Shown one piece after another: positions 1-64,000 of a DNA stretch of 64,000 bases. The translations under genes were made by a program, and so were the position numbers. Source of the DNA: a virus; the IMG/VR virus record IMGVR_UViG_3300045988_148972, one strand, 5' to 3'. Positions within the stretch are counted from its first letter, which is position 1. Each line of letters starts with the position of its first letter. The notes beneath the pieces are model-generated. The model did no database searches, had not been told where the DNA came from, and saw only the letters and a program-made list of their open reading frames with translations.

Positions 1-50
1 GTGGCTGCTGGTGGCTGCTGGTGGCTGCTGGTGGCTGCTGGTGGCTGCTG
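1..50. repeat. Tandem repeat (GTGGCTGCTG)x5, truncated by the window edge
   Basis: Five perfect head-to-tail 10-bp units read directly. The period is not a multiple of 3. Confidence 0.9.
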
Positions 51-80
51 GTGGCGTTCCTCCATGGTGAGGAACGCCAC
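51..80. other. Perfect hairpin with a 12-bp stem and 6-nt loop
   Basis: GTGGCGTTCCTC-CATGGT-GAGGAACGCCAC lies directly after the tandem repeat. No T-run follows it. Confidence 0.8.
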
Positions 81-146
81 CAGAAAGCGCGGTAAATGTA
101 AATAAACCTTTCGTTTTAGATTGAATGGTAAATAACGGTTAAATAA

Positions 147-191
147 ATACAGAAAATAGTACCATATATTTGCACATACAGAAAATAGTAC
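147..191 (+). repeat. Direct repeat ATACAGAAAATAGTAC x2 with a 29-bp period
   Basis: Identical 16-mers at 147-162 and 176-191 in the non-coding leader. Confidence 0.75.
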
Positions 192-480
192 TACCTTTGT
201 AACTGTAAACGATAAGCAAACGTTTACCAAGCCTCCGGGGCTTGCCAAAGCCCGGCAAACGCTCTTTCCAGGTATAAAAAAAGCGGGTATTACAGGAATA
301 CCCGCCCGGGAAAAAGAAAGATAAACTTTCTTCTGTTTTGTAGCAAAAACAAAGATACGTTTTTCTTTCCGTTCCTGAAAATATCCAGAAAGAAAAAACG
401 TTCTTTGAAAAAATACCGTATAAACGTGATCCGCGTTCCGGCTGGTGATCCTGTTCATTATCATAGTTTGATACTTTCCC

Positions 481-501
481 GGCTGTCATAGTTTGACAGC
501 C
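481..501. other. Hairpin GGCTGTCA-TAGTT-TGACAGCC
   Basis: Perfect 8-bp inverted repeat. TCATAGTTTGA also occurs at 461-471. Confidence 0.7.
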
Positions 502-559
502 ACACACGAAAGCAACCGGAACAAAGTACACGCGGCGCGGTTAGTCTGTAACAAATAAT

Positions 560-581
560 CCGTATGAGATAGTAATATATT
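560..581 (+). repeat. Left arm of the inverted repeat flanking the first early gene
   Basis: CCGTATGAGATAG(T)AATATATT. The reverse complement is found at 1349-1369 (13 bp perfect, about 21 bp with one 1-nt indel). Confidence 0.7.
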
Positions 582-666
582 GATAACGGGAAAGGAGCCG
601 AAAGGTAGCCTAACGGGTAAACTATGTTTGCCCGGATCGTGCATAGTCGATACCCGTTACTATATT

Positions 667-691
667 ACTAACTTAAAATTATGGACTTATG
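667..691 (+). promoter_or_regulatory. Early intergenic module copy
   Basis: ACTAACTTAAAATTATGGACTTATG ends on the start codon. Confidence 0.55.
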
Positions 692-1273
692 AAAACAAAT
701 GTATCTAAAGCAAATGTAAAGAAAGAAGCTATCAACGTGTTGACAAACGAAATGTTAAGCCCGTTTGCAGTTTTGAATGCAATCAATAAAAACCGGAAAG
801 ATCCGGCAATTATGGACCTTTTAAACATGTACGGGATAACAAAAAAGCTTGAGCTTTCGGACCTTTGCGGCCTGTATGACTATTCAGAAAGAAACGTTTT
901 TTGCAAGCTTCGCAAAATTACAGATAAAAAGAAGATTGAGTTTTGCGAATACAAACAGGCAAAAATAGGGAACGCTTTTTATGAATATGTACCCATACGT
1001 TTCACTATCCGGGACTTTTTTTATTCTTTGGAATCAGCTTTAAAGCTGAAGAAAGAAACGGAAAGACTTGAGCAAATGTACGCGGATCTCTTTAATAAAG
1101 AGGATAACAAAGCGGAGAAAGCAAAAGCAAAAGCAACTATCAAAGCTGCAAACAAAGCGGAAAAACGCGCTAAACAGATAGCGGAGAAAGCAAAAGAGTT
1201 ACGGGACAAATATAAAGACGTGCCCGAAAACATTCTTTTGCAGCTTGCTGCAGAGTTTTTCAAAGCGGCGTAA
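689..1273 (+). CDS. Hypothetical early protein (194 aa) with a Lys/Ala-rich C-terminal tail
   Basis: ORF preceded by the early module. The tail reads KAEKAKAKATIKAANKAEKRAKQIAEKAKELRDKYK. No family recognised. Confidence 0.6.
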   Translation: MKTNVSKANVKKEAINVLTNEMLSPFAVLNAINKNRKDPAIMDLLNMYGITKKLELSDLCGLYDYSERNVFCKLRKITDKKKIEFCEYKQAKIGNAFYEYVPIRFTIRDFFYSLESALKLKKETERLEQMYADLFNKEDNKAEKAKAKATIKAANKAEKRAKQIAEKAKELRDKYKDVPENILLQLAAEFFKAA

Positions 1274-1931
1274 ACCGCGGCGGGTGTGTATGGAACGAAA
1301 ACACTATAAAAGTGTAAGTACCCGGATCGATACCGGGACACCCACAAAAATATATTCTATCTCATACGGCCGGCGAAAAAGATACCTACCTATGTAATAC
1401 GGCGGCACGTGTGCCACTGTTGCATATAGGGGCGCACGTGTGCGCCTATAGTTATCCAGGCCAAGAGTCTGACGGTATCCAGGGCCGCGAAAATCATAAT
1501 TCATAATTCTATGGCATAACTGTACCCGTATGGGTGCGGTGTGTCCTGCAACGTGTTGAACGGTAAGTCAGGGTGCACCGTGTCCGTATGGATTCATGTA
1601 CGGGTGTGCTATGCCCTGTTCAATCTTGGGTGTATGCCGGAGTAGTTAACCGGAAAAGATCCATACTGTTTTAGCGTATGTATGGAACGGGCTGGGAGTT
1701 ATCCGGGCCTATGGAATCAACGTACCATGCGGACACGTGTGTCTGTATGGCGGTGCGCCTGCAAAGGTCGTCTATGCGAAAGGTGTATCCGTGAATGCTA
1801 TGCAAATAGTGTATCATGGTGCATATAGGCGGGTATGCGTCAACGCAACGAAAACCAGCTTCGGGGGTGGTACGGAAAACCCCTACCTATGTAGTGCTAT
1901 GCGCTTTCGGGCGCATGGCACTTCTTGTATG
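1274..1931. other. Non-coding, relatively G+C-rich region with CAC-GT-GTG palindromes and TATGG-type repeats
   Basis: Only short, compositionally odd ORFs. Palindromes are GGCAC-GT-GTGCC (about 1405), GCGCAC-GT-GTGCGC (about 1433) and GACAC-GT-GTGTC (about 1732). GTATGG/TATGGAAC recurs. Confidence 0.5.
1349..1369 (-). repeat. Right arm of the inverted repeat flanking the first early gene
   Basis: Reverse complement of 560-581 (see that feature). Confidence 0.7.
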
Positions 1932-1954
1932 TATAACTAAAACTTTGAATTATG
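1932..1954 (+). promoter_or_regulatory. Early intergenic module copy (variant)
   Basis: TATAACTAAAACTTTGAATTATG. Confidence 0.45.
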
Positions 1955-2158
1955 GGGAAAAATAGATTCTATCTGGTAATCTGTAATAGATGGAATGGTA
2001 AAAAAGCGAATCTATGCGTAACAAACATTCTGGATCATGCAAAAGCAGTTTGTATGGACTATTCAAACCGGAATGCACGATACAAACAAATATCAGATAT
2101 GCAAGTTTTACATATTCTATCTACAGATTTTGCTTGCCAGAATGCTATCAGACTATGA
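1952..2158 (+). CDS. Hypothetical small protein (68 aa)
   Basis: ORF whose ATG is embedded in an early-module variant. No family recognised. Confidence 0.35.
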   Translation: MGKNRFYLVICNRWNGKKANLCVTNILDHAKAVCMDYSNRNARYKQISDMQVLHILSTDFACQNAIRL

Positions 2159-2219
2159 CCTATCAGGCCGTTCACCTTTACCGGTGTACAGCCTGCAAAC
2201 TTCTTAAATAGTTTGAGTT

Positions 2220-2435
2220 ATGAAAAAGCAAATTAAAGTCATTCTGTGCTGTGTGTTTTTATTCGTGGCTTTGTGTTTTGCCGGTCGTTCCGACTGGAGC
2301 GAACAGGTTATCTATGTAATGCCCAAAAGCGCATACGAAAGTATTAGCGCAAAGCTTGGCGAAGATTGCAGTGACTACGAAATAGCAAAAGAGTACGTAA
2401 AAAACAAATCGTACTACGACGCTATGGAGTATTAA
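2220..2435 (+). CDS. Small secreted/membrane protein (71 aa)
   Basis: N-terminal hydrophobic signal-like segment KVILCCVFLFVALCFAG. Confidence 0.5.
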   Translation: MKKQIKVILCCVFLFVALCFAGRSDWSEQVIYVMPKSAYESISAKLGEDCSDYEIAKEYVKNKSYYDAMEY

Positions 2436-2473
2436 TTCCATGCTGGAGGTACTTTACGGTACTTCCAGACACG

Positions 2474-2502
2474 ATTACTAACTTAAAACTATAGGAATTA
2501 TG
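2474..2502 (+). promoter_or_regulatory. Early intergenic module copy
   Basis: ATTACTAACTTAAAACTATAGGAATTATG. Confidence 0.6.
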
Positions 2503-2865
2503 AACGCAAGTATTAAACTTATTGCAGCTATTGCAGCTATGAATGCTGCCGGATTTACTATTAATGCAGAAACTTTGCAGCCGGTTACATCTGGCTATGC
2601 CGTTGCCATACGTGATACGCAAAACTCGTTTGGGAATGCTGGTATAGCAAACGTATTAAAAGCCGTAAAAGCAGGTAAAGCAAATGCTATCGGCGGATGG
2701 TATGATGATCAGTCTGGATTGTATTACTATGACGCCACACTGGTAGTAAATGACCTTGAAAAAGCCATTCAGTTAGGAATAGAAAATGAACAGCTGGCTA
2801 TCTTTGACCTAAACACTATGACAGAAATTCGTATAAAAGATTCTATCAACACTGCAGCTGCTTAA
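2500..2865 (+). CDS. Hypothetical early protein (121 aa)
   Basis: ORF with the early module upstream. No family recognised. Confidence 0.65.
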   Translation: MNASIKLIAAIAAMNAAGFTINAETLQPVTSGYAVAIRDTQNSFGNAGIANVLKAVKAGKANAIGGWYDDQSGLYYYDATLVVNDLEKAIQLGIENEQLAIFDLNTMTEIRIKDSINTAAA

Positions 2866-2902
2866 ACTTTGGCCGGGATTCTTTACTACCTCCCGGCCAG
2901 CC

Positions 2903-2932
2903 ATCACTAACTTAAAAACTATAGGAATTATG
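2903..2932 (+). promoter_or_regulatory. Early intergenic module copy
   Basis: ATCACTAACTTAAAAACTATAGGAATTATG, preceded by the hairpin GGCCGGGA..TCCCGGCC at 2871-2898. Confidence 0.6.
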
Positions 2933-3493
2933 AGTGCACCTAATTTTTACAATGCAAATGCTAGCAATATCTTTATGGTATCATGCGAAGATGATTTTTC
3001 TTATCAGGATACAAAAGATAATGTATCGTATGAACTAGAAGAACTTGGATGGGATTCTGTGAGAAAATATGACGGAGAAAGGAGCTATCCTGGATGCGTG
3101 TTTTCAGAGAAAACTAAAAAAGCGAGTATCGGTAAATTTTGGGTTGATGTTACTGTAAGAGCTATCATCAGGTCCGGTTATTTTTCAGATGCAAATCTGG
3201 ATTGGGATATAGAGATAGACGGCACAGAATACGACCTTGAATGCTATGATGAATCCGAAGCTCTTGAACAGCTTGAGTCAAGCTATGAATATAGTGAAAA
3301 TCCCGGATTCTGTAAGATGCAAGCTAAGAACCTTGTAAAAAATGTAGAAAAAGCCGTATCTGAACTAACTGAAGAACTTGAATCTGTATATGAAAAATAC
3401 TCTGAAAGACTTCTATGTTTGGGTATATTCTCTAATGGTGAAGCTATTTATGGAAAGGCTAACAACCCTATAAACCAGATTAAAGCTTCCTGA
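2930..3493 (+). CDS. Hypothetical acidic early protein (187 aa)
   Basis: ORF with the early module. Strongly acidic. No family recognised. Confidence 0.65.
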   Translation: MSAPNFYNANASNIFMVSCEDDFSYQDTKDNVSYELEELGWDSVRKYDGERSYPGCVFSEKTKKASIGKFWVDVTVRAIIRSGYFSDANLDWDIEIDGTEYDLECYDESEALEQLESSYEYSENPGFCKMQAKNLVKNVEKAVSELTEELESVYEKYSERLLCLGIFSNGEAIYGKANNPINQIKAS

Positions 3494-3530
3494 TTTACGG
3501 CCGTTCCGGTTTATTCCGAAGCGGCCGGCA

Positions 3531-3557
3531 TTGTCTAACTTAAACTATGGAATTATG
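3531..3557 (+). promoter_or_regulatory. Early intergenic module copy
   Basis: TTGTCTAACTTAAACTATGGAATTATG. Confidence 0.6.
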
Positions 3558-3929
3558 AGAACAATAAACCTTATCACAGAAGACAGTACAGAATTTTACG
3601 AAATATGTAAGGATAACGGCTGGACCGACTGTGAGTATGAAGACTTCGATGTATTGGCTTTCTTTGAAGGAGATCCGGATATGATACATATAAATGGTCA
3701 GGTAGGCTATTTCTGGTATCATATTAAAACCGATACCATATTCTATTATTTCGATGAATGGGGCTCCAGAGTAGGAAGCATATTAAGGGACTTTTATAAA
3801 AAGCGCCTGCATAAAGAAAGATGGGAATTTGATGAACCATGGGAATATTTTGATACGCACAATTGTATAGCGTATCGAGGTGGAAGCGGTTATCTATATA
3901 GCATGTTCCCTTTGCGTATAGCATCGTAA
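3555..3929 (+). CDS. Hypothetical early protein (124 aa)
   Basis: Start moved to the ATG of GGAATTATG, in frame within track ORF 3531-3929. Confidence 0.6.
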   Translation: MRTINLITEDSTEFYEICKDNGWTDCEYEDFDVLAFFEGDPDMIHINGQVGYFWYHIKTDTIFYYFDEWGSRVGSILRDFYKKRLHKERWEFDEPWEYFDTHNCIAYRGGSGYLYSMFPLRIAS

Positions 3930-3966
3930 CAAAAAGCCTGTGCGGATTGAATCTGCATAGGCTTTC

Positions 3967-3995
3967 TTATTACTACTTAAAACTCTGGAATTATG
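3967..3995 (+). promoter_or_regulatory. Early intergenic module copy
   Basis: TTATTACTACTTAAAACTCTGGAATTATG. Confidence 0.55.
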
Positions 3996-4406
3996 GATAA
4001 AAACAGGAATTGGTTTGGCGTAGATGCCAACAATGAATCATCGTTATTTGATTACGGTTTTCTTATGCGTTACCATGGCAATGATGAATATCAGGTGATA
4101 TATCTTGCAGGCTATGAAGGAGACAAACCTTTATACGCATACGGATGGTTCAATCCGAAAGAATGGGAAAAATATTTTATTGACACCATGGGAGAAAATG
4201 AATATCCGGATGCAGCCAGAATAGCTTCTACATGCTGTATGGAAAATGGGAAAGAATGGCTGGATGACGTAAAAAACTTTCCTCAATATATGTTGAGTGA
4301 CATACTTTCCTATTATGGATATGATGGCGTATTCGGAGGAAATTATTATGGGGATTTTTATACGGTGCCACAAATCCGGAAACGTCTGAATCGTGCGCTT
4401 TCCTGA
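3993..4406 (+). CDS. Hypothetical early protein (137 aa)
   Basis: ORF with the early module. Aromatic-rich. No family recognised. Confidence 0.65.
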   Translation: MDKNRNWFGVDANNESSLFDYGFLMRYHGNDEYQVIYLAGYEGDKPLYAYGWFNPKEWEKYFIDTMGENEYPDAARIASTCCMENGKEWLDDVKNFPQYMLSDILSYYGYDGVFGGNYYGDFYTVPQIRKRLNRALS

Positions 4407-4446
4407 CTATTACCCGGTTCCGCCTTGCAGCGGTTCCGGATGCTAT

Positions 4447-4472
4447 CGTATAACTAAATTATCGGAATTATG
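4447..4472 (+). promoter_or_regulatory. Early intergenic module copy
   Basis: CGTATAACTAAATTATCGGAATTATG. Confidence 0.55.
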
Positions 4473-4718
4473 ACACAAGAAACTTTTAATCTGCTGGATC
4501 ACTTTTCATGCGAAGGGTTTGATAATTGTTGTTCAGGGTTCGCTCAGGATGTAAATACAAAAGAGTATTTCGGAACGGAAGAAGATGTAAATATCGAAGG
4601 AATGTATCTGTATGTATATCAAAAAAAGGATGACTTTTTCTCCCACATAAAAAAGGAACCGGAATACACCTTTGATATGGAAGGCAAAGAGAATCTTTTT
4701 CTATTCAAGCTTGAGTGA
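4470..4718 (+). CDS. Hypothetical early protein (82 aa)
   Basis: ORF with the early module. Confidence 0.6.
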   Translation: MTQETFNLLDHFSCEGFDNCCSGFAQDVNTKEYFGTEEDVNIEGMYLYVYQKKDDFFSHIKKEPEYTFDMEGKENLFLFKLE

Positions 4719-4760
4719 TTCATACAGGCAGCTGCTGATTATCCGGTAGCCGCCTGCTTT

Positions 4761-4789
4761 ATGTCTAACTTAAAAACAAAAGGATTATG
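4761..4789 (+). promoter_or_regulatory. Early intergenic module copy
   Basis: ATGTCTAACTTAAAAACAAAAGGATTATG. Confidence 0.6.
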
Positions 4790-4942
4790 GGAAAATATCA
4801 TTACGAATACTATCTGGTATGTGTAGACTTATGTAACGGAGGAGCAAAACGCGGACCGTACCGTTCTTTTCATAACGCGAAATTTGACAGTCATTTTTTG
4901 AGTGGAATATGGCATTTGAGGAAATTCAGAGTCTACGAATGA
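4787..4942 (+). CDS. Hypothetical small early protein (51 aa), below the ORF-track cutoff
   Basis: Translated by hand as MGKYHYEYYLVCVDLCNGGAKRGPYRSFHNAKFDSHFLSGIWHLRKFRVYE. It is bracketed by two early modules. Confidence 0.5.
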   Translation: MGKYHYEYYLVCVDLCNGGAKRGPYRSFHNAKFDSHFLSGIWHLRKFRVYE

Positions 4943-4983
4943 TAATCAGCCGGTAGCAGCCTGAACTGCTTCTGGCTTCTTTT

Positions 4984-5012
4984 ATGTCTAACTTAAAAAC
5001 AAAGGAATTATG
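4984..5012 (+). promoter_or_regulatory. Early intergenic module copy
   Basis: ATGTCTAACTTAAAAACAAAGGAATTATG. Confidence 0.6.
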
Positions 5013-5552
5013 GAAAAATCAAAATTGTTGAAAGCACGTGTTTATGTAGGAACATACAAGGAATATAACAACGGTTCATTGTTCGGACAATGGATGAATC
5101 TGGCAGACTATCAATCTAAGGAAGAATTTTTGGATGCCTGCAAAGATTTACATAGTGACGAAGACGAACCGGAGTTTATGTATCAGGACTACTCAAACAT
5201 ACCAGACGGTATGATAAACGAAAGCTATATCGACCCGCGAATATTTGGTATCATTCAGTGTGCAAAAGATATGGATGACACAGAGACAGAAGCATTCTTT
5301 ACGTTTCTTGATATGTACTTTGTGGATTATTCTTATATCAAAGACGGTGAAGAGCTCGTAGAAAAGTTCAGAGATAAATACGCAGGGCAATTTGATTCTG
5401 AAGAAGCGTTTGCCACCTATATGGCGGAAATGAAATGGCCAGAAGAACTTCAAACTGAGTTTGGTCAGTATTTCGACTACGAAGCATATTCCAGGACATT
5501 GCTTACCAGCGGATACCGCCATCAGGGTGATTTCTACTTCTGTGTAGCTTAA
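5010..5552 (+). CDS. ardA: ArdA-type antirestriction protein (180 aa)
   Basis: RVYVGTYKEYNNGSLFGQWMNL at the N-terminus and YFDYEAYSRTLLTSGYRHQGDFYF at the C-terminus parallel Tn916 ArdA (VYIANLGKYNEGELVGAWF ... YIDYQAYGRDL...HGIFE). Highly acidic. Confidence 0.8.
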   Translation: MEKSKLLKARVYVGTYKEYNNGSLFGQWMNLADYQSKEEFLDACKDLHSDEDEPEFMYQDYSNIPDGMINESYIDPRIFGIIQCAKDMDDTETEAFFTFLDMYFVDYSYIKDGEELVEKFRDKYAGQFDSEEAFATYMAEMKWPEELQTEFGQYFDYEAYSRTLLTSGYRHQGDFYFCVA

Positions 5553-5588
5553 ACATTCCGGCAGGTTTTTGAGAATCTGCCGGGGTCT

Positions 5589-5618
5589 ATTGTCTAACTT
5601 AAAATTTATAGAATTATG
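5589..5618 (+). promoter_or_regulatory. Early intergenic module copy
   Basis: ATTGTCTAACTTAAAATTTATAGAATTATG. Confidence 0.6.
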
Positions 5619-6428
5619 ATGACATTAGAAGATTTTAAAAAGTCAAACATGTGTTGGAATGGTAACGGATATTACACTACCGAAAAAGAATGGAACAGTA
5701 ACTATCAGATAGCAAATGATGTGGAAAAAGAGTTTTTTACACACTATGATAAATCACTTATGCAGCCGCAGAAAGGAGATATGATAGAGTTTGTAAATTA
5801 CAATAGCTTTTACAATCATGCGCTGGTTGAGAGTGTAGATAAATTCGGATTGATGTATGTATGTGAAAGCGGAAGCTCATGGACAAACGGTAAATCATTC
5901 TCAACTTCAGGTGGCGCATTTACTCATATTCATTCTTCAAACTTTGAGTTTGTTGGATATGAAGACCGCGTATTCTGGACCTGGGGTTGTTATGGAGCAG
6001 GTGCCCAACAAGGTATTTACTTCACTATAAAAGTGAAAAAGTTCCGCCAGAAAGAAATGAATCTTGTGCCTATGCACGAAATATATTTCAACAGTCCGTA
6101 CTACATGAGAGAAAGACATTCAAAGGTAGTAATTATGCAGGATTTCATGTACATATTTAAAGAGTTCTATACTATCAAGGCATTTAAAGAATGGGCTGGA
6201 TATGTAGGACTTACTTACAGAAAAGATGATTCAGGTCAGTATTATGCAAATCAGTTTCTAAAAAGCGCATATTTCTGGAAGCTTGAAGAACTTCCTGAAG
6301 GATGCAAGCCTGTAGAAGACATGTGCAACGGTAGCAAAGTAAGATGCTTTGCTCATAACGATGGCAAAACGCTTACTATCTATCGCCCGAATCCAAATGC
6401 AAAAGACGTTTACATTCCCATGAGTTAA
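5616..6428 (+). CDS. Hypothetical early protein (270 aa)
   Basis: ORF with the early module. No family recognised. Confidence 0.7.
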   Translation: MMTLEDFKKSNMCWNGNGYYTTEKEWNSNYQIANDVEKEFFTHYDKSLMQPQKGDMIEFVNYNSFYNHALVESVDKFGLMYVCESGSSWTNGKSFSTSGGAFTHIHSSNFEFVGYEDRVFWTWGCYGAGAQQGIYFTIKVKKFRQKEMNLVPMHEIYFNSPYYMRERHSKVVIMQDFMYIFKEFYTIKAFKEWAGYVGLTYRKDDSGQYYANQFLKSAYFWKLEELPEGCKPVEDMCNGSKVRCFAHNDGKTLTIYRPNPNAKDVYIPMS

Positions 6429-6465
6429 CCAAATGCTGGACGGAGAGTGAAACTCCTCCGGCTGC

Positions 6466-6495
6466 AATGTCTAACTATAAAACGATTGAATTATG
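6466..6495 (+). promoter_or_regulatory. Early intergenic module copy
   Basis: AATGTCTAACTATAAAACGATTGAATTATG, preceded by a hairpin with apex GGAG-AGTGAAA-CTCC. Confidence 0.6.
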
Positions 6496-6843
6496 GAAAC
6501 TACAATGTACAAAGATAAACTGAGAAAATATCACCTGCAGCAGTATTGTCAGGAACTTCGTCTTGAACAACTCAAAATCTGGGACAGGTACGACGAAGAC
6601 CTTAAAAACAAAAAAGAGGATATAGCTTTCTTCTGGTACCCCGGATGCGTACTATGTTGCGACAGATCAGTAGAAGATTTTCGTTCAAGGGACTATTTTG
6701 AAGTTGCTCGTATATTTCACTCCGGTGAGATAGAATACAATTTGGACTATCAGGAAGTTTCGGAAGAAACCAAGAAGAAAATTGAAGAAGCAGCTGAGAG
6801 AATAAAACAAAAGAACAAAGGCAGATGCAGTTCTGATTATTAA
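6493..6843 (+). CDS. Hypothetical early protein (116 aa)
   Basis: ORF with the early module. Confidence 0.65.
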   Translation: METTMYKDKLRKYHLQQYCQELRLEQLKIWDRYDEDLKNKKEDIAFFWYPGCVLCCDRSVEDFRSRDYFEVARIFHSGEIEYNLDYQEVSEETKKKIEEAAERIKQKNKGRCSSDY

Positions 6844-6877
6844 CAGCGTATGGGAGTCTGAAACTCCCTACGGCTGG

Positions 6878-6908
6878 CATTGTCTAACTATAAAACGAAT
6901 GAATTATG
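6878..6908 (+). promoter_or_regulatory. Early intergenic module copy
   Basis: CATTGTCTAACTATAAAACGAATGAATTATG. Confidence 0.6.
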
Positions 6909-7100
6909 AAAGTAAATGAATTGATTAAAATCTTGCAGAAAGCAAAGCCTGATGCGGAAATTACAGCTACTGTAAACCTTAGTAATAATCCTACGGATAA
7001 TGAAGAGGAGGACATCGAGTGGTTATCAGTTGATGTATTCCATGAAGACTGTATAGATGAATACGATTTTGTTGAACTCTTTATCTCTAAAACAAAGTAA
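6906..7100 (+). CDS. Hypothetical early protein (64 aa)
   Basis: ORF with the early module. Acidic. Confidence 0.55.
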   Translation: MKVNELIKILQKAKPDAEITATVNLSNNPTDNEEEDIEWLSVDVFHEDCIDEYDFVELFISKTK

Positions 7101-7103
7101 GCC

Positions 7104-7295
7104 ATGCACGTATCAGAATTAAACAAAGACCAGTTGACAGAACTCAAACAGAGTTATCTCATGCAACACAATGAAGAAGTGGGAGAGGGTACTTCTTATG
7201 ACGAACTTGCCAGAGCTGACATTATTATCTCTGATGAAATGATATACGAAGCTTATTCAGGTATCAATTTCACAGAAGATGATTTTTCCTGCTAA
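7104..7295 (+). CDS. Hypothetical early protein (63 aa)
   Basis: ORF 3 nt after the previous stop. It has no module of its own, so it is probably co-transcribed. Confidence 0.5.
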   Translation: MHVSELNKDQLTELKQSYLMQHNEEVGEGTSYDELARADIIISDEMIYEAYSGINFTEDDFSC

Positions 7296-7331
7296 GAAAA
7301 GCCGGACGGGGATTGATACTTCTCCGGCTAC

Positions 7332-7362
7332 GATGTCTAACTATTAAAACAAATGAATTATG
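7332..7362 (+). promoter_or_regulatory. Early intergenic module copy
   Basis: GATGTCTAACTATTAAAACAAATGAATTATG. Confidence 0.6.
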
Positions 7363-7992
7363 AGATTAGAAAAAGGTACAGTAGAAGATTTAGCAGCAAG
7401 TGGTTACGAATTGCGTCCTACATTTTATGATTATGAAACCTATCATGAAAAGGGATTTGAATACTCTTATAACTACTATAGTATAGAGTCGTGGAGAAGT
7501 TGGCATCCAGACCTATCAGACGAAGAGATAGAGACGAAGAGAAGGGAAGATGCTAAAAGATTTGCCGATAACAGCTATTCCAAAGGCCGGTGGTTTGGTG
7601 ACTCCACAGAATTATATGTATTCAAAGGATATGATATAGTATGCGTAATTAAGAATCTTCCTAAATATGCGGAAACCAAAAAAGAATATATACGCAAACG
7701 TATAGAAAAAGCGGAGAAAGCATATAATAGTTATTACGGTGGGTTCTGCAAAAAGATTCAAGAACTTTTGAGAAAAGAACAGGTTGAGCATGGATTCTGG
7801 ATTTATCCAACTACATACGGTATTGGAGTATGGGTATTCTTTAATTTTCGTGCATCGGAATGTATTGATATAGTAACAAACTTATTGAAAAAGCACAATA
7901 TAGAATACTATAATGAATACTCTGATGCCTACTATGTTTATCGTTTTAAGATTAGCAAGAAGGAAGCAAACAGACTGAAGTTAGCTGCTTAA
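7360..7992 (+). CDS. Hypothetical early protein (210 aa)
   Basis: ORF with the early module. Confidence 0.7.
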   Translation: MRLEKGTVEDLAASGYELRPTFYDYETYHEKGFEYSYNYYSIESWRSWHPDLSDEEIETKRREDAKRFADNSYSKGRWFGDSTELYVFKGYDIVCVIKNLPKYAETKKEYIRKRIEKAEKAYNSYYGGFCKKIQELLRKEQVEHGFWIYPTTYGIGVWVFFNFRASECIDIVTNLLKKHNIEYYNEYSDAYYVYRFKISKKEANRLKLAA

Positions 7993-8030
7993 CACAAAGC
8001 CGGACGGAGAGTGAAACTCCTCCGGCTACG

Positions 8031-8059
8031 ATGTCTAACTATAAAAACAAGGAATTATG
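8031..8059 (+). promoter_or_regulatory. Early intergenic module copy
   Basis: ATGTCTAACTATAAAAACAAGGAATTATG, preceded by the hairpin at 7998-8027 (AGCCGGA-C-GGAG-AGTGAAA-CTCC-TCCGGCT). Confidence 0.6.
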
Positions 8060-8317
8060 GAAAATCAAAAGTCAGGATTATTGGTAGTTGTCTTTGATAA
8101 TGATGGGAAAGGTGGCATTTCAGAATGGTTTGAATACTCACGAGAAAAACCTGACGAAGTTCTAAATCTGCTTAAGTATATGCGTAAAAAATATAACGCA
8201 TATTGGTGGGGAGAATATAAGATGTTTCGTCAAGACAGAAACATAACACTTACACAATCGACAAAAGAAAAACCAGATTATGAAGGTAAGTTCAGAAAAA
8301 TAAGACCTCGTAAATGA
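8057..8317 (+). CDS. Hypothetical early protein (86 aa)
   Basis: ORF with the early module. Confidence 0.6.
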   Translation: MENQKSGLLVVVFDNDGKGGISEWFEYSREKPDEVLNLLKYMRKKYNAYWWGEYKMFRQDRNITLTQSTKEKPDYEGKFRKIRPRK

Positions 8318-8362
8318 AATTAGCTGCTATCCGGTCTAAGCATACAATCTTAGCCCGGTACT

Positions 8363-8393
8363 ATCGTCTAACTTTTAAAACAATGGAATTATG
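8363..8393 (+). promoter_or_regulatory. Early intergenic module copy
   Basis: ATCGTCTAACTTTTAAAACAATGGAATTATG. Confidence 0.6.
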
Positions 8394-8837
8394 AGAACAG
8401 TATCATTAGAAAAACAGATTGCAGGTATTATCAATGACGGTCAGGTACTCCGTAGCGAAGAATACAGAATGTATGGCAAAACAGTAGAAATAAAAACCAT
8501 AAAGGAAGGAAACTTCAAGTGTACAGTTCCAATGGAATATATGAAAGACTTGCTGGCCAATGCACGCCGCATGTCCCGTAAAAAGCCTGAAAAATATCCG
8601 GTTCCTCAAACACAAAACATTCTGGCCTTCCTTTCAAATCATCGTGAAGTGATTCCTTATTATGTGAAAATGATCAAAGAAAAAAGTGCTTCATGGTTCA
8701 AACAACAGATAAGAAAAAACTTCCCTGAAAAAGCAGAAAGCATTTTAAAAGAAGCAACATACGGAAGCGATTCTGAACTTAGACACGTTCTTATCACAAT
8801 GCCACGTGCATGGGGTAAATATATAAATGAAGAATAA
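8391..8837 (+). CDS. Hypothetical early protein (148 aa)
   Basis: ORF with the early module. Confidence 0.65.
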   Translation: MRTVSLEKQIAGIINDGQVLRSEEYRMYGKTVEIKTIKEGNFKCTVPMEYMKDLLANARRMSRKKPEKYPVPQTQNILAFLSNHREVIPYYVKMIKEKSASWFKQQIRKNFPEKAESILKEATYGSDSELRHVLITMPRAWGKYINEE

Positions 8838-8880
8838 CTGCATTGTTATTTCCGGTATACATTGTCGGTATACCGGGAAC

Positions 8881-8909
8881 TATTGTCTAACTAAAATTTT
8901 GGAATTATG
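8881..8909 (+). promoter_or_regulatory. Early intergenic module copy
   Basis: TATTGTCTAACTAAAATTTTGGAATTATG, preceded by the 9-bp-stem hairpin at 8852-8876. Confidence 0.6.
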
Positions 8910-9359
8910 AAAGTAGAAAAGAATTTAATCGAGAAAGTAGCTAATGGTGAAACTGTTTTGAAAGGTGAAGCTGTGGAAATTGCAAAAAGAGTTATTGAAG
9001 AAGGTCTTATTACTAAATTCAAGAAATTTGCATTCTTTTATCAAGGTGACGAAAAGGAGATATATGATGTTCAGGATTGCATAATAGACTTCAGGTTACA
9101 CGGAGCGGAGCTAAATATAAACTATCTAAATCCAAATAAAGGGAAGATGACAATATTTGGAATAACATTAGAAGAATCTCTTAAAAGACTATTTGATGCG
9201 TTCACAGACAACAACAAGCTTATGAATGACCTTGAAGACAGACTGTTTACGGTAAATGGCATTAAAGGGCAGTTCAAGCTCTCGTATACCGCACTTCATT
9301 ATTGCTTTGCAAAAGGTCGTATCACCGAAAAACAATGTCTTGACATGATGCGTATCTAA
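8907..9359 (+). CDS. Hypothetical early protein (150 aa)
   Basis: ORF with the early module. Confidence 0.65.
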   Translation: MKVEKNLIEKVANGETVLKGEAVEIAKRVIEEGLITKFKKFAFFYQGDEKEIYDVQDCIIDFRLHGAELNINYLNPNKGKMTIFGITLEESLKRLFDAFTDNNKLMNDLEDRLFTVNGIKGQFKLSYTALHYCFAKGRITEKQCLDMMRI

Positions 9360-9400
9360 TCTACTTCCGGATTCAGGTTTACATCCTGATCCGGAATCGA

Positions 9401-9428
9401 CGTGTAACTATAAAATTTTGGAATTATG
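9401..9428 (+). promoter_or_regulatory. Early intergenic module copy
   Basis: CGTGTAACTATAAAATTTTGGAATTATG. Confidence 0.55.
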
Positions 9429-9632
9429 AGCAAAACAAAATTCAATAAAAACGAAACAATAAGCATATTAGGTCTTACAAAAGACGAGTATAATGCTTTA
9501 CGCAGTGTTATGTATTCATCTAAAAGATGTTTTGACGAACCGGACGAAGATCAAGGTTATTATAGTAACGATGACTTCGTTTGTCTTCTGTCAAAAGAAG
9601 AAAAAGAAGCATTAGATAATTTGGAAATATAA
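9426..9632 (+). CDS. Hypothetical early protein (68 aa)
   Basis: ORF with the early module. Confidence 0.6.
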   Translation: MSKTKFNKNETISILGLTKDEYNALRSVMYSSKRCFDEPDEDQGYYSNDDFVCLLSKEEKEALDNLEI

Positions 9633-9670
9633 TTCCATCTACCGCTGTGAAGCGGAAGTTTTTAAGTTAG
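9631..9670 (-). promoter_or_regulatory. Inverted early-module copy (reads on the minus strand)
   Basis: The plus strand reads AATTCCAT..CCGCTGTGAAGCGG..TTTTTAAGTTAG, which is the reverse complement of CTAACTTAAAAA..ATGGAATT. It points antisense into 9426-9632. Confidence 0.5.
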
Positions 9671-9735
9671 TAATCCAGCCGTAGGAAAAGTAATTTTCCT
9701 TCGGCTACTTGAGAAAAATAACTATATTTACAACG

Positions 9736-9754
9736 TCAAACTTTTAAAATTATG
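9736..9754 (+). promoter_or_regulatory. Early module variant
   Basis: TCAAACTTTTAAAATTATG. Confidence 0.4.
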
Positions 9755-10006
9755 GGAAATACATTTGAGCCATTCTCTTTTTATGGGGAAATAAACAGTG
9801 ATACACTTGAAGAGTATCACTACCAGGCATTATGCAAAGCAAAGGAAATTCACGGAGAAGTGAAAGACATATCATGCGATTCTCTTACTCTTGATATCAT
9901 GGTAGGAGAGGAGTTTAAGAAATATGATTTAGGTATGTACGACGATAAGGTAGCCATGCAATCGGAAACCGGCGAAGTAATTGTCGTATGTGACACTATC
10001 AAATAA
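9752..10006 (+). CDS. Hypothetical early protein (84 aa)
   Basis: ORF. Acidic. Weak module variant upstream. Confidence 0.55.
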   Translation: MGNTFEPFSFYGEINSDTLEEYHYQALCKAKEIHGEVKDISCDSLTLDIMVGEEFKKYDLGMYDDKVAMQSETGEVIVVCDTIK

Positions 10007-10033
10007 TTCCATAGGTTAGTTTTTAGTTAGAAC
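10005..10033 (-). promoter_or_regulatory. Inverted early-module copy
   Basis: The plus strand reads AATTCCATAGGTTAGTTTTTAGTTAGAAC. The minus strand reads GTTCTAACTAAAAACTAACCTATGGAATT. Confidence 0.45.
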
Positions 10034-10114
10034 AAGTCCGGCGGAAGTGATACTCTTTCGGACTACAAATGTTTAATCAAATCGTGAGGCACACGGAAAA
10101 AACTGTTTAGAGTC

Positions 10115-10354
10115 ATGAAAGCTAGTTTTGAGGATGTAGTAAAATCAACAGGAAAGAATTTTGAATGCGAACAGTCCATAAGCGGATACTACCGTCTTGT
10201 ATGTGATGGGAAAATAATTTTAGACGACAGCGCTTGTGAAGATGTAAACGGAACTGAAGAGGAAGCGAAAGATTTCTTTGCGGAATACCTGCTTGAATAT
10301 GAAGTTCCGGAAGATAAGAAAGAATACCGTTGCGGATTATGTTTTCTGAAATGA
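10115..10354 (+). CDS. Hypothetical early protein (79 aa)
   Basis: ORF with an acidic, protein-like composition. It is fully overlapped by an antisense ORF that carries an inverted module. Confidence 0.5.
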   Translation: MKASFEDVVKSTGKNFECEQSISGYYRLVCDGKIILDDSACEDVNGTEEEAKDFFAEYLLEYEVPEDKKEYRCGLCFLK

Positions 10355-10361
10355 TAATAAT

Positions 10362-10400
10362 CATAATTCCCTGCCGCTGTGAAGCGGAATTTTAAGTTAG
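10362..10400 (-). promoter_or_regulatory. Inverted early-module copy (complete)
   Basis: The minus strand reads AACTAACTTAAAA-TTCCGCTTCACAGCGGCAG-GGAATTATG. Its ATG opens the minus ORF 10122-10364. Confidence 0.5.
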
Positions 10401-10460
10401 TTCAAAGGCCGGCGGAGAGTGATACTCCGCCAGCCTTCTTCATTTTTAAATTATAAACGT

Positions 10461-10688
10461 ATGAACAAGAAAAGAAGAAAAGAAATCGAAGACGTAAGAG
10501 AGTCGTTGAGAAAAGTATATGAGGAACTTGAAGAGCTCAAAGATGAAGAACAAGAAGCCTTTGACAACCTCCCTGAGTCTTTCCAGGAATCAGAAAAAGG
10601 AGAGCGGATGCAAGAGTACATAGAATATATGGAAGAAGCCCTTTCAAGCATTGAAGAATCAATTGAAAGTTTAAACGAAATAGAGTAA
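10461..10688 (+). CDS. Hypothetical acidic coiled-coil protein (75 aa)
   Basis: Start placed at the first ATG (MNKKRRKEIEDV...) within track ORF 10419-10688. Confidence 0.5.
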   Translation: MNKKRRKEIEDVRESLRKVYEELEELKDEEQEAFDNLPESFQESEKGERMQEYIEYMEEALSSIEESIESLNEIE

Positions 10689-10692
10689 AATT

Positions 10693-11112
10693 ATGGATGG
10701 AACAACAATTTTCTCAGTTATCTGCGTCCTGCTTTTCGCAGGCTATCTGGTGGTAAGATACCGCCGCTACAACATTCATCGTGCACTGAATCTGCCGAAA
10801 AATCCTCCGCGTTATCCGGACAGCGCCATTAAATCGGCAAAGGAAATAGGTAAATTCCTGTTTACCCGTGCTAAGATTTGCGGAGTAAATTTCATGACGG
10901 CCGACAAGGATACGGGCGTTTCCTACGAAGCTATCCGCGACATCTCTCGGGGGAAAGACACGCACATAGTGAACTTCCTGCGCATGGCTCACTTTCTGGG
11001 ATGTGAAGTGGTGATACGGCAAATAGGTACGACCGACACCGAAGACCCGGCAACTACTCCGCAAGTGTATGAAGAAATGATTGCCAACATTGAAGAGGAA
11101 AACAGAAGATAA
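10693..11112 (+). CDS. Membrane-anchored helix-turn-helix protein (139 aa)
   Basis: N-terminal TM segment IFSVICVLLFAGYLVV. XRE-like HTH VSYEAIRDISRGKDTHIVNFLRMAHFLGCEVVI. Confidence 0.55.
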   Translation: MDGTTIFSVICVLLFAGYLVVRYRRYNIHRALNLPKNPPRYPDSAIKSAKEIGKFLFTRAKICGVNFMTADKDTGVSYEAIRDISRGKDTHIVNFLRMAHFLGCEVVIRQIGTTDTEDPATTPQVYEEMIANIEEENRR

Positions 11113-11144
11113 AAAAACATACACTTCAATTAATTGATATTCAG

Positions 11145-11175
11145 CACCGGTTCAGGCGTGAATCGGTGGTTTTTT
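11145..11175 (+). terminator. Rho-independent terminator
   Basis: A 10-bp stem (CACCGGTTCA / TGAATCGGTG, one G-U pair) with loop GGCG, followed by GGTTTTTT. Confidence 0.7.
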
Positions 11176-11228
11176 GAAATTTAGATACAATTTTAATGCG
11201 ATTCTTGTTTAAAATTGTTACATTTGCC
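11176..11228 (+). promoter_or_regulatory. Middle-type promoter motif, copy 1 of 3
   Basis: GAAATTTAGATACAATTTTAATGCGATTCTTGTTTAAAATTGTTACATTTGCC ends in a TAnnTTTG -7 box (11219-11226). Confidence 0.6.
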
Positions 11229-11636
11229 ATGCAAAAGAAAAACAATGAATTAACCATTAAAGCAGGGCAAATGATTTACACTAACCAACGACGCAGGGAG
11301 CTTAACAAAGCTCTGTTTTCTAAACTGCAAAATCCCCTTATTACTACGCTCGCCGAGGAAGGCGACTCACACATTTTTCTTGAACATCTGCCAAAGGATG
11401 CCGAGGAAATTCCCACAGCCGACTGCCTGATGCGTAATGTGCCGCGAGGTGTGTTGCCGTGGAACCAGGTGATGCCGGTATTCATTCCTGCTATGTATAA
11501 CGGGAAGAAAGCATATCTGGTGAACTACGTGAACAATTCACAGAAGAGCATACAGACGGCACTCGAAAAACTGAACACCTTCGGAATGTATTACATTCCC
11601 GGCATGACGCTGGAGAAAGGAGTGGATTATGGATGA
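11229..11636 (+). CDS. Hypothetical protein (135 aa)
   Basis: First ATG lies 3 nt after the -7 box. The upstream part of track ORF 11196-11636 lies inside the promoter motif. Confidence 0.6.
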   Translation: MQKKNNELTIKAGQMIYTNQRRRELNKALFSKLQNPLITTLAEEGDSHIFLEHLPKDAEEIPTADCLMRNVPRGVLPWNQVMPVFIPAMYNGKKAYLVNYVNNSQKSIQTALEKLNTFGMYYIPGMTLEKGVDYG

Positions 11637-11742
11637 ATTTAAGAAGATGGCCATGCAGGGATGCCTTATCCTGATAGGCCTGGTTCTGGTAGTAGGATTC
11701 TGCCTGTATGGAATCATTAGTCTTGTAAAACAATTTATCTGA
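11629..11742 (+). CDS. Small membrane protein (37 aa)
   Basis: Translated by hand as MDEFKKMAMQGCLILIGLVLVVGFCLYGIISLVKQFI. One TM helix. Overlaps the previous stop. Confidence 0.4.
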   Translation: MDEFKKMAMQGCLILIGLVLVVGFCLYGIISLVKQFI

Positions 11743-11749
11743 AAACGGC

Positions 11750-12229
11750 ATGGAAGAAAAAAGATATTACTACAAGGTGTCGCTATCGAACACGCATCGC
11801 GGACGCTGCATTCAGGAACTGATTGAGAAAGGGAATAGAGCGGTGGAAGCGGCCAACAAACTTGCTGCCAGTCTGGGTGCTGAATCGCGGACGGATCGTC
11901 CGGGGCGACTGTTCCCGGGAGTAGGAATCGGAAGCCTGAAGTTCCATAGAGTTCCCAACCTTTTTGCCTACCAATTTATCGGTAAGGGAGAATATATACC
12001 GAATATGCAGAACGAGAAAGGTCAGGAAATAGTACGTAAAATCATGGACCTGCCGGACGTGACCTCCGACGATTTCCGGGTAGCGTTTGGAATACCCATA
12101 AACCGCCAGCACACTCCGCAGTGGTTTATCTACAACGGGAAGGCGTACTTGTGCAGCTGCTATCCGCTCGGCGAGGAATACGAAACCATCCTCCAGCAGG
12201 AGTTTGATTCAAAACGGAAGAAGGTATGA
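11750..12229 (+). CDS. Hypothetical protein (159 aa)
   Basis: ORF. No family recognised. Confidence 0.65.
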   Translation: MEEKRYYYKVSLSNTHRGRCIQELIEKGNRAVEAANKLAASLGAESRTDRPGRLFPGVGIGSLKFHRVPNLFAYQFIGKGEYIPNMQNEKGQEIVRKIMDLPDVTSDDFRVAFGIPINRQHTPQWFIYNGKAYLCSCYPLGEEYETILQQEFDSKRKKV

Positions 12230-12432
12230 GTTACCAGGTGAATCTTTTCCGCAAGCCTCCGGTAATTGGTGAAGTAGTTTCGCGTGCGGAATACCGCGAA
12301 ATACTTCTGGCACGCATGGCTGCCGGCGACCTCTATGCGTCGGAAACGCTGGCCATGGTGCGAAAGGCCGACATGGCGCTGGATGTGCTTCGTGAAAAAC
12401 CTATATACAAAAGAAATGATGAATCCGTTTAA
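12226..12432 (+). CDS. Hypothetical protein (68 aa)
   Basis: ORF coupled to the previous gene by an ATGA overlap. Confidence 0.55.
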   Translation: MSYQVNLFRKPPVIGEVVSRAEYREILLARMAAGDLYASETLAMVRKADMALDVLREKPIYKRNDESV

Positions 12433-12553
12433 TATTTTTCTGGTTGCTATATTAAGTGTAGCTTTTGGATGGAGTATTCTTTTTGCAATAGGAATAACTG
12501 TTTCTGCATTTAAAGAACTACTGAAAATAATAAAACAAATGATGGAGGATTGA
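12416..12553 (+). CDS. Small membrane protein (45 aa)
   Basis: Distal part of track ORF 12284-12553, starting at MMNPFNIFLVAILSVAFGWSILFAIGITVSAF. The upstream part overlaps 12226-12432 out of frame. Confidence 0.45.
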   Translation: MMNPFNIFLVAILSVAFGWSILFAIGITVSAFKELLKIIKQMMED

Positions 12554-12554
12554 C

Positions 12555-12839
12555 ATGGGATGTTTTATTTGCGCAAAATGCGGGTGTGTGGACAACACCG
12601 CAACTTCGGAATACTGGAGCATTGTGACAAGACTTGCGCCAGATGCAGAATGGGACGAAAGTCTTCTGCCGTACAAATGGAAACCGCTTTGTTCGGAATG
12701 CTGTAAAATAGAGTTTGACGAAACCGGAAATCACGCAAGATATGTTCCAGGAAAATGGCACGGAAGATTTCCGAAAGAAAAAGCTACGGAAGACCAGAAA
12801 CGCCGTGTGGGTAAAGACGGACTGATTCAACATAAATGA
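12555..12839 (+). CDS. Cys-rich (zinc-binding-like) protein (94 aa)
   Basis: CxxCxC at the N-terminus (CFICAKCGC) and CSECC later. Confidence 0.55.
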   Translation: MGCFICAKCGCVDNTATSEYWSIVTRLAPDAEWDESLLPYKWKPLCSECCKIEFDETGNHARYVPGKWHGRFPKEKATEDQKRRVGKDGLIQHK

Positions 12840-12845
12840 AAGATT

Positions 12846-13430
12846 ATGGGAGAGAAGAAATTCAAGCATGTAATGATAGATACGGAAACGCTGGGAAGGA
12901 CACCTGGAAGCGTGGTCCGTTCGGTGGCTGCCGTAGAGTTTGACCCGCAAACGGGTGAAACCGGACGACAGAAGGTGTGGAAAATAGACCTTACCGATTC
13001 TATCCGATACGGTTTTAAGGTAGAAGCATCCACACTGAAATGGTGGATGATGCAGTCGGACGAAGCACGGCGCGATTTTGTGGAAAGCGAGGAAACACCG
13101 CTAGTGGATTTCCTACAAGACTTTGATGATTTTCTAAGTTGCATAAATGATGAAAATAATTTTACTCTGTGGTGTCTTCAGCTGGATTTCGACGTGGCTA
13201 TGCTTCGTACCATGTATTCATGGTATAACCTGAACGTGCACGGATGCGACGAAGAAGTGCTTCCGTGGAACTTCCGGAAAGTGCGCGATGTGCGTCCGTA
13301 TATGGATGCTCTGGATAGTGCAGGTCTTCTTCCTCCGAAGGTAGCGGACAGACACACTCCGCTGGCCGACTGCCTGGCTCAAATAAACTATGTGCATCTG
13401 GTTGAAAAGAATAATCTTGTAGTGAGATAG
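12846..13430 (+). CDS. DEDD-family 3'-5' exonuclease (DnaQ/Rv2179c-like)
   Basis: ExoI-like MIDTETLG and ExoIII-like HTPLADCLAQ (H-x4-D) motifs. Size 194 aa. Confidence 0.65.
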   Translation: MGEKKFKHVMIDTETLGRTPGSVVRSVAAVEFDPQTGETGRQKVWKIDLTDSIRYGFKVEASTLKWWMMQSDEARRDFVESEETPLVDFLQDFDDFLSCINDENNFTLWCLQLDFDVAMLRTMYSWYNLNVHGCDEEVLPWNFRKVRDVRPYMDALDSAGLLPPKVADRHTPLADCLAQINYVHLVEKNNLVVR

Positions 13431-13434
13431 TGGT

Positions 13435-14232
13435 ATGCCGCAAGCAAGTATTTTCAATATGGATTGTATGATAGGAATGGCTTCTTTGGAAGCTCATTCC
13501 TTGGACTGTATTATATGCGATCTTCCGTATGGTGTGCTGAATAAACAGAATTCTCATGCAAAATGGGATACGGAACTTCCTCTTGATGAACTTTGGAGTC
13601 AGTATCGCAGACTGATAAAACCAAACGGTGCTATTATCTTATTCTGTCAGGGAATGTTTACAGCCCGTCTGATGATTAGCAATCCAAAAATGTGGAGATA
13701 CAACTTAATCTGGAAGAAAGGTACACGAGTATCCGGTTTCCTGAATGCAAACCGTATGCCGTTACGTAATCACGAAGATATAGCGGTATTCTACCAGAAG
13801 CTTCCTGTATATCATCCCCAAATGACAATAGGGGAAAAGAATCACGGAAGAAATACGAGAGGTGCCCAATCAAATAACAAATGTTACGGAAATTTCAAGG
13901 TAGTAGATACTGTATTTACCAACGAGAAATATCCGCTTTCGGTAATAGATATTCCCAAAGAGCATGACAGCTTTTATCATCCTACCCAGAAGCCAGTAGC
14001 ACTTTTAGAATATCTCATACGAACTTACACAGACGAAGGTGATACAGTGATGGACAACTGTATGGGTAGTGGAACGACCGGTGTAGCTTGCATGAATACA
14101 GGGCGTAACTTTATCGGATATGAGAAAGAAAAGAAGTATTTCGACATTTCTCAGGAAAGAATATTTTCAGCTCAGAAAGGAATTAATACCGCAAACGGGA
14201 AACTGATACAAGGAGATTTATTTAAGCCATGA
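13435..14232 (+). CDS. DNA methyltransferase, N6-adenine/N4-cytosine (beta class)
   Basis: CDLPYG (DPPY-type) near the N-terminus. HPTQKP and MDNCMGSGTTGVAC (AdoMet motif) near the C-terminus. Confidence 0.85.
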   Translation: MPQASIFNMDCMIGMASLEAHSLDCIICDLPYGVLNKQNSHAKWDTELPLDELWSQYRRLIKPNGAIILFCQGMFTARLMISNPKMWRYNLIWKKGTRVSGFLNANRMPLRNHEDIAVFYQKLPVYHPQMTIGEKNHGRNTRGAQSNNKCYGNFKVVDTVFTNEKYPLSVIDIPKEHDSFYHPTQKPVALLEYLIRTYTDEGDTVMDNCMGSGTTGVACMNTGRNFIGYEKEKKYFDISQERIFSAQKGINTANGKLIQGDLFKP

Positions 14233-14666
14233 ACGTCACCACCGACACAATAAACCACATATACCAGTATGCCACCTACCGCACAAACGAGCGATGCGGA
14301 GAAACCCTAACCGTTCCGGGTCTTACGGAAGGTGCGCATACCTTTTGCCGTAGCCGGCTGGAAGAAAAATATATGTTTGTGCTTTCGGCTGTGAAGGGAC
14401 TTCCTCGCGTGATGCGTTACAGCAATCGTCCGGAAGGCGCTCCATGGATTCTGGCACGCGGTCACGGAAGCCGATACGAAGGAGCCACGCTCGATTCAGC
14501 CGAGCGCCTGCTGGTGATGGCCGTCGCGCTCGGTATTGTGCGTGTGATGAAACCGTCCTGCGACTCGTGCGATGTGCCGAATGTGGTGATTGACGACGAA
14601 CGACTGCGGAAAATGGAAATGATGCAGCCCAAACATTCCAGACGTTTTTCATTGTTGAACTGGTAA
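14229..14666 (+). CDS. Hypothetical protein (145 aa)
   Basis: ORF overlapping the methyltransferase stop (ATGA). Confidence 0.6.
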   Translation: MNVTTDTINHIYQYATYRTNERCGETLTVPGLTEGAHTFCRSRLEEKYMFVLSAVKGLPRVMRYSNRPEGAPWILARGHGSRYEGATLDSAERLLVMAVALGIVRVMKPSCDSCDVPNVVIDDERLRKMEMMQPKHSRRFSLLNW

Positions 14667-14676
14667 ACCTTAGTCT

Positions 14677-14919
14677 ATGCTAACACTCGCTAACCGGACC
14701 TACGTTCTATGCTTCGAACAGTCGTACACAGCAGCTGCACTCATGGAGTGGATTGAAGCAGGTAAAGAGCCCGAAATATCTATCCGGAATGCCAAAAAAG
14801 GAGTAGAACGAAGCGTCGTTTTTACCATAAAAGACAAAGATGGCATTTATCTATCACTTATTCAGCGCATTGCATCTGTTACATCAGCAAGAATCCATGT
14901 AAAATCGGAGGTTTTATGA
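14677..14919 (+). CDS. Hypothetical protein (80 aa)
   Basis: ORF. Confidence 0.55.
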   Translation: MLTLANRTYVLCFEQSYTAAALMEWIEAGKEPEISIRNAKKGVERSVVFTIKDKDGIYLSLIQRIASVTSARIHVKSEVL

Positions 14920-14970
14920 AATTTAGCAACAATTTTAATGCGATTTCGGTTTAAAATTGTTACATTTGCC
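14918..14970 (+). promoter_or_regulatory. Middle-type promoter motif, copy 2 of 3
   Basis: GAAATTTAGCAACAATTTTAATGCGATTTCGGTTTAAAATTGTTACATTTGCC with its -7 box at 14961-14968. Confidence 0.6.
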
Positions 14971-15017
14971 ATGTCATACAATGACATGTTGGGTGATAAA
15001 AGGTATTTGTAAATTCA

Positions 15018-15041
15018 GGGTTCCGCATCCGTGCGGAGCCC
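15018..15041 (+). other. Leader hairpin upstream of the DUF4406 gene
   Basis: GGGTTCCGCA-TCCG-TGCGGAGCCC (10-bp stem with one G-U pair), followed by TTTG. Confidence 0.6.
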
Positions 15042-15060
15042 TTTGTAAAACTTGAAATAC

Positions 15061-15399
15061 ATGGCAAAGAAAAACATAAAATGCTATAACTCCGGTAAAA
15101 TAGGCGGTCTTTCCTACCTGCAGGCATACAAGAACTTTGAGAATGCAGACCAGGAGATTGCCGCGATGGGTTTCACTCCCGTGAATCCTATCATTCTCGG
15201 ACTTAAACCATCGCGCCCGTACTGGATGCACATGGTGTGGGACATTCTGCTGCTTTCCCGTTGTGGTCACATCTACCTGCAGCAGAACTGGAAGTCAAGC
15301 CGTGGAGCAAGAATCGAGTTCAGGGTGGCGAAGTTCCTGGGTATTCAGATATGGTTTCAGAGCAATCCTGGTGAAGAAAAAGTAATTAGTTCTAAATAG
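15061..15399 (+). CDS. DUF4406 / nucleoside 2-deoxyribosyltransferase-like protein (112 aa)
   Basis: MAKKNIKCYNSGKIGG...GFTPVNP...LLSRCGHIYLQQNWKSSRGARIE matches the remembered DUF4406 pattern. Confidence 0.5.
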   Translation: MAKKNIKCYNSGKIGGLSYLQAYKNFENADQEIAAMGFTPVNPIILGLKPSRPYWMHMVWDILLLSRCGHIYLQQNWKSSRGARIEFRVAKFLGIQIWFQSNPGEEKVISSK

Positions 15400-15419
15400 C
15401 CAAGTTGAATAAAATGGCT

Positions 15420-15514
15420 CCCGCGTGAAGTGCGTCGGCGCACGTTTTCCATAATGTTTAGTTTAAAAGTTTTGACAAATTCACATTTCAGGGGTTCGAC
15501 TCCCCCGCGCGGGA
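15420..15514 (+). ncRNA. tRNA-like element with an acceptor stem and T-arm but no canonical anticodon arm
   Basis: 5' CCCGCGT pairs with 3' GCGCGGG. GGGG-TTCGACT-CCCC forms a T-arm with a canonical TTCGA loop. GTGC-GTCGGC-GCAC is D-arm-like. The centre is a 45-nt A+T-rich stretch. Confidence 0.3.
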
Positions 15515-15530
15515 CTAAATCTTAAAAGAA

Positions 15531-16378
15531 ATGACACTAGATGAAAAAATAGAATACTCCATTAACCTTCTTCGCAAAAGTGAAGAGATGGCATTGAGAA
15601 TGGACCCGGAGAACGGCTTTTATCTGGCGTTTTCTGGTGGGAAAGACTCCCAGGCCCTCTATCATCTTGCCGTACGGGGGGGGTGAAATTCAAGGCTCAC
15701 ATGAACCTTACAAGCGTGGACCCACCTGAAGTTATACGTTTCGTAAAAAAGAACTATCCGGACGTGGAACTGATAAAACCCAAAATGAGCATATATGATA
15801 TGGCAAAAAAGAAGGGATGTCTTCCTACCCGGCTTGTGAGATGGTGCTGCGAAGAGTTTAAGGAAAGGTCAGGTGCAGGGAAAGTCACTCTGATTGGAAT
15901 ACGAAAATCGGAGAGTACGAACCGGAAGAAAAGAAATGAAATTGAAACGGGAGACCGTAAATTCTCCGGAACATTTGACCAGTGGAGCGAACATCAGGAA
16001 AAGATGGTGACATGCGTCGGAGGGAAAGACAAAATACTGGTTTCTCCTATCCTTTACTGGACTGAAAAGGATGTATGGGATTACTTGAAACGAATGCACA
16101 TTCAATATTGCGAGCTGTACGACAAGGGATATAAAAGGATAGGATGTATTATGTGCCCCATGTCGAACTACAAACAGAATGTGCGAGAAATGAAAGATTT
16201 TCCGCACGTAGGTAAAAACTGGAGGAAAACAATTGAATGGCTGATCGAAAACAAATGGAAGGACAAACCGCTTTTGCAAGATCCTGATATGGCCCTGAAA
16301 TGGTGGATAAGCAAGAAGTCTTTCAAAGAATTTTATGCAGACGAAGTGATGCAACAGAAATTAGAGTTTAAAGATTAA
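15531..16378 (+). pseudogene. PAPS-reductase-family (PP-loop) gene split by a frame change at a G8 run
   Basis: A 51-codon ORF (15531-15686) carries FSGGKDSQ and stops just after G8 (15676-15683). The remainder (15683-16378, GCIMCP motif) is in the -1 frame. One extra G would fuse them (..AVRGGVKFKAHMN..). Confidence 0.75.
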
Positions 16379-16388
16379 AAGAAACGAT

Positions 16389-16880
16389 ATGATTAACAAA
16401 TGTACATTCATCGGTAATCTGGGGAAAGACCCCGATTATAAAGTGCTGGAAAGCGGACACAAGGTAGCAAGTTTCTCCATCGCCTGCAGCCGGAAGATAA
16501 AAAACAAGGAAAATGGAGAGACAAAGGAATATACAGAATGGATTCCCATTGTGGCCTGGGACAATCTGGCCGAAATCATCAGCCAGCTGGCCCGCAAAGG
16601 TTCGCAGGTGTATGTGGAAGGAGAGTTCCGCACACGAAGCTACGAGGCAGAAGGAACCGGAGAAAAACGCTATGTGTCCGAAATATGGACACGCGATTTT
16701 CGTCTGCTCGGGCGGAAGGCAGAATCATCGTCTGCTCCGCTTCCTACTTCGCCCGACGATTTCGGCAGTCAGTCAGCGCCGGCTTCTGCTCCTGCACCCG
16801 CTGCTTCGGTACAGTCCGAGGTAAAAGCTACGCAGGGAACGCTTAACATGACTGACGAAAAGGATGATCTTCCTTTCTAA
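16389..16880 (+). CDS. ssb: Single-stranded DNA-binding protein
   Basis: OB-fold N-terminus (CTFIGNLGKDP..EWIPIVAW), a Pro/Ser/Ala-rich linker, and the acidic tail DDLPF. Confidence 0.9.
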   Translation: MINKCTFIGNLGKDPDYKVLESGHKVASFSIACSRKIKNKENGETKEYTEWIPIVAWDNLAEIISQLARKGSQVYVEGEFRTRSYEAEGTGEKRYVSEIWTRDFRLLGRKAESSSAPLPTSPDDFGSQSAPASAPAPAASVQSEVKATQGTLNMTDEKDDLPF

Positions 16881-16906
16881 TACGAACAGATTAATCATTT
16901 AGCGAT

Positions 16907-17362
16907 ATGAACGAATTTACAAACCCGGCAGGGAATCTGGGAAACAATCCTTTCTTGCAGGCTCCCTCCACCATTTCACCCATGAAGGGGAAAAGCTCTG
17001 AAACAGGGCTTGCGGCTTCTATGAGCCGTCCGAAATCCATGATTCCCGGCACACGAAACCGGTTTGACCGCTACACTGCACAGCAGCGCATGGCCAGTGC
17101 AGACATTCTTAACGCCCACCTACTCATGGTGGAAATCATGATGACAAATATCACTCAGAAATACATCTACGAAGTGGTTTCCTGCCTGAAGGAACGCGGA
17201 CTGATGCGTCACAACATGAAGCGCAGGGCCAACGAACTGGTAAATCTGTCTAGTGACCTTATGAAGCGATGCAATGCGCACGATGCCATGCAGGTTCGTA
17301 CCTTTACAGAAACCATCCACCCCGGGCTGTCCGGAAGTTTTATTAGGGGGGCGGCACACTGA
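16907..17362 (+). CDS. Hypothetical protein (151 aa), possibly the N-terminal part of a longer frameshifted gene
   Basis: The ORF stops 11 nt after a G6 run (17346-17351). The -1 frame is open from 17347 into the next ORF. Confidence 0.5.
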   Translation: MNEFTNPAGNLGNNPFLQAPSTISPMKGKSSETGLAASMSRPKSMIPGTRNRFDRYTAQQRMASADILNAHLLMVEIMMTNITQKYIYEVVSCLKERGLMRHNMKRRANELVNLSSDLMKRCNAHDAMQVRTFTETIHPGLSGSFIRGAAH

Positions 17363-17454
17363 CACAGAAGCTTCAGAACATCTTCTGGAAAACCTATGGA
17401 GAAAAAATCAACCTCATTTATTTTGCTACAAAGAATGCGCTCGACAAGTGCAAC

Positions 17455-18633
17455 GTGCGCCAGAGCGACCTTGTATCGAATATGGAGATGGTGGCCATGA
17501 TGTGTACCACCGGAATCGAGTTCTACGACTGCATGTGCCGGAAGGTGGACGGTCTGCTCAACGGAGTAGGGAAGGTGAACCGGCAGAAAAGCCAGCACAA
17601 CGAAAAGATGATGGCTGCGGTGAAAGATATGCTGCGTGAGATGGTGGGAAACATTGAAATACCCGATAAGGAGGGAACGGATGTGCGCACCTTGACCGCA
17701 CAGTTCCAGATGGAGCTGGTGAAAGACGACCTGCTGAAACTGGTGGAGAGCGGGATTGTTTCGCTACAGGTAGAGTTTATAGAATACGTCATCGCCAGTT
17801 TGCGCATGAAGATGGCCGGAGAAGAGCTCTGCTTTCAGGACTACCGCACACTGATGGCACGCATGGGCACTAAGAACAACGTGCGCATGCTGCTGAATGA
17901 AATCGCTTCGCTTCCTCTTCCTGAATCGGAAGACTATGAGGTGTACGATGTCATGGAAATGCTGCCCGATGCAAAGGCAGAAGGCGAAAGCGTGATTGAC
18001 AAGTTCCGTCACCTCTGCCTGGAAGATCATATCCGCACAGTACCTGAAACAAACGAATCCATTACTCTCAGAAAGCTTCGTCAGGAAGTCTACCGAAATC
18101 ACGGCACACTGAGTATGCTTACCCTACGCTATCTGTACAACGTGTTTGGCACAAAGAAGGCTATGGCAGAATACATAGCGCGTGCGGATGCCGACGTGAT
18201 GGCCCGTACACTCCGTATGCTGAAAACGGTCAAAGTGAGTCAGCTTGCACTGAAAGACGGATGCCGCTACGAACTCAACCTCGGTCAGGGCGTGCGTGCC
18301 ATGTATGAGATGCGTGGATATACCCGCGAAAAGTTTGCTTCCATGGCAGGTGTAGGAACAGACCGGCTGCTGGAACTGGAAGCCATGGGCGACATTGCAC
18401 GCTATCCCAATGCAGAGAAAGCCGTCGGTCCGCTTGTAATGGACGTGGGTAAGATGCTGGGTGCAAATCCCAGGTATGTGCTATTTGCTTCCCTACGTGA
18501 GACAAAAGAGAAAGGCACACTCCCGGAGGTTTACAAACGTCTTTTCCGAGAAATTGAGAAAGTATATAACGATACCAACTATAAATCAAAAGAAGATGGG
18601 AAAGAAGATGGGAAAGAAGAGAAAAAGGAATAA
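17455..18633 (+). CDS. Hypothetical protein with a C-terminal XRE-like HTH (at least 392 aa)
   Basis: The frame is open upstream to 17347 without an ATG. HTH is YTREKFASMAGVGTDRLLELEAMG. Lys/Glu-rich tail. Confidence 0.6.
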   Translation: MRQSDLVSNMEMVAMMCTTGIEFYDCMCRKVDGLLNGVGKVNRQKSQHNEKMMAAVKDMLREMVGNIEIPDKEGTDVRTLTAQFQMELVKDDLLKLVESGIVSLQVEFIEYVIASLRMKMAGEELCFQDYRTLMARMGTKNNVRMLLNEIASLPLPESEDYEVYDVMEMLPDAKAEGESVIDKFRHLCLEDHIRTVPETNESITLRKLRQEVYRNHGTLSMLTLRYLYNVFGTKKAMAEYIARADADVMARTLRMLKTVKVSQLALKDGCRYELNLGQGVRAMYEMRGYTREKFASMAGVGTDRLLELEAMGDIARYPNAEKAVGPLVMDVGKMLGANPRYVLFASLRETKEKGTLPEVYKRLFREIEKVYNDTNYKSKEDGKEDGKEEKKE

Positions 18634-18769
18634 CAAACGAGTAAATCCGCCTGAAATAAATAAAAGAATACTCAATGGTTTCCTTGATATGGAATCAGAC
18701 GCTGGAAATATGATGGAACTATTCGGAGGTTTCTGGCCATTAATTGAGAAAAAGAACAGGATATGTTAA
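18596..18769 (+). CDS. Small basic protein (57 aa), tentative
   Basis: Read by hand as MGKKMGKKRKRNNKRV.... Its stop overlaps the next start (ATGTTAA). Confidence 0.3.
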   Translation: MGKKMGKKRKRNNKRVNPPEINKRILNGFLDMESDAGNMMELFGGFWPLIEKKNRIC

Positions 18770-19683
18770 ACATCCGAGATATAACCGAAGTTCCACAGCT
18801 TGATTTCAGAAAAATAATAGGCAATAAACAACCATCAGGAACTAAAATAGCAACATATATGGAAGGTAAAATTAACGTATCAAAATTCAGTGTCGGGCAG
18901 GTAGTAAAGCTGAAAGATTACGACGCGCTTAAATTGGCAAATGAGACCCTTACGTATCAGATGGGGGAATTTGATTTAAAAAGTATCTCAAATGCTCAGG
19001 TTGCAATCTACAAAGTGCATAATACCCGTCAGCTCCACAAGGACGGGAAGCCGGTGTTCTGGTATGAGGTAGGTCAGTGGGGTCGGAACATAGTCGACGT
19101 TCCGGAAGATTTTCTGGAAGAACTGCCTGAACCGGTAAATATACCTGATGATAACGAAGGAGGAGAGAAACAACCGGAGAATCCTGTAGAAGAAACTATG
19201 GATGAAATGGTTGAGAAGTTTGAAGAGGTGCTGCACGAGCTGGTATCTTACGATAAAATGGCAGGTGTAGATCCTAATCTTTATCATATCAGAATAGGAA
19301 ATTTGTTCAAGCCATGTTTTAAGGATGATATTACCTATTCAGACCGGATAGAAGGCTTGCTGCATATTACAAGCATCGCACGTGCTGCATATCAACACTA
19401 TGCGCAAGTTACGCTTTCTATGTCCGAAATCAGTCAAGAACAGCTTTACACTTACCGAAAAAAGAACGCCGACTATGGAAACGCCTTTGAAAAGTCAATG
19501 GACGAAGACGGAATACTGGTAGCTAAAATCCGCATCGGTGACAAAATTCGGAGAATAAATTCCCTGATTAAAAATGGTGGTGAAGGACAGGTGAAGGACG
19601 AAAGGCTGGAAGATACTTATCTCGACCTGGCCAACTACTGCGTGATGACAATTCTTTGGATTAGAAAACAACAATCTAAATAA
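18763..19683 (+). CDS. Protein with a C-terminal DUF1599-like helical domain (306 aa)
   Basis: KNADYGNAFEKS...IGDKIRRINSL...EDTYLDLANYCVM resembles DUF1599 (nucleotide-modification-associated). Confidence 0.45.
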   Translation: MLNIRDITEVPQLDFRKIIGNKQPSGTKIATYMEGKINVSKFSVGQVVKLKDYDALKLANETLTYQMGEFDLKSISNAQVAIYKVHNTRQLHKDGKPVFWYEVGQWGRNIVDVPEDFLEELPEPVNIPDDNEGGEKQPENPVEETMDEMVEKFEEVLHELVSYDKMAGVDPNLYHIRIGNLFKPCFKDDITYSDRIEGLLHITSIARAAYQHYAQVTLSMSEISQEQLYTYRKKNADYGNAFEKSMDEDGILVAKIRIGDKIRRINSLIKNGGEGQVKDERLEDTYLDLANYCVMTILWIRKQQSK

Positions 19684-19690
19684 AACAACT

Positions 19691-19921
19691 ATGGCAGGAA
19701 GTAATATCAGCAGAGATCACATCGCCATGGAAGCGATGAAAGTAATAATGGAAAAAACAACTTCAAATAGCATGAAAATGAAGAACAGAATAAAAAAATT
19801 CCTAGGAATGAATTATCGTACAGTTATAGCGTTCGACCAAAAAGCGATAGCTAAATTATCATACGAAATGGCCGATGCAATGATTTCCCAACGCGAAAAA
19901 ATACGGGAGGACAAATTATGA
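19691..19921 (+). CDS. Hypothetical protein (76 aa)
   Basis: ORF. Confidence 0.5.
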   Translation: MAGSNISRDHIAMEAMKVIMEKTTSNSMKMKNRIKKFLGMNYRTVIAFDQKAIAKLSYEMADAMISQREKIREDKL

Positions 19922-20649
19922 TGCACACATGGTTTGAAGGGAAAATCCGCTACGAAAAGGTAGCGGAAAACGGGATGAACAAGAAAGTGACAGAGCCCTA
20001 TCTGGTAGACGCACTAAGTTTCACCGAAGCCGAAGCACGGCTTATTGAAGAAGTCACCCCGTTTATTTCGGGAGAGTTCACCGTTACCGACATCAAGCGG
20101 GCCAACTACAGCGAAATATTCCCGTCCGACGAGGAAGCTGCCGACAAGTGGTACAAATGCAAGCTGTACTTTATCACCATCGACGAGAAAAGCGGTGCGG
20201 AGAAGAAGACAGCTACCAATATCCTGGTACAGGCTGCCGACCTTCGCGATGCGGTGAAGAAGCTGGACGAAGGCATGAAAGGAACGATGGCCGATTACGT
20301 TATTGCATCCATCGCTGAAACCGCCATCATGGACGTATATCCGTATCAGGCCGAATATGAAGTACAGCCCGAGTTCGAGGAATACGACTATGAGAAATTG
20401 TCTGCGGCCGCCCGTGTATGCCACAGCTTAGGCCTTACCGAGGAAGACGGAAGGAAATGTATCGGAACAGGACCAATAGATGTGCTGAATGCTCATTACG
20501 GTTACGGGAGCGGACTGAAGCTTATTCGGCAACTTATCAACAAAGGCGTGCTAAAACGTGATGGAGACTACATTTCTGTGGTAGACAAGCCGCTGGAAGA
20601 GTTCGACTGGTACATCAAACAGAAGGAAGACGATGGAAAAGTGGAATAA
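19918..20649 (+). CDS. DUF4494-domain protein (243 aa)
   Basis: HTWFEGKIRYEKVAENGMNKKVTEPYLVDALSFTEAEARLIEE...KCKLYFITIDEKSGAEKKTA matches the remembered Bacteroidales DUF4494. Confidence 0.6.
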   Translation: MMHTWFEGKIRYEKVAENGMNKKVTEPYLVDALSFTEAEARLIEEVTPFISGEFTVTDIKRANYSEIFPSDEEAADKWYKCKLYFITIDEKSGAEKKTATNILVQAADLRDAVKKLDEGMKGTMADYVIASIAETAIMDVYPYQAEYEVQPEFEEYDYEKLSAAARVCHSLGLTEEDGRKCIGTGPIDVLNAHYGYGSGLKLIRQLINKGVLKRDGDYISVVDKPLEEFDWYIKQKEDDGKVE

Positions 20650-20908
20650 GGCACTGGACATTCCGGTAGAGATACTATTCAAGTACCTCTGCCGGGACTA
20701 CCGGCGCGAACAGTCACGCACGGCAGAACTGGAGAAGAAGGTGGAAAAGCTTCAGGCAGAGTTGAACTATGAGCGGAACAACACGCCCACGGTGGAGAAG
20801 TTGCAACGCCAGGTAACATCGCTCAAAACAAAGGTCCGCGAGCAGGAAGGAACCATCAAGGTGAGAAACCTCACCATCAAACGGTTGAAAGGTGAAATAG
20901 GTGGATGA
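20633..20908 (+). CDS. Coiled-coil protein (91 aa)
   Basis: ORF. Heptad-like, Lys/Glu-rich. Confidence 0.5.
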   Translation: MEKWNKALDIPVEILFKYLCRDYRREQSRTAELEKKVEKLQAELNYERNNTPTVEKLQRQVTSLKTKVREQEGTIKVRNLTIKRLKGEIGG

Positions 20909-21632
20909 TATGGGAACGCTGGAAAAATTTGAATATACGGAAATGAGAATCCAGGACGGGCTTCGCAACTTCATGAGCTCGCCGAGGTTCTTTCTTCGCA
21001 ATATGTACGTGTTCGGGTGGGAGAGTGACGTGCTGATACTAACGAACTCCGGATACTGGTACGAGATAGAAATCAAAATTTCGCGTGCCGACTTCCACAA
21101 CGACCAGAAGCATAAATCGCAGAAGTTTAATTTCATGGCCGACGGAGACACACGTAACAAACCGCATTATTTCTACTATGCCGTGCCGGAAGGAATGATT
21201 TCGCCCGACGAAGTACCCCCGTTTGCCGGTCTGATTTACATGCACCGTTCCCGTCCGGAAGTTATCAAGAAGGCTCCAAGACTTCATAAAGGAAAAATCA
21301 GAGAAGAAGGTCTGGGACTGGCCGACAAATTCTATCACCACATGGTAAAGGCAAAGACAGAATGCGCACGGGCCCGTAAAGAAGTAAGGGATCTTTATAA
21401 GCCATTCCGGAAGGGATACAAGATGGGAGCCATGAGTGCCGTAGATGTAGCCTTACAGAAATTCCGTCTGCTTTGCCCGTATCACAAAGAGATAGATCAG
21501 GTGAAATTCTTCTGCGAAAAACAGCAAAAGCAGTTCCGTTTCTTCTGCCATGGAGAATGTGGCCTACTGGATAAGCTTCAGGATGAAATGGAGAAATCAC
21601 TTAAAATCGGAGCCTATGTGGAACAGAAATAA
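20901..21632 (+). CDS. PD-(D/E)xK nuclease-fold protein, MmcB-like (243 aa)
   Basis: GWESDVLILT...YEIEIKISRADF...HYFYYAVPEGM pattern. Confidence 0.45.
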   Translation: MDDMGTLEKFEYTEMRIQDGLRNFMSSPRFFLRNMYVFGWESDVLILTNSGYWYEIEIKISRADFHNDQKHKSQKFNFMADGDTRNKPHYFYYAVPEGMISPDEVPPFAGLIYMHRSRPEVIKKAPRLHKGKIREEGLGLADKFYHHMVKAKTECARARKEVRDLYKPFRKGYKMGAMSAVDVALQKFRLLCPYHKEIDQVKFFCEKQQKQFRFFCHGECGLLDKLQDEMEKSLKIGAYVEQK

Positions 21633-22374
21633 AAAATATAGGGACTGGTTGCGTGCGCAGCTTGGATTCAAATATCAGGAAAGTATGTTCCCTGAAGAAG
21701 AATATCCGGAACTGAACGAAGAAAAAATTCTGGAGGCCATACATGTTATTTCCGTTGCAAGCAAACTTCCGGAGAATAGGATAAAAGAGGCTGTTATAAA
21801 ACTTATCAATGAACAGCAAATTCTATTTATGGAATCCGTAAATAGTGTGGCTCAAGCGGTAAGTAACCTTACTGACGCAAGTATTTTATCCGCAGAAGCA
21901 CTTTCAAAGTGTGCCGATAGTATTCTTAATACCCAGAAAGAATGGCCGGAAAATTCACGCACTAATAATGTGCCGATATTCTTTATGAGTGATAATCCGA
22001 TAGCTGTTGATCTGTGTTCCGACGAGATATTTAAAGAAAAGGATATTTATCTGGACAGTAATACATACGGGAAAGAATCGTACACTGCTACAATAGAAAT
22101 TCCATATACCACAGAGTTTGAGCGTTTCAGACAAAACATTGTAGACTCACAGATTCTTGTTGTCAGAAGGAATTATTACGACCAGGAAAGATATGAGAGC
22201 CAGCATGAGATAGCCAACCGAAATCGCCACACCTCACGCCATGTGCCGTTCTATTTCAGTATTGTCGGTCAGAACCGTCACGTTCCCCGGAAGGACGGTA
22301 AGAAGTACCATACAAAGTTTAACCGGAATGTGCGTCCGAAGGGTACACACTCACATTTTAAGTTTTACAAATAA
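21616..22374 (+). CDS. Hypothetical protein with a basic C-terminal tail (252 aa)
   Basis: Internal ATG chosen to reduce the overlap with the upstream gene. The track ORF starts at 21550. Confidence 0.5.
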   Translation: MWNRNKKYRDWLRAQLGFKYQESMFPEEEYPELNEEKILEAIHVISVASKLPENRIKEAVIKLINEQQILFMESVNSVAQAVSNLTDASILSAEALSKCADSILNTQKEWPENSRTNNVPIFFMSDNPIAVDLCSDEIFKEKDIYLDSNTYGKESYTATIEIPYTTEFERFRQNIVDSQILVVRRNYYDQERYESQHEIANRNRHTSRHVPFYFSIVGQNRHVPRKDGKKYHTKFNRNVRPKGTHSHFKFYK

Positions 22375-22389
22375 CCAAACACAATAAGG

Positions 22390-24105
22390 ATGAAGAATAA
22401 AATACGAGTCTTTGAAGCATTTGCAGGATATGGTTCGCAGTCTATGGCATTGCATAGGTTGGGGATAGATTATGAAGTGGTTGGAATAAGTGAAATTGAC
22501 AAGTACGCCATTCAGGCTTATATGGCCGTGCATGGAGACACTCCCAATTATGGCGACATATTAAAGATAGACTGGAGCAGTGTTCCTGATTTTGATTTTC
22601 TGACATACTCATTCCCTTGTACCGACATAAGTACAGCCGGACAGCAGAAAGGGCTTGCAGAGGGTAGCGGAACACGAAGCAGTCTGCTTTGGGAATGTCG
22701 TAAGGCTATAGAGGCGAAGCGTCCGAAGTATCTGCTTATGGAGAACGTGAAGAACCTCGTATCGAAGAAGTTTACCCCGTATCTGAAAGAATGGCTCAGA
22801 TTTCTTGAAGGGCAGGGCTACAGCAATTATACGAAAGTTCTCAACGCAAAGGACTTCGGAGTGCCGCAAAACAGGGAACGTGTCTTTATGGTTTCGATAT
22901 TGGGCGAGGCTTCGTTCCATTTTCCGAAACCTTTCACTCTGGAGAAAAGGCTGAAAGATGTTCTTGAACAGGATGTGGATGAAAGTTTTTATCTGAGCGA
23001 GAAGATTGTAAAGACATTTCTTGCAAGAAACGAGAAGAACAAGGCTAAAGGAAACGGGTTTAAGTTTGCTCCTACAATGGGTGATGTGATTGCATCAAGT
23101 ATTTTGACTAATTCCGGTTCAAGGGATTGCGATAATTTCGTTTATGTAGTAGGAAACACAAATCCTTCAGGCCATGGAATGAATGGAAACGTATTCAATT
23201 CAAACGGATTGTGTCCTACTTTGACAACAAACAAAGGTGAAGGTCCAAGAATTTTGGAATCAGTGCCAACAGGTTTTAGCTCAAAAGAAAGAAAATATGG
23301 GAATAAAAGAGTACAATCATTGGTTAATAGTGGAAAAATCAGTGGTCATGAAGTTCAATTTCTTGATGCTTATAATCAAACAGTATCTGATATATGTGGA
23401 ACAATTAAGACGACTGTGGATTCTTCTTGTTTAAGTTTTATTTCAGAACCTATAAATCAAGCACTAATTATAAAACAAGCAACTAAAAAAGGATATATAG
23501 AAATCCCGCCAGGTGGGGTATTCGATGCTTCTTATCCTGAAAGCTTAACGAGAAGAGGTAGGGTACAAGATAACGGCAAAGTTTCTCCTACGTTGACAGC
23601 AGGCGGAGAGCCTCCATGTCTTTATGAGGGAATAGAAGCAAAAATCTTTCAATCTCCACGCGGATTTAATAAAGGTGCAATATTAGATAATTGTTCGGCT
23701 ATAACGTCAAGCCGATGGCAGGATAATAATTTCGTAGTAGAACCTAAAATTATTCAGGTAGGCAATTTATTTGAAGACAAAGGTTTTAAGAATCCTCAAA
23801 GAGGTAGAGTTTACAATCCCATAGGCATAAGTCCTAATATAGATACAATGGGAGGAGGTAATTTAGAACCTAAAATAATTGAAGGCTTTACAAATTACCG
23901 AATCCGTAAACTCACACCTCGCGAATGTTTCCGACTTATGGGAGTTTCCGAAAAAGATATAGACAATATTCAGAAGTCAGGCATCAGCAAGACGCAGCAA
24001 TACAAAATGGCCGGCAACAGCATTGTGGTAGATGTTCTTTATTACATCTTCAAGAAAATGTTCGTCGACAAGTCGTGCGAAGATGCGCAATTATCTATTT
24101 TTTAG
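22390..24105 (+). CDS. DNA (cytosine-5) methyltransferase with an unusually long target-recognition region (571 aa)
   Basis: Motif I FAGYGSQ, IV FPCTDIS, VI MENVKNL, VIII QNRERVF, X YKMAGNSI. About 330 aa lie between VIII and IX/X, with two PTLT-type elements (CPTLTTNKGEG, SPTLTAGGEPP). Confidence 0.9.
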   Translation: MKNKIRVFEAFAGYGSQSMALHRLGIDYEVVGISEIDKYAIQAYMAVHGDTPNYGDILKIDWSSVPDFDFLTYSFPCTDISTAGQQKGLAEGSGTRSSLLWECRKAIEAKRPKYLLMENVKNLVSKKFTPYLKEWLRFLEGQGYSNYTKVLNAKDFGVPQNRERVFMVSILGEASFHFPKPFTLEKRLKDVLEQDVDESFYLSEKIVKTFLARNEKNKAKGNGFKFAPTMGDVIASSILTNSGSRDCDNFVYVVGNTNPSGHGMNGNVFNSNGLCPTLTTNKGEGPRILESVPTGFSSKERKYGNKRVQSLVNSGKISGHEVQFLDAYNQTVSDICGTIKTTVDSSCLSFISEPINQALIIKQATKKGYIEIPPGGVFDASYPESLTRRGRVQDNGKVSPTLTAGGEPPCLYEGIEAKIFQSPRGFNKGAILDNCSAITSSRWQDNNFVVEPKIIQVGNLFEDKGFKNPQRGRVYNPIGISPNIDTMGGGNLEPKIIEGFTNYRIRKLTPRECFRLMGVSEKDIDNIQKSGISKTQQYKMAGNSIVVDVLYYIFKKMFVDKSCEDAQLSIF

Positions 24106-24324
24106 ATTTCAAATTTTACAGATAAACCAAAACCACTAAAAAGAAGAAAAATGAAAACAATCAAGACACACACAGGAAAGATTTATGTAGATTCAGAAAA
24201 GAAGCTGGAATTTCTTACCGTAGAAAAACCGATGAAAAGGATACATGTTCACACTAATTTTATCAGGTAATACGGGATGATATAATTTTGACATAAACCT
24301 AATTATGTTTAATCAGCTTTGAAA

Positions 24325-24831
24325 ATGGATAATTCTAAAGTAAAACAGCGAAAGAAAGTATGTACCAAATGCGGCAGGAAGTTATGGCTTCGTGAATTCT
24401 ATAGGAACAGTAATGGAAAACTTTTCTCAGAATGTAAGGAATGCAACAAAAAGCGCAATATAGAACAATACAAGAAAACCCAAAAAGTCGCAGACGGAAT
24501 ATTCTACCACAAATCGTATGGAAGAATAATGGTTCACAATGGAAAATCTACTTGCATATTCTGGTCTCCTGCAATGATCAGTTACCTTCAGAAGCACTTC
24601 TCTACCACAAAAAATCAGGAATTGGCAGAAGTGCTTGGAGTGTCTTTACGTACAATCACTCGAAAGGCACGTGAGCTTCACTTATATAAAAATTCCGAGT
24701 GGCTTCAAGGAGTTTGGAATGAACACAGGCTTATAGCCCAGTCTGAGAGCAAGCGTAAGGGATATCCGGGATCGTTTAAACCCGGATGCACTGTTGGAAA
24801 ATATTATTGGTTCAAGAAAAAAACTACATAA
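24325..24831 (+). CDS. Zinc-ribbon + HTH DNA-binding protein (168 aa)
   Basis: CTKCGRK...CKECNKKR, then NQELAEVLGVSLRTITRKARELHL. Confidence 0.55.
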   Translation: MDNSKVKQRKKVCTKCGRKLWLREFYRNSNGKLFSECKECNKKRNIEQYKKTQKVADGIFYHKSYGRIMVHNGKSTCIFWSPAMISYLQKHFSTTKNQELAEVLGVSLRTITRKARELHLYKNSEWLQGVWNEHRLIAQSESKRKGYPGSFKPGCTVGKYYWFKKKTT

Positions 24832-24837
24832 AAATAT

Positions 24838-25458
24838 ATGGAAAACGGAAACGTGGTAAAAAGAATCAGCCATCCTGTCGTTGCCGTAAATCCAAACGGA
24901 ACAGTGGCTGGATATTTCAGTTCAATAAAAGAAGCAGCTGTAAAAAGTGGAAGAGGACGGCATGCCATATCACTGAGTTGTCGTAAAGGTTCTATATGCA
25001 AAGGATTCAAATGGTATTACGAAAAGGATTTCAGGAAATTATACAAGGAACAACGTATGGATGAACTGAAATTTTCCCCTGATCCAAACAGGGAAAAAGA
25101 CTCTGGACATTATTGTAAAGGGCATAAGCAATATAAAAGATTTCAGGACTGGTCAAAAGAACTGCAAGAAAAGAGAAGAGTTATTTCGAGAGAAAACTGT
25201 TTAAGGCTTATAAATGACCCTGATAGTAATTTTGGTCCACACCGCAAATCACCTCCTGGAATCTGCAAAAAAGTAATTGCATTGGAGACAGGAGAAGTGT
25301 ATTATTCGGTAGCTGAATGTGCGAGAAAGAACGGAGTTGGACTGTCAGCGTTATTTGCTTCTTTAAGAAGGGGTACCAGGTGCGGAGGAAAAAAATATAT
25401 GTTTTACTCTGTGTATGAAGAAGTGAACAAAAAACTAAAAGAAAAGGGAGTAATTTAG
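24838..25458 (+). CDS. Protein with NUMOD1/IENR-like DNA-binding repeats (206 aa)
   Basis: Two modules (YFSSIKEAAVKSGRGRHAIS and YYSVAECARKNGVGLSALFASL), as in homing-endonuclease DNA-binding tails. No nuclease motif seen. Confidence 0.45.
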   Translation: MENGNVVKRISHPVVAVNPNGTVAGYFSSIKEAAVKSGRGRHAISLSCRKGSICKGFKWYYEKDFRKLYKEQRMDELKFSPDPNREKDSGHYCKGHKQYKRFQDWSKELQEKRRVISRENCLRLINDPDSNFGPHRKSPPGICKKVIALETGEVYYSVAECARKNGVGLSALFASLRRGTRCGGKKYMFYSVYEEVNKKLKEKGVI

Positions 25459-25496
25459 AAAACTACTTTTACATAAAAACATAAAAGTATAAATGT

Positions 25497-25769
25497 ATGA
25501 AAAAGAAATCAAATAAAAACGGTTACGCCAAAGTATTGAAAGATAAGGTGGATGAAATCGCACTGGAATGTGGATTCTATAAAGAGTCAAACAATCCGGC
25601 GAACCTTTCGTCAAATTACCGTGACCCTGTGCTCCCTCTTCTAATTTCGTTCTATGCTACAACCGGAACCATTGGTATCAGTTACTGCAAAGAACATTTC
25701 AAATGGTTCAAAGAATGCAAACAGAAAATGATAAAAGATATTTTTGAAAATCCATTAAACTACGTATAA
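25497..25769 (+). CDS. Hypothetical protein (90 aa)
   Basis: ORF. Confidence 0.5.
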   Translation: MKKKSNKNGYAKVLKDKVDEIALECGFYKESNNPANLSSNYRDPVLPLLISFYATTGTIGISYCKEHFKWFKECKQKMIKDIFENPLNYV

Positions 25770-25772
25770 GCC

Positions 25773-26309
25773 ATGTCAGAGCAGAAAACCATCAGTCAGG
25801 CGGTAAAAGAGGAGTTTCTGGACCTGACGCGCTGGGCAAATAATATGATCCGGCAGCTTCAGACCAACTTCGAGACACAGCATGTATGGCCGGGGGGATT
25901 CCCCGGTCCGTACATCGGATACCGCAATACGCCGGCAGCTAAAAAAAGCACCGGGCAGGCTTACCGTCGCATGTATGCCAAGGTGTTCAACGGAGCCGGA
26001 GGTGACACAAAGAAGATTTCCTTCTTCTTCAACTATTACCTGTATTTCGTGGATATGGGTGTCGGTGCCGGACAGCCCATCGAAGACGTGGAACGCAGCA
26101 AGGATGCCCGTTTCAACCAGCTTTATCAGATATGGAAGGAAGAAGGCGACCGCCAGTCACGACCTATCATTGCCATGGAGGTGCGTCACCAGCTCCGGCG
26201 ACTGGAAGTGCTCGTGTCTTCCTATTATCAGGACTTCATCGAAAACGGCGTACTGGTTTCTTTCCAGGACGAGTTTAAACGAAGTGATTATAAATTCCGG
26301 ATGAAATGA
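25773..26309 (+). CDS. Hypothetical protein (178 aa)
   Basis: ORF. Protein-like composition, in contrast to the overlapping alternative frame. Confidence 0.6.
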   Translation: MSEQKTISQAVKEEFLDLTRWANNMIRQLQTNFETQHVWPGGFPGPYIGYRNTPAAKKSTGQAYRRMYAKVFNGAGGDTKKISFFFNYYLYFVDMGVGAGQPIEDVERSKDARFNQLYQIWKEEGDRQSRPIIAMEVRHQLRRLEVLVSSYYQDFIENGVLVSFQDEFKRSDYKFRMK

Positions 26310-26310
26310 T

Positions 26311-26514
26311 ATGGGTAAACTTTACAAGCATTTTAAAGGCGGAATATACAAGCTTTTGTATATAGCCACGCATTCCGAAACAAAGGAAAAGCTGGTTGTC
26401 TACCGGTCACTAAAAGATAACAAAGTGTACGCACGCCCCTACTCCATGTTTTTTGAAGATGTGGCACCTGGTATAAAGAGATTTACATTAATCAAACTAA
26501 AAAGAACCCCATGA
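26311..26514 (+). CDS. DUF1653-like protein (67 aa)
   Basis: YKHFKGGIYKLLYIATHSETKEKLVVYRSL...YARPYSMF pattern. Confidence 0.6.
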   Translation: MGKLYKHFKGGIYKLLYIATHSETKEKLVVYRSLKDNKVYARPYSMFFEDVAPGIKRFTLIKLKRTP

Positions 26515-27014
26515 CAGAATTAAAAGAAATCATTGAAGAATGGGCCACGAAGTACAAACCCATGCTTCATACGCCCGGAGAAACCGGAAAGAACAAACGG
26601 TTTTTCCTTTTCGACAACATTGTAGCTATTCCCTCGTTCATGAGCAAGCTGCCCGACTTGAAATCGCCTTGTGTGGGCTACGAATTTGCCCAGGACGGGA
26701 CGATTAAAGGCGGTATGGACAAACCTGTGCACGTGATTTATTTCCTCGTTAAAACGGGAAATATGAATCCTACCGACAAGCAGCAGTCCTACGAAGCCAT
26801 TCAGGAAGCGAAGATGCACATGCAGAAGTTTCTGGCCTGGCTCCGTGAGCAGCAGGAGAAACGAAAGATTTTCCGGAATATCAATCTGGAAACGGAGGAG
26901 CTTCACTATTCAACCTACGGCCCTTTCCTGAACAACTGGTATGCGGTTTTTCTTGAACTGACCGATGTACAAAAAGTAGAGCTTTGCGTCGACACGAAGG
27001 ACTATGTGGAGTGA
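26511..27014 (+). CDS. Hypothetical protein (167 aa)
   Basis: ORF with an ATGA overlap to the previous gene. Confidence 0.6.
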   Translation: MTELKEIIEEWATKYKPMLHTPGETGKNKRFFLFDNIVAIPSFMSKLPDLKSPCVGYEFAQDGTIKGGMDKPVHVIYFLVKTGNMNPTDKQQSYEAIQEAKMHMQKFLAWLREQQEKRKIFRNINLETEELHYSTYGPFLNNWYAVFLELTDVQKVELCVDTKDYVE

Positions 27015-27016
27015 AA

Positions 27017-27056
27017 ATAAAATCCCGGGACGGTGCTTTCCGTTCCGGGATTTTTA
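27017..27056. terminator. Bidirectional terminator between convergent genes
   Basis: 13-bp stem AATCCCGGGACGG / CCGTTCCGGGATT flanked by an A-run and a T-run. Confidence 0.8.
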
Positions 27057-27065
27057 TTTTGTTAT

Positions 27066-27608
27066 TCATTCTCGTGATATTTCACTAAACTTACATTTAG
27101 ACTCATCCCAAGTATATTCCTTACTACGTTTAAATCTTTGTTTTTCATCCCATACTCTAAATTCCTCTACGTTAATATATAAAACAAATCCATTTGGCTT
27201 TAAAGTGATTGAAGTATAAACTTCGTCAAGAGAAACAGTAGGAGTACTTTTATATTCACTAAATTCTTTGAGAACCCTTTCAAATTCTCTCAAGAATCTA
27301 TCGGCATTTTCCATAGGATAAAGAATATCTGATCCGTCATCATCTTCATCTCCGTCACACAAAACAATGTCTTTATCTTTTATTTTATAAAAATATACAT
27401 TAGCATTTAAATCTGGTAAATCTACGTCATCATCCGGATCATACCAACTAGAAGCTACAACCAGTCGTATTCCATCCTCCATCAAAGTGATATGGTAGTA
27501 GTTATCCCATCCAAAATAATAAGTTTTTAATTCATAAGAAGCTATTATCTTCTTCAACTTCAGAATAAAATCACAAGCTCTAATTGTATTGTGTTCCTTA
27601 CATTTCAT
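27066..27608 (-). CDS. Hypothetical protein (180 aa)
   Basis: ORF downstream of rep. Contains an Asp-rich segment. Confidence 0.6.
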   Translation of the reverse strand: MKCKEHNTIRACDFILKLKKIIASYELKTYYFGWDNYYHITLMEDGIRLVVASSWYDPDDDVDLPDLNANVYFYKIKDKDIVLCDGDEDDDGSDILYPMENADRFLREFERVLKEFSEYKSTPTVSLDEVYTSITLKPNGFVLYINVEEFRVWDEKQRFKRSKEYTWDESKCKFSEISRE

Positions 27609-27619
27609 GTGATTTGTTT

Positions 27620-29083
27620 TTATTTTCTGATTTCATAAAGTAGTTTTACATCTTCGCCATACACTGCATTAAGCGCTTGTTTAAATGGTGCGCTCAGCTT
27701 TTCGTCAATATAAGTCGCTACGTATGCAGCCGGTACAGATAGTGTCACTTCCTCACCATTAAGCGAAACAAATTCTAGCGACGACAGCCATGTGCTAAAT
27801 TCAGCCGGACTTACAGAACCTTGAAGAAGTTCCATAAATGCCATCCATCGGCTTTTATCTTCTTCGCTTATTGTTTTATGCTTGACGGTTTTCTTCTCCT
27901 CTACCCTATTATCTTCTTTTGTTTCTTTTGCCTCCGGCGTGTGCTGGATAATAAAATTCTTGAGTGAAGTCACCACATAACTTTTCGGATTGTTTACCTT
28001 ATACCGGTTCATTCGGTCACGAAGTGCCAGCACTTCGGCCCGGAAATCGTTCATCAGTTCGTCAGGAAGCATATCGGTCAGCATACGCACATCAGTTTCC
28101 GTCAGTTTATATTCAGAGCGAAGCAAGTCCCAAATATCTGCGGGAAGTTTTTGCTGTCTTCGTTTACGCGACATTTCCTCCCCAAGTTCACTCAGCTTGA
28201 TTTTAAATAATATCTCGTCAGGGTTTCCTCTCTTCGTTGCGCCCTTATATACAGGTTCATAATCAAAAGTAAAGTCCACCTGATTTTCGCTGGCCATACG
28301 GTCGAGGTCTTCACGTATCGGGTCCATCACTTCCTTACAGAATTTACTGAATTTCGGGTATCGGTCTTTTTCGTAAGTCTTAGTAACTACCCCGTTCACC
28401 TCCACATTTTCCAATGTTATCACTCCCAGGAATTTCTTGAGCTCCACATATTCTACCGATTTCTTTGGGAAGTCTTTCCATCTGGAAAGATAAATATAAA
28501 TGCTTGGTGTACGTTTGCGTTTGCAGATACGGGCTATTCGGTAAATGTGGTCAAGATAACCTTTCCCGTTACCTAAATCGCACAGTTCTTTCAATACCTT
28601 TGCATCCATACGCGCTTCCACGTAGTTCATTCTCCTTTCTTTTTCTTTCGAGCCTGAAACCGGAATCATCGGCATTTCAATCGTAGAAAACAGATGTGCG
28701 TATGTACGAATAGGTCTTCCCACTTCATCATATCTGTAAAAAGAACAGTTCATCTTCATCAGATTATCGCATGCCTCACTAAGATACATATAGTCACGAG
28801 GACTTACTCCAAGAGAGGAAGCGCTGATTCGGAATGTGAGAATCTGATTGTCGTCCAGATCATCAGGGAAAAGTGACATTTGTCCGTCTGCACGTCTGTT
28901 TTTCAGAAATTCATTGAAGCGGTCTTGCATGGACTTCATGATTTCTATCATAATACTCCGCTGGTAGAGTGAAAAATCTGCCCCTACCATGGCATACAGA
29001 TAGGGTTGTTTAATAAACTCTACTGAGCTAAGTTCTTTAATCAGTGAGTTGCTTGATTCGGTGGTGCTTTTCTTCCGTCGCAT
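27620..29083 (-). CDS. Putative replication initiator (Rep) with a DnaA domain-I-like C-terminus (487 aa)
   Basis: The N-terminal region resembles plasmid Rep initiators (FIKQPYLYAMVGADFSLYQRSIMIEIM). The C-terminus RWMAFMELLQGSVSPAEFSTWLSSLEFVSLNGEEVTLSVPAAYVATYI follows the DnaA_N pattern. It sits next to the iteron array. Confidence 0.55.
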   Translation of the reverse strand: MRRKKSTTESSNSLIKELSSVEFIKQPYLYAMVGADFSLYQRSIMIEIMKSMQDRFNEFLKNRRADGQMSLFPDDLDDNQILTFRISASSLGVSPRDYMYLSEACDNLMKMNCSFYRYDEVGRPIRTYAHLFSTIEMPMIPVSGSKEKERRMNYVEARMDAKVLKELCDLGNGKGYLDHIYRIARICKRKRTPSIYIYLSRWKDFPKKSVEYVELKKFLGVITLENVEVNGVVTKTYEKDRYPKFSKFCKEVMDPIREDLDRMASENQVDFTFDYEPVYKGATKRGNPDEILFKIKLSELGEEMSRKRRQQKLPADIWDLLRSEYKLTETDVRMLTDMLPDELMNDFRAEVLALRDRMNRYKVNNPKSYVVTSLKNFIIQHTPEAKETKEDNRVEEKKTVKHKTISEEDKSRWMAFMELLQGSVSPAEFSTWLSSLEFVSLNGEEVTLSVPAAYVATYIDEKLSAPFKQALNAVYGEDVKLLYEIRK

Positions 29084-29089
29084 AGGCTA

Positions 29090-29344
29090 TCAGTTTATTT
29101 TTCGTATTTCGTAAGTATTCCCATCGGACTGGAATGTACCTACCTTCACGTATTTTTCATCATCAATAAGAGAGAAAACAGATATTCCCAACGCATCGGC
29201 CACACTTTCCAGAAATTGCAGGTTAGTACGTGACGGACCGTTTAATTTCTTTGTCAGACTTGAATTGGAAATACCCAGTCTCTTTGCCAGTTCATCCTTG
29301 CTTATACCTGACTCTTTTAATCTTTCTTCTAAATAAATCTTCAT
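29090..29344 (-). CDS. XRE-family HTH regulator (84 aa)
   Basis: ISKDELAKRLGISNSSLTKKLNG. Start set at the internal ATG (MKIYLEERL), because the upstream part of the track ORF lies in operator repeats. Confidence 0.75.
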   Translation of the reverse strand: MKIYLEERLKESGISKDELAKRLGISNSSLTKKLNGPSRTNLQFLESVADALGISVFSLIDDEKYVKVGTFQSDGNTYEIRKIN

Positions 29345-29374
29345 TGGTTCGTTATTTGGCACAAATATAGATAT

Positions 29375-29425
29375 ATTTTCCAAAAACGGAAAATAAAACG
29401 AAAATATTTTCCAAAAACGGAAAAT
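29375..29425. promoter_or_regulatory. Two 20-bp palindromic operator-like repeats
   Basis: ATTTTCC-AAAAAC-GGAAAAT at 29375-29394 and 29406-29425, 31-81 nt upstream of the HTH start. Confidence 0.65.
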
Positions 29426-29440
29426 TCTGAATGAAAATAG

Positions 29441-29573
29441 TTCGGAAAGTTTGCACATTTAATCTATATATGTTCGGAAATTTTTCCCTATATGACGGAA
29501 TCTTTACCCATACACACGGAAACTTAGTACATATTGACGGAAAGTTTACCCCTAAAAACGGAAAGTTTGCACC
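29441..29573 (+). repeat. Iteron array A (6 copies)
   Basis: CGGAA(A/T)nnTT(T/A)nCC units with CGGAA at 29445, 29475, 29496, 29517, 29538 and 29559. The last five are 21 bp apart. Confidence 0.75.
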
Positions 29574-29772
29574 TTTATTAGTATAACTATTTGTTTTATA
29601 GCAAATTACGATTTACTATATATCTTATATCATAATATCATTAATAAAAGCAGACCGATATATTTTTTCTTTTATCCCTTATTTAAGAAACTATCGTTTC
29701 TTTATATTATAACATATAGATAATTATATAGATTCTGAAAATCATTGATTATTAGGTTTTTAAAAGCATGTA
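29574..29772. other. A+T-rich spacer of the putative origin
   Basis: About 200 bp, almost all A/T, between oppositely oriented iteron arrays. Confidence 0.6.
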
Positions 29773-29880
29773 GGTGCAATGATTCCGTCAATAGGTGAAA
29801 AGATTCCGTCAGTAAGGGAAATTATTTCGTGTAAAGGTGCAAACTTTCCGAACTATATAAAGGTGCAAACTTTCCGAACT
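29773..29880 (-). repeat. Iteron array B (5 copies, inverted orientation)
   Basis: GGTGCAAnnnTTCCG units ending at 29787, 29808, 29829, 29850 and 29876. AAAGGTGCAAACTTTCCGAACT is duplicated exactly. Confidence 0.75.
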
Positions 29881-29959
29881 TTACAATAAAAATCCATCAA
29901 AACCGGAAACGAAACTCCGGACGTGCGTTAATTATGGTATAAACTAAAAACTAAACAAC

Positions 29960-30832
29960 ATGAATTTGTCGAAAAGCATTTGCATGGCTGCCATCCTGAT
30001 TATGGCGGCTTGCAGCAAGGAAAACATCATCCATCCGACGGATATGGAGCAGACGAGTGAGAAAACGTGCAGGGTGTCTTTCCTCCCGGTGTTTATGGGA
30101 ATCGGACAGGGAGACATCAACCAGTGGAATAATTCACGTGCCGGCACGCTGGCCGAGCTGGCCACTACCCTCTCCTATTGGGATTACATGGACGGCGAGC
30201 AGATGCAGGCGGACACCGTTTCGCTTCCTTCTCCCATTACCCTGAACATGAAGTATGGAGCGCATCATGTGTACTTCCTGGCTCACAGCAGTACCGGAGG
30301 AAGTATGGAAGGCATGAAATATACTCCTGAGAAAGTAACTGAGACTTTCTGGGAGGATTTCTCTCTTCAAGTGGACGAGAATATGGCTTCGAGTCAGGAA
30401 CTGCAAATGAAGCGCGTAGTAAGCCGTGCCATGATCACCGTGAAAGATGCGTTTCCTGCCTCGGTGAAATCGGTACGGATGACGGTAGGCGGTCATCTTC
30501 GCACGCTGGATGTGACTACCGGTAACGGTGACGCAGATTCCGCATCCGACTATACGATTACTTGGGAGATAGGCGAAGAGTATGCGGGCCGTAGCGGGCT
30601 TTATTTCTCCGTGTTTACCTTCACTCCTACCGAGTCGGAAGAATTTGACGTGACGCTGAAAATAGAGGCTCTGGGAGCCGACGGGAAAATGCTTTATGGT
30701 GCACAGGCTTCCGGCGTTCCGCTTCTGAGGAACCGGTGCACAAACGCCATCTGCCGTCTGTTCAGTGGAAATACGGGAATCACTTTTTCTGATCCGGACG
30801 AATGGAATCCGGCCATCGAGATAGAAATGTGA
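29960..30832 (+). CDS. Lipoprotein, possibly fimbrillin-like (FimB/Mfa2-type) (290 aa)
   Basis: Lipobox ILIMAAC-S. Visibly more G+C-rich than its flanks. The family call rests on remembered general similarity only. Confidence 0.55.
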   Translation: MNLSKSICMAAILIMAACSKENIIHPTDMEQTSEKTCRVSFLPVFMGIGQGDINQWNNSRAGTLAELATTLSYWDYMDGEQMQADTVSLPSPITLNMKYGAHHVYFLAHSSTGGSMEGMKYTPEKVTETFWEDFSLQVDENMASSQELQMKRVVSRAMITVKDAFPASVKSVRMTVGGHLRTLDVTTGNGDADSASDYTITWEIGEEYAGRSGLYFSVFTFTPTESEEFDVTLKIEALGADGKMLYGAQASGVPLLRNRCTNAICRLFSGNTGITFSDPDEWNPAIEIEM

Positions 30833-30847
30833 CATCATTCAAAAAGC

Positions 30848-30881
30848 GAAGGGCAGAGAAGCGTGTGCTCCCCTGCCCTTT
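30848..30881. terminator. Hairpin between convergent genes
   Basis: AAGGGCAG ... CTGCCCTT stem. Confidence 0.6.
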
Positions 30882-30902
30882 CGGTGTATGAATTGTGCGG
30901 GA

Positions 30903-31403
30903 TTATTTCCCCACGATGTCTTTGTAGTATTTGTCAATGAACTCCTGCGCGGCTACATTCAGCAGGTCGATGACAAACACTAAGGTATCTTTCTTTTCCT
31001 TGTTACGGCCTTTGTTCATGCTTTTCTTAATGTCTTCCAGCTGCTCCAGCATGTCTTCTTCCAGATAGACATTCCGCATGATGCGTCCCTCTTTTTCATC
31101 TTTTCTAATTCTTTTTCGTATGCCGTTTATTTTTCGTTCTACTGCGGGTGATTCGCTTTTCACGGACTCTTTATCGGGCGCAGCTTCTTGTTCCGGACGG
31201 ATGTTTTCCTCTTCCTGGTTATTTGCTTCAACGCATGAGTTTTCAGCAGTGAAGGTAGCAGGAGATTCTTCCGTCTTTTCTTCTGTCTTTTCCTGAGTCG
31301 CAGCACTCTCCTCCCCTGCCTTCTCCGCGTTGGCACGTGCTTCCTCAATGCCCTGCCGGGCATCAAGCATTGTTTCATTCAGGTTGAATCGTTGTTTAGC
31401 CAT
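30903..31403 (-). CDS. Putative partition partner (centromere-binding, ParG/RHH-like C-terminus) (166 aa)
   Basis: Lies immediately downstream of parA. It has an acidic low-complexity centre. The C-terminus IMRNVYLEEDMLEQLEDIKK fits a strand-helix pattern. Confidence 0.4.
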   Translation of the reverse strand: MAKQRFNLNETMLDARQGIEEARANAEKAGEESAATQEKTEEKTEESPATFTAENSCVEANNQEEENIRPEQEAAPDKESVKSESPAVERKINGIRKRIRKDEKEGRIMRNVYLEEDMLEQLEDIKKSMNKGRNKEKKDTLVFVIDLLNVAAQEFIDKYYKDIVGK

Positions 31404-31414
31404 AATCGTGGGTT

Positions 31415-32197
31415 TTACTGGTTATCTAATCGTGATAGAATCTCTTTTGCCAGCTCCATGTAGTCGGCAGCTCCCGTGCAGTTGGGCGCAAAATCGAACA
31501 CGTTCATGCGCTGCGCAGGCGATTCGGCCAGCTGAATGTTCGTGCGGATGGTGGTATTGAACACCTTCCCAGGGAAATTCTGATTCATCTGTTCGTATGC
31601 CTGACGGTGAAGCGACAGACGCTTGTCGTAGCGTGACATGATGTAACCAAGGATTTCAAGTTTGGGATTCACCAGCTTTTTGATTTCCTCGTATTTTGCG
31701 GTAATCAGGCCCATTCCGTCCAGGGCAAATACTTCGCAGTTGATAGGAATCAGCAGGTAGTCAGAAGCCACCATTGCATTGATAGAAACCAGTCCGTAGT
31801 TCGGAGGGCAGTCAATCAGGATAAAATCATAATGGTCTTCCAGATTGTTCAGCATCATGCGCAGGATGTATTCGCGTCCGGTACGGCTCACCAGTTCCTG
31901 TTCGCACTGGTATAAGTTCGGGCGTGAAGGAATGAAGTCGAAGCTTTCTTCGTTTTCATTTTCACAGAACACACATTCCATGATGCTGGCGTTTCCGGAC
32001 ATGGCTTCGTAAAGGGTTTTACCATCCTTTTCCGTGGCCAGACGGAATCCCATCATTTTAGATGCGTTACCCTGTGCGTCGGCATCTATTACCAGCACAC
32101 GTTTACCAAGAGAATGTAAGGCTTTTGCCAGATTGACGGTGGTAGTGGTCTTCCCTACTCCACCCTTAAAGTTGAATGAAGAAATTGTAATTGCCAT
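31415..32197 (-). CDS. parA: ParA/Soj-type partition ATPase (260 aa)
   Basis: Deviant Walker A FKGGVGKTTT, Walker B VLVIDADAQ, and IDCPP. Start set at MAITISSF. Confidence 0.9.
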   Translation of the reverse strand: MAITISSFNFKGGVGKTTTTVNLAKALHSLGKRVLVIDADAQGNASKMMGFRLATEKDGKTLYEAMSGNASIMECVFCENENEESFDFIPSRPNLYQCEQELVSRTGREYILRMMLNNLEDHYDFILIDCPPNYGLVSINAMVASDYLLIPINCEVFALDGMGLITAKYEEIKKLVNPKLEILGYIMSRYDKRLSLHRQAYEQMNQNFPGKVFNTTIRTNIQLAESPAQRMNVFDFAPNCTGAADYMELAKEILSRLDNQ

Positions 32198-32261
32198 ATC
32201 AAATGTTTTTGTTTTATTACACTGCAAAGATAGTCGTTTTTTTTCATTTCCGCCATAAATA

Positions 32262-32720
32262 CAGAAATATTTTTATGCAAAAATGTAAATATTCAAATGT
32301 ACAAACGCATAAAAGTATTTTTGAATAAAAATATAAAAGCATTTTTATGTGGATGCATAAAATAATAATAGTATAAACGAATAAAAGTATAGAAGTATAA
32401 AAACATAAAAGTATTTTTATATAAACATACTTTTGTGTGAAAATACAAAATGGGTGATGGAAAGATGTTTTAGTACAAAATCATAGAAGTATGAACATAT
32501 AAAAGAATAATTGAGTAAAAGTATAAAAACATAAAAGTATAAAAGTATGAAAGTATGAAAGAATAAAAGTATCTACATTCAAATATGCAGACATATAAAA
32601 GAATAATAATGTTTTAATACAAATGAATGAAAACATAAAAGCATGAAATAATAAAAGAGTAAAAGTATTTTTATATAAAAGCATAAAAGCATGTTTGAAT
32701 AAAAGTATTTATTATAAATC
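32262..32720. repeat. Dense array of ATAAAAG(T/C)AT-type 10-mers upstream of parA (centromere-like)
   Basis: About 20 or more copies counted by eye, e.g. GTAAAAGTATAAAAACATAAAAGTATAAAAGTATGAAAGTATGAAAGAATAAAAGTAT. Confidence 0.65.
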
Positions 32721-33052
32721 AGATAATCAATTAGTTTCAAAGTTTGCTTATGTGCGGTAAAAACATTATATTTGCAGAGAATTGAGCATGAAAATGTTCT
32801 TTGTTTTATTACACCTGGATGGGGAACAGTGGTTCTTCATCCTTTTTCTTTTTGATATTCAGAGAAAATAGGATATATTTGCATCATCATGAGAAAAATA
32901 GTAACCATGTTATTGCACACGGTGGTGTGAGTTATTTGTTATTATGAATTAATGTGTTAAGATGACATGCTCATTTCCATGTGAATGGATTTGAAAATAC
33001 ATGTTTTTTATAAATAGTTTATTGATCGCGCTTCCCTGTGAAGGGAGGTGCG

Positions 33053-33094
33053 TTTTTTTGTCCTTCATTACCATATTAACCTTGTATATCTTTG
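33053..33094 (+). promoter_or_regulatory. Late-type promoter motif, copy 1 of 5
   Basis: TTTTTTTG-TCCTTCA...N26 total...TATCTTTG (TTTG 33057-33060, -7 box 33087-33094). Confidence 0.6.
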
Positions 33095-33112
33095 TATCAA
33101 AACAAACGCAAG

Positions 33113-33376
33113 ATGAAGAAACCGACCAAACGTCTGCTCTGGACGGAGGCGTACAAGCTGATGAACGCCCGCACTCCGGACGGGAAAAACAAGCCGTTCG
33201 ACATACGTTTTGTGTGTAAGGACGGAACGATAAGCGAATGTTACAACGTGCAGCGTGCCGTTTCGTACAACCGCGAAAAGGGATACCGTAAACTGGTAAT
33301 GCCAAACGGAGATTTCCGTTACGTGTACGACGTACTTATTCTGCAGATTAACGACACAAAGATATTGGTTAAGTAG
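33113..33376 (+). CDS. Hypothetical basic protein (87 aa)
   Basis: First ATG after the late motif (MKKPTKRLLW). Confidence 0.55.
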   Translation: MKKPTKRLLWTEAYKLMNARTPDGKNKPFDIRFVCKDGTISECYNVQRAVSYNREKGYRKLVMPNGDFRYVYDVLILQINDTKILVK

Positions 33377-33380
33377 TTAT

Positions 33381-35114
33381 ATGGCGACAAACACAAAAAA
33401 TACAAACCGTAAGAAGTCAAACCCGGGAATAAAGGAGTTCAGAGGAAAAGTGACTTCACTCGTAGACCGTGGATACCAGTATATAGGCATGGCCCGCGTG
33501 TCGGAAATCCCGTCTGTATCTTCCTCGGAAATGATGAAAGGGGGAGGGGCTATCGGCGGGCTGCCCATTCAGGGCACGTTTGATATTTTCGACAGCCGGC
33601 AGTCAAACCCGGTGCCGGTCAGCAATGCCGGGACACCCGGTCTGGGTTACATTCCATGGGGACCTGGCAACATGCTGCCGAATACTATCTACAAACTGGT
33701 AGGCAGTCTTCCATACACGGCGACCGCCATCAAATATATTATTGACCTGGCCGTAGGGCTCGGGCCGCAGCTTATGTACCGCTGGTCACGCTACGTAAAC
33801 GGTACGGTAAAGACTGAACTGATTCCCTTCAAGGATGCCGGACTACTGATTCGCAACCGCATCATGGAGATTCAGGCACAGATTGACCAGCAGAAAGCAG
33901 AAAGCGGAGAAGAGCAGGGTGGGGGAGGCACAATTACCTGGTCGCAGGCCGTATCTGGAGAGGAACAGAAAGATTCCGCAAAGGTTGGAACACCGGAATA
34001 CGAGCTGAAGCAGCTTCGTGAAGATTATCGCACCTGGGAAGAGACTGACAAGGAATGGGACAAGTTCTGTGAAAATAACAATCTGGAACTTCACTACCTG
34101 AAGTGCATGACAGACGACGCGCACATGGACATTTATTTCCCGACTATCGGGCTAAGCATCGGACGGAAGGACGAAGAGTGGGACCCGAAAATCGTCAAGT
34201 TAGGAAACATTCCGGCGGTGTGCTGCCGTATGGAGGAAATGGACGAACGGATGCGCATAAACTACGTGTATTATGCGGAGAAGTGGCGAAAGGATGCCAC
34301 GCCAAAGTTGGAAAGAAAGGATGTGGTGGCTTATCCCACACTGATGCCTGAAAATATGCTTACGGAGCTTCGCCGTCAGGTGGAAAAGAGTAAGAACCGT
34401 CCTCCAAAGAAACGTACCACCTGGTTCTGCTGTCCCAGCTACTATGCGTCTATGCTGAAACCTTATTACCCTCAGCCGGCCTGGTGGAGTATCTTCCCGT
34501 CGATGACCTTCGATTATGCCACGACTCTGATGGCTGATAAACACATGGCCCGCCAGAATGCGACCATGTGGGGGAAAATGATTTTCATCAACAACGAGTA
34601 CCTTCGTGCGATGTTCGATGAAATGGGAGCGGATACTACCGAAGCGAAACAAGCTGTACGTGACAGTATCTATAAGAAGGTGAATGAGTTCCTTCAACGC
34701 CGAGAGAACAACGGGAAAACTATTTGTCTGGACTCGTTTGTAGGCCCTGACGGGAAGACGATGCAGCATGCGGTGGAGATTGTGGATGTGCCGCAGGTAG
34801 CAAACTCAATAGAATTGAAAAACGAGTTGGAGGAAATATCCAGCATTATATTCTTTGCCATCGGTGTGCATCCGGCCCTTATTGGTGCGGTTCCCGGTAA
34901 AAGCGGTAGTAGTGGGGGAACTTACCAGCGCGAATTGCAGTTGCTCAAGCAAAACCAGCTTTCTACCCGGCAGCGTATTTATCTGCGGTTCCTGAAGAAT
35001 ATCTATACATTCAATAAATGGGACAAGCATGGAGAAATAGTCATCCGTCAGCAGACATTTACCACGCTCGACCGTAGCGCAACCGGCACAGAAGAGACAG
35101 AATCCACGCTATAA
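33381..35114 (+). CDS. Putative portal protein (577 aa)
   Basis: Supported by size, late-promoter control, and the segment WGPGNMLPNTIYKLVGSLPYTATAIKYIIDLAVGLG, which resembles a portal N-terminal motif from memory. Not verified. Confidence 0.45.
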   Translation: MATNTKNTNRKKSNPGIKEFRGKVTSLVDRGYQYIGMARVSEIPSVSSSEMMKGGGAIGGLPIQGTFDIFDSRQSNPVPVSNAGTPGLGYIPWGPGNMLPNTIYKLVGSLPYTATAIKYIIDLAVGLGPQLMYRWSRYVNGTVKTELIPFKDAGLLIRNRIMEIQAQIDQQKAESGEEQGGGGTITWSQAVSGEEQKDSAKVGTPEYELKQLREDYRTWEETDKEWDKFCENNNLELHYLKCMTDDAHMDIYFPTIGLSIGRKDEEWDPKIVKLGNIPAVCCRMEEMDERMRINYVYYAEKWRKDATPKLERKDVVAYPTLMPENMLTELRRQVEKSKNRPPKKRTTWFCCPSYYASMLKPYYPQPAWWSIFPSMTFDYATTLMADKHMARQNATMWGKMIFINNEYLRAMFDEMGADTTEAKQAVRDSIYKKVNEFLQRRENNGKTICLDSFVGPDGKTMQHAVEIVDVPQVANSIELKNELEEISSIIFFAIGVHPALIGAVPGKSGSSGGTYQRELQLLKQNQLSTRQRIYLRFLKNIYTFNKWDKHGEIVIRQQTFTTLDRSATGTEETESTL

Positions 35115-35152
35115 CATACATTTTTCTTCTTCTTTTTTGGTTTTATTCACAG

Positions 35153-35192
35153 AAAAAATCCCGGCAAAACGTCTGATTTGTCGGGATTTTTG
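35153..35192. terminator. Terminator hairpin
   Basis: AAAATCCCG ... CGGGATTTT stem flanked by an A-run and a T-run. Confidence 0.7.
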
Positions 35193-35214
35193 TTGATTTT
35201 GGCTCAAGTGTTTA

Positions 35215-35301
35215 TTAATAGATTTTTCAGTGGCGTAGTATCGCCACTTCAGTCGCGCTTAATAGATTTTTTGGTGGCGATACTACGCCACTAAACTCGC
35301 G
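35215..35301. repeat. Tandem about-44-bp unit x2, each with a GTGGCG/CGCCAC hairpin whose loops are mutually complementary
   Basis: TTAATAGATTTTTCAGTGGCG-TAGTAT-CGCCACT.. and TTAATAGATTTTTTGGTGGCG-ATACTA-CGCCACT.. Confidence 0.75.
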
Positions 35302-35304
35302 TAA

Positions 35305-35619
35305 CTACGATTTTTCTTCATCTTTGCTTTTGGAATCTTTATTTTCCGGCTGTTTTTCATGGCTCGTGTTCCCTTGAATGGCGTTTAAAAGATTGATAAT
35401 CAATCTGTGTTCAATCCGCTTTATCATCAGGAACTGGGTGTATGTCTTGGCTATCTGTGCAATGATGAAAGAAAGCATCAATATAATAGAGATGAAAAAA
35501 TTGTACAACAAGTCCCTTGTTTCAGTCCCGTTAAAATATGAAAAAACAGAAAAGGCTATTTGAGCACATACGATGATAGGGAAAATAAAGTTGATTGCTT
35601 TTAAGATTTTATCTTTCAT
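35305..35619 (-). CDS. Membrane protein (104 aa)
   Basis: Two hydrophobic helices and a Lys/Asp/Glu-rich tail. Confidence 0.55.
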   Translation of the reverse strand: MKDKILKAINFIFPIIVCAQIAFSVFSYFNGTETRDLLYNFFISIILMLSFIIAQIAKTYTQFLMIKRIEHRLIINLLNAIQGNTSHEKQPENKDSKSKDEEKS

Positions 35620-35658
35620 AATCTGTTTGTATTTTTATGTATAAATGAATGTATAAAA

Positions 35659-36078
35659 TTACTGTTCTATTTCCACACGCAGATAGGGCATTCCGCCTGG
35701 TAGCATTGGCCATATCTCCGCGTCTGGTGTAAGCATCCGCATCTGTTTCGAAGCGAGTCCAAGCAGGCAAAGCTTTTCTACTTCTGTATGGAATCCTGTC
35801 CATAATTCTCCATCTTTTGCGCAAGCAGCTTGCAGGAAAGAAGCTCCGCCACCTTTATCTTTAAAGAATCCGTCAGGTAATTGCAACAACATTTCTCTGA
35901 TTTCCTGCCGGTGCTTTTCGATACGTTCCGTATGGAATCCTACATTTACATTGGTATTCTGAATAGAACGCACAAAAAAATGAAGTCCTTCTTTCTTACA
36001 TTCTTCGTATTCTTCGTGGCTGCGAAACATGCAGTCGGCGAAAATTCGGTCCACGTTTTCAGTATTCAGTTCGGTCAT
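35659..36078 (-). CDS. Hypothetical protein (139 aa)
   Basis: ORF. Confidence 0.6.
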   Translation of the reverse strand: MTELNTENVDRIFADCMFRSHEEYEECKKEGLHFFVRSIQNTNVNVGFHTERIEKHRQEIREMLLQLPDGFFKDKGGGASFLQAACAKDGELWTGFHTEVEKLCLLGLASKQMRMLTPDAEIWPMLPGGMPYLRVEIEQ

Positions 36079-36827
36079 GGCTCTGTGATTTTAATGTCGT
36101 CAAGGTTATTCAAATAAACAATAATATCTTTAATAACATATACATATTCTACATTGCTTTCACCTCCCAGATAGGTAGCTGTATTTATTTCGTCAATATC
36201 CGAATGAGGGAAAGCGCTTTTGAAAAGTTCTTTCAGCATATTGAAGTTTTTTTCAGAGGCTGTAAGGTGGTGCCCGTAGTTTGTAACAGACGATACATCG
36301 AATCCTTTTTTCTTCAACATTTCCACCTGATTTTTTATTTCCTTTTCGCGACTGGAAGGGAAGATACTCCCTCTCAATGTGGCTGTCATTTTGTACCGGT
36401 CGAAAATAATTTCATCTATATTTCCGGTTCCTTCGTTGTGCCACCATTCATCAAATGATTCAGTGATAAGTTTCAACCTTTCCCTTGCATCCTCGTTCGA
36501 TACCTTCATGCCAAGCTGTTTTCTTAGTTCCCGGTTTTCATGGTTGAGTGAGCGTATCTCCTGGATGTATTCATTGTACTTTTTGTTGATGTCACCTTCA
36601 TATCCGAGGCTGTTCAGAATTTCTATAGAATTTTGTTCAAACAATTCTGCACTTGACTCTTTTGTACCTTCGTTTAGTTCCCCTTTTTGAAGCAAATAAA
36701 GCAATAATGAGAAATTTTTGACCAACGTCTCCATTTTTACACACAACATTCCGTGCAATGTTCCGTCCGGATCAAGAACCGGAGTATTATCATCGTTCTT
36801 TTTAAAGTTGATTTTTCTTTCTTCCAT
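36075..36827 (-). CDS. Hypothetical protein (250 aa)
   Basis: ORF overlapping the next start by 4 nt. Confidence 0.65.
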   Translation of the reverse strand: MEERKINFKKNDDNTPVLDPDGTLHGMLCVKMETLVKNFSLLLYLLQKGELNEGTKESSAELFEQNSIEILNSLGYEGDINKKYNEYIQEIRSLNHENRELRKQLGMKVSNEDARERLKLITESFDEWWHNEGTGNIDEIIFDRYKMTATLRGSIFPSSREKEIKNQVEMLKKKGFDVSSVTNYGHHLTASEKNFNMLKELFKSAFPHSDIDEINTATYLGGESNVEYVYVIKDIIVYLNNLDDIKITEP

Positions 36828-36839
36828 GGTTTTTTCGTT

Positions 36840-37082
36840 TTATTCGGTATCTAAAATGTCATAGGTCTTATTATCTCCCTGATAGTCATCCAGCGGACAC
36901 CAGTCTGGGATTTCTATTGGTACATCAAGAACTTTGGTTACGTCATTTCGCTTTACCACCTTGTTTATTGGTGAACATAGAATAATATATCCAAAGGTAG
37001 CGTTCTCCAAGTTGTATTTGCGATGGAATACACATTCTTCGCAATGCGAAACAATTGTGCTGATTTTCTTTTTTTCTGCCAT
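36840..37082 (-). CDS. Small Cys-motif protein (80 aa), paralog of 37089-37391
   Basis: CEECVFHRKY...LCSP...IPDWCPLDDYQGDN. Confidence 0.6.
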   Translation of the reverse strand: MAEKKKISTIVSHCEECVFHRKYNLENATFGYIILCSPINKVVKRNDVTKVLDVPIEIPDWCPLDDYQGDNKTYDILDTE

Positions 37083-37088
37083 AGGTTT

Positions 37089-37391
37089 TTAGTTTCTATA
37101 TCTCACCAAAGGTGCCTCCCATTGTGAATCACGTGGCTTTTCTTCTTTAATCCCGTAAATTTCATTTTCTCCGGTGTAGCAATCCAGCGGGCACCATTCC
37201 GGGATAAAGTTACTCATATTTATCTTATCTGAGTGATAAATATAATCATCAGTAATGATTATTTGTTCTTTTTCTTTGCATACAAGCACTGAACCGGTTG
37301 AGCCTTGAGAAGAGTCGTACCTTTTTGAGTGTGGACACTTCAGGCAGTCGGTAATGACTGCGCTTATTCTGGGTTTAACTTTATTATCCAT
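37089..37391 (-). CDS. Small Cys-motif protein (100 aa), paralog of 36840-37082
   Basis: CLKCPHSKRY...VCKE...IPEWCPLDCYTGEN. Confidence 0.6.
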   Translation of the reverse strand: MDNKVKPRISAVITDCLKCPHSKRYDSSQGSTGSVLVCKEKEQIIITDDYIYHSDKINMSNFIPEWCPLDCYTGENEIYGIKEEKPRDSQWEAPLVRYRN

Positions 37392-37402
37392 ATTACTTAT
37401 TT

Positions 37403-38044
37403 TTATTCCGGTAGTGGGTTATCAAATATTTCTTTCAGTTTATTCATTGATTCCTGAATACGTTTTTCAAGGTTTTCCGTGTAGTGGTCATCATTTATCG
37501 GATTGGGGATAAATGTTGTTTCTACTCCGTAACGACCTATGTCAAGAGGGAGAGGGAAAAACGAAACAGTATCTACTGTCGTTCCTGGGATTAAATTGAC
37601 GGTAATGCTCACGCCTTTAACGTCTTTCACCATCGTAAACCAGACGCTATGATTCTTACACGTTGCGAGGTCCTTTATCAGTCCTTTCTCTTCCAGTGGT
37701 TTCAGGTATTTCGTAATGTATAAATCGGTGTTTACTGACTTCCTGTTTAGTTCATCATTAAGGGATTTATTTGCAGCCATCAGTCTTTGATAAATAAACC
37801 TCCGTTCTGGTGATCTGAATGTTTCCTCTGCTGACACATCGGACTTGAAAAATGTGATATGGTCTTCATCCGCCTCTGTTTCGATAATGACTTTCATTGA
37901 GTTTTCTCGTGACGGCTCATTAAGTCTGAACATGATTCGGCATCTGCATGGAATAACCCGCAAGTCTGTGATAATTCCTTTCTCTTCCAGCGGTTTCAGG
38001 TATTCAGACACATATTTTTCTATTGAGTAATCGTTTGCGGTCAT
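37403..38044 (-). CDS. Internally duplicated protein (213 aa)
   Basis: YVSEYLKPLEEKGIITDL and YITKYLKPLEEKGLIKDL mark the two repeats. Confidence 0.65.
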   Translation of the reverse strand: MTANDYSIEKYVSEYLKPLEEKGIITDLRVIPCRCRIMFRLNEPSRENSMKVIIETEADEDHITFFKSDVSAEETFRSPERRFIYQRLMAANKSLNDELNRKSVNTDLYITKYLKPLEEKGLIKDLATCKNHSVWFTMVKDVKGVSITVNLIPGTTVDTVSFFPLPLDIGRYGVETTFIPNPINDDHYTENLEKRIQESMNKLKEIFDNPLPE

Positions 38045-38048
38045 AGGG

Positions 38049-38564
38049 CTATTTTTCTTTTATTTCTCTGATTGACTGCATGAAATAAGCATTATCCAGC
38101 ATGTTGAGAAGTCCTCTTTCTTTTTCACTGATATACTTTTGTTTGTTCCACATTTCATATAAGGCATCTTCGGTGAGAAGTCCTGCCGGTAAAATACGTA
38201 TGGTGAAGGATTTCATATCTACATGCTTGATATGGTACTGCCAACATTTGTACTGCATGAAGTTTGCGTATTGGACGGCTATTCCCGGTCGGTCAATCAC
38301 AGATCCGAGGAAAAGCAGGACTGCGTTCTCAATGGTGTAGGTGTGGTTCTCTTTTATCCGGTCGTGAAGGATGGCGACTCCATTCCATTTACCTAGCAAG
38401 GATTCAAAATTTTTGTCTGTTCTGTAATGGGGTTCGTTTATCATACACATAAACAAAGTTTTTCCTTCTTCCGGTGTTAATTCTCTTTTGGGTTTCCGGT
38501 CAAGTTCCTCACACCATTTCTGAATGGCGTCCGGACCGAGATCTTTCTGATGTTTAAATTCCAT
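38049..38564 (-). CDS. Hypothetical protein (171 aa)
   Basis: ORF. Confidence 0.6.
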   Translation of the reverse strand: MEFKHQKDLGPDAIQKWCEELDRKPKRELTPEEGKTLFMCMINEPHYRTDKNFESLLGKWNGVAILHDRIKENHTYTIENAVLLFLGSVIDRPGIAVQYANFMQYKCWQYHIKHVDMKSFTIRILPAGLLTEDALYEMWNKQKYISEKERGLLNMLDNAYFMQSIREIKEK

Positions 38565-38586
38565 AGCTATATTGTTTAATGGTTTC

Positions 38587-38862
38587 TTACTTTATACGTT
38601 CCGACTGTTCCGCACATGTTACACGGCCAATTTCAAGGTTTCTGCAGCTCATACATGTGGGTACGGTAGGGGAGTAGACACGTCCGCATTTCGGGCAGAT
38701 CCATCCGTATATCGCTGATGCTGGTATATTGTCAGCAGGTTTGTTTTCACTGCGGGCCATTTCAACGGCCTTCATTGCATCGTCCAGAGATACGGTGTAG
38801 TATAATTCACCTCCAATGAATCGGCCCGTTTTCTTTTTGTCAAGGTATTCTTTGGGTGTCAT
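38587..38862 (-). CDS. Zinc-ribbon protein (91 aa)
   Basis: CPKCGRV...CMSC. Confidence 0.55.
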   Translation of the reverse strand: MTPKEYLDKKKTGRFIGGELYYTVSLDDAMKAVEMARSENKPADNIPASAIYGWICPKCGRVYSPTVPTCMSCRNLEIGRVTCAEQSERIK

Positions 38863-39194
38863 GGTTCAATTATTTGTAGTTCATTACCAACTTTCAGTTT
38901 GGCTAAGAGTGTATTTACGGCTGCTACCTGATTTGACAATTCATTGAGGTAGATCCTAAATATTTCTTTCATCAGCTTGTCATCCACGTTTATATTGACA
39001 GTCTTGGATTTTCCTTTTTTATATCCGAACAATTTTCGTTCTTTGTAGATAATGAACTGATGAAGTTGAATATCTTCCATCTCTTTCATGTTTTGAATGG
39101 CTCCATCGAGCATTTTCAGCCTTCTTGTGGCTTCCACTTCATTACCAAGGATTCCCTCGACTTCATCTATCAGTTTCTTTAGATCTTCCGTCAT
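38859..39194 (-). CDS. Hypothetical protein (111 aa)
   Basis: ORF with a 4-nt overlap. Confidence 0.55.
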   Translation of the reverse strand: MTEDLKKLIDEVEGILGNEVEATRRLKMLDGAIQNMKEMEDIQLHQFIIYKERKLFGYKKGKSKTVNINVDDKLMKEIFRIYLNELSNQVAAVNTLLAKLKVGNELQIIEP

Positions 39195-39445
39195 AACTCA
39201 TTCTGTTTATGGTTTGTGGGGTAATCACTCCACTCTCTTATCTCTGCATTGCAGCAGGGGCACAAAACATATAGCAATGTTTTTTCTATTCTTGTAAATG
39301 GGAACTTCCCATCACTTCTGGATAGCACGTCCCTTTTATCGAAAGTAAACTCGCACCCGCAGAACTGACAGGTCGCTATTTTCTTATCGTATTTCCCTTC
39401 TTTGATAATTTCAATCATATTGTTACAGGTTAGACAACACCACAT
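39191..39445 (-). CDS. Zinc-ribbon protein (up to 84 aa)
   Basis: CQFCGC...CPCC. The start could instead be the internal MIEII. Confidence 0.5.
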   Translation of the reverse strand: MWCCLTCNNMIEIIKEGKYDKKIATCQFCGCEFTFDKRDVLSRSDGKFPFTRIEKTLLYVLCPCCNAEIREWSDYPTNHKQNEL

Positions 39446-39480
39446 ACATGGCTGCCAAAAACAGATAATATAATTTGGTT

Positions 39481-39831
39481 TTACTCATGGCTGATTGCCT
39501 TTACATATTGTTCAAGAATTGATTTCACTTTTCGGATGGACTCTGTTTCCAGGTGGATGACGGGATGTAAATATTCTTCGCATTCATCTTCGTTTGTATA
39601 TAGGATGTACAGCATATCTTCTTTAAATTCCACGCCTTTAAATCTGACTTCAACGCCATCTGCCTGGAAAAATATTTCATCTTCCAGATCCAGTTCGTCG
39701 ACAATCTCATAACTTTCTATTCTGAAACCATCCATGTCGTCGTATTCACAGACGGGAGCGAGGAGCAGATAAATTTCTCCATAAAGCTTGAATCGCTCCA
39801 GCATTTCTTTTTTGGTGATTTCTATTTTCAT
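39481..39831 (-). CDS. Hypothetical acidic protein (116 aa)
   Basis: ORF. Confidence 0.55.
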   Translation of the reverse strand: MKIEITKKEMLERFKLYGEIYLLLAPVCEYDDMDGFRIESYEIVDELDLEDEIFFQADGVEVRFKGVEFKEDMLYILYTNEDECEEYLHPVIHLETESIRKVKSILEQYVKAISHE

Positions 39832-39847
39832 GGTTACTTAGTGTTGA

Positions 39848-40498
39848 TTAATATCCGTTTTGACATGCTTCGCAGCAAAATTTCTCACGATCACCTGCAT
39901 CGGAATCATTGATTTCGTATTTACGTCCGCACTGCTGGCAGGTATATTCAATCACGTCCGACTGATAGTATTTGCAGGAATCTTCCGCTTTTACTTCCTT
40001 CCCGAAATTGGTACATTTCCCGTCGTCATAACTGTTGCAAGTTGCGCAGGTGGGGGAGAAGTTCTCGCAGTTGTCTAAATTCACTCTGACTGTCACTTTT
40101 TCTTGATGTAAAGTGAAGTAAGGTTGCTGAAACTCTTTTCCATTTTTAAAGTCGATACAGTAAAATCTAAACATTAAATTGCTAAGGCATATAATGTTAT
40201 AATCAGAGATGACTCGATATATATGGCTCATGTGCCTTTCCCCGTTACCACATTCAATAGCCATGTTGGAATAATCAGGTATTGAATCTGCTACAATACC
40301 CATAAACTCTTTAAATGTGTTTTTTATGACTTCCGGATCATGCTGTATATACTCATTTGATTCTAAGTCACGTCCTAATATTCCGAGTTTTAGATTTATC
40401 GAATTGCATTTATCGCACAGTTCTTCATATTTAATAGCTTCTTCTTTTTTGTCGAATCGGCTACCATCATTTGTTTCGTATATTTCTATTGCTTTCAT
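39848..40498 (-). CDS. Protein with a Cys-rich C-terminus (216 aa)
   Basis: CATCNSYDDGKC, CQQCGRK and CCEAC. Confidence 0.6.
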   Translation of the reverse strand: MKAIEIYETNDGSRFDKKEEAIKYEELCDKCNSINLKLGILGRDLESNEYIQHDPEVIKNTFKEFMGIVADSIPDYSNMAIECGNGERHMSHIYRVISDYNIICLSNLMFRFYCIDFKNGKEFQQPYFTLHQEKVTVRVNLDNCENFSPTCATCNSYDDGKCTNFGKEVKAEDSCKYYQSDVIEYTCQQCGRKYEINDSDAGDREKFCCEACQNGY

Positions 40499-40501
40499 AA
40501 A

Positions 40502-40663
40502 CTATTTTGTCTTTAAAAGTTCCGGATTGTCGTGTATATTTCCCACGATTTCACACTGGAATCCCTCTTCGGATGTTTCGGTAAAGGCGTGAAGGGGGAA
40601 TCCTCCATAAATCCATTGATTATGGATTAATCCTTTCCCTCTGAATTTTATTATTGGTTCCAT
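40502..40663 (-). CDS. Short YopX-like protein (53 aa), below the ORF-track cutoff
   Basis: Translated by hand as MEPIIKFRGKGLIHNQWIYGG...CEIVGNIHDNPELLKTK. IVGNIHDNPELL is the YopX C-terminal signature. Confidence 0.5.
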   Translation of the reverse strand: MEPIIKFRGKGLIHNQWIYGGFPLHAFTETSEEGFQCEIVGNIHDNPELLKTK

Positions 40664-40666
40664 AAT

Positions 40667-40981
40667 CTACATAATAATGGTTCCAGAATTATTTTCTATG
40701 TATGTTTGAGTCTTCACGGACCGTAACCATTGATTACGGATTTTCGCCCAATATTCAATATCAATACTGTTGAAAATATGCCTGCGAATTTTTGCAGCTT
40801 TTTTAGCGTATTGCATAATGTCTTCGATAGGCCGGCTCATTCTTCGTTGAATATCAAAACCAATCTCTTCAATTCTATTATAACAATTCACTTTTATGTA
40901 ACATAGTCCGATGCCTTCTACTTCTGCAAAGACAAATATGTCACTTAAAAATAATGGGTTATATATCTCATATATTTTCAT
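40667..40981 (-). CDS. Hypothetical protein (104 aa)
   Basis: The internal ATG (MKIYEIYN) removes the overlap with the upstream gene. Confidence 0.5.
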   Translation of the reverse strand: MKIYEIYNPLFLSDIFVFAEVEGIGLCYIKVNCYNRIEEIGFDIQRRMSRPIEDIMQYAKKAAKIRRHIFNSIDIEYWAKIRNQWLRSVKTQTYIENNSGTIIM

Positions 40982-40986
40982 ATCAG

Positions 40987-41361
40987 TTATTTTTCTGTAT
41001 TGGGTAGTAAATCTTTTTTGTAAGCCCATTTCACGGCAGGAGAATAATATTCCTCCCAATCATCATCATAATCAACGATTTTCCCATTTCCCAAGAGCAA
41101 TACAACATCATCATGGTTATTTATATTTATATCGAAATCATGCCATACGCTGTTAATCTTACTTTCGTATCCATCCAGGAAACCTTCGCAATATGTCGTA
41201 GAGTCATAAGAGGACGGATTATCTCGGACAAGTTCTGATTTTGATTTGATCAACGGCATAAGTCGTGTGATTTTTTGCATACGTGAGTGTACATTGTTTG
41301 CATGTGAAAGTGCCTTATCCGCATTATCGAGCATGATGTTTATTTTATCTTCTTTTTTCAT
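40987..41361 (-). CDS. Hypothetical protein (124 aa)
   Basis: ORF. Confidence 0.55.
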   Translation of the reverse strand: MKKEDKINIMLDNADKALSHANNVHSRMQKITRLMPLIKSKSELVRDNPSSYDSTTYCEGFLDGYESKINSVWHDFDININNHDDVVLLLGNGKIVDYDDDWEEYYSPAVKWAYKKDLLPNTEK

Positions 41362-41879
41362 GGTTTGTCTTTTAAGTATTCCGGGTTCAGGTGATTATTA
41401 TGTATAAGCCATTCAATCATGCAAATAACGGCATCGAAGGATTTGTGTCTCATTTCCTGATGTTTTACATCGTATCCAAGTTCCTCGTAAGAAATGAACC
41501 AATATTGCCCGTCGCTATTCATATCAAAATCGGCATTTGGCCTGTGTCTCTGTTTTATTGACTTTGGGATAAGCTCCAGAAGTCGGTCTAGGCTCCATGC
41601 AGGAATGTCTTTCCCCCATAAGAGATCGAAGATTTCCTCTCCGGTCATTAATGTACCGTCCGGATGTTTATGGAAAGGGCTTTCCAGTTTTGCGATTCTT
41701 TCCGGTGTCCAATACTTCCCTCTCAATGTGGGAGGTTTTGTTTGAAGTTCCCATTCCAATGATTTTACCCGGCTGTTAGTATGGTGATACACCATGTCGG
41801 CCGTTTCCGGTTTTAGCCCCAGCGAAAGAAGTATTTCCGACTGGTCGCGTGTAGTTGCTATTTGTGATTTGAAGTCCAT
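41358..41879 (-). CDS. Hypothetical protein (173 aa)
   Basis: ORF. Confidence 0.6.
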   Translation of the reverse strand: MDFKSQIATTRDQSEILLSLGLKPETADMVYHHTNSRVKSLEWELQTKPPTLRGKYWTPERIAKLESPFHKHPDGTLMTGEEIFDLLWGKDIPAWSLDRLLELIPKSIKQRHRPNADFDMNSDGQYWFISYEELGYDVKHQEMRHKSFDAVICMIEWLIHNNHLNPEYLKDKP

Positions 41880-41882
41880 ATT

Positions 41883-42098
41883 TTATTCCTCCACTTTTAC
41901 AAAGATTACACTAGTTTTATCCCTTCTACTTTCATCGCATTTACCTACAAATGATTCAGCAAAATCGTCACACATCGGAAAATTCTCGTTCCAGAAAAAA
42001 CATCCTATACACGATGTAGGCTTTTTAGATGGTTCAACTTTCAGCTTTACCAGCCCGCACTGGAAAATTTCTCCTATTTTAAATTCCTTCTTCGCCAT
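41883..42098 (-). CDS. Small Cys-motif protein (71 aa), paralog of 42439-42639
   Basis: KKEFKIGEIFQCGLVKLKV...CIGCFF...DKTSVIFVKVEE. Confidence 0.55.
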   Translation of the reverse strand: MAKKEFKIGEIFQCGLVKLKVEPSKKPTSCIGCFFWNENFPMCDDFAESFVGKCDESRRDKTSVIFVKVEE

Positions 42099-42099
42099 A

Positions 42100-42435
42100 T
42101 TATAACTCCATTGATTTTTGAAGTTCACTAACAAGTGCATCCGCTGATTTGACAGACACTTTAGCAAGTGCTGTAAATGGGAAATCTTCTTTTGTGGTTA
42201 GAAATTGCATTAGCTCAGGACTAGCATGATTCGCTGCCATTATTGCAATTGCAGCCTGTATCCTTACTTGCTGCCAATCTGGATAAACATTTTTGAAATC
42301 CAGTTCGGTATCAAAATACGTATTCCCGTCAGAGCCTTCATATACACTTTTTGCACCAGACTTTGCAGTAGGTTGAGAGTTAAGGTTCAACTTAACTTCA
42401 ACAATTTTCCCGGTATATAAAACTTTTGCTTTCAT
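42100..42435 (-). CDS. Hypothetical protein (111 aa)
   Basis: ORF. Confidence 0.55.
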   Translation of the reverse strand: MKAKVLYTGKIVEVKLNLNSQPTAKSGAKSVYEGSDGNTYFDTELDFKNVYPDWQQVRIQAAIAIMAANHASPELMQFLTTKEDFPFTALAKVSVKSADALVSELQKSMEL

Positions 42436-42438
42436 GTT

Positions 42439-42639
42439 TTATTTCTCCACCTTTATAAAAATTACATTGGTTTTATCTTCTCTGTTTTTTGAACTACAAA
42501 ATCCTACTATGTCAAAATCACATTTATATCTAAAAAAACAATATCTGCATGAACGATTTTCATCCTTGTATTCAATACACTTTAATTTAATCAGTCCGCA
42601 CTGAAATGTTTCTCCGACATTAAATTCTTTCTTCGGCAT
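42439..42639 (-). CDS. Small Cys-motif protein (66 aa), paralog of 41883-42098
   Basis: KKEFNVGETFQCGLIKLKC...CRYCFF...DKTNVIFIKVEK. Confidence 0.55.
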   Translation of the reverse strand: MPKKEFNVGETFQCGLIKLKCIEYKDENRSCRYCFFRYKCDFDIVGFCSSKNREDKTNVIFIKVEK

Positions 42640-42642
42640 ATT

Positions 42643-42897
42643 TCAATCTTCGTCTTTAGGGAACAAGCTCTCAATATCTACACTGGTATAATAGCTTAGA
42701 ATATCTTCAAAGTGATCAATGCAAATGCCTGTTCTTTGCGCCACACAATGAATTTCACGTTCAGAATCCACTCCAAGTATCTTATCAAAAATAGTCGTGC
42801 AATTAGGATATTCTATCCATACCACAAGGCCATGGTCCATTTGCCATTCATATCCATCAATCAGTTCTGTGAGTAATTTTAGTTTCTTGAAATCCAT
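42643..42897 (-). CDS. Hypothetical protein (84 aa)
   Basis: ORF. Confidence 0.5.
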   Translation of the reverse strand: MDFKKLKLLTELIDGYEWQMDHGLVVWIEYPNCTTIFDKILGVDSEREIHCVAQRTGICIDHFEDILSYYTSVDIESLFPKDED

Positions 42898-42900
42898 ATT

Positions 42901-43254
42901 CTATTTATTTTCATTGTTCTTTATTTCCTCATAAATCATCTTTGCAAGTTCCGGAACAGACTTGTCACACCATCCGTCTGCTATGTCGTCTTTTTCTTTG
43001 TCAAAGTGATTTTCGGAAACATATTCGTTCACCCACGATTGAAAATCATCCTCCGAAATACCATAGTCGGGGTCGTATTCTATGTAAGATGTAAGTGAAT
43101 AGCAGTGTTCGTGAGATTTCCATGGATATACAGTCCCATCATAGACAAGTGTCTGATTTTTGTATTGTTCCCCAGCGTGGATAGTTCCACCGCAATAATC
43201 GCACCGGTGTTCTTTACGGGCGATAGGAGATTTTTCTTGTAATACTTCTGGCAT
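42901..43254 (-). CDS. Hypothetical protein with CxxC...H motifs (117 aa)
   Basis: HRCDYCGGTIHAGE. Confidence 0.55.
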   Translation of the reverse strand: MPEVLQEKSPIARKEHRCDYCGGTIHAGEQYKNQTLVYDGTVYPWKSHEHCYSLTSYIEYDPDYGISEDDFQSWVNEYVSENHFDKEKDDIADGWCDKSVPELAKMIYEEIKNNENK

Positions 43255-43255
43255 A

Positions 43256-43432
43256 TTATTCTTCTTTTTTATCGTTTCTGATGGCTTCAGATAATTTGTT
43301 AATTACGAGATAAATGAGCATAAGCTCTATAAACATAATGTCATAATTCTTGTCTGCCAAATAGCATAATACTAAGAGAGCAAATGAACAAGAAACGACA
43401 ATGATCATTGCAATAAAATACTCTTTCATCAT
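43256..43432 (-). CDS. Small membrane protein (58 aa), below the ORF-track cutoff
   Basis: Translated by hand as MMKEYFIAMIIVVSCSFALLVLCYLADKNYDIMFIELMLIYLVINKLSEAIRNDKKEE. Confidence 0.4.
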   Translation of the reverse strand: MMKEYFIAMIIVVSCSFALLVLCYLADKNYDIMFIELMLIYLVINKLSEAIRNDKKEE

Positions 43433-43511
43433 TAATACCGGAATTTACTGAATTGAATTACTGCCATTGGCTTGCTGAAATCATAACCACGGAACCACTC
43501 TTTCCAGTCTT

Positions 43512-43889
43512 CTACCGCAGGCCATCGTTGGCCGCAAGTTCTTTCAGTTCCGGATATTTACCGTCGATGTCGAAGAAATTGAAAGAGGCACATCCGTCGT
43601 GATCCAGCTGGAAGGTAAGTTTCTGAATACCTGTTCCAGATTCCGCAGTCAGACAGCCTATTGTTATTTGCCTGCTGAAATACGGACGGCCTTCCCACTG
43701 ACGGACGGAGATAACCGCTTCACCTTGCTGCACCTCGTGTATGCGTTTTGCCCAAAGCGGAAAGTTAGACCGGATGGTGTGTCGTTTTTCTCCGGAAAGG
43801 AATTTCTCACGGAATCCGGTAGGGCTCCCAGACCGGGGATGTTTGGCCGGGAAAGATTGCGAAAGCATGAGCACGTAAGTCTTTTTCAT
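43512..43889 (-). CDS. ASCH/PUA-like domain protein (125 aa)
   Basis: KRHTIRSNFPLWAKR...GEAVISVRQW pattern. Tentative. Confidence 0.4.
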   Translation of the reverse strand: MKKTYVLMLSQSFPAKHPRSGSPTGFREKFLSGEKRHTIRSNFPLWAKRIHEVQQGEAVISVRQWEGRPYFSRQITIGCLTAESGTGIQKLTFQLDHDGCASFNFFDIDGKYPELKELAANDGLR

Positions 43890-44794
43890 AAATCTTCAAT
43901 CTCCTTTTCTAATCGTTTAATTTCCTGGTTAATTTCTTCACGTATCATCTTATCATGCTTATCAAGTAAATCTCTGAGGCTAATAGTAAAGCTTTCAGCG
44001 TATCTTGCAAATAGAATACATTCAGGATTATATATATAGCCTAACGAGTATTTATCCTCAGAAAGTTTCTTCTTTATATTTTCCAGAGTTTTCTTACGAT
44101 TTATCAATAAGCATAGCTTTTCATATTCTTCCTCTGTCATCTTATACCTCCTTTCCCAGATGAAAATACGGTTCATCTCTGGATTGAACGAGCGGGTAAT
44201 CAAACCGTCAAGTTCGATTTCCCTGTGCGGAAGTTTCATAAGTGGATTGTAACGATGTACGTGTTTGTTCCCGACAAGGATAAACCGGCGTACAAAAGAG
44301 AGCATCTTCGTCATGTCTATACCCAGGTCATTACCGCTTTTCGTATCTCCGCGCCATTTATGAGTCACGAAGCATCCAAGTATGGTGTGCGGACGATATT
44401 TCCGTGCGGCAGAAACCGCATCAATCTTTTCCACGTACTTAGGGTATCTGATTGTAGGACAATTAAGCAGCTCATACATTCTATGGGTCTCAAAATCTGC
44501 CGACTGTTGGTAACTGTCGGTGGTACGAATGCTCAGTTCACGTCCGATAATTCCACGTCCGGCTCCTACCTCTATTGCATCATATTCTCCAATTTCCTTG
44601 TCAAGGAAGTCAATAAGTTCTTCAGTAGGAAGCACATAAAGCGCTTCATTGTTCATGAATAAATGAATCTGGTCCAAACTGAACTGAGACCAGAAGTCTT
44701 TACCGAGTATCTGGAACTCTCCATTTCGGTACACATCGTTAAGAATGGGCGTAATGTCCGTGTTCTTTGAAATAGTTCTTACATTCATGTTCAT
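43886..44794 (-). CDS. Class I SAM-dependent methyltransferase-like protein with a coiled-coil tail (302 aa)
   Basis: Motif I AIEVGAGRGIIG. Start set at MNMNVRT, downstream of the middle-type promoter. Confidence 0.55.
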   Translation of the reverse strand: MNMNVRTISKNTDITPILNDVYRNGEFQILGKDFWSQFSLDQIHLFMNNEALYVLPTEELIDFLDKEIGEYDAIEVGAGRGIIGRELSIRTTDSYQQSADFETHRMYELLNCPTIRYPKYVEKIDAVSAARKYRPHTILGCFVTHKWRGDTKSGNDLGIDMTKMLSFVRRFILVGNKHVHRYNPLMKLPHREIELDGLITRSFNPEMNRIFIWERRYKMTEEEYEKLCLLINRKKTLENIKKKLSEDKYSLGYIYNPECILFARYAESFTISLRDLLDKHDKMIREEINQEIKRLEKEIEDL

Positions 44795-44814
44795 CGTTTT
44801 ATTACATTTACCTA

Positions 44815-44868
44815 CCGCAAAAATAACAATTTTAAACCGAAATCGCATTAAAATTATCTCTAAAATTC
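44815..44868 (-). promoter_or_regulatory. Middle-type promoter motif, copy 3 of 3 (leftward)
   Basis: The minus strand reads GAATTTTAGAGATAATTTTAATGCGATTTCGGTTTAAAATTGTTATTTTTGCGG. The -7 box TATTTTTG lies at 44818-44825. Confidence 0.6.
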
Positions 44869-44888
44869 ATAAAACCTCCGATATTTCG

Positions 44889-44928
44889 TTTTTGTCCTTC
44901 AAATTACCGAATCAGACCACTAACTTTG
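44889..44928 (+). promoter_or_regulatory. Late-type promoter motif, copy 2 of 5
   Basis: TTTTTG-TCCTTCA..(26 nt between TTTG and TA)..TAACTTTG (44921-44928). Confidence 0.65.
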
Positions 44929-44945
44929 AGGAAAACACAAAGACT

Positions 44946-45971
44946 ATGTTAGTAACGAAAACCGAAGAAATTAGGGCATACGTGCCCACCAGCGTGTACA
45001 GCGGCGGCCAGTCACTTCTCACAATCATGGAAGAGACAGAAGAGAACATTATTGTGCCGATACTTGGGCGAAAACTATACGAAAAGGTATGCGAAGAATA
45101 CGATAAGGCCATGGAGGATTATGGCGGAGTGACGGCGGACTACGTAGACAAAGAAAACCTTACACCCGAAATCCGTCTGATACGTGCCTGTCAGCTTCCG
45201 GTGGTCTATTTGTCGCTGGCCAACAGCACCGGCATTCTCACGGTAAGTCTGAACGACGGGGGTGGACTGAACCAGGTGTACACCGACGGGTACGACAAGG
45301 CCGACGAGAAATCCGTGAGCCGGTTTGAACGCGATGCGTATTTCAAGGGCCGTCGCGGAGTAGATCGTCTGCTGGTATTCCTGGAAGAGGATGCGTGCAG
45401 TCAGGCCCCCGTGTTTGCTGATTTGTGGCGCGAAAGCCGGTATTTCTACCTACAGGGAGATTTGCTGTTTACTACCGCCATCGAGATGAACCGTTTTCTG
45501 GACATCAACGAAAGCCGGGAGAAGTTTATCGCCATGTTGCCTGACATTCGCTATTGCCAAAGTGCATATATCGAGCCGGAGATAGGGGAGGAGCTGACCG
45601 ATGCGCTGGTAAAATGGTGCACGCGCTCGCTAAAGTCCGACCTTTTCACGGGCGAAGACAAGGATGCCATAAATGCGGTTTGGCAGAAGGCTGTGGACTG
45701 TCTGCACATGGCGCTGGCATTGTACATCGAGTCGCGCCGTCCGGAAAAACAGCGCAAGTACAGCGAAAACGAGGCAGCTTATTCCATGATAAAGGCACGC
45801 AAATTTATCTCCAACCATCAGGATTCTTTCGGAGAGTTTATCAAGGATTCTCCGCTGTATGTGCCCCCTCTCACTGAGACTTCCGAATCGGACAAGCAAC
45901 CCATATTCGACTATGACAACCAGGATAACTCCCTCTTTGTGCTTCGTCCGCAAGCCTTCAACCGGCACTGA
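44946..45971 (+). CDS. Hypothetical late protein (341 aa)
   Basis: First ATG after the late motif (MLVTKTEEIRAY). Confidence 0.65.
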   Translation: MLVTKTEEIRAYVPTSVYSGGQSLLTIMEETEENIIVPILGRKLYEKVCEEYDKAMEDYGGVTADYVDKENLTPEIRLIRACQLPVVYLSLANSTGILTVSLNDGGGLNQVYTDGYDKADEKSVSRFERDAYFKGRRGVDRLLVFLEEDACSQAPVFADLWRESRYFYLQGDLLFTTAIEMNRFLDINESREKFIAMLPDIRYCQSAYIEPEIGEELTDALVKWCTRSLKSDLFTGEDKDAINAVWQKAVDCLHMALALYIESRRPEKQRKYSENEAAYSMIKARKFISNHQDSFGEFIKDSPLYVPPLTETSESDKQPIFDYDNQDNSLFVLRPQAFNRH

Positions 45972-46012
45972 TTTTTTGTCCTTCATTCTCAGTTGTCATA
46001 TACCTAACTTTG
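45972..46012 (+). promoter_or_regulatory. Late-type promoter motif, copy 3 of 5
   Basis: TTTTTTG-TCCTTCA..26 nt..TAACTTTG (46005-46012). Confidence 0.65.
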
Positions 46013-46029
46013 GGTAAAAGAAACGACAA

Positions 46030-47022
46030 ATGGATACGACAAACTACCAGATAAATCTTCATGCTCTTCCAGACAGTTGGAACAGGCTTTCCACCAGAGA
46101 GCTAGAAGAAGTGAATAGACTTTACATAGAAAGGAATATAGAAGTTGAGGAGGAACAGTCTGAAAGGCTTTTTAAGTTAAAATGCTTTATGCTTTTTCTT
46201 AGTCTAAAAATTGTGAGATTTACTACTACAGACGAGAATGGAGATACAGTGTTCTTCTTCCGAAGAAAAGGGTTTGTTCATCGTTTTGAAAGAATACCTA
46301 TGAGGGCGTGGCAAGTAAATCAGTGGATTGATCAGAAACTAGGTTTTCTGGATAAACCTTTTGGGCGAACGATTACTCCCTATAAAATTGTCCGTTTGCG
46401 TATGGGGACCCTGTGTTTGAAGGCTCCAAAGGACGTAATGTCCGATGTGACTTTTGCGCAATATCAGTCTGCTCAGAATCTGCTTATTATGTACTGGGAA
46501 ACTCAGAAAGTGATTCAAACTCTTTTTAGAAACAAGTCTAGTCGTACAGCTATTCGCATGCAGATGCGCCGCATGGAACAGGTGCGTTGCCGGTTTTTGG
46601 CCACTCTGTTTAATGAATCAGTGAGAGAAACAGGAGAAATACGAGAAGGAAGATACATGCGTAAATATAAACGTCGTGTTTGGTCATTTTATTCCGGACA
46701 GATACAGAAAAATGCTCGCTGGTTCCGACCGGTAGAAGGCCGTATGTTTCCAGTCATGGTTCAGTATTTTCAAAGTGTGCAAGAAGCCTATGCTCGTATG
46801 TATCCTGAACTGTTTACTTCAAACGGTAAAAAGAACGGCATCTATAGTCCAATAAAGATAGAGGTAGAGATGATAAATAATATTATGAAGTACCAGGGAT
46901 TTGATGACTACGATGCAGTATATGATAGTGAGGCTGTACGTATTCTGGGAATTATGAATGCCATGGCAAAGGAAGCCAAAGAAATTGAAAAAATGAATCA
47001 GAAATACAAAACAGGGAAATGA
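46030..47022 (+). CDS. Hypothetical basic late protein (330 aa)
   Basis: ORF after the late motif. Overlaps the fibre gene start (ATGA). Confidence 0.65.
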   Translation: MDTTNYQINLHALPDSWNRLSTRELEEVNRLYIERNIEVEEEQSERLFKLKCFMLFLSLKIVRFTTTDENGDTVFFFRRKGFVHRFERIPMRAWQVNQWIDQKLGFLDKPFGRTITPYKIVRLRMGTLCLKAPKDVMSDVTFAQYQSAQNLLIMYWETQKVIQTLFRNKSSRTAIRMQMRRMEQVRCRFLATLFNESVRETGEIREGRYMRKYKRRVWSFYSGQIQKNARWFRPVEGRMFPVMVQYFQSVQEAYARMYPELFTSNGKKNGIYSPIKIEVEMINNIMKYQGFDDYDAVYDSEAVRILGIMNAMAKEAKEIEKMNQKYKTGK

Positions 47023-50000
47023 TAACTGACTACCAGAATAACGGATACCGAATTTCATATCAGGGAGTGTCCATGATAGAAAATGCGCTTGACAACCCTA
47101 ATCTAATTCAGATAGGGGTTTCGTCAGGATGTACCATTATGGTAGCTCCAGAAAAAGATTACGGAATAGACTATCTTCCAAATGGTGAATACAAGACTTG
47201 GAAACTAACAGGATATAACACGCGCCTAAACCGAACGGAAGAACATTATATTTATGCTCGTCTAACCAGAAACTCGGATACTGCTATGATTCTTTTTTCC
47301 GTTAACGAATATGCTATTGACGGAAGCATTGGTGGGCAGAATCCTAGCGAATATTACTATTATATACGAATAGGGAAGATTACTGCAACCGACAAGTTGG
47401 AAGAAGCTACTCTTGATCGAGAGATTACATTGGATTACGGTAAACTTTCTACACCTGCTGGGCAAACGCAGGATACAGCCGGATGGAAGGAGCTATTTAG
47501 TGTAACTGCAGATGATCTTATTCGTCCATTGAAAAAGTTCACTTCCTACATTGTACAAGGTACACTATCTATTATTGGGAAGTTGGTTATCAACGATAAG
47601 CAGATTTCAGATGTAGCAAGACAGGTAGATGAAGGGGAATTTTCTGCCAGTGATGAACTTATACCAACGACGGCTTTACTTGTAGGGAAATATATAACAA
47701 AGATTAGAGAATATTTTTTAAGTAAAGATAGGGAAGATCAGACTAAATTCTTGCTAAGGCTTATTGGAGGAGCAGAATTTGGAACTTATGCTTCAGGAAT
47801 ATCAGGAGCACAAATTTCTTCCGATGGAGCAGCAGAATTACTCAATTTATTGCTTCGTGGTGCTTTAACTATTGGAGATTATCAGGTTAAAAAATCTGGT
47901 GCTAAAATAGACGAGCAGGGCGTTGCAGACTTACTTTCTATACTTGTACGAAACGGTATGGAATCAGCCAACTTTTCTACTGGTGCTTTAGGTACTGGAT
48001 TCTGTCTGAAAAAAGATGAAAATGGCGACAGTTACCTGGAAGTAGACCGTATGCTTGTCCGAAAGGTAGCTACATTTATACAGTTGCTTATCCAGCAGAT
48101 CAAGCATGTTGGCGGTCAGATTATTCTAACTCCGGCATCTATGTCGTGTGTTAAGGTAGAGGATAAAGGAGATTTCTATCGTTGCTACTTTGAAAACACG
48201 GACGGAGAAAAGACAATAGAGCAGGAATTTGTGGTCGGTGATTTGGCTAGAGCGCAGACTTTTAACGTAAAGGAGGGTGTTAATGAAAATGTAACTAATA
48301 CCTACTATTGGCGTGCTGTCGTAGGAACAGGAGATAACTATATAGATTTATCCAAAACAGATTGCGATGCAGGTTCTACCGAGCCAAAAGCTGGCGATGA
48401 TATTGTACAGTTAGGAAATAAGTCTGACGCTACACGTCAGGCAGCTATTATCTTGTCTGCATACGGCAATGATGCACCTTATTTCAAGTTATATCGTGGT
48501 ATTAATTCCTATTCTTTGGACGGAAAAGAATTTGTTTCTTTTTCACGTTCAGAAGTAATGATTATTGCCGATGCAATAAAATTCAGTTCCGGAGAAAGCG
48601 TAAAGGACTATATCGACAACGCGGTAGGGGAAGTCAATACAAAAGTAGACGATGCTATATCTGATTTATCTGAAAACATTTCATTTGTAAATCAGTTATC
48701 TAAGGATTTAGAAGCTGTTAAAAACCAAATAGACGGTGCTATTGAAACATGGTTTTATGAACCAGTTCCTACATTAAGTAACGAACCTGCTGTAAATTGG
48801 ACTACAAACGAAGATAAGAATGTACATTTAGGTGACTTGTATTATGACGGAAACGGAAAGGCTTACCGTTTCCAGATGTCAGGTACTTCTTATGTATGGC
48901 AGGTAATAACCGATTCTGATATCACAAAAGCTTTGGCTGACGCTAAAAAAGCACAAGACACAGCAGATGGAAAGAGAAGGGTATTTGTAACTACCCCATC
49001 TAATGCTTCAGTGTATGATATTGGAGATTTGTGGGTTAATGCAACATACGGAAGCTACAAGAATGATTTGCTTCGATGCAAAACGTCTAAACAAGCAAAT
49101 GCTCAGTTTTCTATTGAGCATTGGGAACTTGCAACAAGATACACAGACGATACTAAGGCTAATCAGGCAATAGAGGATGCGGCTAACGCAAAAGCAGCAG
49201 CAGACAACGCACAAACTGATGCAAATGAAGCAAAAGAAAGATTAGATAGCTGGGCTTCTGATGGTTCTATTTCTCCAACGGAAAAACAGTCACTAAAAGA
49301 AGAGATATCAAGGATTGATGCAGATAAAACACAGATTGCAAACGGATATGCTAAGTATAACTTAGATACTCCTACAAATTACAACAATGCACACACGGCT
49401 TATCGTGCTGTGTTGGTAACTCTTACTGCATCTTCGCCTGAAACAATCACTATCCCGTCCGATTTTGCTACAAAGCAAACTGCATATTATACACAGAGAA
49501 CAAATGCTTTAACTGCTATTTCAAATGCTGCACGTGATTATGCGCAAGGTATCGCCAACGACTTAAATACCTATAAGCAAACTGTAAGTTCTCAATTTGA
49601 GCAGACCAACAACAGCATTACTGCTGCTGTAACTTCTTCAAAGGAATACACAAATAATGCTATTAATAATATTCAGATTGGAGGAAGAAACTATTTTGCT
49701 TTTTCTAGGACTAAAATAAAAAATACTAGTGGGACAGGAAAATTTGATAAAAGTATTAATGGAGCTGTTTTAACAACAGGAAGTAATTCTACAAGCAAAG
49801 GAATTGTAAGATTCAATAACTTCGGTTTAACTGATGCGGGTGATTATACACTTTCATGTGAAATAAAAGCAACGTCTGACGTAACTATAAAAATAGATAT
49901 ATGCGATTATACAATTCTTAATAATATAGCTGTTACAAACCAATACAAAAAAATAAAATTAACAGGAAGAGTTGCTGCTTACATAAACGGTGTTGGTGGA

Positions 50001-52736
50001 TATTACGGATTTGTAGACTTTGATGAAGTTTCTGATATTCCTGATGGTGTAAAAATTTACATAAAGAATTTCAAATTAGAATCAGGCAATAAAGCTACCG
50101 ACTGGTCGCCTGCCCCCGAAGATTCAGAAAACGCTTTGACAGAATACAAAAAAGAAGTCACTGCACAATTCAGTGTATTGGAAGGCGAAATTAGCAGCAA
50201 GGTTTCTTCCACAGAAATGACCACAATTAAACAAGAAATTCTTAATTCTGCTGCAACTGATGCAGCAAATAAGGTTAATAGTATTCAAGTAGGAGGAAGA
50301 AACTATGCTTTAGGTACAGGCACTAAGAAGGAAACTACTCCAAACAATTCTAGCAACCAACTATATAATCTATATGTTTTAAAAAAGGAATTGGGAGGAA
50401 ATCATATATTTGTATCTGCTAAAGTTAAATTCGAGAATTGTACATTTAGCAGTAACAGTAAAGCTAGCCTACAAGGTAATGGTGCTATGTTTGGTTGGTC
50501 ACCTAATTATACCTTTATTGCAGGAGGAGGACAAAACAAAGAATATATTGTTAAATGGGAAACAGACTTACAGAAACCATCATCAGATAATACAGCCTAT
50601 ATACAATTAAGATTAGATTATATTAATGGTGGAAAAGTTACAGTTTCTGAATTTAAAGCAGAAATAGGCAATAAAGCAACAGACTGGTCACCTGCTCCCG
50701 AAGATGCAGACTCTAAATATGCTACAATTACGACTGTCGAATCTATGCAAACTGAGATTACGCAGTTAAGTAGCGAAATTTCACTCAGGGCTTATAAGTC
50801 AGAAGTTACTGCCGTTCAGAACAACCTTAATCAGACTAATAACAATTTGTCAGCGCTGACTACACGTGTAAGCAAAGCTGAGATAGCATTGCAGCCCGAT
50901 AATATTTGGATTGGCATTTCTTCAAAAGTAACAACAACAACAAAGGTAAACAATATTGTTCCTGATAGCTGCTTTGATGATGCTAATTACAGCTTACTTT
51001 ACGGTGGTGGTTCACGAGTTAGTGCGGCAACTGCTAACAATAGCTGTCCTACAAGTTATTGTATGAAGTCTACTCAACGTGATGTGCAAGCTAGAAATTA
51101 CGTATCTGTTTCAGAAGGAGAAAAATATTACATTTCTGCCTATGTAAATGCTCAATTAGCTAATTATACTGTAAGAGTTGGACTTATATTAAAAAAATCT
51201 GACGGGTCTACAACTTGGATGTATAATAACGACACTTCTGTTGCTTCAAAAACTAGTGGATGGCAAAAAATATCAGGTTATATTACAATTCCTGCTGGAT
51301 ATATAAAGGCTGGTATTTGGTTTCAAATTGATGGAGGTTCAAACTTTGGTTCGGCTTACTTTACAAAGGTATATGCATATAAGGTGGATGAATCCGTTAA
51401 TCAAAACTATGCTTTATTGACAAGCAATGAAAAAAGATTGACTACTTTTAATAATGTAGCAAATCAAAGAAATACATTATACAAAACATCCGGTTTAAGA
51501 AAAGGAGATATAGTGACTATTTCATTTGAGTATGAAGCAAGTAATCTTATTTGGGACACAACAGAAAATTCATATTTTAGGGTTCAGTTTGACGATAAAT
51601 TTGGTTGGACTGCTTATAATATTCCTAATTTAAAATCTAATGGTACAGGTAAAATTATTACTCCTCCCTTAACTTTAGGTGGTAGTGATACAAATATCAA
51701 AGATTCTAATATTGAAATGTGTTTTTATTACATTTCTTCTGTGTTACAAGACAATAAACCAATAGGTTACTTCCGTGTTTGGAATATGAAAGTAGAAAAA
51801 GGCGAAAGGTCAACACCATGGAGTGCTGCACCTAGCGATTATTCCACAACAGAAGAGATTAAGGCTGGTATGCAGATAACCGACAAGGGATTCAACTTCT
51901 TCGGTCAGGAGTTTAACTTCTCAGGACGTATATCAGTCGGAGATTTAGACCCGACAATTATCGAAAATGGTTATTTGCGTGCAAGTCTTATTAATGCCGA
52001 TACACTTGTAGTTAAAACACTTAATGCTTCAAATACAGATGGTGTAAGTACACTTGTAAACAAAGACGGTCTAAAAATGACGCAAGGAAGCAATGTGCTA
52101 TTTAAGCTGACATCCAATAAATCTACAGTAGGAACAACACGATATTACGCACAAATGGACCTTACAACGGCTTATTCGGATGGTTCTACTTTGCAAGGTA
52201 CATTAACGCCCGAATCTTTATTTCTTCGTGGTAAGACTAAAAGCACTGACAAGACATTGAAAACTACATTGATGTATAATGGCTTGATGATTTATGATGA
52301 AAATGGTACAGGTCTTACTGTTAACACAAAAGGAATACAGCTTACATATTGTGGAAAAACACAAGGAGGTAGTAATGTTTGTGCTGTTGTTCATTATGCT
52401 AAGTGTATATTCTCTGTCTACATTACGGCGCAGGGACGTGTATCATATAATATAGGAGGAAGCATTCCTAATTCATCCGGAACACCAATTGAGTTTTCCG
52501 TAACAAGGACAGGCGCAGGAAGATATAAAGTAACTCATAATATCAATGATTTAAGATATATGGGACAAATCACTGCTTTGTCAAATGGAAATTTGACTGT
52601 AGGTATTTTTGAAAATAGAAATAGCACATCATTCGAGTACTCTACTATTAGCTTTAACGGAAGTGGATGGTATGCTCAAGATTGTGGTGTATATTTATCT
52701 ATATATTACGAATCGCCTAAACTGTTTACATTCTGA
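47019..52736 (+). CDS. Giant modular tail fibre / host-specificity protein (1905 aa)
   Basis: Supported by length, coiled-coil Ala/Gln/Asn-rich stretches, and repeated units IQ(I/V)GGRNY + about 140 aa + GNKATDWSPAPED (50085-50123 and 50667-50705). A degenerate third copy GERSTPWSAAPSD lies at 51801-51839. Confidence 0.8.
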   Translation: MITDYQNNGYRISYQGVSMIENALDNPNLIQIGVSSGCTIMVAPEKDYGIDYLPNGEYKTWKLTGYNTRLNRTEEHYIYARLTRNSDTAMILFSVNEYAIDGSIGGQNPSEYYYYIRIGKITATDKLEEATLDREITLDYGKLSTPAGQTQDTAGWKELFSVTADDLIRPLKKFTSYIVQGTLSIIGKLVINDKQISDVARQVDEGEFSASDELIPTTALLVGKYITKIREYFLSKDREDQTKFLLRLIGGAEFGTYASGISGAQISSDGAAELLNLLLRGALTIGDYQVKKSGAKIDEQGVADLLSILVRNGMESANFSTGALGTGFCLKKDENGDSYLEVDRMLVRKVATFIQLLIQQIKHVGGQIILTPASMSCVKVEDKGDFYRCYFENTDGEKTIEQEFVVGDLARAQTFNVKEGVNENVTNTYYWRAVVGTGDNYIDLSKTDCDAGSTEPKAGDDIVQLGNKSDATRQAAIILSAYGNDAPYFKLYRGINSYSLDGKEFVSFSRSEVMIIADAIKFSSGESVKDYIDNAVGEVNTKVDDAISDLSENISFVNQLSKDLEAVKNQIDGAIETWFYEPVPTLSNEPAVNWTTNEDKNVHLGDLYYDGNGKAYRFQMSGTSYVWQVITDSDITKALADAKKAQDTADGKRRVFVTTPSNASVYDIGDLWVNATYGSYKNDLLRCKTSKQANAQFSIEHWELATRYTDDTKANQAIEDAANAKAAADNAQTDANEAKERLDSWASDGSISPTEKQSLKEEISRIDADKTQIANGYAKYNLDTPTNYNNAHTAYRAVLVTLTASSPETITIPSDFATKQTAYYTQRTNALTAISNAARDYAQGIANDLNTYKQTVSSQFEQTNNSITAAVTSSKEYTNNAINNIQIGGRNYFAFSRTKIKNTSGTGKFDKSINGAVLTTGSNSTSKGIVRFNNFGLTDAGDYTLSCEIKATSDVTIKIDICDYTILNNIAVTNQYKKIKLTGRVAAYINGVGGYYGFVDFDEVSDIPDGVKIYIKNFKLESGNKATDWSPAPEDSENALTEYKKEVTAQFSVLEGEISSKVSSTEMTTIKQEILNSAATDAANKVNSIQVGGRNYALGTGTKKETTPNNSSNQLYNLYVLKKELGGNHIFVSAKVKFENCTFSSNSKASLQGNGAMFGWSPNYTFIAGGGQNKEYIVKWETDLQKPSSDNTAYIQLRLDYINGGKVTVSEFKAEIGNKATDWSPAPEDADSKYATITTVESMQTEITQLSSEISLRAYKSEVTAVQNNLNQTNNNLSALTTRVSKAEIALQPDNIWIGISSKVTTTTKVNNIVPDSCFDDANYSLLYGGGSRVSAATANNSCPTSYCMKSTQRDVQARNYVSVSEGEKYYISAYVNAQLANYTVRVGLILKKSDGSTTWMYNNDTSVASKTSGWQKISGYITIPAGYIKAGIWFQIDGGSNFGSAYFTKVYAYKVDESVNQNYALLTSNEKRLTTFNNVANQRNTLYKTSGLRKGDIVTISFEYEASNLIWDTTENSYFRVQFDDKFGWTAYNIPNLKSNGTGKIITPPLTLGGSDTNIKDSNIEMCFYYISSVLQDNKPIGYFRVWNMKVEKGERSTPWSAAPSDYSTTEEIKAGMQITDKGFNFFGQEFNFSGRISVGDLDPTIIENGYLRASLINADTLVVKTLNASNTDGVSTLVNKDGLKMTQGSNVLFKLTSNKSTVGTTRYYAQMDLTTAYSDGSTLQGTLTPESLFLRGKTKSTDKTLKTTLMYNGLMIYDENGTGLTVNTKGIQLTYCGKTQGGSNVCAVVHYAKCIFSVYITAQGRVSYNIGGSIPNSSGTPIEFSVTRTGAGRYKVTHNINDLRYMGQITALSNGNLTVGIFENRNSTSFEYSTISFNGSGWYAQDCGVYLSIYYESPKLFTF

Positions 52737-52771
52737 TTTAAATTTTGTATATTTGTAAAAACTATTTAATT

Positions 52772-53050
52772 ATGAAAAAACTGAATTTTAAAGCCGTTCC
52801 GACAAGGGACATCGAAGGCAACCTAGAGCCTAGAGATATTTCAAAAGAACTAGGAAACTTTATCTATCGTGAAACCTCCGACTTGGGAGAATTGGATTTG
52901 GCACAAAGAATCTACAAGGACGGAGAAGTGGAAGTCAATGAGAGTGAAGTAGAAATCATCCGAAGATACATGAACCGCGGATATAAGGCATTTGTAAAGA
53001 AAGCCTTCGAGGAAATGGTTTCGGATGTTCAAGAAGTTCAATCTTTATAA
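52772..53050 (+). CDS. Hypothetical protein (92 aa)
   Basis: ORF starting at MKKLNFKAV. Confidence 0.5.
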   Translation: MKKLNFKAVPTRDIEGNLEPRDISKELGNFIYRETSDLGELDLAQRIYKDGEVEVNESEVEIIRRYMNRGYKAFVKKAFEEMVSDVQEVQSL

Positions 53051-53063
53051 ATCAGATAAATAT

Positions 53064-53708
53064 ATGGATGTAAAAAATCAGTCTTACGGAAAAGTTATCA
53101 GTGCTTCTTATCAGCACTACATTACACTGACAGAAGTAGAAGATAAGTACAAGCCTATCTTCACTACTATCACAGTACCGTCATGGGAAGGGCTAGACCA
53201 ATTTGTTGAGATAGACGAAGCAGAAGCGGAAAGAATACGTACAGTCAAGAACGCTGCCAAAGGGAATGTAGAATATCCAGAAGAGCTGGTTAATCAAATG
53301 ATTGGGCTGTTTGCTACTTCTATCAACACTATGAGCCTGACAGACGAACAAGCATTGCAATTCAAGAATTTATACCCAGCATGGGAAACATTTATTAACC
53401 AGAAACTTGAAAAAGACTACAAGGTATTGTACGAAGATAAGCTGTACAAGGTTAAACAGACTATCGAAAAGGTATTGCAAAATCAGCCACCTTCAATAGA
53501 CACAGCAGCTTTGTATGAAGAAATCAATGAAGCTAATGCAGGCACACTTGAAGACCCTATCCCTTACAACACCAACATGGAGTTGTTTGAAGGGAAATAT
53601 TATTCTCAGAACAGCGTCACTTATAAATGTACTCGTAACACAGGACAGCCAGTCTATGAAGACCTATCAGCACTAGTAGATATATATGTCGAACAAGTAG
53701 AACAATAG
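53064..53708 (+). CDS. Late protein with a CBM5/12-like segment (214 aa), paralog of 59123-59830
   Basis: YPAWETF...YKVLYEDKLYKVKQ...AGTLEDPIPYN...GKYYSQNSVTYKCTRNTGQPV aligns with the C-terminus of 59123-59830. Confidence 0.55.
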   Translation: MDVKNQSYGKVISASYQHYITLTEVEDKYKPIFTTITVPSWEGLDQFVEIDEAEAERIRTVKNAAKGNVEYPEELVNQMIGLFATSINTMSLTDEQALQFKNLYPAWETFINQKLEKDYKVLYEDKLYKVKQTIEKVLQNQPPSIDTAALYEEINEANAGTLEDPIPYNTNMELFEGKYYSQNSVTYKCTRNTGQPVYEDLSALVDIYVEQVEQ

Positions 53709-53750
53709 TGTTATGGAATCATATTAGAGATAGATAAACATCTTCTCCTA

Positions 53751-53790
53751 TTTTTGTCCTTTATATACTATACATGGATAATTAACTTTA
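53751..53790 (+). promoter_or_regulatory. Late-type promoter motif, copy 4 of 5
   Basis: TTTTTG-TCCTTTA..26 nt..TAACTTTA (53783-53790). Confidence 0.55.
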
Positions 53791-53805
53791 CATTAAAAAC
53801 AGATT

Positions 53806-54090
53806 ATGGAACAAAGAGAATTATCTTTCAATGAACAGAATGGATATTATATATCTGAAGAAAAAGTAAATGCAGATTATAATCTGCATATAGAGATGGA
53901 AGAAGAAAAAGGTTCTGTCGAAATTTATCAAAGAGGCAGTGACTCGGGAGAATATCGGCGTGTATATACACAAACAGGGTGGGGAAAAGTGGTGGACGCA
54001 GATTTCCAGCATGCAGTATATCCTAAATATATAAAAATAAAGGTAAGGAGTAAAGTCGTTATGGCTACTATAAGGGAGGCAGACGTATGA
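53806..54090 (+). CDS. Hypothetical late protein (94 aa)
   Basis: ORF. Confidence 0.55.
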   Translation: MEQRELSFNEQNGYYISEEKVNADYNLHIEMEEEKGSVEIYQRGSDSGEYRRVYTQTGWGKVVDADFQHAVYPKYIKIKVRSKVVMATIREADV

Positions 54091-54290
54091 ACAAAACATT
54101 ACCTGTAAAAATAAAAATGTCTATATATCGAATTGGTTTTGGCATCGACTCTGGGATTGAGAAGGAGAGTATAACTGAAAATATTCCCAGATCAGTTCCT
54201 ATACGGCTTGAAACCGGAGAAATAATGTGTAGCGAATCCGGTAGCTACATTGTACTTGAAAACCTTTTACATAAATATAAAAAGAAGTAA
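54087..54290 (+). CDS. Hypothetical late protein (67 aa)
   Basis: ORF with a 4-nt overlap. Confidence 0.5.
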   Translation: MNKTLPVKIKMSIYRIGFGIDSGIEKESITENIPRSVPIRLETGEIMCSESGSYIVLENLLHKYKKK

Positions 54291-54292
54291 AA

Positions 54293-54910
54293 ATGGAACT
54301 GGCATGTGATATAATGGATATAGGAACATTAGATATATGCCCTAAAGAAACATATTCGGGAATAGGTCATGTAATATATGTGACTTATCCCGAAGATCTT
54401 GTGGAAAAACCTTTTTACGAGAATGGTGAAGCTGCTTTTTCACTTTCATCTTTTGTATTTAAACCTGGTAGAGGGGCATATCGTATTTATATCAAGAAAA
54501 AAAGCGGAAGAATACAGTCTGTCGGATATGATAGGGATAAAGGATACAAGGTTAATCTGATGTTTACGATTGATCGTGTTTTAGAAAAATCATCAAGGCT
54601 GCTTCGCATATTGAAAAATAGAGAAGATGCGATATTTTTTGTTGATCGGTTTGATGGAGGATACTATGTTGTGTATGATCCGGTGTTCGGTACGAAAGTA
54701 AGTAATTCCTATGATAGCGGGAAAGCTCCTGATTCTGATAGAGGATATTCTGTTACTGTCACCTGTGATCCATCTAAATACTCATTGACTAAGTGGGATG
54801 GAACTCTTACTATATTAAAGAGGTCATTGTCTTTTCTTTCTACTGAAGATGGTCGTCCGATATTTACAGAGAAAAACGAATATATTTTGTCAAACAAAAT
54901 AAAACTTTAA
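54293..54910 (+). CDS. Hypothetical late protein (205 aa)
   Basis: ORF. Confidence 0.6.
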   Translation: MELACDIMDIGTLDICPKETYSGIGHVIYVTYPEDLVEKPFYENGEAAFSLSSFVFKPGRGAYRIYIKKKSGRIQSVGYDRDKGYKVNLMFTIDRVLEKSSRLLRILKNREDAIFFVDRFDGGYYVVYDPVFGTKVSNSYDSGKAPDSDRGYSVTVTCDPSKYSLTKWDGTLTILKRSLSFLSTEDGRPIFTEKNEYILSNKIKL

Positions 54911-54914
54911 GTAT

Positions 54915-55760
54915 ATGGCTATAGAAGATCAAGATGGTGTAAAAATTAGTGATATGCCCGATTTAAGTTCAATAACGGGTAAAGAATATTTTCCTGTAGT
55001 TGATTCTGCTGGTACAAACAGAAAGGTTGCTACATCATTGCTTGCTACAAAAACCGAACTTGAAGGCAAGGCGGATAAATCCGAAATAGTTGATATGGCA
55101 ACAAAGACTTGGATAGGTCAGCAAGGTTTTTTGACAGAGCATCAAGATATATCTCAGCTAGCTACGAAACAAGAAGTTACACAAGGATTGTCGGGAAAAC
55201 AAGATACACTTCAAAGCGGTACTACTATTAAAACCATTAATGGGCAGTCAATACTCGGTTCGGGTGACTTGGAGATACAGACGGACACGGGAGGTATTTC
55301 GGATGCTCCATCTGACGGAAAGAAGTATGTCCGCAGCAACGGGAACTGGGTAGAAGAAACAACGGTAGACACATCTAATTTCGCAACTAAGACTGAACTT
55401 GAAGGCAAAGTAGATGATTCTGAAATTGCAGATATGCTGACTAAAACAGAGGCAGCTTCTACTTATCAGCCTATAGGAGATTACTTAACTGCTATCCCTG
55501 ATGAATATGTAACAGAAACAGAGTTGAACGGTAAAGGATATGCAACTACTACGCAATTATCCGATGCAGTAGCAGATAAACTAACTAAGACGCAAGCGGA
55601 TGGGTATTATCAGGCTACAGGTGATTATGCGTTAAAATCGGAGATCCCCGATGTAAGCGGTTTTATCACCTCTACTCAGGCAGACGAGAAGTATGCTACA
55701 TTAGAGCAAATTGGAAACATTGATACTATATTGGATGAAATAAATGGGGAGGTGATATAA
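54915..55760 (+). CDS. Fibre-like protein with repeated ATKTELEGK-D-SEI-DM-TKT units (281 aa)
   Basis: Two near-identical repeat units and a Thr/Gly/Asp-rich composition. Confidence 0.6.
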   Translation: MAIEDQDGVKISDMPDLSSITGKEYFPVVDSAGTNRKVATSLLATKTELEGKADKSEIVDMATKTWIGQQGFLTEHQDISQLATKQEVTQGLSGKQDTLQSGTTIKTINGQSILGSGDLEIQTDTGGISDAPSDGKKYVRSNGNWVEETTVDTSNFATKTELEGKVDDSEIADMLTKTEAASTYQPIGDYLTAIPDEYVTETELNGKGYATTTQLSDAVADKLTKTQADGYYQATGDYALKSEIPDVSGFITSTQADEKYATLEQIGNIDTILDEINGEVI

Positions 55761-57178
55761 TGGGAACGACAGCAGACAAACTTAATAAGTTAAAAGAAAG
55801 CAAAGCCGCCATAAAGGCAGCCATTGAAGCAAAGGGTGTAGAAAATGTAGGAGAAATCCTTTCAGAATACCCGGCTAAAATAGCAGCCATTCCGACAGGG
55901 GATGAATACGCCCTTGAATCGCAAATGCTGATACTGCCGGTACGCTCAACCACCATTACCACCAGTGAAGGAAAGACAGCGGCAATAGCTACAAACGACC
56001 ACATCAAGATTGTAGATACCAACCTGGAGCATTACACAGTAAAAGAATGGAACGACCGAAGCGTGGCAAATGGCTTTGACAACGAACTTATTGCTCCTCC
56101 TGTAGGCTTTTCTCTGGAATGTAACGGAATCAGAACGATATTGTATTGGCCGTGGCAGGGAGAATATTACGCCACGTCCGGCAGTACAAGCAAAGTATCA
56201 AACGGAATACAGCATTCAGTCTATGAATACGACCAGATGACCGGAGCCAGGGAAGGGACTGATTATCACGGCACGGCAGATGAAAACCTTGGTACTCACG
56301 CCGTAGGAAGTCACTTTGCTGCAGACTGGAGCGTAACAGTAACGGAAGATGACAAGCTTGAACTTTATAGCGGTAACACCAAACAACGCTGGATAATGGA
56401 AAAGAATTGCGGCAATGTAGATGTTATGATAGCGAATAATTACGCCGAACGTCTTGAAGCCATGTATGTACAAAATGAATGGCTTCGCCACAGGTTTGCC
56501 ATCTGTAGCGGCATAACATCTTCTGAAGCAGAAGGCACAATAACCGATGTGGAAATCCTAAATTCATCAGGCGTACAGGCTCAGGTAGGTGAAGATATGT
56601 TTTTCTTCGTAAACAGCCAGAACACAGGTTTGAAAGCAATGTACAATACAAATAATAAGTATTCAGTAAACAACGGATATTATTTCAAACCTGAATACGC
56701 TGAATGGCTGTACGAACAGCAGAAAACAAACGGTGTAAACATGAACGACACCGGAGTAAACTCCGCCAAACGACCTCTTCTTTCTCCGGGCGCAAAAGGA
56801 GCGGAAGCAATTACCGTTGACGGGTATTGGTATATCATTACCCCATACATAAGCAGACCGGGAAATTCCAGTACAAATTACGACTGGAATATGGCAGATT
56901 CTCATGCTGTATATTACATCAAAACACTTGAAGGGAAGTATATGGCAGGAGAGAAAGAATTATATCCATACTGGACGAACAAAAGCATAATTTCAGGATT
57001 GATAAACTATCTTAACAGTTATGAAAAATGGGGCATACCTGGCGTTCTGGGCGGCAACGTCTGGAGCTGTGTCCGCAACCTTGGCAACTACGCATGGTAT
57101 GTGTACATGGGCAATGGTACCTTGAGCAACTTCAACACGATCAACACCTTTAGTGTGGTGCCGGCCTCCGCTTTTTGA
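55760..57178 (+). CDS. DGR target protein (fibre/receptor-binding candidate) with a C-terminal variable region (472 aa)
   Basis: The VR occupies codons just before the stop. The C-terminus GGNVWSCVRNLGNYAWYVYMGNGTLSNFNTINTFSVVPA resembles DGR-variable CLec/DUF1566-type ends. Confidence 0.85.
   Translation: MGTTADKLNKLKESKAAIKAAIEAKGVENVGEILSEYPAKIAAIPTGDEYALESQMLILPVRSTTITTSEGKTAAIATNDHIKIVDTNLEHYTVKEWNDRSVANGFDNELIAPPVGFSLECNGIRTILYWPWQGEYYATSGSTSKVSNGIQHSVYEYDQMTGAREGTDYHGTADENLGTHAVGSHFAADWSVTVTEDDKLELYSGNTKQRWIMEKNCGNVDVMIANNYAERLEAMYVQNEWLRHRFAICSGITSSEAEGTITDVEILNSSGVQAQVGEDMFFFVNSQNTGLKAMYNTNNKYSVNNGYYFKPEYAEWLYEQQKTNGVNMNDTGVNSAKRPLLSPGAKGAEAITVDGYWYIITPYISRPGNSSTNYDWNMADSHAVYYIKTLEGKYMAGEKELYPYWTNKSIISGLINYLNSYEKWGIPGVLGGNVWSCVRNLGNYAWYVYMGNGTLSNFNTINTFSVVPASAF
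57044..57170 (+). repeat. DGR variable repeat (VR)
   Basis: A 127 bp segment matching TR at an offset of +644, with 10 mismatches, all opposite TR adenines. Confidence 0.9.
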
Positions 57179-57186
57179 TTTATCTC

Positions 57187-57205
57187 AGCCGTGCGGAGCA
57201 CGGCT
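57187..57205 (+). other. GC-rich hairpin just 3' of VR
   Basis: AGCCGTGC-GGA-GCACGGCT. There is no counterpart after TR. Confidence 0.7.
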
Positions 57206-57255
57206 TATCAATTTTTGAATTAAAATATATTAACATTTAATACGCGACAATAGAA

Positions 57256-57609
57256 ATGAACAGATCCGGGAGGAAACATTTGGACGCACCGATTATTCAG
57301 GATGTGATACGCCTGAATAATTGTCTCATAGAAATCAACAGCAAAGCTTATAAGGTCATAAGCAGAACATATATAGACCCTATGCTGAAGCAAGGCGCAC
57401 TGCTTTTCAGCTACGCTATGCGCCAGGTCCGTGGAATGGACTATTATAAAAGAGCTACAGAGCTGACATACGAATTGCAGTTCGGAATATATCTGATAGT
57501 GGCTCTTGGAGGATGCAGCAAAGAGAAAGCGTCTGTAATAGACGTTTTGTGCGATAATATTTTATCTTCGCTTGCGAGGATAAAGAATGTCAGATCCGAA
57601 AAGTCTTGA
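57256..57609 (+). CDS. avd: Accessory variability determinant (Avd)-like protein (117 aa)
   Basis: Small, basic and predicted helical. It lies between the target and TR/RT, as in canonical DGRs. Confidence 0.6.
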   Translation: MNRSGRKHLDAPIIQDVIRLNNCLIEINSKAYKVISRTYIDPMLKQGALLFSYAMRQVRGMDYYKRATELTYELQFGIYLIVALGGCSKEKASVIDVLCDNILSSLARIKNVRSEKS

Positions 57610-57612
57610 ACT

Positions 57613-59085
57613 ATGTCGGCAGAACTGTTTAATGATAAAGGTCCCTGTGCTTGCAGTGAGCAAGCTATTCCGATTAACAGGGCAGAAGTTCTGGGCGGCA
57701 ACGTCTGGAGCTGTGTCCGCAACAATGGCAACAACGCATGGTATGTGAACATGGGCAATGGTAACTTGAACAACAACAACACGAACAACACCTATAGTGT
57801 GGTGCCGGCCTCCGATTTATCAGAAAAAGTGTCCGCCTGGATAGCTGCCGAAAGTGATTGCTATAAAAACAAGCACGCATCGCTCGAAGCGGCATCGTTT
57901 CATTTCAACCTGTCGCGTATTTATGAATTGATAAACAGAATAAACAATGGCTACCAGCCACAGACAAGCATCTGTTTTGTCCTCGACTACCCCGTGTATA
58001 GAGAAGTTTTCGCCGCCAACTACACCGACCGTATCGTACACCACTACGTCGCCCCGATGCTTGGCGAGATATGTGAGAAAGTACACGAAGCCAATGGCGA
58101 TGTAAGCCACGGCAACCGTATCAGACACTCCGCATCTACAGCCATCGAGCAGATACAGCGGAATATCCGTGATGTAACGGACGGCTACACAAAGGAAGCC
58201 TTCGTAGCCACAATGGATATATCAGGCTTCTTTATGTCGATAGACAAGGAAACCGCATACCGCATCTTGCGGAAATACGCCGATATGTACTACGACAAAC
58301 CCGATAAAGAAGAAAAACTCTCTCTGCTTCACACCCTGATACAACACAATCCGGCCACAGACTGCGAGCGACATTCCGACATAAGAATGTGGGATAAAGT
58401 CCCGCCCAACAAAAGCCTTTTCGGACTTCCACCCGACAAAGGACTCCCGATAGGAAACTTCTATTCCCAACTCCTCGCAAACCTTGTGATAGCCGAAGCT
58501 GATGCGGAAATGATAAAAACCGGAGTGAAATACACACGGTTTGTAGATGATATATGCGTGGTGGCAGAAACATCAGCCGAAATAATCCATGCCCGGAAAG
58601 TATTCATTAAAGCGATCGGACGGCTGAAACTAAAAGTCCATCCCGATAAATTCTACATACAGCCGGCCTCACACGGAGTAAAGTTCTGCGGAAAGGTAGT
58701 AAAGCTGAACCGTATCTACATATCCAACCGTACGGTACACGCCCTTCATACAGCAATAGAAGAATACAGCCGGATGCCGTCGTACAGCAATGCCGTACAC
58801 GTCATGCAAAGCATAAACAGCTATTTCGGGCTGATGAAAGGAACAGCGTCCTTCAATATTAAAAAGCGTATAGCCGGGAAAGTCCTGGAAACATTCTCCG
58901 AATGGCTGTATTTCCGCAACAAAAACGGCCGGTTCGTCTGTGTGTTGAAAAGCAAGTACAAACCTAACAAGACATCATATCTAAACCTGAACGACTATGC
59001 TTCCATATTCAGACCGCCGACAAGGTGCTATCCGAAAAGGAGGCTGCCCTTACAACTCCGCGAACCTGCATATCTGCGAGCATAA
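57613..59085 (+). CDS. DGR reverse transcriptase (490-aa ORF; the true start is uncertain)
   Basis: YTDRIVHHYV, the DGR-type LPIGNFYSQLLAN (I/LGxxxSQ), and the catalytic FVDD box. Confidence 0.9.
   Translation: MSAELFNDKGPCACSEQAIPINRAEVLGGNVWSCVRNNGNNAWYVNMGNGNLNNNNTNNTYSVVPASDLSEKVSAWIAAESDCYKNKHASLEAASFHFNLSRIYELINRINNGYQPQTSICFVLDYPVYREVFAANYTDRIVHHYVAPMLGEICEKVHEANGDVSHGNRIRHSASTAIEQIQRNIRDVTDGYTKEAFVATMDISGFFMSIDKETAYRILRKYADMYYDKPDKEEKLSLLHTLIQHNPATDCERHSDIRMWDKVPPNKSLFGLPPDKGLPIGNFYSQLLANLVIAEADAEMIKTGVKYTRFVDDICVVAETSAEIIHARKVFIKAIGRLKLKVHPDKFYIQPASHGVKFCGKVVKLNRIYISNRTVHALHTAIEEYSRMPSYSNAVHVMQSINSYFGLMKGTASFNIKKRIAGKVLETFSEWLYFRNKNGRFVCVLKSKYKPNKTSYLNLNDYASIFRPPTRCYPKRRLPLQLREPAYLRA
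57688..57814 (+). repeat. DGR template repeat (TR)
   Basis: The invariant, adenine-rich copy (many AAC codons), located at the 5' end of the RT ORF. Confidence 0.9.
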
Positions 59086-59122
59086 CGGACAACTGATAGC
59101 AACATTTAAAACCATAAACAAC

Positions 59123-59830
59123 ATGAAGTACGCAAAAATCGAAAACGACGAATTCCTCATTAAGGAATTTGAAAAGGGTATCGAGGTAGGCGGCAAGCTT
59201 ACCGAAGAAGAAATAATCGCACAAGGTTATAAACCTTTATGTGAAGTAGAAAAACCTGATGGAGCAGAAGGTTTTGTATATAAAGATTACGGAACCTGTT
59301 ATGTGCAGATATGGAAGATGCCAGGCGAGGATATACGTCCGGATGAAATATGGACTTCCGATAGTGGGATCATGCCTGAATTTTCCGATTTGCAAAGGCT
59401 GCAAAAAGACATTGCTATGATAAACGAGAATATTAATTCACTTAACCTTACCAGTAATGAAGCTTTTGAAGTTAAAGAGTTTTATCCTGAATGGTCTGCC
59501 GATTCTGTAGAAGTAAAGAAAGGTGAAAGATATCAGCTAAACGGAAAGCTTTATGAAGTAGTACAAGATCATACCACACAGGCTAACTGGTCACCTGAAA
59601 ATCAATCTTCTTTATGGGTTGAAGTTACAGAAAGCCATGCAGGTACATTTGACGATCCAATACCGTATAACGAAGAGTTAGATCCGATGTGGCAGGGAAT
59701 GGTACTTGAAGAAGGGAAATATTATACTCAGGGTGGAGTAGTATATAAGTGTATAAGAAATACCGGAAACAAGGTTACACAGAATCTTGCCGATTTGGTT
59801 TCCGGAGGATTTGTAGAACAAGTTAAATAA
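59123..59830 (+). CDS. Late protein with a CBM5/12-like segment (235 aa), paralog of 53064-53708
   Basis: YPEWSADS...ERYQLNGKLYEVVQDHTTQANWSP...AGTFDDPIPYN...GKYYTQGGVVYKCIRNTGNKV. Confidence 0.55.
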   Translation: MKYAKIENDEFLIKEFEKGIEVGGKLTEEEIIAQGYKPLCEVEKPDGAEGFVYKDYGTCYVQIWKMPGEDIRPDEIWTSDSGIMPEFSDLQRLQKDIAMINENINSLNLTSNEAFEVKEFYPEWSADSVEVKKGERYQLNGKLYEVVQDHTTQANWSPENQSSLWVEVTESHAGTFDDPIPYNEELDPMWQGMVLEEGKYYTQGGVVYKCIRNTGNKVTQNLADLVSGGFVEQVK

Positions 59831-59837
59831 TAGAATT

Positions 59838-60161
59838 ATGAAATTTTTTGATTGGTTAAAAGAAAGCAACCGGCTTTCTCACCTGAAAGTTGGTTTTGCC
59901 ATTTGGATTGTTGTAATGCTTATCGGATGCTCCATGTTGAGCATGTTCGAAGAAGTTACTGATTTTGAACTTATGCAGGCGCAAGCCATTACGATTACAT
60001 GCTCCTTGCTAGCAGATTTAACCGTATTTATTTCCATGTGTGCCGTGGAATATGTACAGAAATCATCCGGCATAGGTAAGTTTGACTGGCTCGATATTCT
60101 GGCAGGGATGATTACTCCTCTAATTATTACTATTGTAATTGTAATTATATATCTATTATAA
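59838..60161 (+). CDS. Membrane protein with about 3 TM helices (107 aa)
   Basis: Hydrophobic segments VGFAIWIVVMLIGC, ITITCSLLADLTVFISMC and GMITPLIITIVIVIIYLL. Confidence 0.55.
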   Translation: MKFFDWLKESNRLSHLKVGFAIWIVVMLIGCSMLSMFEEVTDFELMQAQAITITCSLLADLTVFISMCAVEYVQKSSGIGKFDWLDILAGMITPLIITIVIVIIYLL

Positions 60162-60340
60162 ATAATTTTAGATATTTGAATAGCCCAATTAAAAACATTA
60201 AAATATATTTTCCTATTAATATTTTTTGTAATTTAGCGGCGTAATAGGGAAAACAGGGAATCCCTTTTTATGAGAGTTTTATCAACACACAGAAAGGAGA
60301 CAAGCGATTGTTTCCTTTTTTGTCCTCCTTTGAACCGTAT

Positions 60341-60381
60341 TTTTTTGTCCTTCACTCTTCTATATTCTCTTTATAACTTTG
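60341..60381 (+). promoter_or_regulatory. Late-type promoter motif, copy 5 of 5
   Basis: TTTTTTG-TCCTTCA..26 nt..TAACTTTG (60374-60381). A partial extra TTTTTTGTCCTCC lies at about 60316. Confidence 0.65.
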
Positions 60382-60424
60382 TATTGCAACAAAAACCAAA
60401 TGTTTAACTAAAAACGACGACAAA

Positions 60425-60823
60425 ATGAAAAAGATGATTTTAATGTTTGCAATGCTGATCTCTGCATTGACCGTTTTCGCGCAGGGCGCTGTAACCTCTG
60501 AACCTTCTACTGCCGGATTCGTAATCGACCTGGGAACGTTCACCGGAATCGTAGCACTTATCTCGGCTATCGTGACGCAGATCCTGAAAGTAATTCCTGC
60601 CATTTCAGGAAGCAAGCTCGCAAAAATCGGTGTGAGCGTGGCGGTAGGTATGGTGGTTTGCGTGCTGGCATGGGCGCTTCAGCTTACTCCTCTGCTCGAA
60701 GGATACCAATGGTGGGGAACGCTTATTTACGGACTGGCTGCCGGACTTAGTGGATGCGGTTTCTACGATGTGGTAAAAGCTATTGCCGCTCTTTTTAAGG
60801 ATAATACGGAAGAGATGGAATAA
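60425..60823 (+). CDS. Holin-like membrane protein (132 aa)
   Basis: A signal-like N-terminus plus 3 TM segments. It lies in the lysis region upstream of the amidase. Confidence 0.5.
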   Translation: MKKMILMFAMLISALTVFAQGAVTSEPSTAGFVIDLGTFTGIVALISAIVTQILKVIPAISGSKLAKIGVSVAVGMVVCVLAWALQLTPLLEGYQWWGTLIYGLAAGLSGCGFYDVVKAIAALFKDNTEEME

Positions 60824-60847
60824 CGGGAAATCGGAAGGAGGCACGGA

Positions 60848-61480
60848 ATGGACGCAGAAATGGTGACGGCCATAAGCGCAGCTGTAGTTTCCGTGGGTAC
60901 CTTGATTTTTACTCAGTACAACAAAATGACGCAGAAGTATCGTGACAAGATGAACGATATGAAGTTGGAACGGTACAAGCAGGAAACCGAACGTCTTAGC
61001 TTCAAGCGAAGCGAGAACACGGCAAAGGTATTTGGTGAGCTGTGGAAGGTGCTCTACGAGACAAAGGCCGACAGGGTGTACATCGTACAGCCGCACCCGC
61101 TGGGTAACGCAGCCTTCCTTTCCATCTATTTCGAAGTGAAACGCAAGGGGGTATCGGGCATGAAAGACAACGTGCAGCGGCTCCCTATGAGCGAAATGGC
61201 AGTATTCAGCAGAGGACTGGCCGAAAACCTGTTTCTCTGCTATACGGATATAGATTCTCAAGTGAAGGACAAGATGGCCAAATCCCTGTTTATAACCAAT
61301 GGCTGTCGCGCCGTGGCCATAAAGAGGCTGAACAGCGCTTCCGACTGGGTAGGAAACATCTTCTGCGAGTTTACCGACGAAATGGAGGTAAGTGAGGAAC
61401 AAGCCCATAAGGTGCTGCACGATGCAGCAGTGAACATACAGTTCATTCTTCCGGAATACCGGGAGAATCCCTATAAATAG
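60848..61480 (+). CDS. N-terminally anchored hypothetical protein (210 aa)
   Basis: TM segment VTAISAAVVSVGTLIF. The plus frame is protein-like, unlike the long antisense ORF. Confidence 0.55.
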   Translation: MDAEMVTAISAAVVSVGTLIFTQYNKMTQKYRDKMNDMKLERYKQETERLSFKRSENTAKVFGELWKVLYETKADRVYIVQPHPLGNAAFLSIYFEVKRKGVSGMKDNVQRLPMSEMAVFSRGLAENLFLCYTDIDSQVKDKMAKSLFITNGCRAVAIKRLNSASDWVGNIFCEFTDEMEVSEEQAHKVLHDAAVNIQFILPEYRENPYK

Positions 61481-61509
61481 AGTTACAAACCAAAAACACA
61501 ACACAAACA

Positions 61510-62085
61510 ATGGACGAAATCAGTTTTAAGAAGGGAGCTGAAGGCTATGTGGCCGAATATACTTCCGAAGGACGTACAATGGTGCAGATTCAGGGTGTGA
61601 AAAGCGGAAGGCTTTCAATCTACCAGTTTATTGACACCATGGAACCCGTCGCAATGGATACGGTGAATTTCACAAATTCAGTAATTGAAATCAATGTACC
61701 TGCCGGCATGAAGGTACGGCTTCTGAGCGATGTGGAGGTGAAAAAAGTCAAGGCATTGGTCATCAAGGATACCGAAGCAGCCGGAGGTGGCGGCGGAGGT
61801 GAAAGCTATGTGCTCCCGAAAGCAACCGATTCTGCTTTGGGAGGAATCCAGACCGGCTATTCTGAAAACAGCAAGAATTATGCTGTGAAAGTAGATGGCA
61901 GCGGGAAAGCCTATGTAACAGTAAGCTGGACCGATACAACTTATACAAATGCCACATCAGGAACACCAGGTTTGGTAAAACAGGGTGCCCATGTAACAGA
62001 TGCTACAGGTTCGGAAGATGCACATACCGTACTGAACAAGCTGATTGACGAGCTTGAAAAGGCCGGAGTTCTGGCTTCTGCATAA
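61510..62085 (+). CDS. Fibre/decoration-like protein (191 aa)
   Basis: GGGGGG linker, then LPKATDSALGGIQ and NATSGTPGLVKQ repeats typical of phage fibre proteins. Tentative. Confidence 0.35.
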   Translation: MDEISFKKGAEGYVAEYTSEGRTMVQIQGVKSGRLSIYQFIDTMEPVAMDTVNFTNSVIEINVPAGMKVRLLSDVEVKKVKALVIKDTEAAGGGGGGESYVLPKATDSALGGIQTGYSENSKNYAVKVDGSGKAYVTVSWTDTTYTNATSGTPGLVKQGAHVTDATGSEDAHTVLNKLIDELEKAGVLASA

Positions 62086-62121
62086 CCACAGTCACAACAC
62101 AAAAACTAAACTAGACACGAC

Positions 62122-62694
62122 ATGAAAATCTGGATTGATAACGGTCATGGTGCAGACACCAAAGGGAAGCAGTCGCCAGACGGACGGTTGCGCGAATATG
62201 CCTATGCACGCGACATTGCACGCCGCGTGGTGGATGCGCTAAAAAAGAAAGGGCTCGACGCGCAGCTGCTCGTTCCGGAAGAGGAAGACATTTCGCTTCA
62301 GGAACGGTGCGCACGCGCCAACCGGGTGAAAGACAGCATCCTGGTATCCGTCCATTGCAACGCTGCCGGAAGCGGCACGCAGTGGATGACCGCACGCGGA
62401 TGGGAAGCATGGACCAGCGTAGGTCAGACCAAGGCCGACAAACTGGCCGAATGTCTGTATCAGAGTGCGGAGCAGGTGCTGAAAGGCATGAAGCTTCGAA
62501 AGGACACCACCGACGGTGACAGCGACAAGGAAAGCGGTTTCTATATTCTGAAACACACTGCATGCCCGGCCGTGCTGACGGAAAACCTTTTCCAGGACAA
62601 TCGCGAAGATGTGGACTTCCTTCTGTCGGATGAAGGCCGCCAGAAGATTGTCACGCTGCATGTGCAGGGAATCTGTAAATACCTGGGCGTATGA
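62122..62694 (+). CDS. N-acetylmuramoyl-L-alanine amidase (Amidase_3-type endolysin)
   Basis: IDNGHGADTKG, VSVHCNAAG and PAVLTENLFQDN motifs. Confidence 0.85.
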   Translation: MKIWIDNGHGADTKGKQSPDGRLREYAYARDIARRVVDALKKKGLDAQLLVPEEEDISLQERCARANRVKDSILVSVHCNAAGSGTQWMTARGWEAWTSVGQTKADKLAECLYQSAEQVLKGMKLRKDTTDGDSDKESGFYILKHTACPAVLTENLFQDNREDVDFLLSDEGRQKIVTLHVQGICKYLGV

Positions 62695-63245
62695 AACAGC
62701 TCCCGTGGATACTGGTAAGCTTGCTGTCGGCCGCGCTCATCTTTGCGCTTTTCTTCCGTGGATGCGCGTCGCCGCAGTCTGGACAGGGTGATACCGTATG
62801 GCTTCCCGTAAGGGTAGATACGATACGCGACACGGCAGTTGCTACTCCCGTGTCAGAACGTCCTGCAGGAACAGACACCGCACGCCTTCCGGTATATCGT
62901 CCGCAGAAACCGTCCGGACCAGCTTCCATCCCGGACAGCATAGCGGACACGGTTACGGTTGTTTCTGATTCGCTTTCTACAGGGACCGACAGCGTGGACG
63001 TGATTATTCCTCTTACAGAGAAGGAATACCGCACGGACGACTACCGGATAGTCATTTCAGGGTACCACCCTAAACTGATCTCGGTAGAGCTTTACCGCCG
63101 AATACAGACAGGTGTAGTAAACGCGCCGGCGCCGAAAAAAAAGAGGTGGGGGATAGGACTGAGCGTAGGATACGGAATAGGGCTTTCAGGGAAGACAGAA
63201 CCGTTTCTGGGCGTTACGCTTAATTACAACCTGCTGCAATGGTAG
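62691..63245 (+). CDS. Membrane/lipoprotein-like protein, spanin candidate (184 aa)
   Basis: N-terminal TM/signal WILVSLLSAALIFALFFRGC. Overlaps the amidase stop. Confidence 0.4.
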   Translation: MKQLPWILVSLLSAALIFALFFRGCASPQSGQGDTVWLPVRVDTIRDTAVATPVSERPAGTDTARLPVYRPQKPSGPASIPDSIADTVTVVSDSLSTGTDSVDVIIPLTEKEYRTDDYRIVISGYHPKLISVELYRRIQTGVVNAPAPKKKRWGIGLSVGYGIGLSGKTEPFLGVTLNYNLLQW

Positions 63246-63312
63246 CGGCAGGTTGTTTCTTTAAACACAAGAGAAAAACACAGGGCAGACGTGCCCGATA
63301 AACAAAGAAACG

Positions 63313-63618
63313 ATGAGTAAGAGTGAGATTTTTAACACCATCCTCCGCATGGTATCGGAGGAAACGGAAATACCGTCTGCACAGATCCTTTCTGGCAGGA
63401 AGGACACAGAGACGGTAGATGCACGCTATCTGCTCGTGCATTTCCTTTTTCAGAGCGGATTGAATCCGTCGTATATCGCTGCACGAATCGGAAAGACGGA
63501 GCGTGCCGTCAACCAGATTCATACCAATTTTGACCAGCGTCTCAGCACACAGAAAATATTCAGAATAAGTTGCGAAAGAATCAGGAAGAGGTTAGGAAAT
63601 AACTCATTCCCAGAGTAA
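63313..63618 (+). CDS. DnaA domain-IV-like HTH protein (101 aa)
   Basis: IFNTILRMVSEETEIPSAQILSGRKDTETVDARYLLVHFL...IAARIGKTERAVNQ follows the Bac_DnaA_C pattern. Confidence 0.45.
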   Translation: MSKSEIFNTILRMVSEETEIPSAQILSGRKDTETVDARYLLVHFLFQSGLNPSYIAARIGKTERAVNQIHTNFDQRLSTQKIFRISCERIRKRLGNNSFPE

Positions 63619-63682
63619 TGTTTCGTCCGTGCCTTTGTCATGTCGGGCAATAGTGCCAGGCACAACACAAACACAAAACAGT

Positions 63683-64000
63683 ATGACTATCAAAGGTATG
63701 GACGGGCAGAGTTACAACGTAACTGGCCAGGGACAAGGTAATTTCAACACTGTGGGTGCAGCAGCTGGTATCGCATCATTTTTGGGAATCAACGGTGGTA
63801 ACATTCTGGGCCGTAACGGCTGGGGATGGAACGGAGAAGGATGTTGCTCAGACAACATGCCGGTAACTCGTTATGAGCTCGGTATGGTAGAGCAACTGAA
63901 TGCAAAGGATTCAGAAATCGCTTTGCTGAAGGCTGACAAGTACACAGACCAGAAGATCGTGGAAGCCTACAAGGACTTGCAGGGTCAGATCAAGGAACTT
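63683..64000 (+). CDS. Hypothetical protein, 3'-truncated by the window end
   Basis: Open frame from ATG 63683 to the window end (MTIKGMDGQSYNV...). Gly-rich N-terminus followed by a coiled coil. Confidence 0.5.
   Translation, partial: MTIKGMDGQSYNVTGQGQGNFNTVGAAAGIASFLGINGGNILGRNGWGWNGEGCCSDNMPVTRYELGMVEQLNAKDSEIALLKADKYTDQKIVEAYKDLQGQIKEL

What the first reader, a model, noticed from the sequence alone, without database searches (positions are those of the whole stretch)
667..9754. Array of about 18 hairpin + conserved-box + ORF cassettes forming the early region
At least 18 plus-strand genes between 689 and 9754 are each preceded by the same short module, whose last three bases are the start codon. 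The consensus is (A)TGTCTAAC-T(T/A)-AAAA, then 4-9 variable nt, then GGAATTATG. Copies end at 691, 1954, 2502, 2932, 3557, 3995, 4472, 4789, 5012, 5618, 6495, 6908, 7362, 8059, 8393, 8909, 9428 and 9754. Most are preceded within about 10 nt by a CCGG-anchored stem-loop just after the previous stop (for example 2871-2898, 7998-8027, 8852-8876). Several of those hairpins share an apical sequence GGAG-AGTGA(A/T)A-CTCC, which is more conservation than a simple terminator needs. The box resembles the Bacteroidota -7 element (TAACTTAA here, against TAACTTTG in this phage's late promoters). It lies only about 10-15 nt from the ATG. It could therefore be a promoter giving near-leaderless mRNAs, an RNA-processing site, or a translation signal. 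The encoded proteins are small, mostly acidic and unassignable, apart from ArdA.
Basis: seen in the sequence. Interest (0 to 1): 0.7.

Follow-up and report, generated by a model that had tools for sequence, protein, structure and literature searches.

The report
Shuffling early-gene cassettes with shared leader
A roughly 105-110 kb gut phage of Phocaeicola/Bacteroides separates about 17 small early (anti-defence) genes with one standard spacer, a hairpin followed by a fixed leader that ends in the start codon. Related phages swap genes at these spacers, much like the "PeSL" cassettes of T4-type phages, but the conserved box does not look like a host promoter.

Summary
Seventeen plus-strand genes (689-9428) start with TTGTCTAACT + A-run + N3-6 + GGAATTATG; the 18th copy (9754) is degenerate. 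Sixteen are preceded by a stable hairpin without a U-tract.

The module is confined to the early region in more than 40 related viral contigs and two sister lineages. Breaks in homology between relatives fall at the modules, so it acts as a PeSL-like linker for cassette shuffling.

The box is not a Bacteroidota -7 promoter element. AACT is invariant, G-5 is 0% and none of 219 modules has TTTG.

A conserved consensus host promoter (169-199) lies upstream of the array and a conserved canonical terminator (11145-11175) closes it. The A-run sits at -12 to -14 and A at -3, which are the known Bacteroidota translation determinants.

My best reading (about 45%) is one long early operon. The hairpins would protect and insulate mRNA segments, and the module would be a shared 5' leader and translation start, possibly also a processing site. 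One promoter per cassette is the main rival (about 30%).

New here: 3-5 reverse copies per genome sit between stop codons and hairpins of the distal early genes. They carry a GNRA-capped mini-hairpin that folds better in plus-strand RNA. Their role is unexplained.

The parts
169..199 (+). Consensus host-type promoter (TTTG-N19-TACCTTTG) upstream of the whole early array. Predicted start is near 204, followed by two covarying hairpins (about 206-262).
   Evidence: site 192, flagged with a -33. TACCTTTG is kept in 9 of 10 relatives (TACCTTCG in L028) and the hairpins show compensatory changes; also present in the distant lineage L153.
667..691 (+). Forward module 1 (ACTAACTTAAAATTATGGACTTATG). 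It has no strong hairpin and starts the first early gene, 689-1273.
1893..1954 (+). Hairpin 1893-1922 plus forward module (box 1932-1943, ATG 1952)
2441..2502 (+). Hairpin 2441-2471 plus forward module (box 2477-2488, ATG 2500)
2869..2932 (+). Hairpin 2869-2900 plus forward module (box 2906-2917, ATG 2930)
3498..3557 (+). Hairpin 3498-3527 plus forward module (box 3534-3545, ATG 3555)
3933..3995 (+). Hairpin 3933-3965 plus forward module with a degenerate box (TACTACTTAAAA), ATG 3993
4414..4472 (+). Hairpin 4414-4439 plus forward module (TATAACTAAATT), ATG 4470
4725..4789 (+). Hairpin 4725-4756 plus forward module (box 4764-4775; GGATTATG), ATG 4787
4948..5012 (+). Hairpin 4948-4977 (followed by TTCTTTTATG) plus forward module (box 4987-4998), ATG 5010 of ArdA
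5555..5618 (+). Hairpin 5555-5586 plus forward module (box 5593-5604), ATG 5616 of the DUF4121 protein
6435..6495 (+). Hairpin 6435-6462 (apex GGAGAGTGAAACTCC) plus forward module (box 6470-6481), ATG 6493
6844..6908 (+). Hairpin 6844-6876 plus forward module (box 6883-6894), ATG 6906
7300..7362 (+). Hairpin 7300-7329 plus forward module (box 7336-7347), ATG 7360
7998..8059 (+). Hairpin 7998-8027 plus forward module (box 8034-8045), ATG 8057
8331..8393 (+). Hairpin 8331-8358 plus forward module (box 8367-8378), ATG 8391
8849..8909 (+). Hairpin 8849-8879 plus forward module (box 8886-8897), ATG 8907
9365..9428 (+). Hairpin 9365-9396 plus the last forward module (box 9403-9414), ATG 9426
9628..9706 (-). 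Reverse module R1. The box is at 9671-9660 on the minus strand and GGAATTATA at 9636-9628. The mini-hairpin 9642-9655 reads CCGCTGTGAAGCGG on the plus strand. A plus-oriented big hairpin follows at 9677-9706. R1 lies between the stop codon of gene 9426-9632 and that hairpin.
10002..10064 (-). Reverse module R2. The box is at 10031-10020 and GGAATTATT at 10010-10002. It has no ATG and no mini-hairpin. A big hairpin follows at 10035-10064.
10362..10437 (-). Reverse module R3. The box is at 10401-10390, the mini-hairpin at 10374-10387 and GGAATTATG at 10370-10362. A big hairpin follows at 10405-10437. The minus-strand ORF that begins here is not coding.
11145..11175 (+). Canonical intrinsic terminator (CACCGGTTCAGGCGTGAATCGGTGG followed by TTTTTT) that closes the early region. 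It lies just before the first middle promoter (11187-11226).
   Evidence: conserved in 23 of 26 unique relatives

Best explanation
**What it is.** The array is a set of standardised gene cassettes in the early (host-takeover and anti-defence) region of a Phocaeicola/Bacteroides phage.

**Proposed mechanism.**
1. Host RNA polymerase starts at the consensus promoter at 169-199. It reads rightwards through the whole array to the canonical terminator at 11145-11175 (inferred).
2. Each G+C-rich hairpin follows a stop codon and belongs to the upstream gene. It lacks a U-tract, so it would not stop transcription efficiently. It would protect the 3' end of the upstream mRNA segment and keep upstream sequence from pairing with the next start site (inferred).
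3. The conserved leader follows 7-11 nt later: UUGUCUAACU, an A-run at -12 to -14, a G-free spacer, then GGAAUU-AUG. It is a shared translation start region for a host without Shine-Dalgarno pairing. UUGUCUAACU is possibly also the site where the long transcript is cut into stable units (inferred).
4. Because the same roughly 35-nt leader flanks every cassette, recombination within it lets related phages gain, lose and exchange single genes without disturbing their neighbours. This step is shown by comparison.

The reverse copies behind the distal early genes belong to the same system, but their role is unknown.
For: **Shown**
- The module is specific to the early region and to the plus strand. 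There are 251 forward copies at -10 to -3 kb from the exonuclease gene in 32 genomes, none elsewhere and none on the minus strand.
- 259 unique modules were collected.
- The cassettes form a mosaic: 45 protein clusters, 44 different orders, and 20 of 34 clusters with at least 2 different direct successors.
- Blastn homology blocks between the window and L007, L033, L069 and L010 begin or end at modules: 4776, 5588-5618, 6495, 6916, 7298-7300, 8059, 8363, 8413 and 8882.
- The same hairpin is joined to different leaders, and the same leader to different hairpins.
- The box does not fit the host promoter.
- The array is bracketed by a conserved consensus promoter and a conserved canonical terminator. 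No canonical plus-strand promoter or strong terminator lies between them.
- A at -12 and -13 carries 1.9 bits, A at -14 carries 1.4 bits and A at -3 carries 1.8 bits. These are the positions that favour translation in Bacteroidota.
- Gene 2220 has the A-run but neither hairpin nor TAACT. The A-run is therefore a general start signal, while TAACT travels with the hairpin.
- 165 different hairpin sequences all fold, with mean energy -15.8 kcal/mol. Their GNRA-type loops favour the plus strand, 22 against 7.
- No phage RNA polymerase was seen. The tape-measure N-terminus is coiled coil without a DxDxD motif.

**Established knowledge used**
- PeSL cassettes of T4-type phages (PMC2839356).
Against: - No transcript data exist; every transcription and processing step is inferred.
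- The strict conservation of TAACT (98-100%) has no known role in Bacteroidota translation, and no nuclease with that specificity is known to me.
- The same TAACT core occurs in 3 of the phage's 4 late -7 elements (TAACTTTG). That hints at polymerase recognition.
- An 11-kb operon would include a 485-nt leader and a 680-nt untranslated stretch (1274-1951), and it would have to escape Rho.
- ArdA would be made only after about 5 kb of transcription.
- The hairpin before ArdA is followed by UUCUUUUAUG and may terminate.
- Predicted accessibility of the leader (0.57) is no better than for other genes (0.52).
- The reverse copies are not explained by this model alone.
Confidence: 0.45

Rival explanations
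1. Each module is its own early promoter, as in a true PeSL. The TAACT box acts as a -7/-10-type element used without a -33 element. Transcription would start about 12-13 nt downstream and give 6-9-nt leaders (GGAAUUAUG). The hairpins would attenuate read-through. The polymerase could be the host enzyme, or the host enzyme redirected by an immediate-early phage factor such as the first gene's product. The reverse copies would be antisense promoters facing the array.
For: - The TAACT core is shared with the phage's late -7 elements.
- Arrays of strongly conserved early promoters are the norm in large lytic phages, and PeSLs have exactly this layout.
- No conserved canonical promoter lies directly upstream of the first gene: TATGTTTG at 623 is TATGTTCT in most relatives.
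- TAACT co-occurs with hairpins, which mark unit boundaries.
- The reverse copies keep the box, and 2 of the 3 in the window have no start codon.
- On the minus strand their mini-hairpin begins 13-15 nt after the T of TAAC, about where a transcript would start.
- The hairpin before ArdA has a U-rich tail.
Against: - None of 219 boxes has TTTG. G-5 is 0% and T-7 is only 63%, while -10 and -9 are invariant. This is close to the inverse of the sigma-70-family pattern.
- No -33 element is present.
- The nearly invariant A-run at -12 to -14 would lie upstream of the transcript.
- The mini-hairpin of the reverse copies folds better in plus-strand RNA. Three internal G.U pairs exist only there, and the loops are GNRA only there.
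- The big hairpin next to the reverse copies keeps its plus orientation.
- No phage polymerase or sigma factor was found. The model of the first gene's product has no fold match, and the tape-measure N-terminus is coiled coil.
Confidence: 0.3
2. The box is a DNA site for a phage or host protein, like the asymmetric 'stoperators' of Cluster A mycobacteriophages. The protein would bind every cassette junction to switch the early region off (or on) together.
For: - A short, asymmetric core conserved at 98-100% (TAACT, with TTGTC before it) is repeated about 20 times per genome in intergenic positions.
- Copies exist in both orientations.
- The middle promoters of this phage carry a separate palindromic operator, so protein-based control is in use.
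- The authors who described the Cluster K start-associated sequences considered the same idea for those repeats.
Against: - No candidate binding protein was identified.
- The fixed distance to the ATG and the conserved GGAATT next to it are not needed for an operator.
- The strand bias of the forward copies is complete, 251 to 0.
Confidence: 0.08
3. The modules have no expression function beyond an ordinary start context. They would be kept alike only by frequent recombination or gene conversion among copies, as selfish or second-order selected linkers.
For: - Crossovers inside the box are seen.
- Breakpoints fall at modules.
Against: - The same consensus persists in lineages whose flanking proteins are only 45-60% identical.
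- The invariant core is only 5-10 nt long, which is too short to be maintained by homology-driven conversion alone.
- Geometry to the hairpin and to the ATG is constrained.
Confidence: 0.05

Closest known systems
PeSL (promoter-early stem-loop) cassettes of T4-type phages (Arbiol et al. 2010, PMC2839356; Comeau et al. 2014, PMC4122927)
   Same: [quoted passage not shown]
- It contains a stem-loop plus a conserved expression signal.
- It is concentrated in a hyperplastic region full of small genes of unknown function.
- Insertions, deletions and replacements between related phages have their junctions in the repeat.
   Different: - PeSLs carry near-consensus host sigma-70 promoters and a Shine-Dalgarno site, and their stem-loops were shown to terminate. 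Here the box fails the host promoter consensus and there is no Shine-Dalgarno site.
- The hairpins here lack U-tracts.
- The hairpin here lies upstream of the box rather than between promoter elements.
- Reverse copies with their own mini-hairpin exist here.
- Mini-circles were not tested here.
Start-associated sequences (SAS) and extended SAS of Cluster K mycobacteriophages (Pope et al. 2011, PMC3203893)
   Same: - A short asymmetric repeat lies immediately upstream of the start codons of a subset of genes (11-19 copies).
- Nearly all copies share one orientation, with rare reverse copies.
- About half are preceded by an inverted repeat.
- It is conserved beyond what ribosome binding needs.
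- Its function is still unknown.
   Different: - SAS contains an AGGAG Shine-Dalgarno core, whereas here the host does not use Shine-Dalgarno pairing.
- The ESAS inverted repeats are conserved in sequence and do not covary. Here the hairpins differ in sequence but all fold.
- SAS copies are scattered through the genome rather than forming one early array.
- No shuffling role was described for SAS.
Phage T7 early operon (host promoters A1-A3, RNase III sites between genes, terminator TE); stated from my own knowledge
   Same: [quoted passage not shown]
- Hairpins lie between early genes and end up as protective 3' ends.
- An anti-restriction gene is among the early genes.
   Different: - T7 sites are long irregular duplexes cut by RNase III. 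Here stems average 13.5 pairs, and a conserved single-stranded box follows them.
- T7 has 5 sites, not 17.
- T7 has no cassette shuffling.
Bacteroidota primary-sigma promoter (-33 TTTG / -7 TAnnTTTG)
   Same: The box begins with TA and has T at -8. The phage's own late -7 elements read TAACTTTG.
   Different: TTTG is absent in all 219 modules and no -33 element is present. The positions that are free in host promoters are the invariant ones here.

Membership tests
PeSL cassettes (T4-type phages) | Repeated composite intergenic element spanning stop codon to ATG, with a stem-loop and a conserved expression signal | tested here: met
PeSL cassettes (T4-type phages) | Contains a strong promoter matching the host primary-sigma consensus | tested here: not met
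   no TTTG in 219 modules, G-5 at 0%, no -33 element. Promoter activity itself is not testable here.
PeSL cassettes (T4-type phages) | The stem-loop acts as a terminator or attenuator | not testable with these tools
   The hairpins are stable but lack the U-tract that this phage's clear terminators have.
PeSL cassettes (T4-type phages) | Lies in a hyperplastic region; recombination between copies causes gain, loss or replacement of the flanked genes | tested here: met
   Mini-circles were not tested.
SAS/ESAS (Cluster K mycobacteriophages) | Asymmetric repeat directly upstream of start codons, one orientation, more than 10 copies | tested here: met
SAS/ESAS (Cluster K mycobacteriophages) | Repeat contains a Shine-Dalgarno core that pairs with the 16S rRNA 3' end | tested here: not met
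   The leader is A/U-rich and has no G between the box and GGAATT. GGA lies only 3 nt from the ATG.
SAS/ESAS (Cluster K mycobacteriophages) | Upstream inverted repeats conserved in sequence rather than in pairing | tested here: not met
   165 different hairpin sequences all fold.
Bacteroidota sigma-ABfr promoter | -7 element with T-12, A-11, T-8, T-7, T-6 and G-5 nearly invariant | tested here: not met
Bacteroidota sigma-ABfr promoter | -33 TTTG located 19-21 nt upstream of the -7 element | tested here: not met
   That position falls in the G+C-rich 3' arm of the hairpin.
Intrinsic (Rho-independent) terminator | G+C-rich hairpin immediately followed by a U-tract | tested here: not met
   The hairpin is present. 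Under the stricter scan, only the hairpin at 4948-4977 is followed by a T-rich tail. Canonical terminators are found at 11145, 27022/27051, 33053 and 35158/35187.
RNase III processing sites (T7 early type) | About 20 bp or more of duplex between cistrons of one transcript | tested here: inconclusive
   The mean is 13.5 pairs. Whether there is a single transcript is inferred, not shown.
Integron attC cassettes | Adjacent integron integrase plus imperfect attC palindromes as recombination sites | tested here: not met
   No integrase lies near the array. The junctions lie in the single-stranded leader, not in the hairpin.

The most novel reading that the evidence does not exclude
The forward modules would be RNA leaders, and the 3-5 reverse copies would be built-in 'anti-leaders'. 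The reverse copies are transcribed last, as part of the 3' untranslated regions of the distal early genes. They are complementary to both conserved halves of every forward leader (CUAACUUAAAA and GGAAUUAU). A GNRA-capped mini-hairpin replaces the variable spacer. By pairing with the roughly 17 early leaders, they would shut off early translation together, or trigger cleavage. This would be a timer written into the operon, in a phylum that lacks Hfq- and Shine-Dalgarno-based control.
Probability: 0.12. Interest if true: 0.8.

Novelty: new variant of a known kind. Interest (0 to 1): 0.55.

Why it matters
- **Gene expression in Bacteroidota.** How genes are started and punctuated in Bacteroidota, which lack Shine-Dalgarno pairing, is poorly understood. 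A natural, highly conserved and portable unit of hairpin plus leader, used about 17 times per genome by an abundant gut phage family, is a ready test object. It may also be a useful expression or insulation part for engineering Bacteroides.
- **Anti-defence genes.** The cassettes are a fast-evolving store of early genes (ArdA, DUF4121 and many unknowns). The modules show how such genes are exchanged between gut phages and give a simple way to find them.
- **Reach of the PeSL principle.** If the box proves to be a promoter, it defines a new non-consensus promoter class in Bacteroidota. If it does not, it shows that PeSL-like shuffling does not need a promoter.

Tried and rejected
- **Public collections.** Megablast of 1-12 kb found nothing in the INPHARED phage collection or in PLSDB plasmids. 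tblastn with a late protein found nothing. blastn with a 43-nt module gave only chance hits. No cultured relative was found.
- **Known RNA families.** Rfam gave only sub-threshold hits. No tRNAs were found.
- **Sigma-70-type scan.** It found no more promoter-like sites than in shuffles, 33 against 34.
- **Bacterial genomes.** The scan gave 31 single hits, mostly at gene starts of Bacteroidota, some downstream of canonical promoters. This is near the chance level and shows no arrays.
- **Covariation.** Alifold on one hairpin family found no compensatory pairs, because the family is too closely related. The argument for structure rests on the many unrelated hairpins instead.
- **Minus-strand ORFs at the reverse copies.** They are not coding (5 synonymous, 26 non-synonymous and 2 stop changes, against 15, 19 and 0 for the plus frame).
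- **First gene as a sigma factor or regulator.** Pfam, PHROGs and PDB sequence searches were empty. The AlphaFold model (pLDDT 79) has no fold match.
- **Virion RNA polymerase fused to the tape measure.** The N-terminal 800 residues are repetitive coiled coil without a DxDxD motif.
- **Leader accessibility.** It is no different from other genes.
- **Anchoring of the A-run.** It is not anchored better to the ATG than to TAAC.
- **Conjugative leading-region reading.** Dropped, because the relatives are viral contigs with tail and lysis genes.
- **Sister lineages.** They carry the same module, so forward/reverse covariation could not be tested.

Full report
**1.

Reading 1-10500 and the 45 nt before each listed copy end shows 17 clear modules. 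Each ends in the ATG of a plus-strand ORF. The consensus is (A/T)TTGTCTAACT, then (T/A)1-3, an A-run, N3-6 and GGAATTATG.
- The 18th copy (9754) is degenerate.
- The pattern TAACT-N11-16-AWTTATG occurs 10 times against 0.24 expected. All matches are on the plus strand between 2479 and 9428.
- Sixteen modules are preceded by a hairpin.
- All 19 intergenic hairpins of the region fold at -10.6 to -22 kcal/mol, with z-scores of -2.2 to -7.0.
- Two genes inside the array (2220, 7104) have neither hairpin nor box.

**2. What the element is part of**

The window belongs to a family of gut viral contigs of about 100-120 kb.
- An exact module pattern finds 76 stretches in IMG/VR.
- The exonuclease gene at 12846 finds 41 related loci.
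- NCBI copies of that protein are labelled Phocaeicola plebeius.
- The 1905-residue tail protein resembles Bacteroides phage tail fibres.
- Amidase, head-fibre and tape-measure genes follow the window.
- There is no match in the INPHARED phage collection or in PLSDB plasmids.

**3. Anatomy across relatives**

259 unique modules share TTGTCTAACT. A is nearly invariant at -12, -13 and -14 relative to the ATG, and GGAATT abuts the ATG.
- TAAC-to-ATG spacing is 19-22 nt.
- The hairpin ends 7-11 nt before TAACT in 85% of modules, and 165 different hairpin sequences are used.
- In 32 genomes the forward module occurs 251 times. All copies lie 3-10 kb upstream of the exonuclease gene, and none is on the minus strand.
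- Two sister lineages keep the same module. In one the exonuclease is 60% identical. In the other the first gene is 45% identical and the backbone is different, with an integrase.

**4. Cassette shuffling (shown by comparison)**

Genes that follow modules fall into 45 clusters.
- 44 different gene orders occur, on a common backbone.
- 20 of 34 clusters have at least two different direct successors.
- Homology blocks between the window and four relatives start or stop at modules. For example, L069 lacks 6495-7298 exactly, and the two flanks overlap in the module.
- For one downstream gene, the upstream hairpin changes with the upstream gene. The same hairpin is also found joined to different box-spacer variants, which places crossovers inside the box.

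This is the behaviour described for PeSL cassettes of T4-type phages.

**5. Is the box a promoter?**

The reference comes from Flavobacterium johnsoniae. There the -7 element has T-12, A-11, T-8, T-7, T-6 and G-5 nearly invariant, -10 and -9 are free, and the start lies 4-5 nt downstream.

I anchored 219 modules only on the start context and an upstream hairpin. In the -7 register they show:

| Position | Observed |
|---|---|
| -12 | T 98% |
| -11 | A 100% |
| -10 | A 100% |
| -9 | C 99% |
| -8 | T 100% |
| -7 | T 63% |
| -6 | A 73% |
| -5 | A 84%, G 0% |

- None of the 219 has TTTG, and no -33 TTTG is present.
- The phage does use canonical elements elsewhere. A late class reads TTTTTGTCCTTCA-N19-TAACTTTG at 33055, 44889, 45973 and 60342. 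A middle class has a palindrome followed by TACATTTG at 11187 and 14929, and on the minus strand at 44857.
- I found no sign of a phage RNA polymerase.
- The first gene's product could not be assigned.

**6. Evidence for one early transcription unit**

- A consensus promoter (TTTG-N19-TACCTTTG, 169-199) is conserved in 9 of 10 aligned relatives (TACCTTCG in L028) and in the distant lineage L153.
- A canonical terminator at 11145-11175 is conserved in 23 of 26 unique relatives.
- No canonical plus-strand promoter or strong plus-strand terminator lies between them.
- True terminators elsewhere in the window have T5-7 tails.
- The A-run at -12 to -14 and A at -3 are the positions that favour translation in Bacteroidota. 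Gene 2220 has the A-run without TAACT.

Taken together, the A-run and GGAATT look like a translation start region that must be transcribed. That places any transcript start upstream of the point predicted if TAACT were a -7 element.

**7. Reverse copies (new)**

Three copies lie on the minus strand. Each sits between the stop codon of a plus-strand gene and that gene's hairpin.
- Relatives carry 3-5 each, and there are 63-66 unique versions.
- On the plus strand they read (C)ATAATT(T)CC, N3-5, CCGCTGTGAAGCGG, AAGTTTT(T)AAGTTAG, N6-8 and then the big hairpin.
- The plus-strand genes are the coding ones.
- The mini-hairpin is more stable as plus-strand RNA. Its loops are GUGA, GCGA or GUAA, and three internal G.U pairs exist only on that strand.
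- The neighbouring big hairpin keeps its plus orientation.
- As RNA, the reverse copies are complementary to the forward leaders: -14 to -17 kcal/mol, against -6.5 to -8 for shuffled controls. This is by construction.

Their role is open. They could be antisense promoters, weak terminators or anti-leaders.

**8. Verdict**

- It is well supported that the module is a boundary element for cassette shuffling.
- For expression, I favour a long early operon with hairpin punctuation and a shared leader or translation start, at about 0.45.
- One promoter per cassette is at about 0.30.
- A protein-binding operator is at about 0.08.
- A purely recombination-maintained linker is at about 0.05.
- The closest known systems are PeSLs and the start-associated sequences of Cluster K mycobacteriophages. 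It is a full member of neither.

Noticed in passing
window 1-83: There are five tandem copies of GTGGCTGCTG, followed by a hairpin (GGCGTTCCTCC...GGAACGCC). Several related contigs continue further left, so this is not a genome end.
   Followed up: partly
window 204-270: Directly downstream of the conserved promoter at 169-199 lie two hairpins with compensatory changes among relatives (GTAAACG/CGTTTAC against GTAATC/GATTAC; CCGGG/CCCGG against ATCAG/CTGAT). They may be a small RNA or a structured start of the early transcript.
   Followed up: partly
window 281-357 (-) and 1303-1352 (-): There are two tiny minus-strand units flanking the first early gene. Each has a canonical -7 element (TATCTTTG at 357-350; TATTTTTG at 1352-1345) followed within about 40-70 nt by a hairpin plus T-run. 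They are candidate small antisense RNAs.
   Followed up: no
window 1274-1951: A 680-nt non-coding stretch lies between the first and second early genes. It is full of short palindromes around CACGTGTG and repeated CCGTATGG/CTATG motifs. It is also present in the distant lineage L153. Its function is unknown; an origin, a packaging site or a structured RNA are possibilities.
   Followed up: no
window 11187-11226, 14929-14968, 44818-44857 (-): A middle-type promoter class: the 32-nt palindrome ACAATTTTAATGCGATT..GTTTAAAATTGT lies directly before a canonical -7 element. The ATG follows only 2 nt after the element at the two plus-strand sites, which suggests leaderless or near-leaderless mRNA.
   Followed up: no
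window 33055-33094, 44889-44928, 45973-46012, 60342-60381: A late-type promoter class: TTTTTGTCCTTCA, then 19 nt, then TAACTTTG or TATCTTTG, then 17-18 nt to the ATG.
   Followed up: no
window 10077-10117; L149 5800-5848, 6490-6532; L153 16960-16991: A second conserved leader, CGTGAGGCACACGG(G)AAAAACTG...ATG, precedes several distal early genes that lack the forward module.
   Followed up: no
window 47019-52736 and 57613-59085: A reverse transcriptase gene lies about 5 kb downstream of the 1905-residue tail-fibre-like gene. This suggests a diversity-generating retroelement that targets host recognition.
   Followed up: no
window 27620-29083 (-), 31415-32227 (-): A protein with a DnaA N-terminal domain and a ParA-like partition protein are encoded here. 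Close copies of the element also sit as contigs of about 101-171 kb in Phocaeicola plebeius assemblies. Together these suggest plasmid-like carriage.
   Followed up: no
L153 (76.8-kb ENA contig), 10001-18910: The same early array, including the first gene and both forward and reverse modules, sits in a different backbone. That backbone carries KilA-N/ANT, HU, a tyrosine integrase and an IS605-type TnpB. The array therefore travels between elements.
   Followed up: partly
window 1-64000: CCGG occurs 274 times against about 115 expected from base composition. It is concentrated in the intergenic hairpins of the early region. The phage encodes several DNA methyltransferases (13435, 22390).
   Followed up: no

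What the first reader, a model, noticed from the sequence alone, without database searches (positions are those of the whole stretch)
27620..32720. Plasmid-type maintenance module inside a phage genome (phage-plasmid candidate)
Within 5 kb lie an XRE repressor, a Rep-like initiator, an iteron/AT-rich origin, and a ParA ATPase with a small downstream partner. An array of short repeats sits upstream of parA. The same window carries tail fibres, a putative portal and a lysis cassette. I recognised no DNA polymerase, helicase/primase or integrase in it. That combination is what is expected of an episomally maintained temperate phage (P1/N15-like lifestyle). As far as I know, this lifestyle is poorly documented in Bacteroidota.
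Basis: partly seen in the sequence, partly recalled or inferred. Interest (0 to 1): 0.7.

Follow-up and report, generated by a model that had tools for sequence, protein, structure and literature searches.

The report
Plasmid maintenance module in gut phage
A common ~110-kb tailed phage of gut Bacteroidales has no recognisable integrase but carries a complete plasmid-style replication origin and partition system, so it most likely persists in its host as a plasmid rather than inserting into the chromosome.

Summary
Window 27.0-32.7 kb holds two minus-strand operons.

- xre-rep-orf180 is preceded by an origin. Ten or eleven 15-bp iterons sit in two inverted clusters, mostly 21 bp apart, around a ~190-bp AT-rich core.
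- parA-partner is preceded by a ~480-bp array of about 60 units phased at 8 bp (z=16).

Rep is a divergent Rep_3-type (RepE/pi-like, WH1-WH2) initiator fused to a DnaA domain-I-like tail. Its annotated relatives are replication initiators of Bacteroides, Phocaeicola, Segatella and Prevotella plasmids. None occurs in 50,697 deposited phage genomes. In relatives the iteron sequence changes with Rep, and the 8-bp unit changes with ParA/partner.

I walked out of the window through IMG/VR contigs. The genome is ~107-112 kb with a circular map and a full virion and lysis gene set. It also encodes an antirepressor and a primase-like protein. No integrase, recombinase, transposase or protelomerase domain was found in any ORF of at least 100 aa.

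The phage-plasmid reading is therefore well supported in silico, but the episomal state itself is untested. It is a new member of a known kind. The novelty claim is partly dated: crAssphage (RepL-based) and integrase-less Quimbyviridae have already been proposed as episomal in Bacteroidota.

The parts
27019..27054 (.). G+C-rich hairpin followed by a T-run, between convergent genes. Likely terminator of the xre-rep-orf180 operon.
   Evidence: Terminator-like scan: 15-pair stem with 8 GC pairs.
27066..27608 (-). 180-aa ORF directly downstream of rep, function unknown. A gene is called at the same position on contigs carrying the identical Rep (180 aa) and on the 80%-identity Rep locus L279 (186 aa).
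   Evidence: ORF list. No Pfam, PHROG or NCBIfam hit. Gene called next to rep on identical and related contigs; sequence homology of the L279 gene was not tested.
27620..29083 (-). Rep: a divergent Rep_3-type (WH1-WH2) iteron-binding initiator, residues ~20-310, fused through a helical linker to a DnaA domain-I-like C-terminal domain, residues ~411-485.
   Evidence: Pfam DnaA_N E 2e-8. Profile hit to DnaA domain I, 4tps, E 9e-9. Foldseek: DnaA domain I TM 0.81, RctB domains 2-3, RepE54. hhalign to Segatella plasmid RepB probability 99.7%. Plasmid tblastn hits. Rep3_N and Rep3_C in relatives.
29090..29344 (-). XRE-family HTH protein (84 aa), first gene of the rep operon. Probable autoregulator.
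   Evidence: Pfam HTH_3/HTH_26 and PHROG repressor families. Called as 84 aa on identical contigs.
29376..29425 (.). Two identical 19-bp palindromic sites, TTTTCC-N7-GGAAAA (TTTTCCAAAAACGGAAAAT), 31 bp apart. They lie just upstream of a TAtaTTTG (-7-like) box and the xre start. Candidate operators.
   Evidence: 2 hits, 0.08 expected. The same TTTCC-N5-7-GGAAA type is kept in most relatives whose iterons differ; the most distant one (L046) has TTTC...GAAA variants.
29443..29573 (-). Iteron cluster A. Six copies of GGTGCAAACTTTCCG-like 15-mers, five of them spaced 21 bp apart.
29579..29768 (.). AT-rich core (GC ~19%) between the iteron clusters. Candidate DNA-unwinding element. No DnaA box.
   Evidence: DnaA-box scan finds none between 22982 and 35143.
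29773..29876 (+). Iteron cluster B. Four to five copies in the opposite orientation to cluster A, spaced 21-26 bp.
29960..30832 (+). 290-aa lipoprotein-like ORF (signal peptide ending ...AAC; local GC 51%) wedged between the origin and the par operon. Cargo, not part of the maintenance machinery.
   Evidence: No family hit. An unannotated gene of 297-300 aa is called at the same position in L279 and L278; homology was not tested.
30849..30880 (-). Terminator-like hairpin downstream of the partner gene.
   Evidence: 14 pairs, 8 of them GC.
30903..31403 (-). Partition partner (166 aa). It has a conserved N-terminal 30 residues (MAKQRFNLNETM...), a variable acidic linker, a basic stretch and a C-terminal strand-helix-helix domain. 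Candidate centromere-binding protein.
   Evidence: Alignment. AF2 secondary structure: H116-130 and H135-164, preceded by the invariant RNVY segment. No database family hit.
31415..32197 (-). ParA: a short Walker-type (Soj-like) partition ATPase of 260 aa from the ATG. The ORF extends to a TTG at 32227.
32240..32725 (.). Centromere-like array of about 60 units of 8 bp, consensus GTATAAAA (G[T/C]AT box plus A-rich spacer), in two blocks offset in phase.
   Evidence: (z=16). 8-bp-phased arrays with different units lie upstream of divergent parA genes in relatives and in a Segatella plasmid.

Best explanation
The region is the plasmid-type maintenance module of a ~110-kb, apparently integrase-less tailed phage of Bacteroidales. 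It lets the phage genome persist as a low-copy circular plasmid prophage.

Proposed mechanism (sequence features are shown; binding and function are inferred):
- Replication. Rep monomers bind the 10-11 iterons, which sit in two inverted clusters on either side of a ~190-bp AT-rich core, and open it. No DnaA box is present. The DnaA domain-I-like tail of Rep is proposed to recruit the host replicative helicase or its loader directly.
- Control of rep. The XRE protein, or possibly Rep dimers, binds two palindromic sites over the promoter and autoregulates the xre-rep operon. This, together with iteron handcuffing, would set copy number.
- Partition. The small partner protein coats the ~480-bp array of 8-bp-phased boxes upstream of parA through a C-terminal ribbon-helix-helix-like domain. 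Its conserved N-terminal peptide stimulates the Soj-like ParA ATPase, which distributes the copies to daughter cells. This is the type Ib ParF-ParG-parH logic.

The same origin may also fire during lytic growth. In that phase it would be helped by the phage's primase-like protein and SSB, because no DNA polymerase gene was recognised.
For: Module identity:
- Rep belongs to the Rep_3 superfamily and matches plasmid initiators of Bacteroidales only, not phage genomes.
- A Segatella copri plasmid carries parA, a small gene and repB in the same order.
- ParA is a Soj/ParA ATPase.

Cis sites:
- Iterons are strongly clustered.
- The origin layout (iterons, AT-rich core, inverted iterons, palindromes, xre, rep) is kept in relatives with 47-99% Rep identity, while the iteron sequence changes with Rep: GGTGCAAACTTTCCG, then GGTGAAAAC(T)ACCGAAC, then GGTACAAATTACTACAAC.
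- 8-bp phasing has z=16. It recurs with different units upstream of ParA genes of 76% and 42% identity and in a plasmid.
- The rep and par cassettes reassort independently. One relative has Rep 51% with ParA 94% and partner 98%; another has Rep 88% with ParA 42% and an inverted cassette. That pattern is expected under incompatibility-driven exchange.

Phage context:
- TerL (E 4e-67 to annotated terminases), portal, head maturation protease, tape measure, tail protein, amidase and KilA-N/ANT antirepressor.
- Circular map: contigs of 107-112 kb begin and end in one tandem array, and at least 14 contigs read through it.
- No integrase, recombinase or transposase domain in ORFs of at least 100 aa.
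- No Rep relative in 185,579 species-representative genomes.
Against: - No direct evidence of an extrachromosomal state, of lysogeny or of virion production.
- A circular map also arises from terminally redundant, permuted virion DNA.
- The whole-genome gene survey used a composite of near-identical strains. It covered only ORFs of at least 100 aa and used Pfam and PHROG sensitivity, so a very divergent or small recombinase could be missed.
- The ribbon-helix-helix fold of the partner is not confirmed. Foldseek and PDB profile searches found nothing, and the AF2 model is of low confidence (pLDDT 60).
- The window's own Rep does not reach Pfam Rep3_N or Rep3_C. Membership rests on transitive homology and a medium-confidence model (pLDDT 70).
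- No toxin-antitoxin or master CI-type repressor was identified with confidence.
- Some relatives (L045, L046) have no ParA within 10 kb of rep.
Confidence: 0.7

Rival explanations
1. The Rep-iteron unit is simply the phage's vegetative origin, like lambda O and ori-lambda. The phage would be virulent or only transiently carried (pseudolysogeny or carrier state). ParA and its partner would serve some non-plasmid role, for example positioning replicating genomes, or would be a recently captured passenger cassette.
For: No DNA polymerase gene and no other initiator were recognised in the genome, so this origin probably also serves lytic replication. A primase-like gene and SSB are present. No master repressor was identified. 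Some relatives lack ParA near rep.
Against: Rep relatives are found in plasmids and chromids and in no deposited phage. ParA, the partner and a long phased centromere array are maintained and co-vary across relatives. An antirepressor and several XRE-type regulators suggest a temperate circuit. The parA-small gene-rep arrangement matches that of a Bacteroidales plasmid.
Confidence: 0.15
2. The element integrates after all. It would use a recombinase too divergent or too small to be recognised, or one that is present only in some strains. The plasmid module would then be a back-up or a remnant.
For: Many ORFs of the ~110-kb genome have no family assignment. ORFs below 100 aa were not scanned. 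The composite mixes strains.
Against: All long contigs are 103-123 kb with no host flanks seen, and they close on themselves. There is no Rep hit in species-representative genomes. The only TerL relatives in genomes are MAG contigs. No tRNA gene or att-like feature was seen in the window.
Confidence: 0.08
3. It is a large plasmid that carries a defective or domesticated phage gene set (a phage-like plasmid). It would no longer be an infectious virus.
For: No virion evidence is available here. The portal lies far from TerL, which is an unusual layout.
Against: The morphogenesis and lysis gene set is complete and intact. The two DGR cassettes show adenine-specific mutagenesis of the target, which implies ongoing selection on a receptor-binding protein. 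No conjugation or mobilisation gene was found. The element is highly prevalent and conserved across many samples.
Confidence: 0.07

Closest known systems
parA-small gene-rep modules of Bacteroidales plasmids, e.g. Segatella copri DSM 18205 plasmid unnamed2 (NZ_CP085934), and the Rep of conjugative Bacteroides plasmids (rep_cluster_663)
   Same: Homologous Rep core: hhalign 99.7%, tblastn E 6e-21 to the Segatella plasmid (best plasmid hit 3e-22, Prevotella nigrescens). Short ParA of 28% identity followed by a small ORF. AT-rich 8-bp-phased region upstream of parA. Same gene order.
   Different: Here the module sits in a 110-kb tailed-phage genome. Rep carries an extra DnaA domain-I-like C-terminal domain. 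An XRE gene precedes rep. A lipoprotein gene separates the origin from par.
Phage P1 plasmid prophage maintenance (RepA/oriR iterons plus ParA-ParB-parS)
   Same: The logic is the same: an integrase-independent circular plasmid prophage with an iteron-dependent initiator and an active ParA partition system, in a ~100-kb tailed phage (own knowledge; summarised in PMC10983915).
   Different: No sequence relationship was found. P1 uses a type Ia system (long ParA with an HTH, HTH-ParB, a compact parS with IHF). Here ParA is short and Soj-like, the partner is small, and the array is ~480 bp. P1 has Cre/lox and a separate lytic replicon, neither recognised here.
Type Ib partition systems: TP228 ParF-ParG-parH and pSM19035 delta-omega
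   Same: A short Walker ParA, a small dimeric centromere-binding protein with a flexible N-terminal tail, and a centromere upstream of parA. That centromere is built from an array of short degenerate boxes separated by AT-rich spacers (parH: tetramer boxes plus AT-rich spacers, PMC3130281), which gives a short repeat period.
   Different: The array here is about five times longer (~480 bp against ~100 bp). The partner is longer (166 aa) with an acidic linker. Its RHH fold is unconfirmed, and there is no sequence similarity to ParG or omega.
Carjivirus communis (crAssphage) as a phage-plasmid (PMC10983915; Schmidtke et al. 2025)
   Same: An integrase-less, prevalent gut phage of Bacteroidales proposed, with culture support, to persist as a plasmid.
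   Different: crAssphage has two RepL genes and a toxin-antitoxin system, and it was later described as a linear phage-plasmid. No ParA partition system or Rep_3/iteron origin is described for it. It is an unrelated virus (Crassvirales).
Integrase-less branch of 'Quimbyviridae' (Benler et al. 2021, PMC8008677)
   Same: Gut Bacteroidetes phages with DGRs, antirepressors, no integrase and a RepA-like winged-helix protein, for which episomal replication was proposed.
   Different: Those genomes are ~75 kb with TerL near Vequintavirinae and Ounavirinae, and the RepA-like gene is next to DnaB. No iteron origin or partition system was reported. Here the genome is ~110 kb and TerL is nearest to Microcystis, Porphyromonas and Polaribacter phage terminases. 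Relatedness to Quimbyviridae was not tested.

Membership tests
Rep_3 (RepA/RepB/RepE/pi) iteron-binding plasmid initiators | Two tandem winged-helix domains (Pfam Rep3_N/WH1 PF01051 and Rep3_C/WH2 PF21205) | tested here: met
   The window protein itself gives no Pfam hit to either domain. Family members do: P0059 hits Rep3_C at 25.7 bits (cut-off 21.1). P0124 (E 2e-77 to the family profile) hits both domains above cut-off, and 36 and 26 of 55 relatives hit Rep3_C and Rep3_N. The AF2 model matches RepE54 and RctB domains 2-3 (probability 0.93-1.0, low TM because of domain orientation). The feature is met by transitive homology, not directly.
Rep_3 (RepA/RepB/RepE/pi) iteron-binding plasmid initiators | Cognate origin next to the gene: directly repeated ~20-bp iterons beside an AT-rich region | tested here: met
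   Ten to eleven iterons, mostly at 21-bp spacing, flank a 190-bp core of 19% GC, 0.1-0.5 kb upstream of the xre start codon (29344), xre being the first gene of the xre-rep operon. Iteron sequence co-varies with Rep in relatives.
Rep_3 (RepA/RepB/RepE/pi) iteron-binding plasmid initiators | Rep binds iterons and supports autonomous replication | not testable with these tools
   Needs EMSA or footprinting and a replication assay of the cloned 27.0-29.96 kb fragment.
ParA/Soj partition ATPases, short type Ib-like | Deviant Walker A (KGGxGK[ST]), ~210-270 aa, no N-terminal HTH domain | tested here: met
   FKGGVGKTT motif, 260 aa. Full-length match to Soj/ParA structures 8ray and 1wcv (E 5e-47 and 3e-42). 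Only the ATPase core aligns to the P1/P7 type Ia ParA.
Type Ib partition system (ParF-ParG-parH-like) | Small centromere-binding partner with a ribbon-helix-helix DNA-binding domain, encoded downstream of parA | tested here: inconclusive
   A 166-aa ORF lies directly downstream. The conserved C-terminal strand-helix-helix pattern (invariant RNVY, then H116-130 and H135-164) is compatible with RHH. There is no Pfam, PHROG, NCBIfam, PDB or Foldseek match.
Type Ib partition system (ParF-ParG-parH-like) | Centromere of arrayed short repeats upstream of parA | tested here: met
   About 60 units at an 8-bp period across 32240-32725, z=16. Analogous arrays with other unit sequences accompany divergent ParA/partner pairs. 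Binding was not tested.
Phage-plasmid (sensu Pfeifer et al. 2021) | One replicon with both a complete phage gene set and plasmid replication/partition functions | tested here: met
   TerL, portal, protease, tape measure, tail protein and lysin, together with Rep_3-type Rep, ParA and partner, lie on single 103-115 kb contigs with a circular map.
Phage-plasmid (sensu Pfeifer et al. 2021) | Extrachromosomal maintenance in lysogens, and infectious virions | not testable with these tools
   The support is indirect only: no integrase domain, and no copies in species-representative genomes.
N15-type linear plasmid prophage | Protelomerase (TelN) and telomere site | tested here: not met
   No protelomerase or tyrosine-recombinase-fold Pfam hit in any ORF of at least 100 aa. 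Contigs close into a circle.
P1-type partition (type Ia) | ~400-aa ParA with N-terminal HTH, HTH-type ParB and a compact parS | tested here: not met
   ParA is 260 aa and aligns to P1/P7 ParA only over the ATPase core (E ~1e-7). The partner has no ParB/HTH family hit.

The most novel reading that the evidence does not exclude
This would be the founding example of a prevalent lineage of true circular phage-plasmids in gut Bacteroidales. In it, a Rep_3 initiator has acquired DnaA domain I, so that it fires a DnaA-box-free origin by recruiting the host helicase machinery itself. An unusually long (~480 bp, ~60 units) 8-bp-phased centromere is coated by a new family of small partner proteins. Independent swapping of the rep and par cassettes between co-circulating relatives would reflect plasmid-incompatibility pressure acting on phages. 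The 3-kb ori-xre-rep unit together with the 1.9-kb par cassette would then be a ready-made stable low-copy vector backbone for Bacteroidales.
Probability: 0.4. Interest if true: 0.75.

Novelty: new member of a known kind. Interest (0 to 1): 0.6.

Why it matters
- Many gut phages look temperate yet lack integrases, and plasmid-like carriage is the leading explanation. For Bacteroidales the documented case is crAssphage, with a quite different RepL-based system.
- Here the cis and trans parts of an alternative mechanism are mapped to the base pair, so each is directly testable. They are the iterons, the unwinding core, the operators, Rep, ParA, the partner and the centromere.
- The phage is common: 405 sequences fall in the 90%-identity Rep cluster, and dozens of IMG/VR contigs carry it.
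- The Rep family, a Rep_3 core with or without a DnaA domain-I-like tail, is large (2945 clusters at 50% identity) and largely unannotated. Only 7 of 55 sampled relatives gave a Pfam DnaA_N hit.
- The independent reassortment of the rep and par cassettes offers a natural data set on incompatibility in phage-plasmids.
- In practice the module could provide a stable, large-capacity vector origin for Bacteroidales.

Tried and rejected
- Megablast of 24 kb around the module against phage and plasmid collections found nothing.
- Rep tblastn against phage genomes found nothing.
- Scanning species-representative genomes for Rep found nothing. The TerL scan found only three MAG contigs from Tannerellaceae and Dysgonomonadaceae. 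These hint at a host but say nothing about integration.
- The look-up of encoding contigs from the first ORF of the window returned only a 2.8-kb contig, so I walked through IMG/VR loci instead.
- Many contigs end at window position 1 and ~3.9 kb upstream of the ORF at 62691. I considered these to be physical genome ends and rejected the idea. The first is a 10-bp tandem array that other contigs read through. The second coincides with the duplicated DGR cassette.
- The partner protein gave no hit in Pfam, PHROG, NCBIfam, a PDB profile search or Foldseek.
- A profile search of the 5.8-billion-protein index added no distant named homologues. The exhaustive representative search did.
- DnaA boxes are absent from the origin.
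- Rfam found no RNA family in the window, and there are no tRNAs.
- The sigma-70 promoter scan is uninformative here: counts equal those in shuffles, and Bacteroidales use a different consensus.
- I considered that the palindromes at 29376-29425 might be Rep-dimer operators, because they share TTTCCG with the iterons. They keep their sequence type in relatives whose iterons changed. I therefore favour XRE as the binder, but did not exclude Rep.

Full report
**1. What is in the region**

On the minus strand of window 27.0-32.7 kb lie two operons.

- Operon A runs 29344 to 27066. It holds an 84-aa XRE-type HTH protein (Pfam HTH_3 E 8e-10), a 487-aa Rep and a 180-aa ORF of unknown function. It ends at a strong hairpin at 27019-27054.
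- Operon B runs 32197/32227 to 30903. It holds ParA (Pfam AAA_31 E 2e-54; PHROG 164 'ParA-like partition protein' E 5e-68; Soj/ParA structures 8ray and 1wcv E 5e-47 and 3e-42) and a 166-aa partner. It ends at a hairpin at 30849-30880.
- Between the operons, on the plus strand, sits a 290-aa lipoprotein-like ORF with 51% GC and no family hit.

**2. The origin**

The 615-bp gap upstream of xre (29345-29959) has a clear internal structure.

- Reading away from xre, two identical palindromes TTTTCC-N7-GGAAAA come first, at 29376-29394 and 29407-29425. Two hits are found where 0.08 are expected. They lie just upstream of a TAtaTTTG box, which resembles the Bacteroides -7 promoter element (own knowledge).
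- Six iterons follow, at 29443-29573, five of them exactly 21 bp apart.
- A 190-bp core of about 19% GC follows, at 29579-29768.
- Four to five iterons in the opposite orientation complete the unit, at 29773-29876.

The consensus GGTGCAAACTTTCCG with up to 3 mismatches occurs 9 times in the 64 kb. Seven of those are in this 430-bp stretch, against 1.8 expected, and no shuffle of 100 reaches 9. No DnaA box lies anywhere near.

**3. Rep**

- Pfam sees only a C-terminal DnaA_N domain at residues 411-471, E 2e-8. A family profile confirms it against DnaA domain I structures (4tps E 9e-9).
- The N-terminal 20-380 residues match 38 Bacteroidota plasmid records by tblastn (Bacteroides 26, Phocaeicola 5, Segatella 3, Prevotella 2 and others). 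All those listed and annotated are called 'replication initiation protein' or 'RepB family plasmid replication initiator', with E down to 3e-22. The same query finds nothing in 50,697 phage records.
- The plasmid hits include conjugative Bacteroides plasmids (rep_cluster_663) and the 568-kb second replicon of Prevotella nigrescens.
- hhalign of the family alignment against the Segatella copri plasmid Rep gives probability 99.7%, E 1e-25 over 280 columns.
- An exhaustive HMMER search finds 2945 clusters (at 50% identity) with E up to 1e-3 and 199 with E up to 1e-30. Some are full length and others match only the first ~310 positions.
- Of 55 sampled relatives, 36 hit Pfam Rep3_C (WH2), 26 hit Rep3_N (WH1) and 7 hit DnaA_N.
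- The AF2 model (pLDDT 70) has two beta-rich winged-helix-like units, a helical linker and a compact C-terminal domain. Foldseek returns DnaA domain I (TM 0.81), RctB domains 2-3 and RepE54.

Rep is therefore a divergent Rep_3-type initiator fused to a DnaA domain-I-like module. Natural variants of 371-394 aa lack that tail.

**4. Comparative support for the origin**

I compared relatives with 99, 88, 87, 84, 80, 53, 51 and 47% Rep identity.

- The layout is kept in all of them: iterons, AT-rich core, inverted iterons, palindromes, xre, rep.
- The iteron sequence changes with Rep. It is GGTGCAAACTTTCCG in close relatives, GGTGAAAAC(T)ACCGAAC at 51-53% identity and GGTACAAATTACTACAAC at 47%.
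- The 21-bp spacing persists throughout.
- The palindromes keep the TTTCC-N5-7-GGAAA type in most of them; the most distant relative (L046) has TTTC...GAAA variants.

This is the pattern expected if Rep reads the iterons. Because the palindrome type persists where the iterons change, I infer that the more conserved XRE, rather than Rep, reads the palindromes.

**5. The partition cassette**

- Upstream of parA, 32240-32725 is a run of about 60 units of 8 bp with consensus GTATAAAA, in two blocks offset in phase. Period-8 autocorrelation is 0.513 against 0.364 +/- 0.009 in dinucleotide shuffles, z = 16.
- The partner has an invariant N-terminal peptide (MAKQRFNLNETMLDARQGIEEAR), a variable acidic linker, a basic stretch and a conserved C-terminal domain. 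In that domain an invariant RNVY segment is followed by two helices. This fits a ribbon-helix-helix domain preceded by a ParA-stimulating tail, but no database match confirms it.
- In relatives, ParA genes of 76% and 42% identity carry different partners. Each is preceded by a 450-600-bp array that is also phased at 8 bp but built from different units. A Segatella plasmid shows weaker 8-bp-multiple phasing (strongest at lags 16 and 24).
- Short degenerate boxes separated by AT-rich spacers form the known architecture of the parH centromere. That site is bound by the RHH protein ParG in the type Ib system of TP228 (PMC3130281).

**6. Modularity**

One relative has a 51%-identical Rep but 94%- and 98%-identical ParA and partner. 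Another has an 88%-identical Rep but a 42%-identical, inverted ParA cassette. The two cassettes are thus exchanged independently, as plasmid incompatibility determinants are.

**7. The whole element**

- Rep relatives sit on dozens of IMG/VR contigs, many of 103-115 kb. nr names one of them 'MAG TPA: DNA REPLICATION protein [Caudoviricetes sp.]'.
- I walked rightwards from the window through contig IMGVR_UViG_3300045988_151707 and leftwards. From these I built a 115-kb composite.
- The window begins in a 10-bp tandem array, (GTGGCTGCTG)n. Four contigs of 107-112 kb begin and end in this array, and at least 14 contigs read through it, joining the two sides. The map is therefore circular and the shared contig end is an assembly break.
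- Outside the window lie these genes:
  - a second DGR cassette;
  - a 2206-aa tape-measure protein and a 1099-aa protein with a DnaG zinc ribbon;
  - a 429-aa HTH protein;
  - a head maturation protease;
  - TerL, with E 4e-67 to annotated terminases of Microcystis phages and weaker matches to Porphyromonas and Polaribacter phage terminases;
  - a KilA-N/ANT antirepressor and two HU-HIG proteins.
- Inside the window are:
  - the portal, the 1905-aa tail protein and an amidase;
  - ArdA, SSB and an exonuclease;
  - two DNA methyltransferases and a PAPS-reductase-like protein.
- Pfam scans of essentially all ORFs of at least 100 aa found no integrase, resolvase, transposase or protelomerase.
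- No Rep relative occurs in 185,579 species-representative genomes. TerL relatives occur on MAG contigs of Tannerellaceae (68% identity) and Dysgonomonadaceae. With the plasmid homologies, this places the host in Bacteroidales.

**8. Interpretation**

- The module is a plasmid replicon plus partition system of the kind used by Bacteroidales plasmids, installed in a complete tailed-phage genome with no recognisable integration machinery. The best explanation is a phage-plasmid (confidence about 0.7).
- Shown: the homologies, the cis-element statistics, the co-variation, the circular map and the absence of recognisable recombinases.
- Inferred: who binds what, the helicase-recruiting role of the DnaA-like tail, the RHH fold, copy-number control and, above all, the episomal state.
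- Rivals:
  - a purely vegetative origin in a non-temperate phage (0.15);
  - an unrecognised integrase (0.08);
  - a phage-like plasmid that no longer makes virions (0.07). The last is made unlikely by adenine-specific DGR mutagenesis of the target gene: all 11 TR/VR differences fall on TR adenines.

**9. Relation to what is known**

- It works like the P1 plasmid prophage but is not related to it. The partition type differs: it is type Ib-like, not type Ia.
- N15-type linear maintenance is excluded by the absence of a protelomerase and by the circular map.
- In Bacteroidota, crAssphage has been reported as a phage-plasmid with RepL genes and a toxin-antitoxin system, and no ParA is described (PMC10983915). 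An integrase-less Quimbyviridae branch with a RepA-like protein was proposed to be episomal (PMC8008677).
- The survey of phage-plasmids by Pfeifer et al. notes that plasmid functions are poorly recognised in Bacteroides (PMC7969092).
- I found no description of this ~110-kb lineage or of its Rep_3-DnaA_N/ParA module in the searchable literature.
- Verdict: a real feature and a new member of a known kind. Two aspects deserve follow-up: the DnaA domain-I fusion at a DnaA-box-free origin, and the very long 8-bp-phased centromere.

Noticed in passing
window 1-85: A 10-bp tandem array (GTGGCTGCTG x5.5; 6-12 or more units and GTGTCCGCTG variants in relatives) is followed by a perfect hairpin GGTGGCGTTCCTC...GAGGAACGCCACC. 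Many independent ~107-112 kb contigs start and end here while others read through. It is an assembly break on a circular map. Its biological role (pac site, VNTR, second origin) is unknown.
   Followed up: partly
window 55760-59085; L055 15053-18378: Diversity-generating retroelement. It comprises a 472-aa target with VR 57044-57174, a 117-aa accessory gene (Avd-like by its position between target and RT; no family hit), and an RT with TR 57688-57818 inside its 5' part. All 11 TR/VR differences are at TR adenines. A second 3.5-kb copy of the whole cassette (~93% identical) lies ~12 kb downstream in related contigs. Many contigs also break near here.
   Followed up: partly
window 29960-30832 (+): A lipoprotein-like 290-aa ORF with markedly higher GC (51%) sits between the origin and the par operon. 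An unannotated gene of 297-300 aa is called at the same position in two relatives (homology not tested). It may be a lysogenic-conversion or exclusion gene expressed in the plasmid state.
   Followed up: no
loci L039, L031, L279 compared with window 27620-32725: The rep and par cassettes reassort independently among closely related phages. Examples: Rep 51% with ParA 94%; Rep 88% with ParA 42% and an inverted cassette. The 8-bp centromere unit changes with the ParA/partner type.
   Followed up: partly
P0027-P0031 (Rep variants); representative search: Rep variants of 371-394 aa, ~80% identical, lack the DnaA domain-I tail. The wider Rep family is large (2945 clusters at 50% identity), mostly unannotated, and exists both with and without the tail.
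   Followed up: partly
window 33381-35114, and composite 107155-108981 (L258 17580-19406): The portal gene lies directly beside the par centromere region. On the circular map it is ~40 kb from TerL, with the early/anti-defence block and the maintenance module in between. This is an unusual split of the packaging genes.
   Followed up: no
window 5010-5552, 12846-14232, 15683-16880, 22390-24105: An anti-defence and DNA-metabolism block: ArdA antirestriction protein, Rv2179c-like 3'-5' exonuclease, two DNA methyltransferases, a PAPS-reductase-like protein and SSB. ORF assignments for ArdA, the exonuclease and SSB are inferred, because the batch scan does not name the matching member.
   Followed up: no
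window 35215-35316: A 44-bp tandem repeat (2.3 copies, 78% matches) in the gap after the portal gene, containing a GGCGTACTATCGCC-type palindrome. Function unknown.
   Followed up: no
window 54293-54910; composite 102530-103660 (L258 ~12955-14085): Three paralogous ~180-205-aa proteins begin M(A)EL(S/A)CD(L/I)MDIG. Two sit in tandem after the putative major capsid gene and one sits in the tail region of the window. No family assignment.
   Followed up: no

What the first reader, a model, noticed from the sequence alone, without database searches (positions are those of the whole stretch)
55760..59085. Complete diversity-generating retroelement aimed at a fibre-cluster protein
The last 127 bp of coding sequence in ORF 55760-57178 (VR, 57044-57170) recur 644 bp downstream (TR, 57688-57814). 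My base-by-base alignment gives 10 mismatches. Every one lies opposite a TR adenine (VR positions 57080, 57081, 57089, 57104, 57120, 57126, 57131, 57132, 57141, 57150). TR encodes NNGNNAWYVNMGNGNLNNNNTNNTYS and VR encodes NLGNYAWYVYMGNGTLSNFNTINTFS, so the variable residues are AAC/AAT codons, as in known DGRs. Three further A-only mismatches directly upstream (57040-57043 against 57684-57687) may extend the repeat. Between the copies lies a 117-aa Avd-sized ORF. After TR comes an RT with the DGR-specific IGNFYSQ motif and an FVDD box. The order target-avd-TR-RT matches Bordetella phage BPP-1. The target is the last gene of a fibre cluster, so it probably supports receptor-binding diversification. 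That would be notable in what appears to be a plasmid-like Bacteroidota phage.
Basis: partly seen in the sequence, partly recalled or inferred. Interest (0 to 1): 0.85.

Follow-up and report, generated by a model that had tools for sequence, protein, structure and literature searches.

The report
Active phage diversity-generating retroelement
This is a complete and evidently active diversity-generating retroelement: a reverse-transcriptase cassette that rewrites the tip of a gut phage's tail-associated protein. It is a well-known kind of system, here with an unusually divergent helper protein and target protein.

Summary
VR 57044-57170 and TR 57688-57814 are 127-bp direct repeats 644 bp apart with 10 mismatches, all opposite TR adenines (P about 1e-6).

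Related genomes make the case decisive.
- In 28 genomes with about 95% identical RT, every VR is different, while the TRs are nearly constant.
- 431 of 436 TR/VR mismatches lie at TR adenines.
- VR entropy is 1.25 bits at A-templated positions against 0.05 elsewhere.
- Rare non-A TR polymorphisms, and one 3-nt TR deletion, are mirrored in that genome's own VR, so copying from TR to VR is ongoing.

The parts also fit.
- The RT carries the DGR-type IGxxxSQ motif and an FVDD box.
- The 117-aa ORF has no Pfam hit but folds confidently (pLDDT 93) into a four-helix bundle. Its best structural matches are Avd and its family, including BPP-1 Avd.
- A covarying hairpin follows VR.
- The target's variable C-terminus gives only weak but consistent hits to the Lcl_C/DUF1566 lectin-type domain.

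The receptor-binding role is inferred from gene position only.

One architectural detail stands out. TR lies in frame inside the RT open reading frame, which starts 4 nt after the avd stop. This holds in eight divergent lineages.

Verdict: a new member of a known kind, of moderate to low interest.

The parts
55760..57178 (+). DGR target gene (472 aa). Its start overlaps the stop of the fibritin-like gene by 1 nt (TAATG). It belongs to a protein family with no Pfam, PHROG or NCBIfam match.
   Evidence: ORF list. 409 metagenomic homologues, none with a Pfam domain. No family hit. No tblastn hit in GenBank phages or PLSDB.
57044..57170 (+). Variable repeat (VR). It encodes the last ~42 residues but two of the target.
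   Evidence: 10 of 10 mismatches to TR lie at TR adenines. 28 distinct VRs in 28 related genomes, with entropy 1.25 bits at A-templated positions against 0.05 at other positions.
57153..57170 (+). GC-rich invariant 3' end of VR (GTGTGGTGCCGGCCTCCG), analogous to the GC-rich part of IMH. Homology to TR stops at 57171.
   Evidence: Read from the sequence. 57171 is fixed as C in all relatives. Polymorphisms in this element are matched between the TR and VR of the same genome. The IMH definition comes from PMC5758913.
57187..57205 (+). Hairpin AGCCGTGC-GGA-GCACGGCT, 16 nt after VR. It probably corresponds to the DGR target-recognition hairpin/cruciform and may also act as the terminator of the target gene.
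   Evidence: DNA fold centroid. Terminator-like scan hit. Hairpins with different stem sequences, and the same GGA loop in L031 and L032, occupy the equivalent place in distant DGRs.
57256..57609 (+). avd-like accessory gene (117 aa, pI 9.5), a divergent four-helix-bundle protein.
   Evidence: AF2 pLDDT 93.2, four helices. The top Foldseek hits are all from the Avd / 23S-rRNA-IVS family: 2gsc TM 0.80, 4dwl BPP-1 Avd TM 0.71-0.77, 8ub7/8ub8. hhalign against canonical Avds gives 60% probability, E 8.8e-5 over 104 columns. Homologous ORFs sit in the same position in L031 and L032. pI.
57688..57814 (+). Template repeat (TR), with 36 adenines and 14 AAY codons. It lies in frame inside the RT open reading frame.
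   Evidence: TR entropy across 28 genomes is 0.04 bits, within the most conserved stretch of the cassette.
57613..59085 (+). Reverse transcriptase gene (open frame of 490 aa; the RT-homologous part starts at about residue 70, about 57817). The ATG at 57613 is 4 nt after the avd stop.
   Evidence: RVT_1 3.4e-14. PHROG 1423 1.9e-50. GLPIGNFYSQLLANL and FVDD motifs align with bRT GIPIGSLTSQLFANV and YMDD. The nearest phage relatives are RTs of Bacteroides phages with DGRs.
54915..55760 (+). Context: fibritin-like fibre protein directly upstream of the target.
   Evidence: Fibritin_C and PHROG neck-whisker/tail-fibre hits.
47019..52736 (+). Context: 1905-aa tail-fibre-like protein.
   Evidence: PHROG tail and tail-fibre families.

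Best explanation
This is a complete, currently active diversity-generating retroelement of the avd-TR-RT architecture. It is carried by an uncultured gut phage of roughly 100 kb, probably infecting Bacteroidales, that has plasmid-type maintenance genes.

Mechanism, by analogy with Bordetella phage BPP-1: a transcript covering avd-TR-RT supplies the TR RNA. The RT, working with the Avd-like pentamer-type helper, copies TR into cDNA and misincorporates opposite template adenines. The cDNA then replaces VR at the 3' end of gene 55760-57178. The GC-rich VR end and the downstream hairpin guide this step.

Because the adenines sit in 14 AAY and 8 other codons, up to about 4e20 protein variants are possible without any stop codon. 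They all fall in the C-terminal, probably lectin-type (Lcl_C/DUF1566-like), ligand-binding surface.

Shown here: the repeat pair, the adenine specificity, the directionality from TR to VR, ongoing diversification across the lineage, the RT motifs and the Avd fold.

Inferred: the biochemical steps; that the target is a virion receptor-binding protein, and therefore that the pay-off is host-range or receptor adaptation; and the host taxon.
For: Repeat and adenine specificity: (P = 1.2e-6).

Population evidence:
- 28 related genomes have 28 distinct VRs but only 12 near-identical TRs, and 431 of 436 mismatches lie at TR adenines.
- Entropy is 1.25 bits at A-templated positions against 0.05 bits elsewhere, with TR at 0.04.
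- Further metagenome contigs show the same pattern.
- Non-A TR variants are mirrored in the cognate VR, including the window's own three private TR bases.
- A TR codon deletion is mirrored in the VR of L010.
- A median of 41% of TR adenines are mutated per VR, close to the ~50% reported for Bacteroides and Bordetella DGRs (10.1101/2024.11.15.621889).

RT: RVT_1. The IGxxxSQ and F/YxDD motifs are shared with bRT and with 10 of 12 related RTs. Scores against group II intron, retron and Drt models are far below cut-off.

Avd.

Hairpin.

Same cassette order in BPP-1 and in 12 distant relatives, all with A-biased TR/VR pairs.

Target C-terminus: Lcl_C is the only Pfam hit (E 0.14 for the TR-restored sequence; 5e-5 to 2.5e-3 for the targets of related DGRs). 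The Lcl C-terminal domain 8q4e is the top hit both by Foldseek (E 0.24, probability 0.82) and by profile search (E 0.06, aligned to the very C-terminus).

Fibre context. Lysis genes downstream.
Against: - No read-level or experimental evidence from this genome itself. Activity is inferred from differences between genomes.
- The lectin-type fold of the target is not established. All three hits are below significance, and the AF2 model is poor in that region (mean pLDDT 63.6 overall, 30-83 in the C-terminal blocks).
- The target has no recognisable virion or tail domain and no homologue in 50,697 deposited phages, so the receptor-binding role rests on gene order.
- Avd is not recognised by Pfam, NCBIfam or PHROGs.
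- No formal RT phylogeny was made.
Confidence: 0.93

Rival explanations
1. The DGR is real and active, but the target is not the host-receptor-binding protein. It could be a virion decoration or adhesin binding some other ligand, such as mucus or capsule glycans, or a non-structural protein.
For: The target has no tail-fibre, PHROG or Pfam match and no homologue in deposited phages. Phage DGR targets outside structural modules are documented for Quimbyvirus (PMC8008677). CBM_5_12 carbohydrate-binding paralogues flank the block.
Against: The gene is translationally coupled (TAATG overlap) to a fibritin-like fibre gene and lies directly after a 1905-aa tail fibre and before the lysis genes. This is the same position as mtd in BPP-1.
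Confidence: 0.25
2. The cassette is a fossil DGR. It diversified VR in the past but is now inactive in this genome.
For: Only one genome is in the window and no reads are available. The RT box is FVDD rather than the YxDD of bRT.
Against: - The RT, avd and TR are intact and are the most conserved part of the locus.
- FVDD is shared by all eight lineages of the sub-clade, each with an A-biased VR.
- Genomes about 95% identical overall each have a unique VR.
- The window's own private TR bases are present in its VR, so transfer post-dates those substitutions.
Confidence: 0.04
3. The repeat is an ordinary duplication or gene-conversion tract next to an unrelated RT (retron, group II intron or defence RT), and the adenine bias is a coincidence.
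For: The NCBIfam models that match best by name are group II intron and retron models.
Against: Those matches score 76 and 54 bits against cut-offs of 300 and 235. 431 of 436 mismatches across 28 genomes lie at TR adenines. The DGR-type IGxxxSQ motif is present. An Avd-fold helper is present.
Confidence: 0.01

Closest known systems
Bordetella phage BPP-1 DGR (mtd-avd-TR-brt), the experimental prototype
   Same: The gene order is the same: target(VR)-avd-TR-RT on one strand. VR lies at the 3' end of a gene that follows the tail-fibre genes. The repeats are ~130 bp with adenine-only differences. The VR end is GC-rich and followed by a GC-rich inverted repeat (PMC5758913). The helper has the Avd fold (TM 0.71-0.77 to 4dwl). 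The RT motifs IGxxxSQ and xxDD are present.
   Different: - The RT is only 24% identical over 246 aa, has a ~45-aa insertion between motifs, and is 490 aa against 328 aa.
- BPP-1 has 144 nt between TR and brt. Here TR lies inside the RT open frame and there is no spacer.
- The target is unrelated to Mtd and, if anything, is of the Lcl_C/DUF1566 type rather than the Mtd type.
DGR of Bacteroides phage BS-TP1 (PQ571274; PMC12694917)
   Same: It is the closest RT among isolated phages (33.5% identity). The phage is of similar size (111.7 kb), with no chromosomal homologues reported. The order is the same, with a four-helix-bundle gene and then an RT CDS that spans TR. A small gene follows the RT.
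   Different: The BS-TP1 target is a protein of over 2000 aa, whereas here it is a separate 472-aa protein. There is no DNA-level similarity. Neither the target nor the avd-like protein of the window has a tblastn match in that phage.
DGR of Bacteroides uniformis phages Bacuni_F1/F2/F4 (PMC8143477)
   Same: The RT is ~32% identical. The target is annotated as DUF1566, with bAvd and then TR upstream of the RT.
   Different: There, TR sits in a separate 82-aa ORF and the RT is short (377 aa). These are siphovirus genomes of about 40 kb.
Legionella pneumophila DGR / CLec2 (DUF1566-type) target class of Wu et al. 2018
   Same: The VR peptide pattern W-S-x..-N-A-W-x-V-x..-G resembles the DUF1566/Lcl_C class. 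Lcl_C and the Lcl C-terminal domain structure 8q4e are the only hits. Wu et al. note that matches of this class are typically weak.
   Different: All hits here are below significance. This element is carried by a phage rather than a chromosome, and no MSL accessory gene is seen.

Membership tests
Diversity-generating retroelement (DGR) | TR/VR direct repeat pair whose differences are confined to TR adenines | tested here: met
   10 of 10 in the window (P 1.2e-6). 431 of 436 across 28 related genomes.
Diversity-generating retroelement (DGR) | RT of the DGR type (motif 4 I/LGxxxSQ and a catalytic xxDD box; not a group II intron, retron or defence RT) | tested here: met
   LPIGNFYSQ and FVDD align with bRT PIGSLTSQ and YMDD. 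Group II intron, retron and Drt models score far below their cut-offs. All detectable relatives sit next to A-biased TR/VR pairs. No formal phylogeny was made.
Diversity-generating retroelement (DGR) | VR inside a protein-coding target, with adenines placed so that mutagenesis changes amino acids without creating stops | tested here: met
   35 of 36 TR adenines are in codon positions 1-2. There are 14 AAY codons. No stop is reachable and none is seen in 28 VRs.
Diversity-generating retroelement (DGR) | Unidirectional information flow from TR to VR (mutagenic retrohoming), ongoing | tested here: met
   This is comparative evidence only. TR is invariant and VR is unique in every genome. Non-A TR polymorphisms and a 3-nt TR deletion are mirrored in the cognate VR. 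Direct assay is not possible with these tools.
Diversity-generating retroelement (DGR) | IMH-like GC-rich VR 3' end, differing from TR just downstream, followed by a GC-rich inverted repeat | tested here: met
   18-nt GC-rich shared end, with divergence from 57171. 8-bp hairpin at 57187-57205, with covarying counterparts in distant DGRs. Function was not tested.
Avd (accessory variability determinant; Pfam bAvd PF22296 / 23S_rRNA_IVP PF05635) | Sequence match to the family model | tested here: not met
   The window protein has no Pfam hit even at E <= 10. Among 28 homologues, one matches PF05635 at E 0.023.
Avd (accessory variability determinant; Pfam bAvd PF22296 / 23S_rRNA_IVP PF05635) | Small basic four-helix-bundle protein encoded between the target and TR; fold as in 4dwl | tested here: met
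   117 aa, pI 9.5. AF2 pLDDT 93, four helices. The top 14 Foldseek hits are all 2gsc, 2rld, 4dwl or 8ub7-8ube, with TM 0.56-0.85. hhalign to canonical Avds gives E 8.8e-5 and probability 60%. Pentamer formation and RT binding cannot be tested here.
C-type-lectin-fold DGR variable protein, Lcl_C/DUF1566 (CLec2) class | Variable C-terminal domain with the CLec fold or an Lcl_C match | tested here: inconclusive
   Pfam Lcl_C E 0.14, 12.9 bits against a cut-off of 34.9. Foldseek top hit 8q4e E 0.24 over 47 columns. Profile against PDB, top hit 8q4e E 0.06. The model is of low confidence in this region. The three results agree in direction, but none is significant.

The most novel reading that the evidence does not exclude
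In this RT sub-clade the RT would really be translated from the ATG next to the avd stop. The enzyme would then carry a ~70-residue N-terminal extension encoded by TR and its flanks, an Asn-rich copy of the target's variable strands. The same RNA stretch would serve as mRNA and as reverse-transcription template, so translation through TR could gate or couple retrohoming.

The evidence does not exclude this reading. In eight divergent lineages, TR is in frame with the RT, an in-frame ATG sits at or near the avd stop, and length differences in the TR-RT junction all preserve the frame. TR overlapping the annotated RT ORF is already a catalogued architecture (DiGReF group 3, PMC3521204). What would be new is a functional role for it.
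Probability: 0.15. Interest if true: 0.5.

Novelty: new member of a known kind. Interest (0 to 1): 0.3.

Why it matters
DGRs are common in gut Bacteroidales phages, so finding one is not surprising. This one is useful as a clean natural example. Dozens of near-identical genomes each carry a different VR, and TR substitutions and an indel are copied into VR. Together these show ongoing retrohoming without any experiment.

It also adds two things to the catalogue. The first is a target-protein family with over 400 metagenomic members and no Pfam domain or deposited phage homologue. The second is an Avd subfamily that sequence models miss but structure prediction recovers. This is a reminder that DGR surveys relying on Avd or CLec HMMs under-annotate such cassettes.

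The element sits on a phage with plasmid-type partition genes. It also has the TR-inside-RT-ORF layout, which could be used to ask where DGR RTs start and whether translation of TR matters.

Tried and rejected
- Megablast of the cassette and of 50 kb of the window against GenBank phages found no match. This lineage is not deposited, so no annotation could be borrowed.
- An exact 33-mer from the TR/VR 5' end found no hit in IMG/VR, because the window carries private TR/VR bases. The protein-based locus search worked instead.
- Pfam, PHROGs and NCBIfam gave nothing for the target or the 117-aa ORF. PDB sequence search also gave nothing for either.
- The full-length AF2 model of the target has mean pLDDT 63.6 and is poor at the C-terminus. 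Foldseek against PDB and BFVD gave nothing significant.
- The GTDB genome scan returned only distant relatives (34-36% RT identity) in Bacteroidales MAGs, so the host is not pinned down.
- tblastn of the target against PLSDB plasmids found no match.
- Extending the repeat by the three upstream adenines remains undecided, because ordinary polymorphism adjoins them.
- A second VR elsewhere in the window was considered and rejected: none was found on either strand.
- Reading the hairpin as a terminator only was considered and rejected. That reading is possible, but the covarying stem with a conserved GGA loop in distant DGRs argues for a DGR role as well.

Full report
**1. The observation**

- VR 57044-57170 and TR 57688-57814 differ at 10 positions, each with A in TR.
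- The repeat finder reports the same pair as the only long repeat in the region.
- TR has 36 A in 127 nt, so the chance that 10 random mismatches all hit A is 1.2e-6.
- 35 of the 36 adenines are in codon positions 1 or 2 of the VR frame.
- TR encodes 14 AAY codons plus 8 other A-containing codons. No A-to-N change can make a stop, and about 3.6e20 peptides are reachable.
- The next mismatch (57171, A in TR, C in VR) is C in all relatives, so it marks the end of homology.
- The three A-opposed mismatches just upstream (57040, 57042, 57043) exist and vary among relatives. Ordinary polymorphism adjoins them, so an extended repeat is undecided.
- No second VR exists in the window.

**2. Evidence from related genomes**

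A protein-guided scan of IMG/VR with the RT found about 30 contigs (55-122 kb) with about 95% identical RT, plus ten more distant cassettes. In 27 of the close relatives plus the window:
- All 28 VRs are different, whereas there are only 12 TR variants, differing by single bases.
- 431 of 436 TR/VR mismatches are at TR adenines.
- Column entropy within VR is 1.25 bits at the 36 A-templated positions and 0.05 bits at the 91 others.
- TR has 0.04 bits and lies in the most conserved stretch of the whole cassette.
- A median of 41% of adenines are changed per VR. This is close to the ~50% density reported for Bacteroides and Bordetella DGRs (10.1101/2024.11.15.621889).

Where a TR carries a rare non-A substitution, that genome's VR carries the same base.
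- Examples are GCCGGCC to GCCCGCC or GTGTCCGCC, TATAGTG to TATGGTG, and TAGTGTG to TAGCGTG.
- The window's own three private TR bases behave the same way.
- In L010 the TR has lost one AAC codon and its VR has lost the same 3 nt, with 19 of 19 mismatches at A.

A DNA-pattern scan of metagenome contigs added further unique VRs with the same behaviour. This is the comparative approach that Benler et al. used for Quimbyvirus (PMC8008677). It shows directional TR-to-VR copying that continued after these genomes diverged. It is not read-level evidence from one population.

**3. The parts**

*RT (57613-59085).*
- It matches RVT_1 and PHROG 1423.
- It aligns with BPP-1 bRT at 24% identity. GLPIGNFYSQLLANL lies opposite GIPIGSLTSQLFANV, and FVDD lies opposite YMDD.
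- The IGxxxSQ signature is shared with 10 of 12 related RTs and with bRT.
- Matches to group II intron, retron and Drt models are far below their cut-offs.
- The nearest RTs in GenBank phages (about 33% identity) belong to Bacteroides phages with described DGRs: BS-TP1 and Bacuni_F1/F2/F4.

*Accessory gene (57256-57609).*
- No Pfam, NCBIfam, PHROG or PDB sequence match was found, and only 33 representative relatives exist among 1.84 billion proteins.
- Clearly homologous ORFs occupy the same slot in cassettes whose RTs are only 43-46% identical.
- A profile of the family aligns end to end with canonical Avds (BPP-1, BS-TP1, Bacuni_F1 and two others) at E 8.8e-5 and probability 60%.
- The protein is basic, pI 9.5. 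Wu et al. give 9.5 +/- 0.7 for Avds.
- AlphaFold2 gives a four-helix bundle at pLDDT 93.2.
- Its 14 best PDB matches are all members of the Avd / 23S-rRNA-IVS family, including BPP-1 Avd alone (4dwl) and Avd in the DGR ribonucleoprotein (8ub7, 8ub8, 8ube), with TM 0.7-0.85.
- I therefore call it a divergent Avd. Membership by sequence model fails, while membership by fold, size, charge and position holds.

*cis elements.*
- VR ends in an 18-nt GC-rich block shared with TR, after which the two diverge. This is the arrangement described for IMH and IMH*.
- Sixteen nt further on lies an 8-bp hairpin with a GGA loop (57187-57205).
- Distant cassettes have hairpins at the same place with different stem sequences, and L031 and L032 have the same GGA loop. 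This is covariation in favour of a conserved structure.
- The hairpin may also terminate the target transcript.

*Target (55760-57178).*
- It has 409 metagenomic homologues, none with a Pfam domain, and none in GenBank phages or PLSDB.
- The family consensus is conserved except at the A-templated residues.
- The full-length model is mediocre.
- Three independent weak signals point the same way. Lcl_C (DUF1566) is the only Pfam hit to the TR-restored C-terminus (E 0.14), and it hits the targets of related DGRs at 5e-5 to 2.5e-3. The Legionella Lcl C-terminal domain 8q4e is the top Foldseek hit (E 0.24). The same entry is the top profile hit in the PDB (E 0.06), aligned through to the terminal Phe.
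- None of these is significant, so the lectin-type fold is likely but unproven.

**4. Context**
- The target's start overlaps the stop of a fibritin-like gene (54915-55760), which follows a 1905-aa tail-fibre-like gene.
- After the RT come a CBM_5_12 protein, small membrane proteins and an Amidase_3 endolysin.
- Elsewhere the window encodes a ParA-type ATPase, a DnaA_N-domain protein, ArdA and two DNA methylases.
- Only distant RT relatives occur in GTDB genomes, all Bacteroidales MAGs, so the host is inferred only at that level.

**5. Mechanism**

By analogy with BPP-1, the steps are: an avd-TR-RT transcript; Avd-assisted, adenine-mutagenic reverse transcription of TR; and replacement of VR guided by the GC-rich end and the hairpin.
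- Shown here: adenine specificity, direction and recurrence.
- Inferred: the biochemical steps and the receptor-binding pay-off.

**6. An architectural detail**
- TR lies inside the RT open frame, in the codon phase of VR. The first ATG (57613) is 4 nt after the avd stop.
- The same holds in eight divergent lineages: the window, L031, L032/33/38, L035/L046, L040, L036, L037 and BS-TP1.
- Each has an in-frame ATG overlapping or within about 20 nt of the avd stop, and each has junctions of different length that all keep the frame.
- A sister group (L034, L045, L047, Bacuni_F1) has TR in a separate short ORF before a shorter RT.
- BPP-1 has a 144-nt untranslated spacer instead.
- TR overlapping the annotated RT ORF is already a listed architecture (DiGReF group 3, PMC3521204). 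Whether the extension is translated or matters is unknown.

**7. Verdict**

This is a new member of a well-known kind, notable for clear natural evidence of activity, an Avd and a target that sequence libraries miss, and the TR-in-RT-ORF layout. Interest is moderate to low.

Noticed in passing
window 57610-57830; L031, L032, L033, L035, L036, L037, L038, L040, L043, L046: TR is embedded in frame in the RT open reading frame. The first ATG sits at or beside the avd stop codon (57613, against the stop at 57607-57609). This is conserved in eight divergent lineages despite junction indels. A sister group has a separate TR ORF and a shorter RT.
   Followed up: partly
window 53025-53708 and 59123-59830: Two paralogous genes (38% identity over 141 aa; the same PHROGs 30034 and 27545) bracket the fibre/DGR block. 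The second carries a CBM_5_12 carbohydrate-binding module. The ORF list extends the second back to 58997, overlapping the RT 3' end, but the likely start is ATG 59123.
   Followed up: partly
window 27620-32227 (- strand), 5010-5552, 13435-14232, 22390-24105: Plasmid-style maintenance and anti-restriction genes sit in a phage context: a ParA-type ATPase (31415-32227), a protein with a DnaA_N domain (27620-29083), ArdA (5010-5552), an N6/N4 methylase and a C5 methylase. No integrase was seen among the ORFs scanned.
   Followed up: partly
L010 6001-6124 and 6642-6765: In one relative the TR has lost one AAC codon and its VR has the identical 3-nt deletion, so an indel has been propagated from TR to VR.
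   Followed up: yes
L049 (metagenome contig OJKY01000005.1, 306,517 bp): One contig carrying this cassette is 306 kb, about three times the usual ~100-112 kb. This could mean integration into a host chromosome, a concatemer or a misassembly. Only 14.5 kb of it was held.
   Followed up: no
window 18763-19683, 19918-20649, 15683-16378, 12846-13430: A cluster of nucleotide-modification-type genes: DUF1599 'nucleotide modification associated domain 1', DUF4494, a PAPS-reductase domain protein and an Rv2179c-like 3'-5' exoribonuclease. This suggests DNA-modification functions in this phage.
   Followed up: no
table (protein clusters P0001, P0042): Single 90%-identity clusters of the target protein hold 892 and 673 distinct member sequences. 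This is consistent with very many VR variants in public metagenomes.
   Followed up: no
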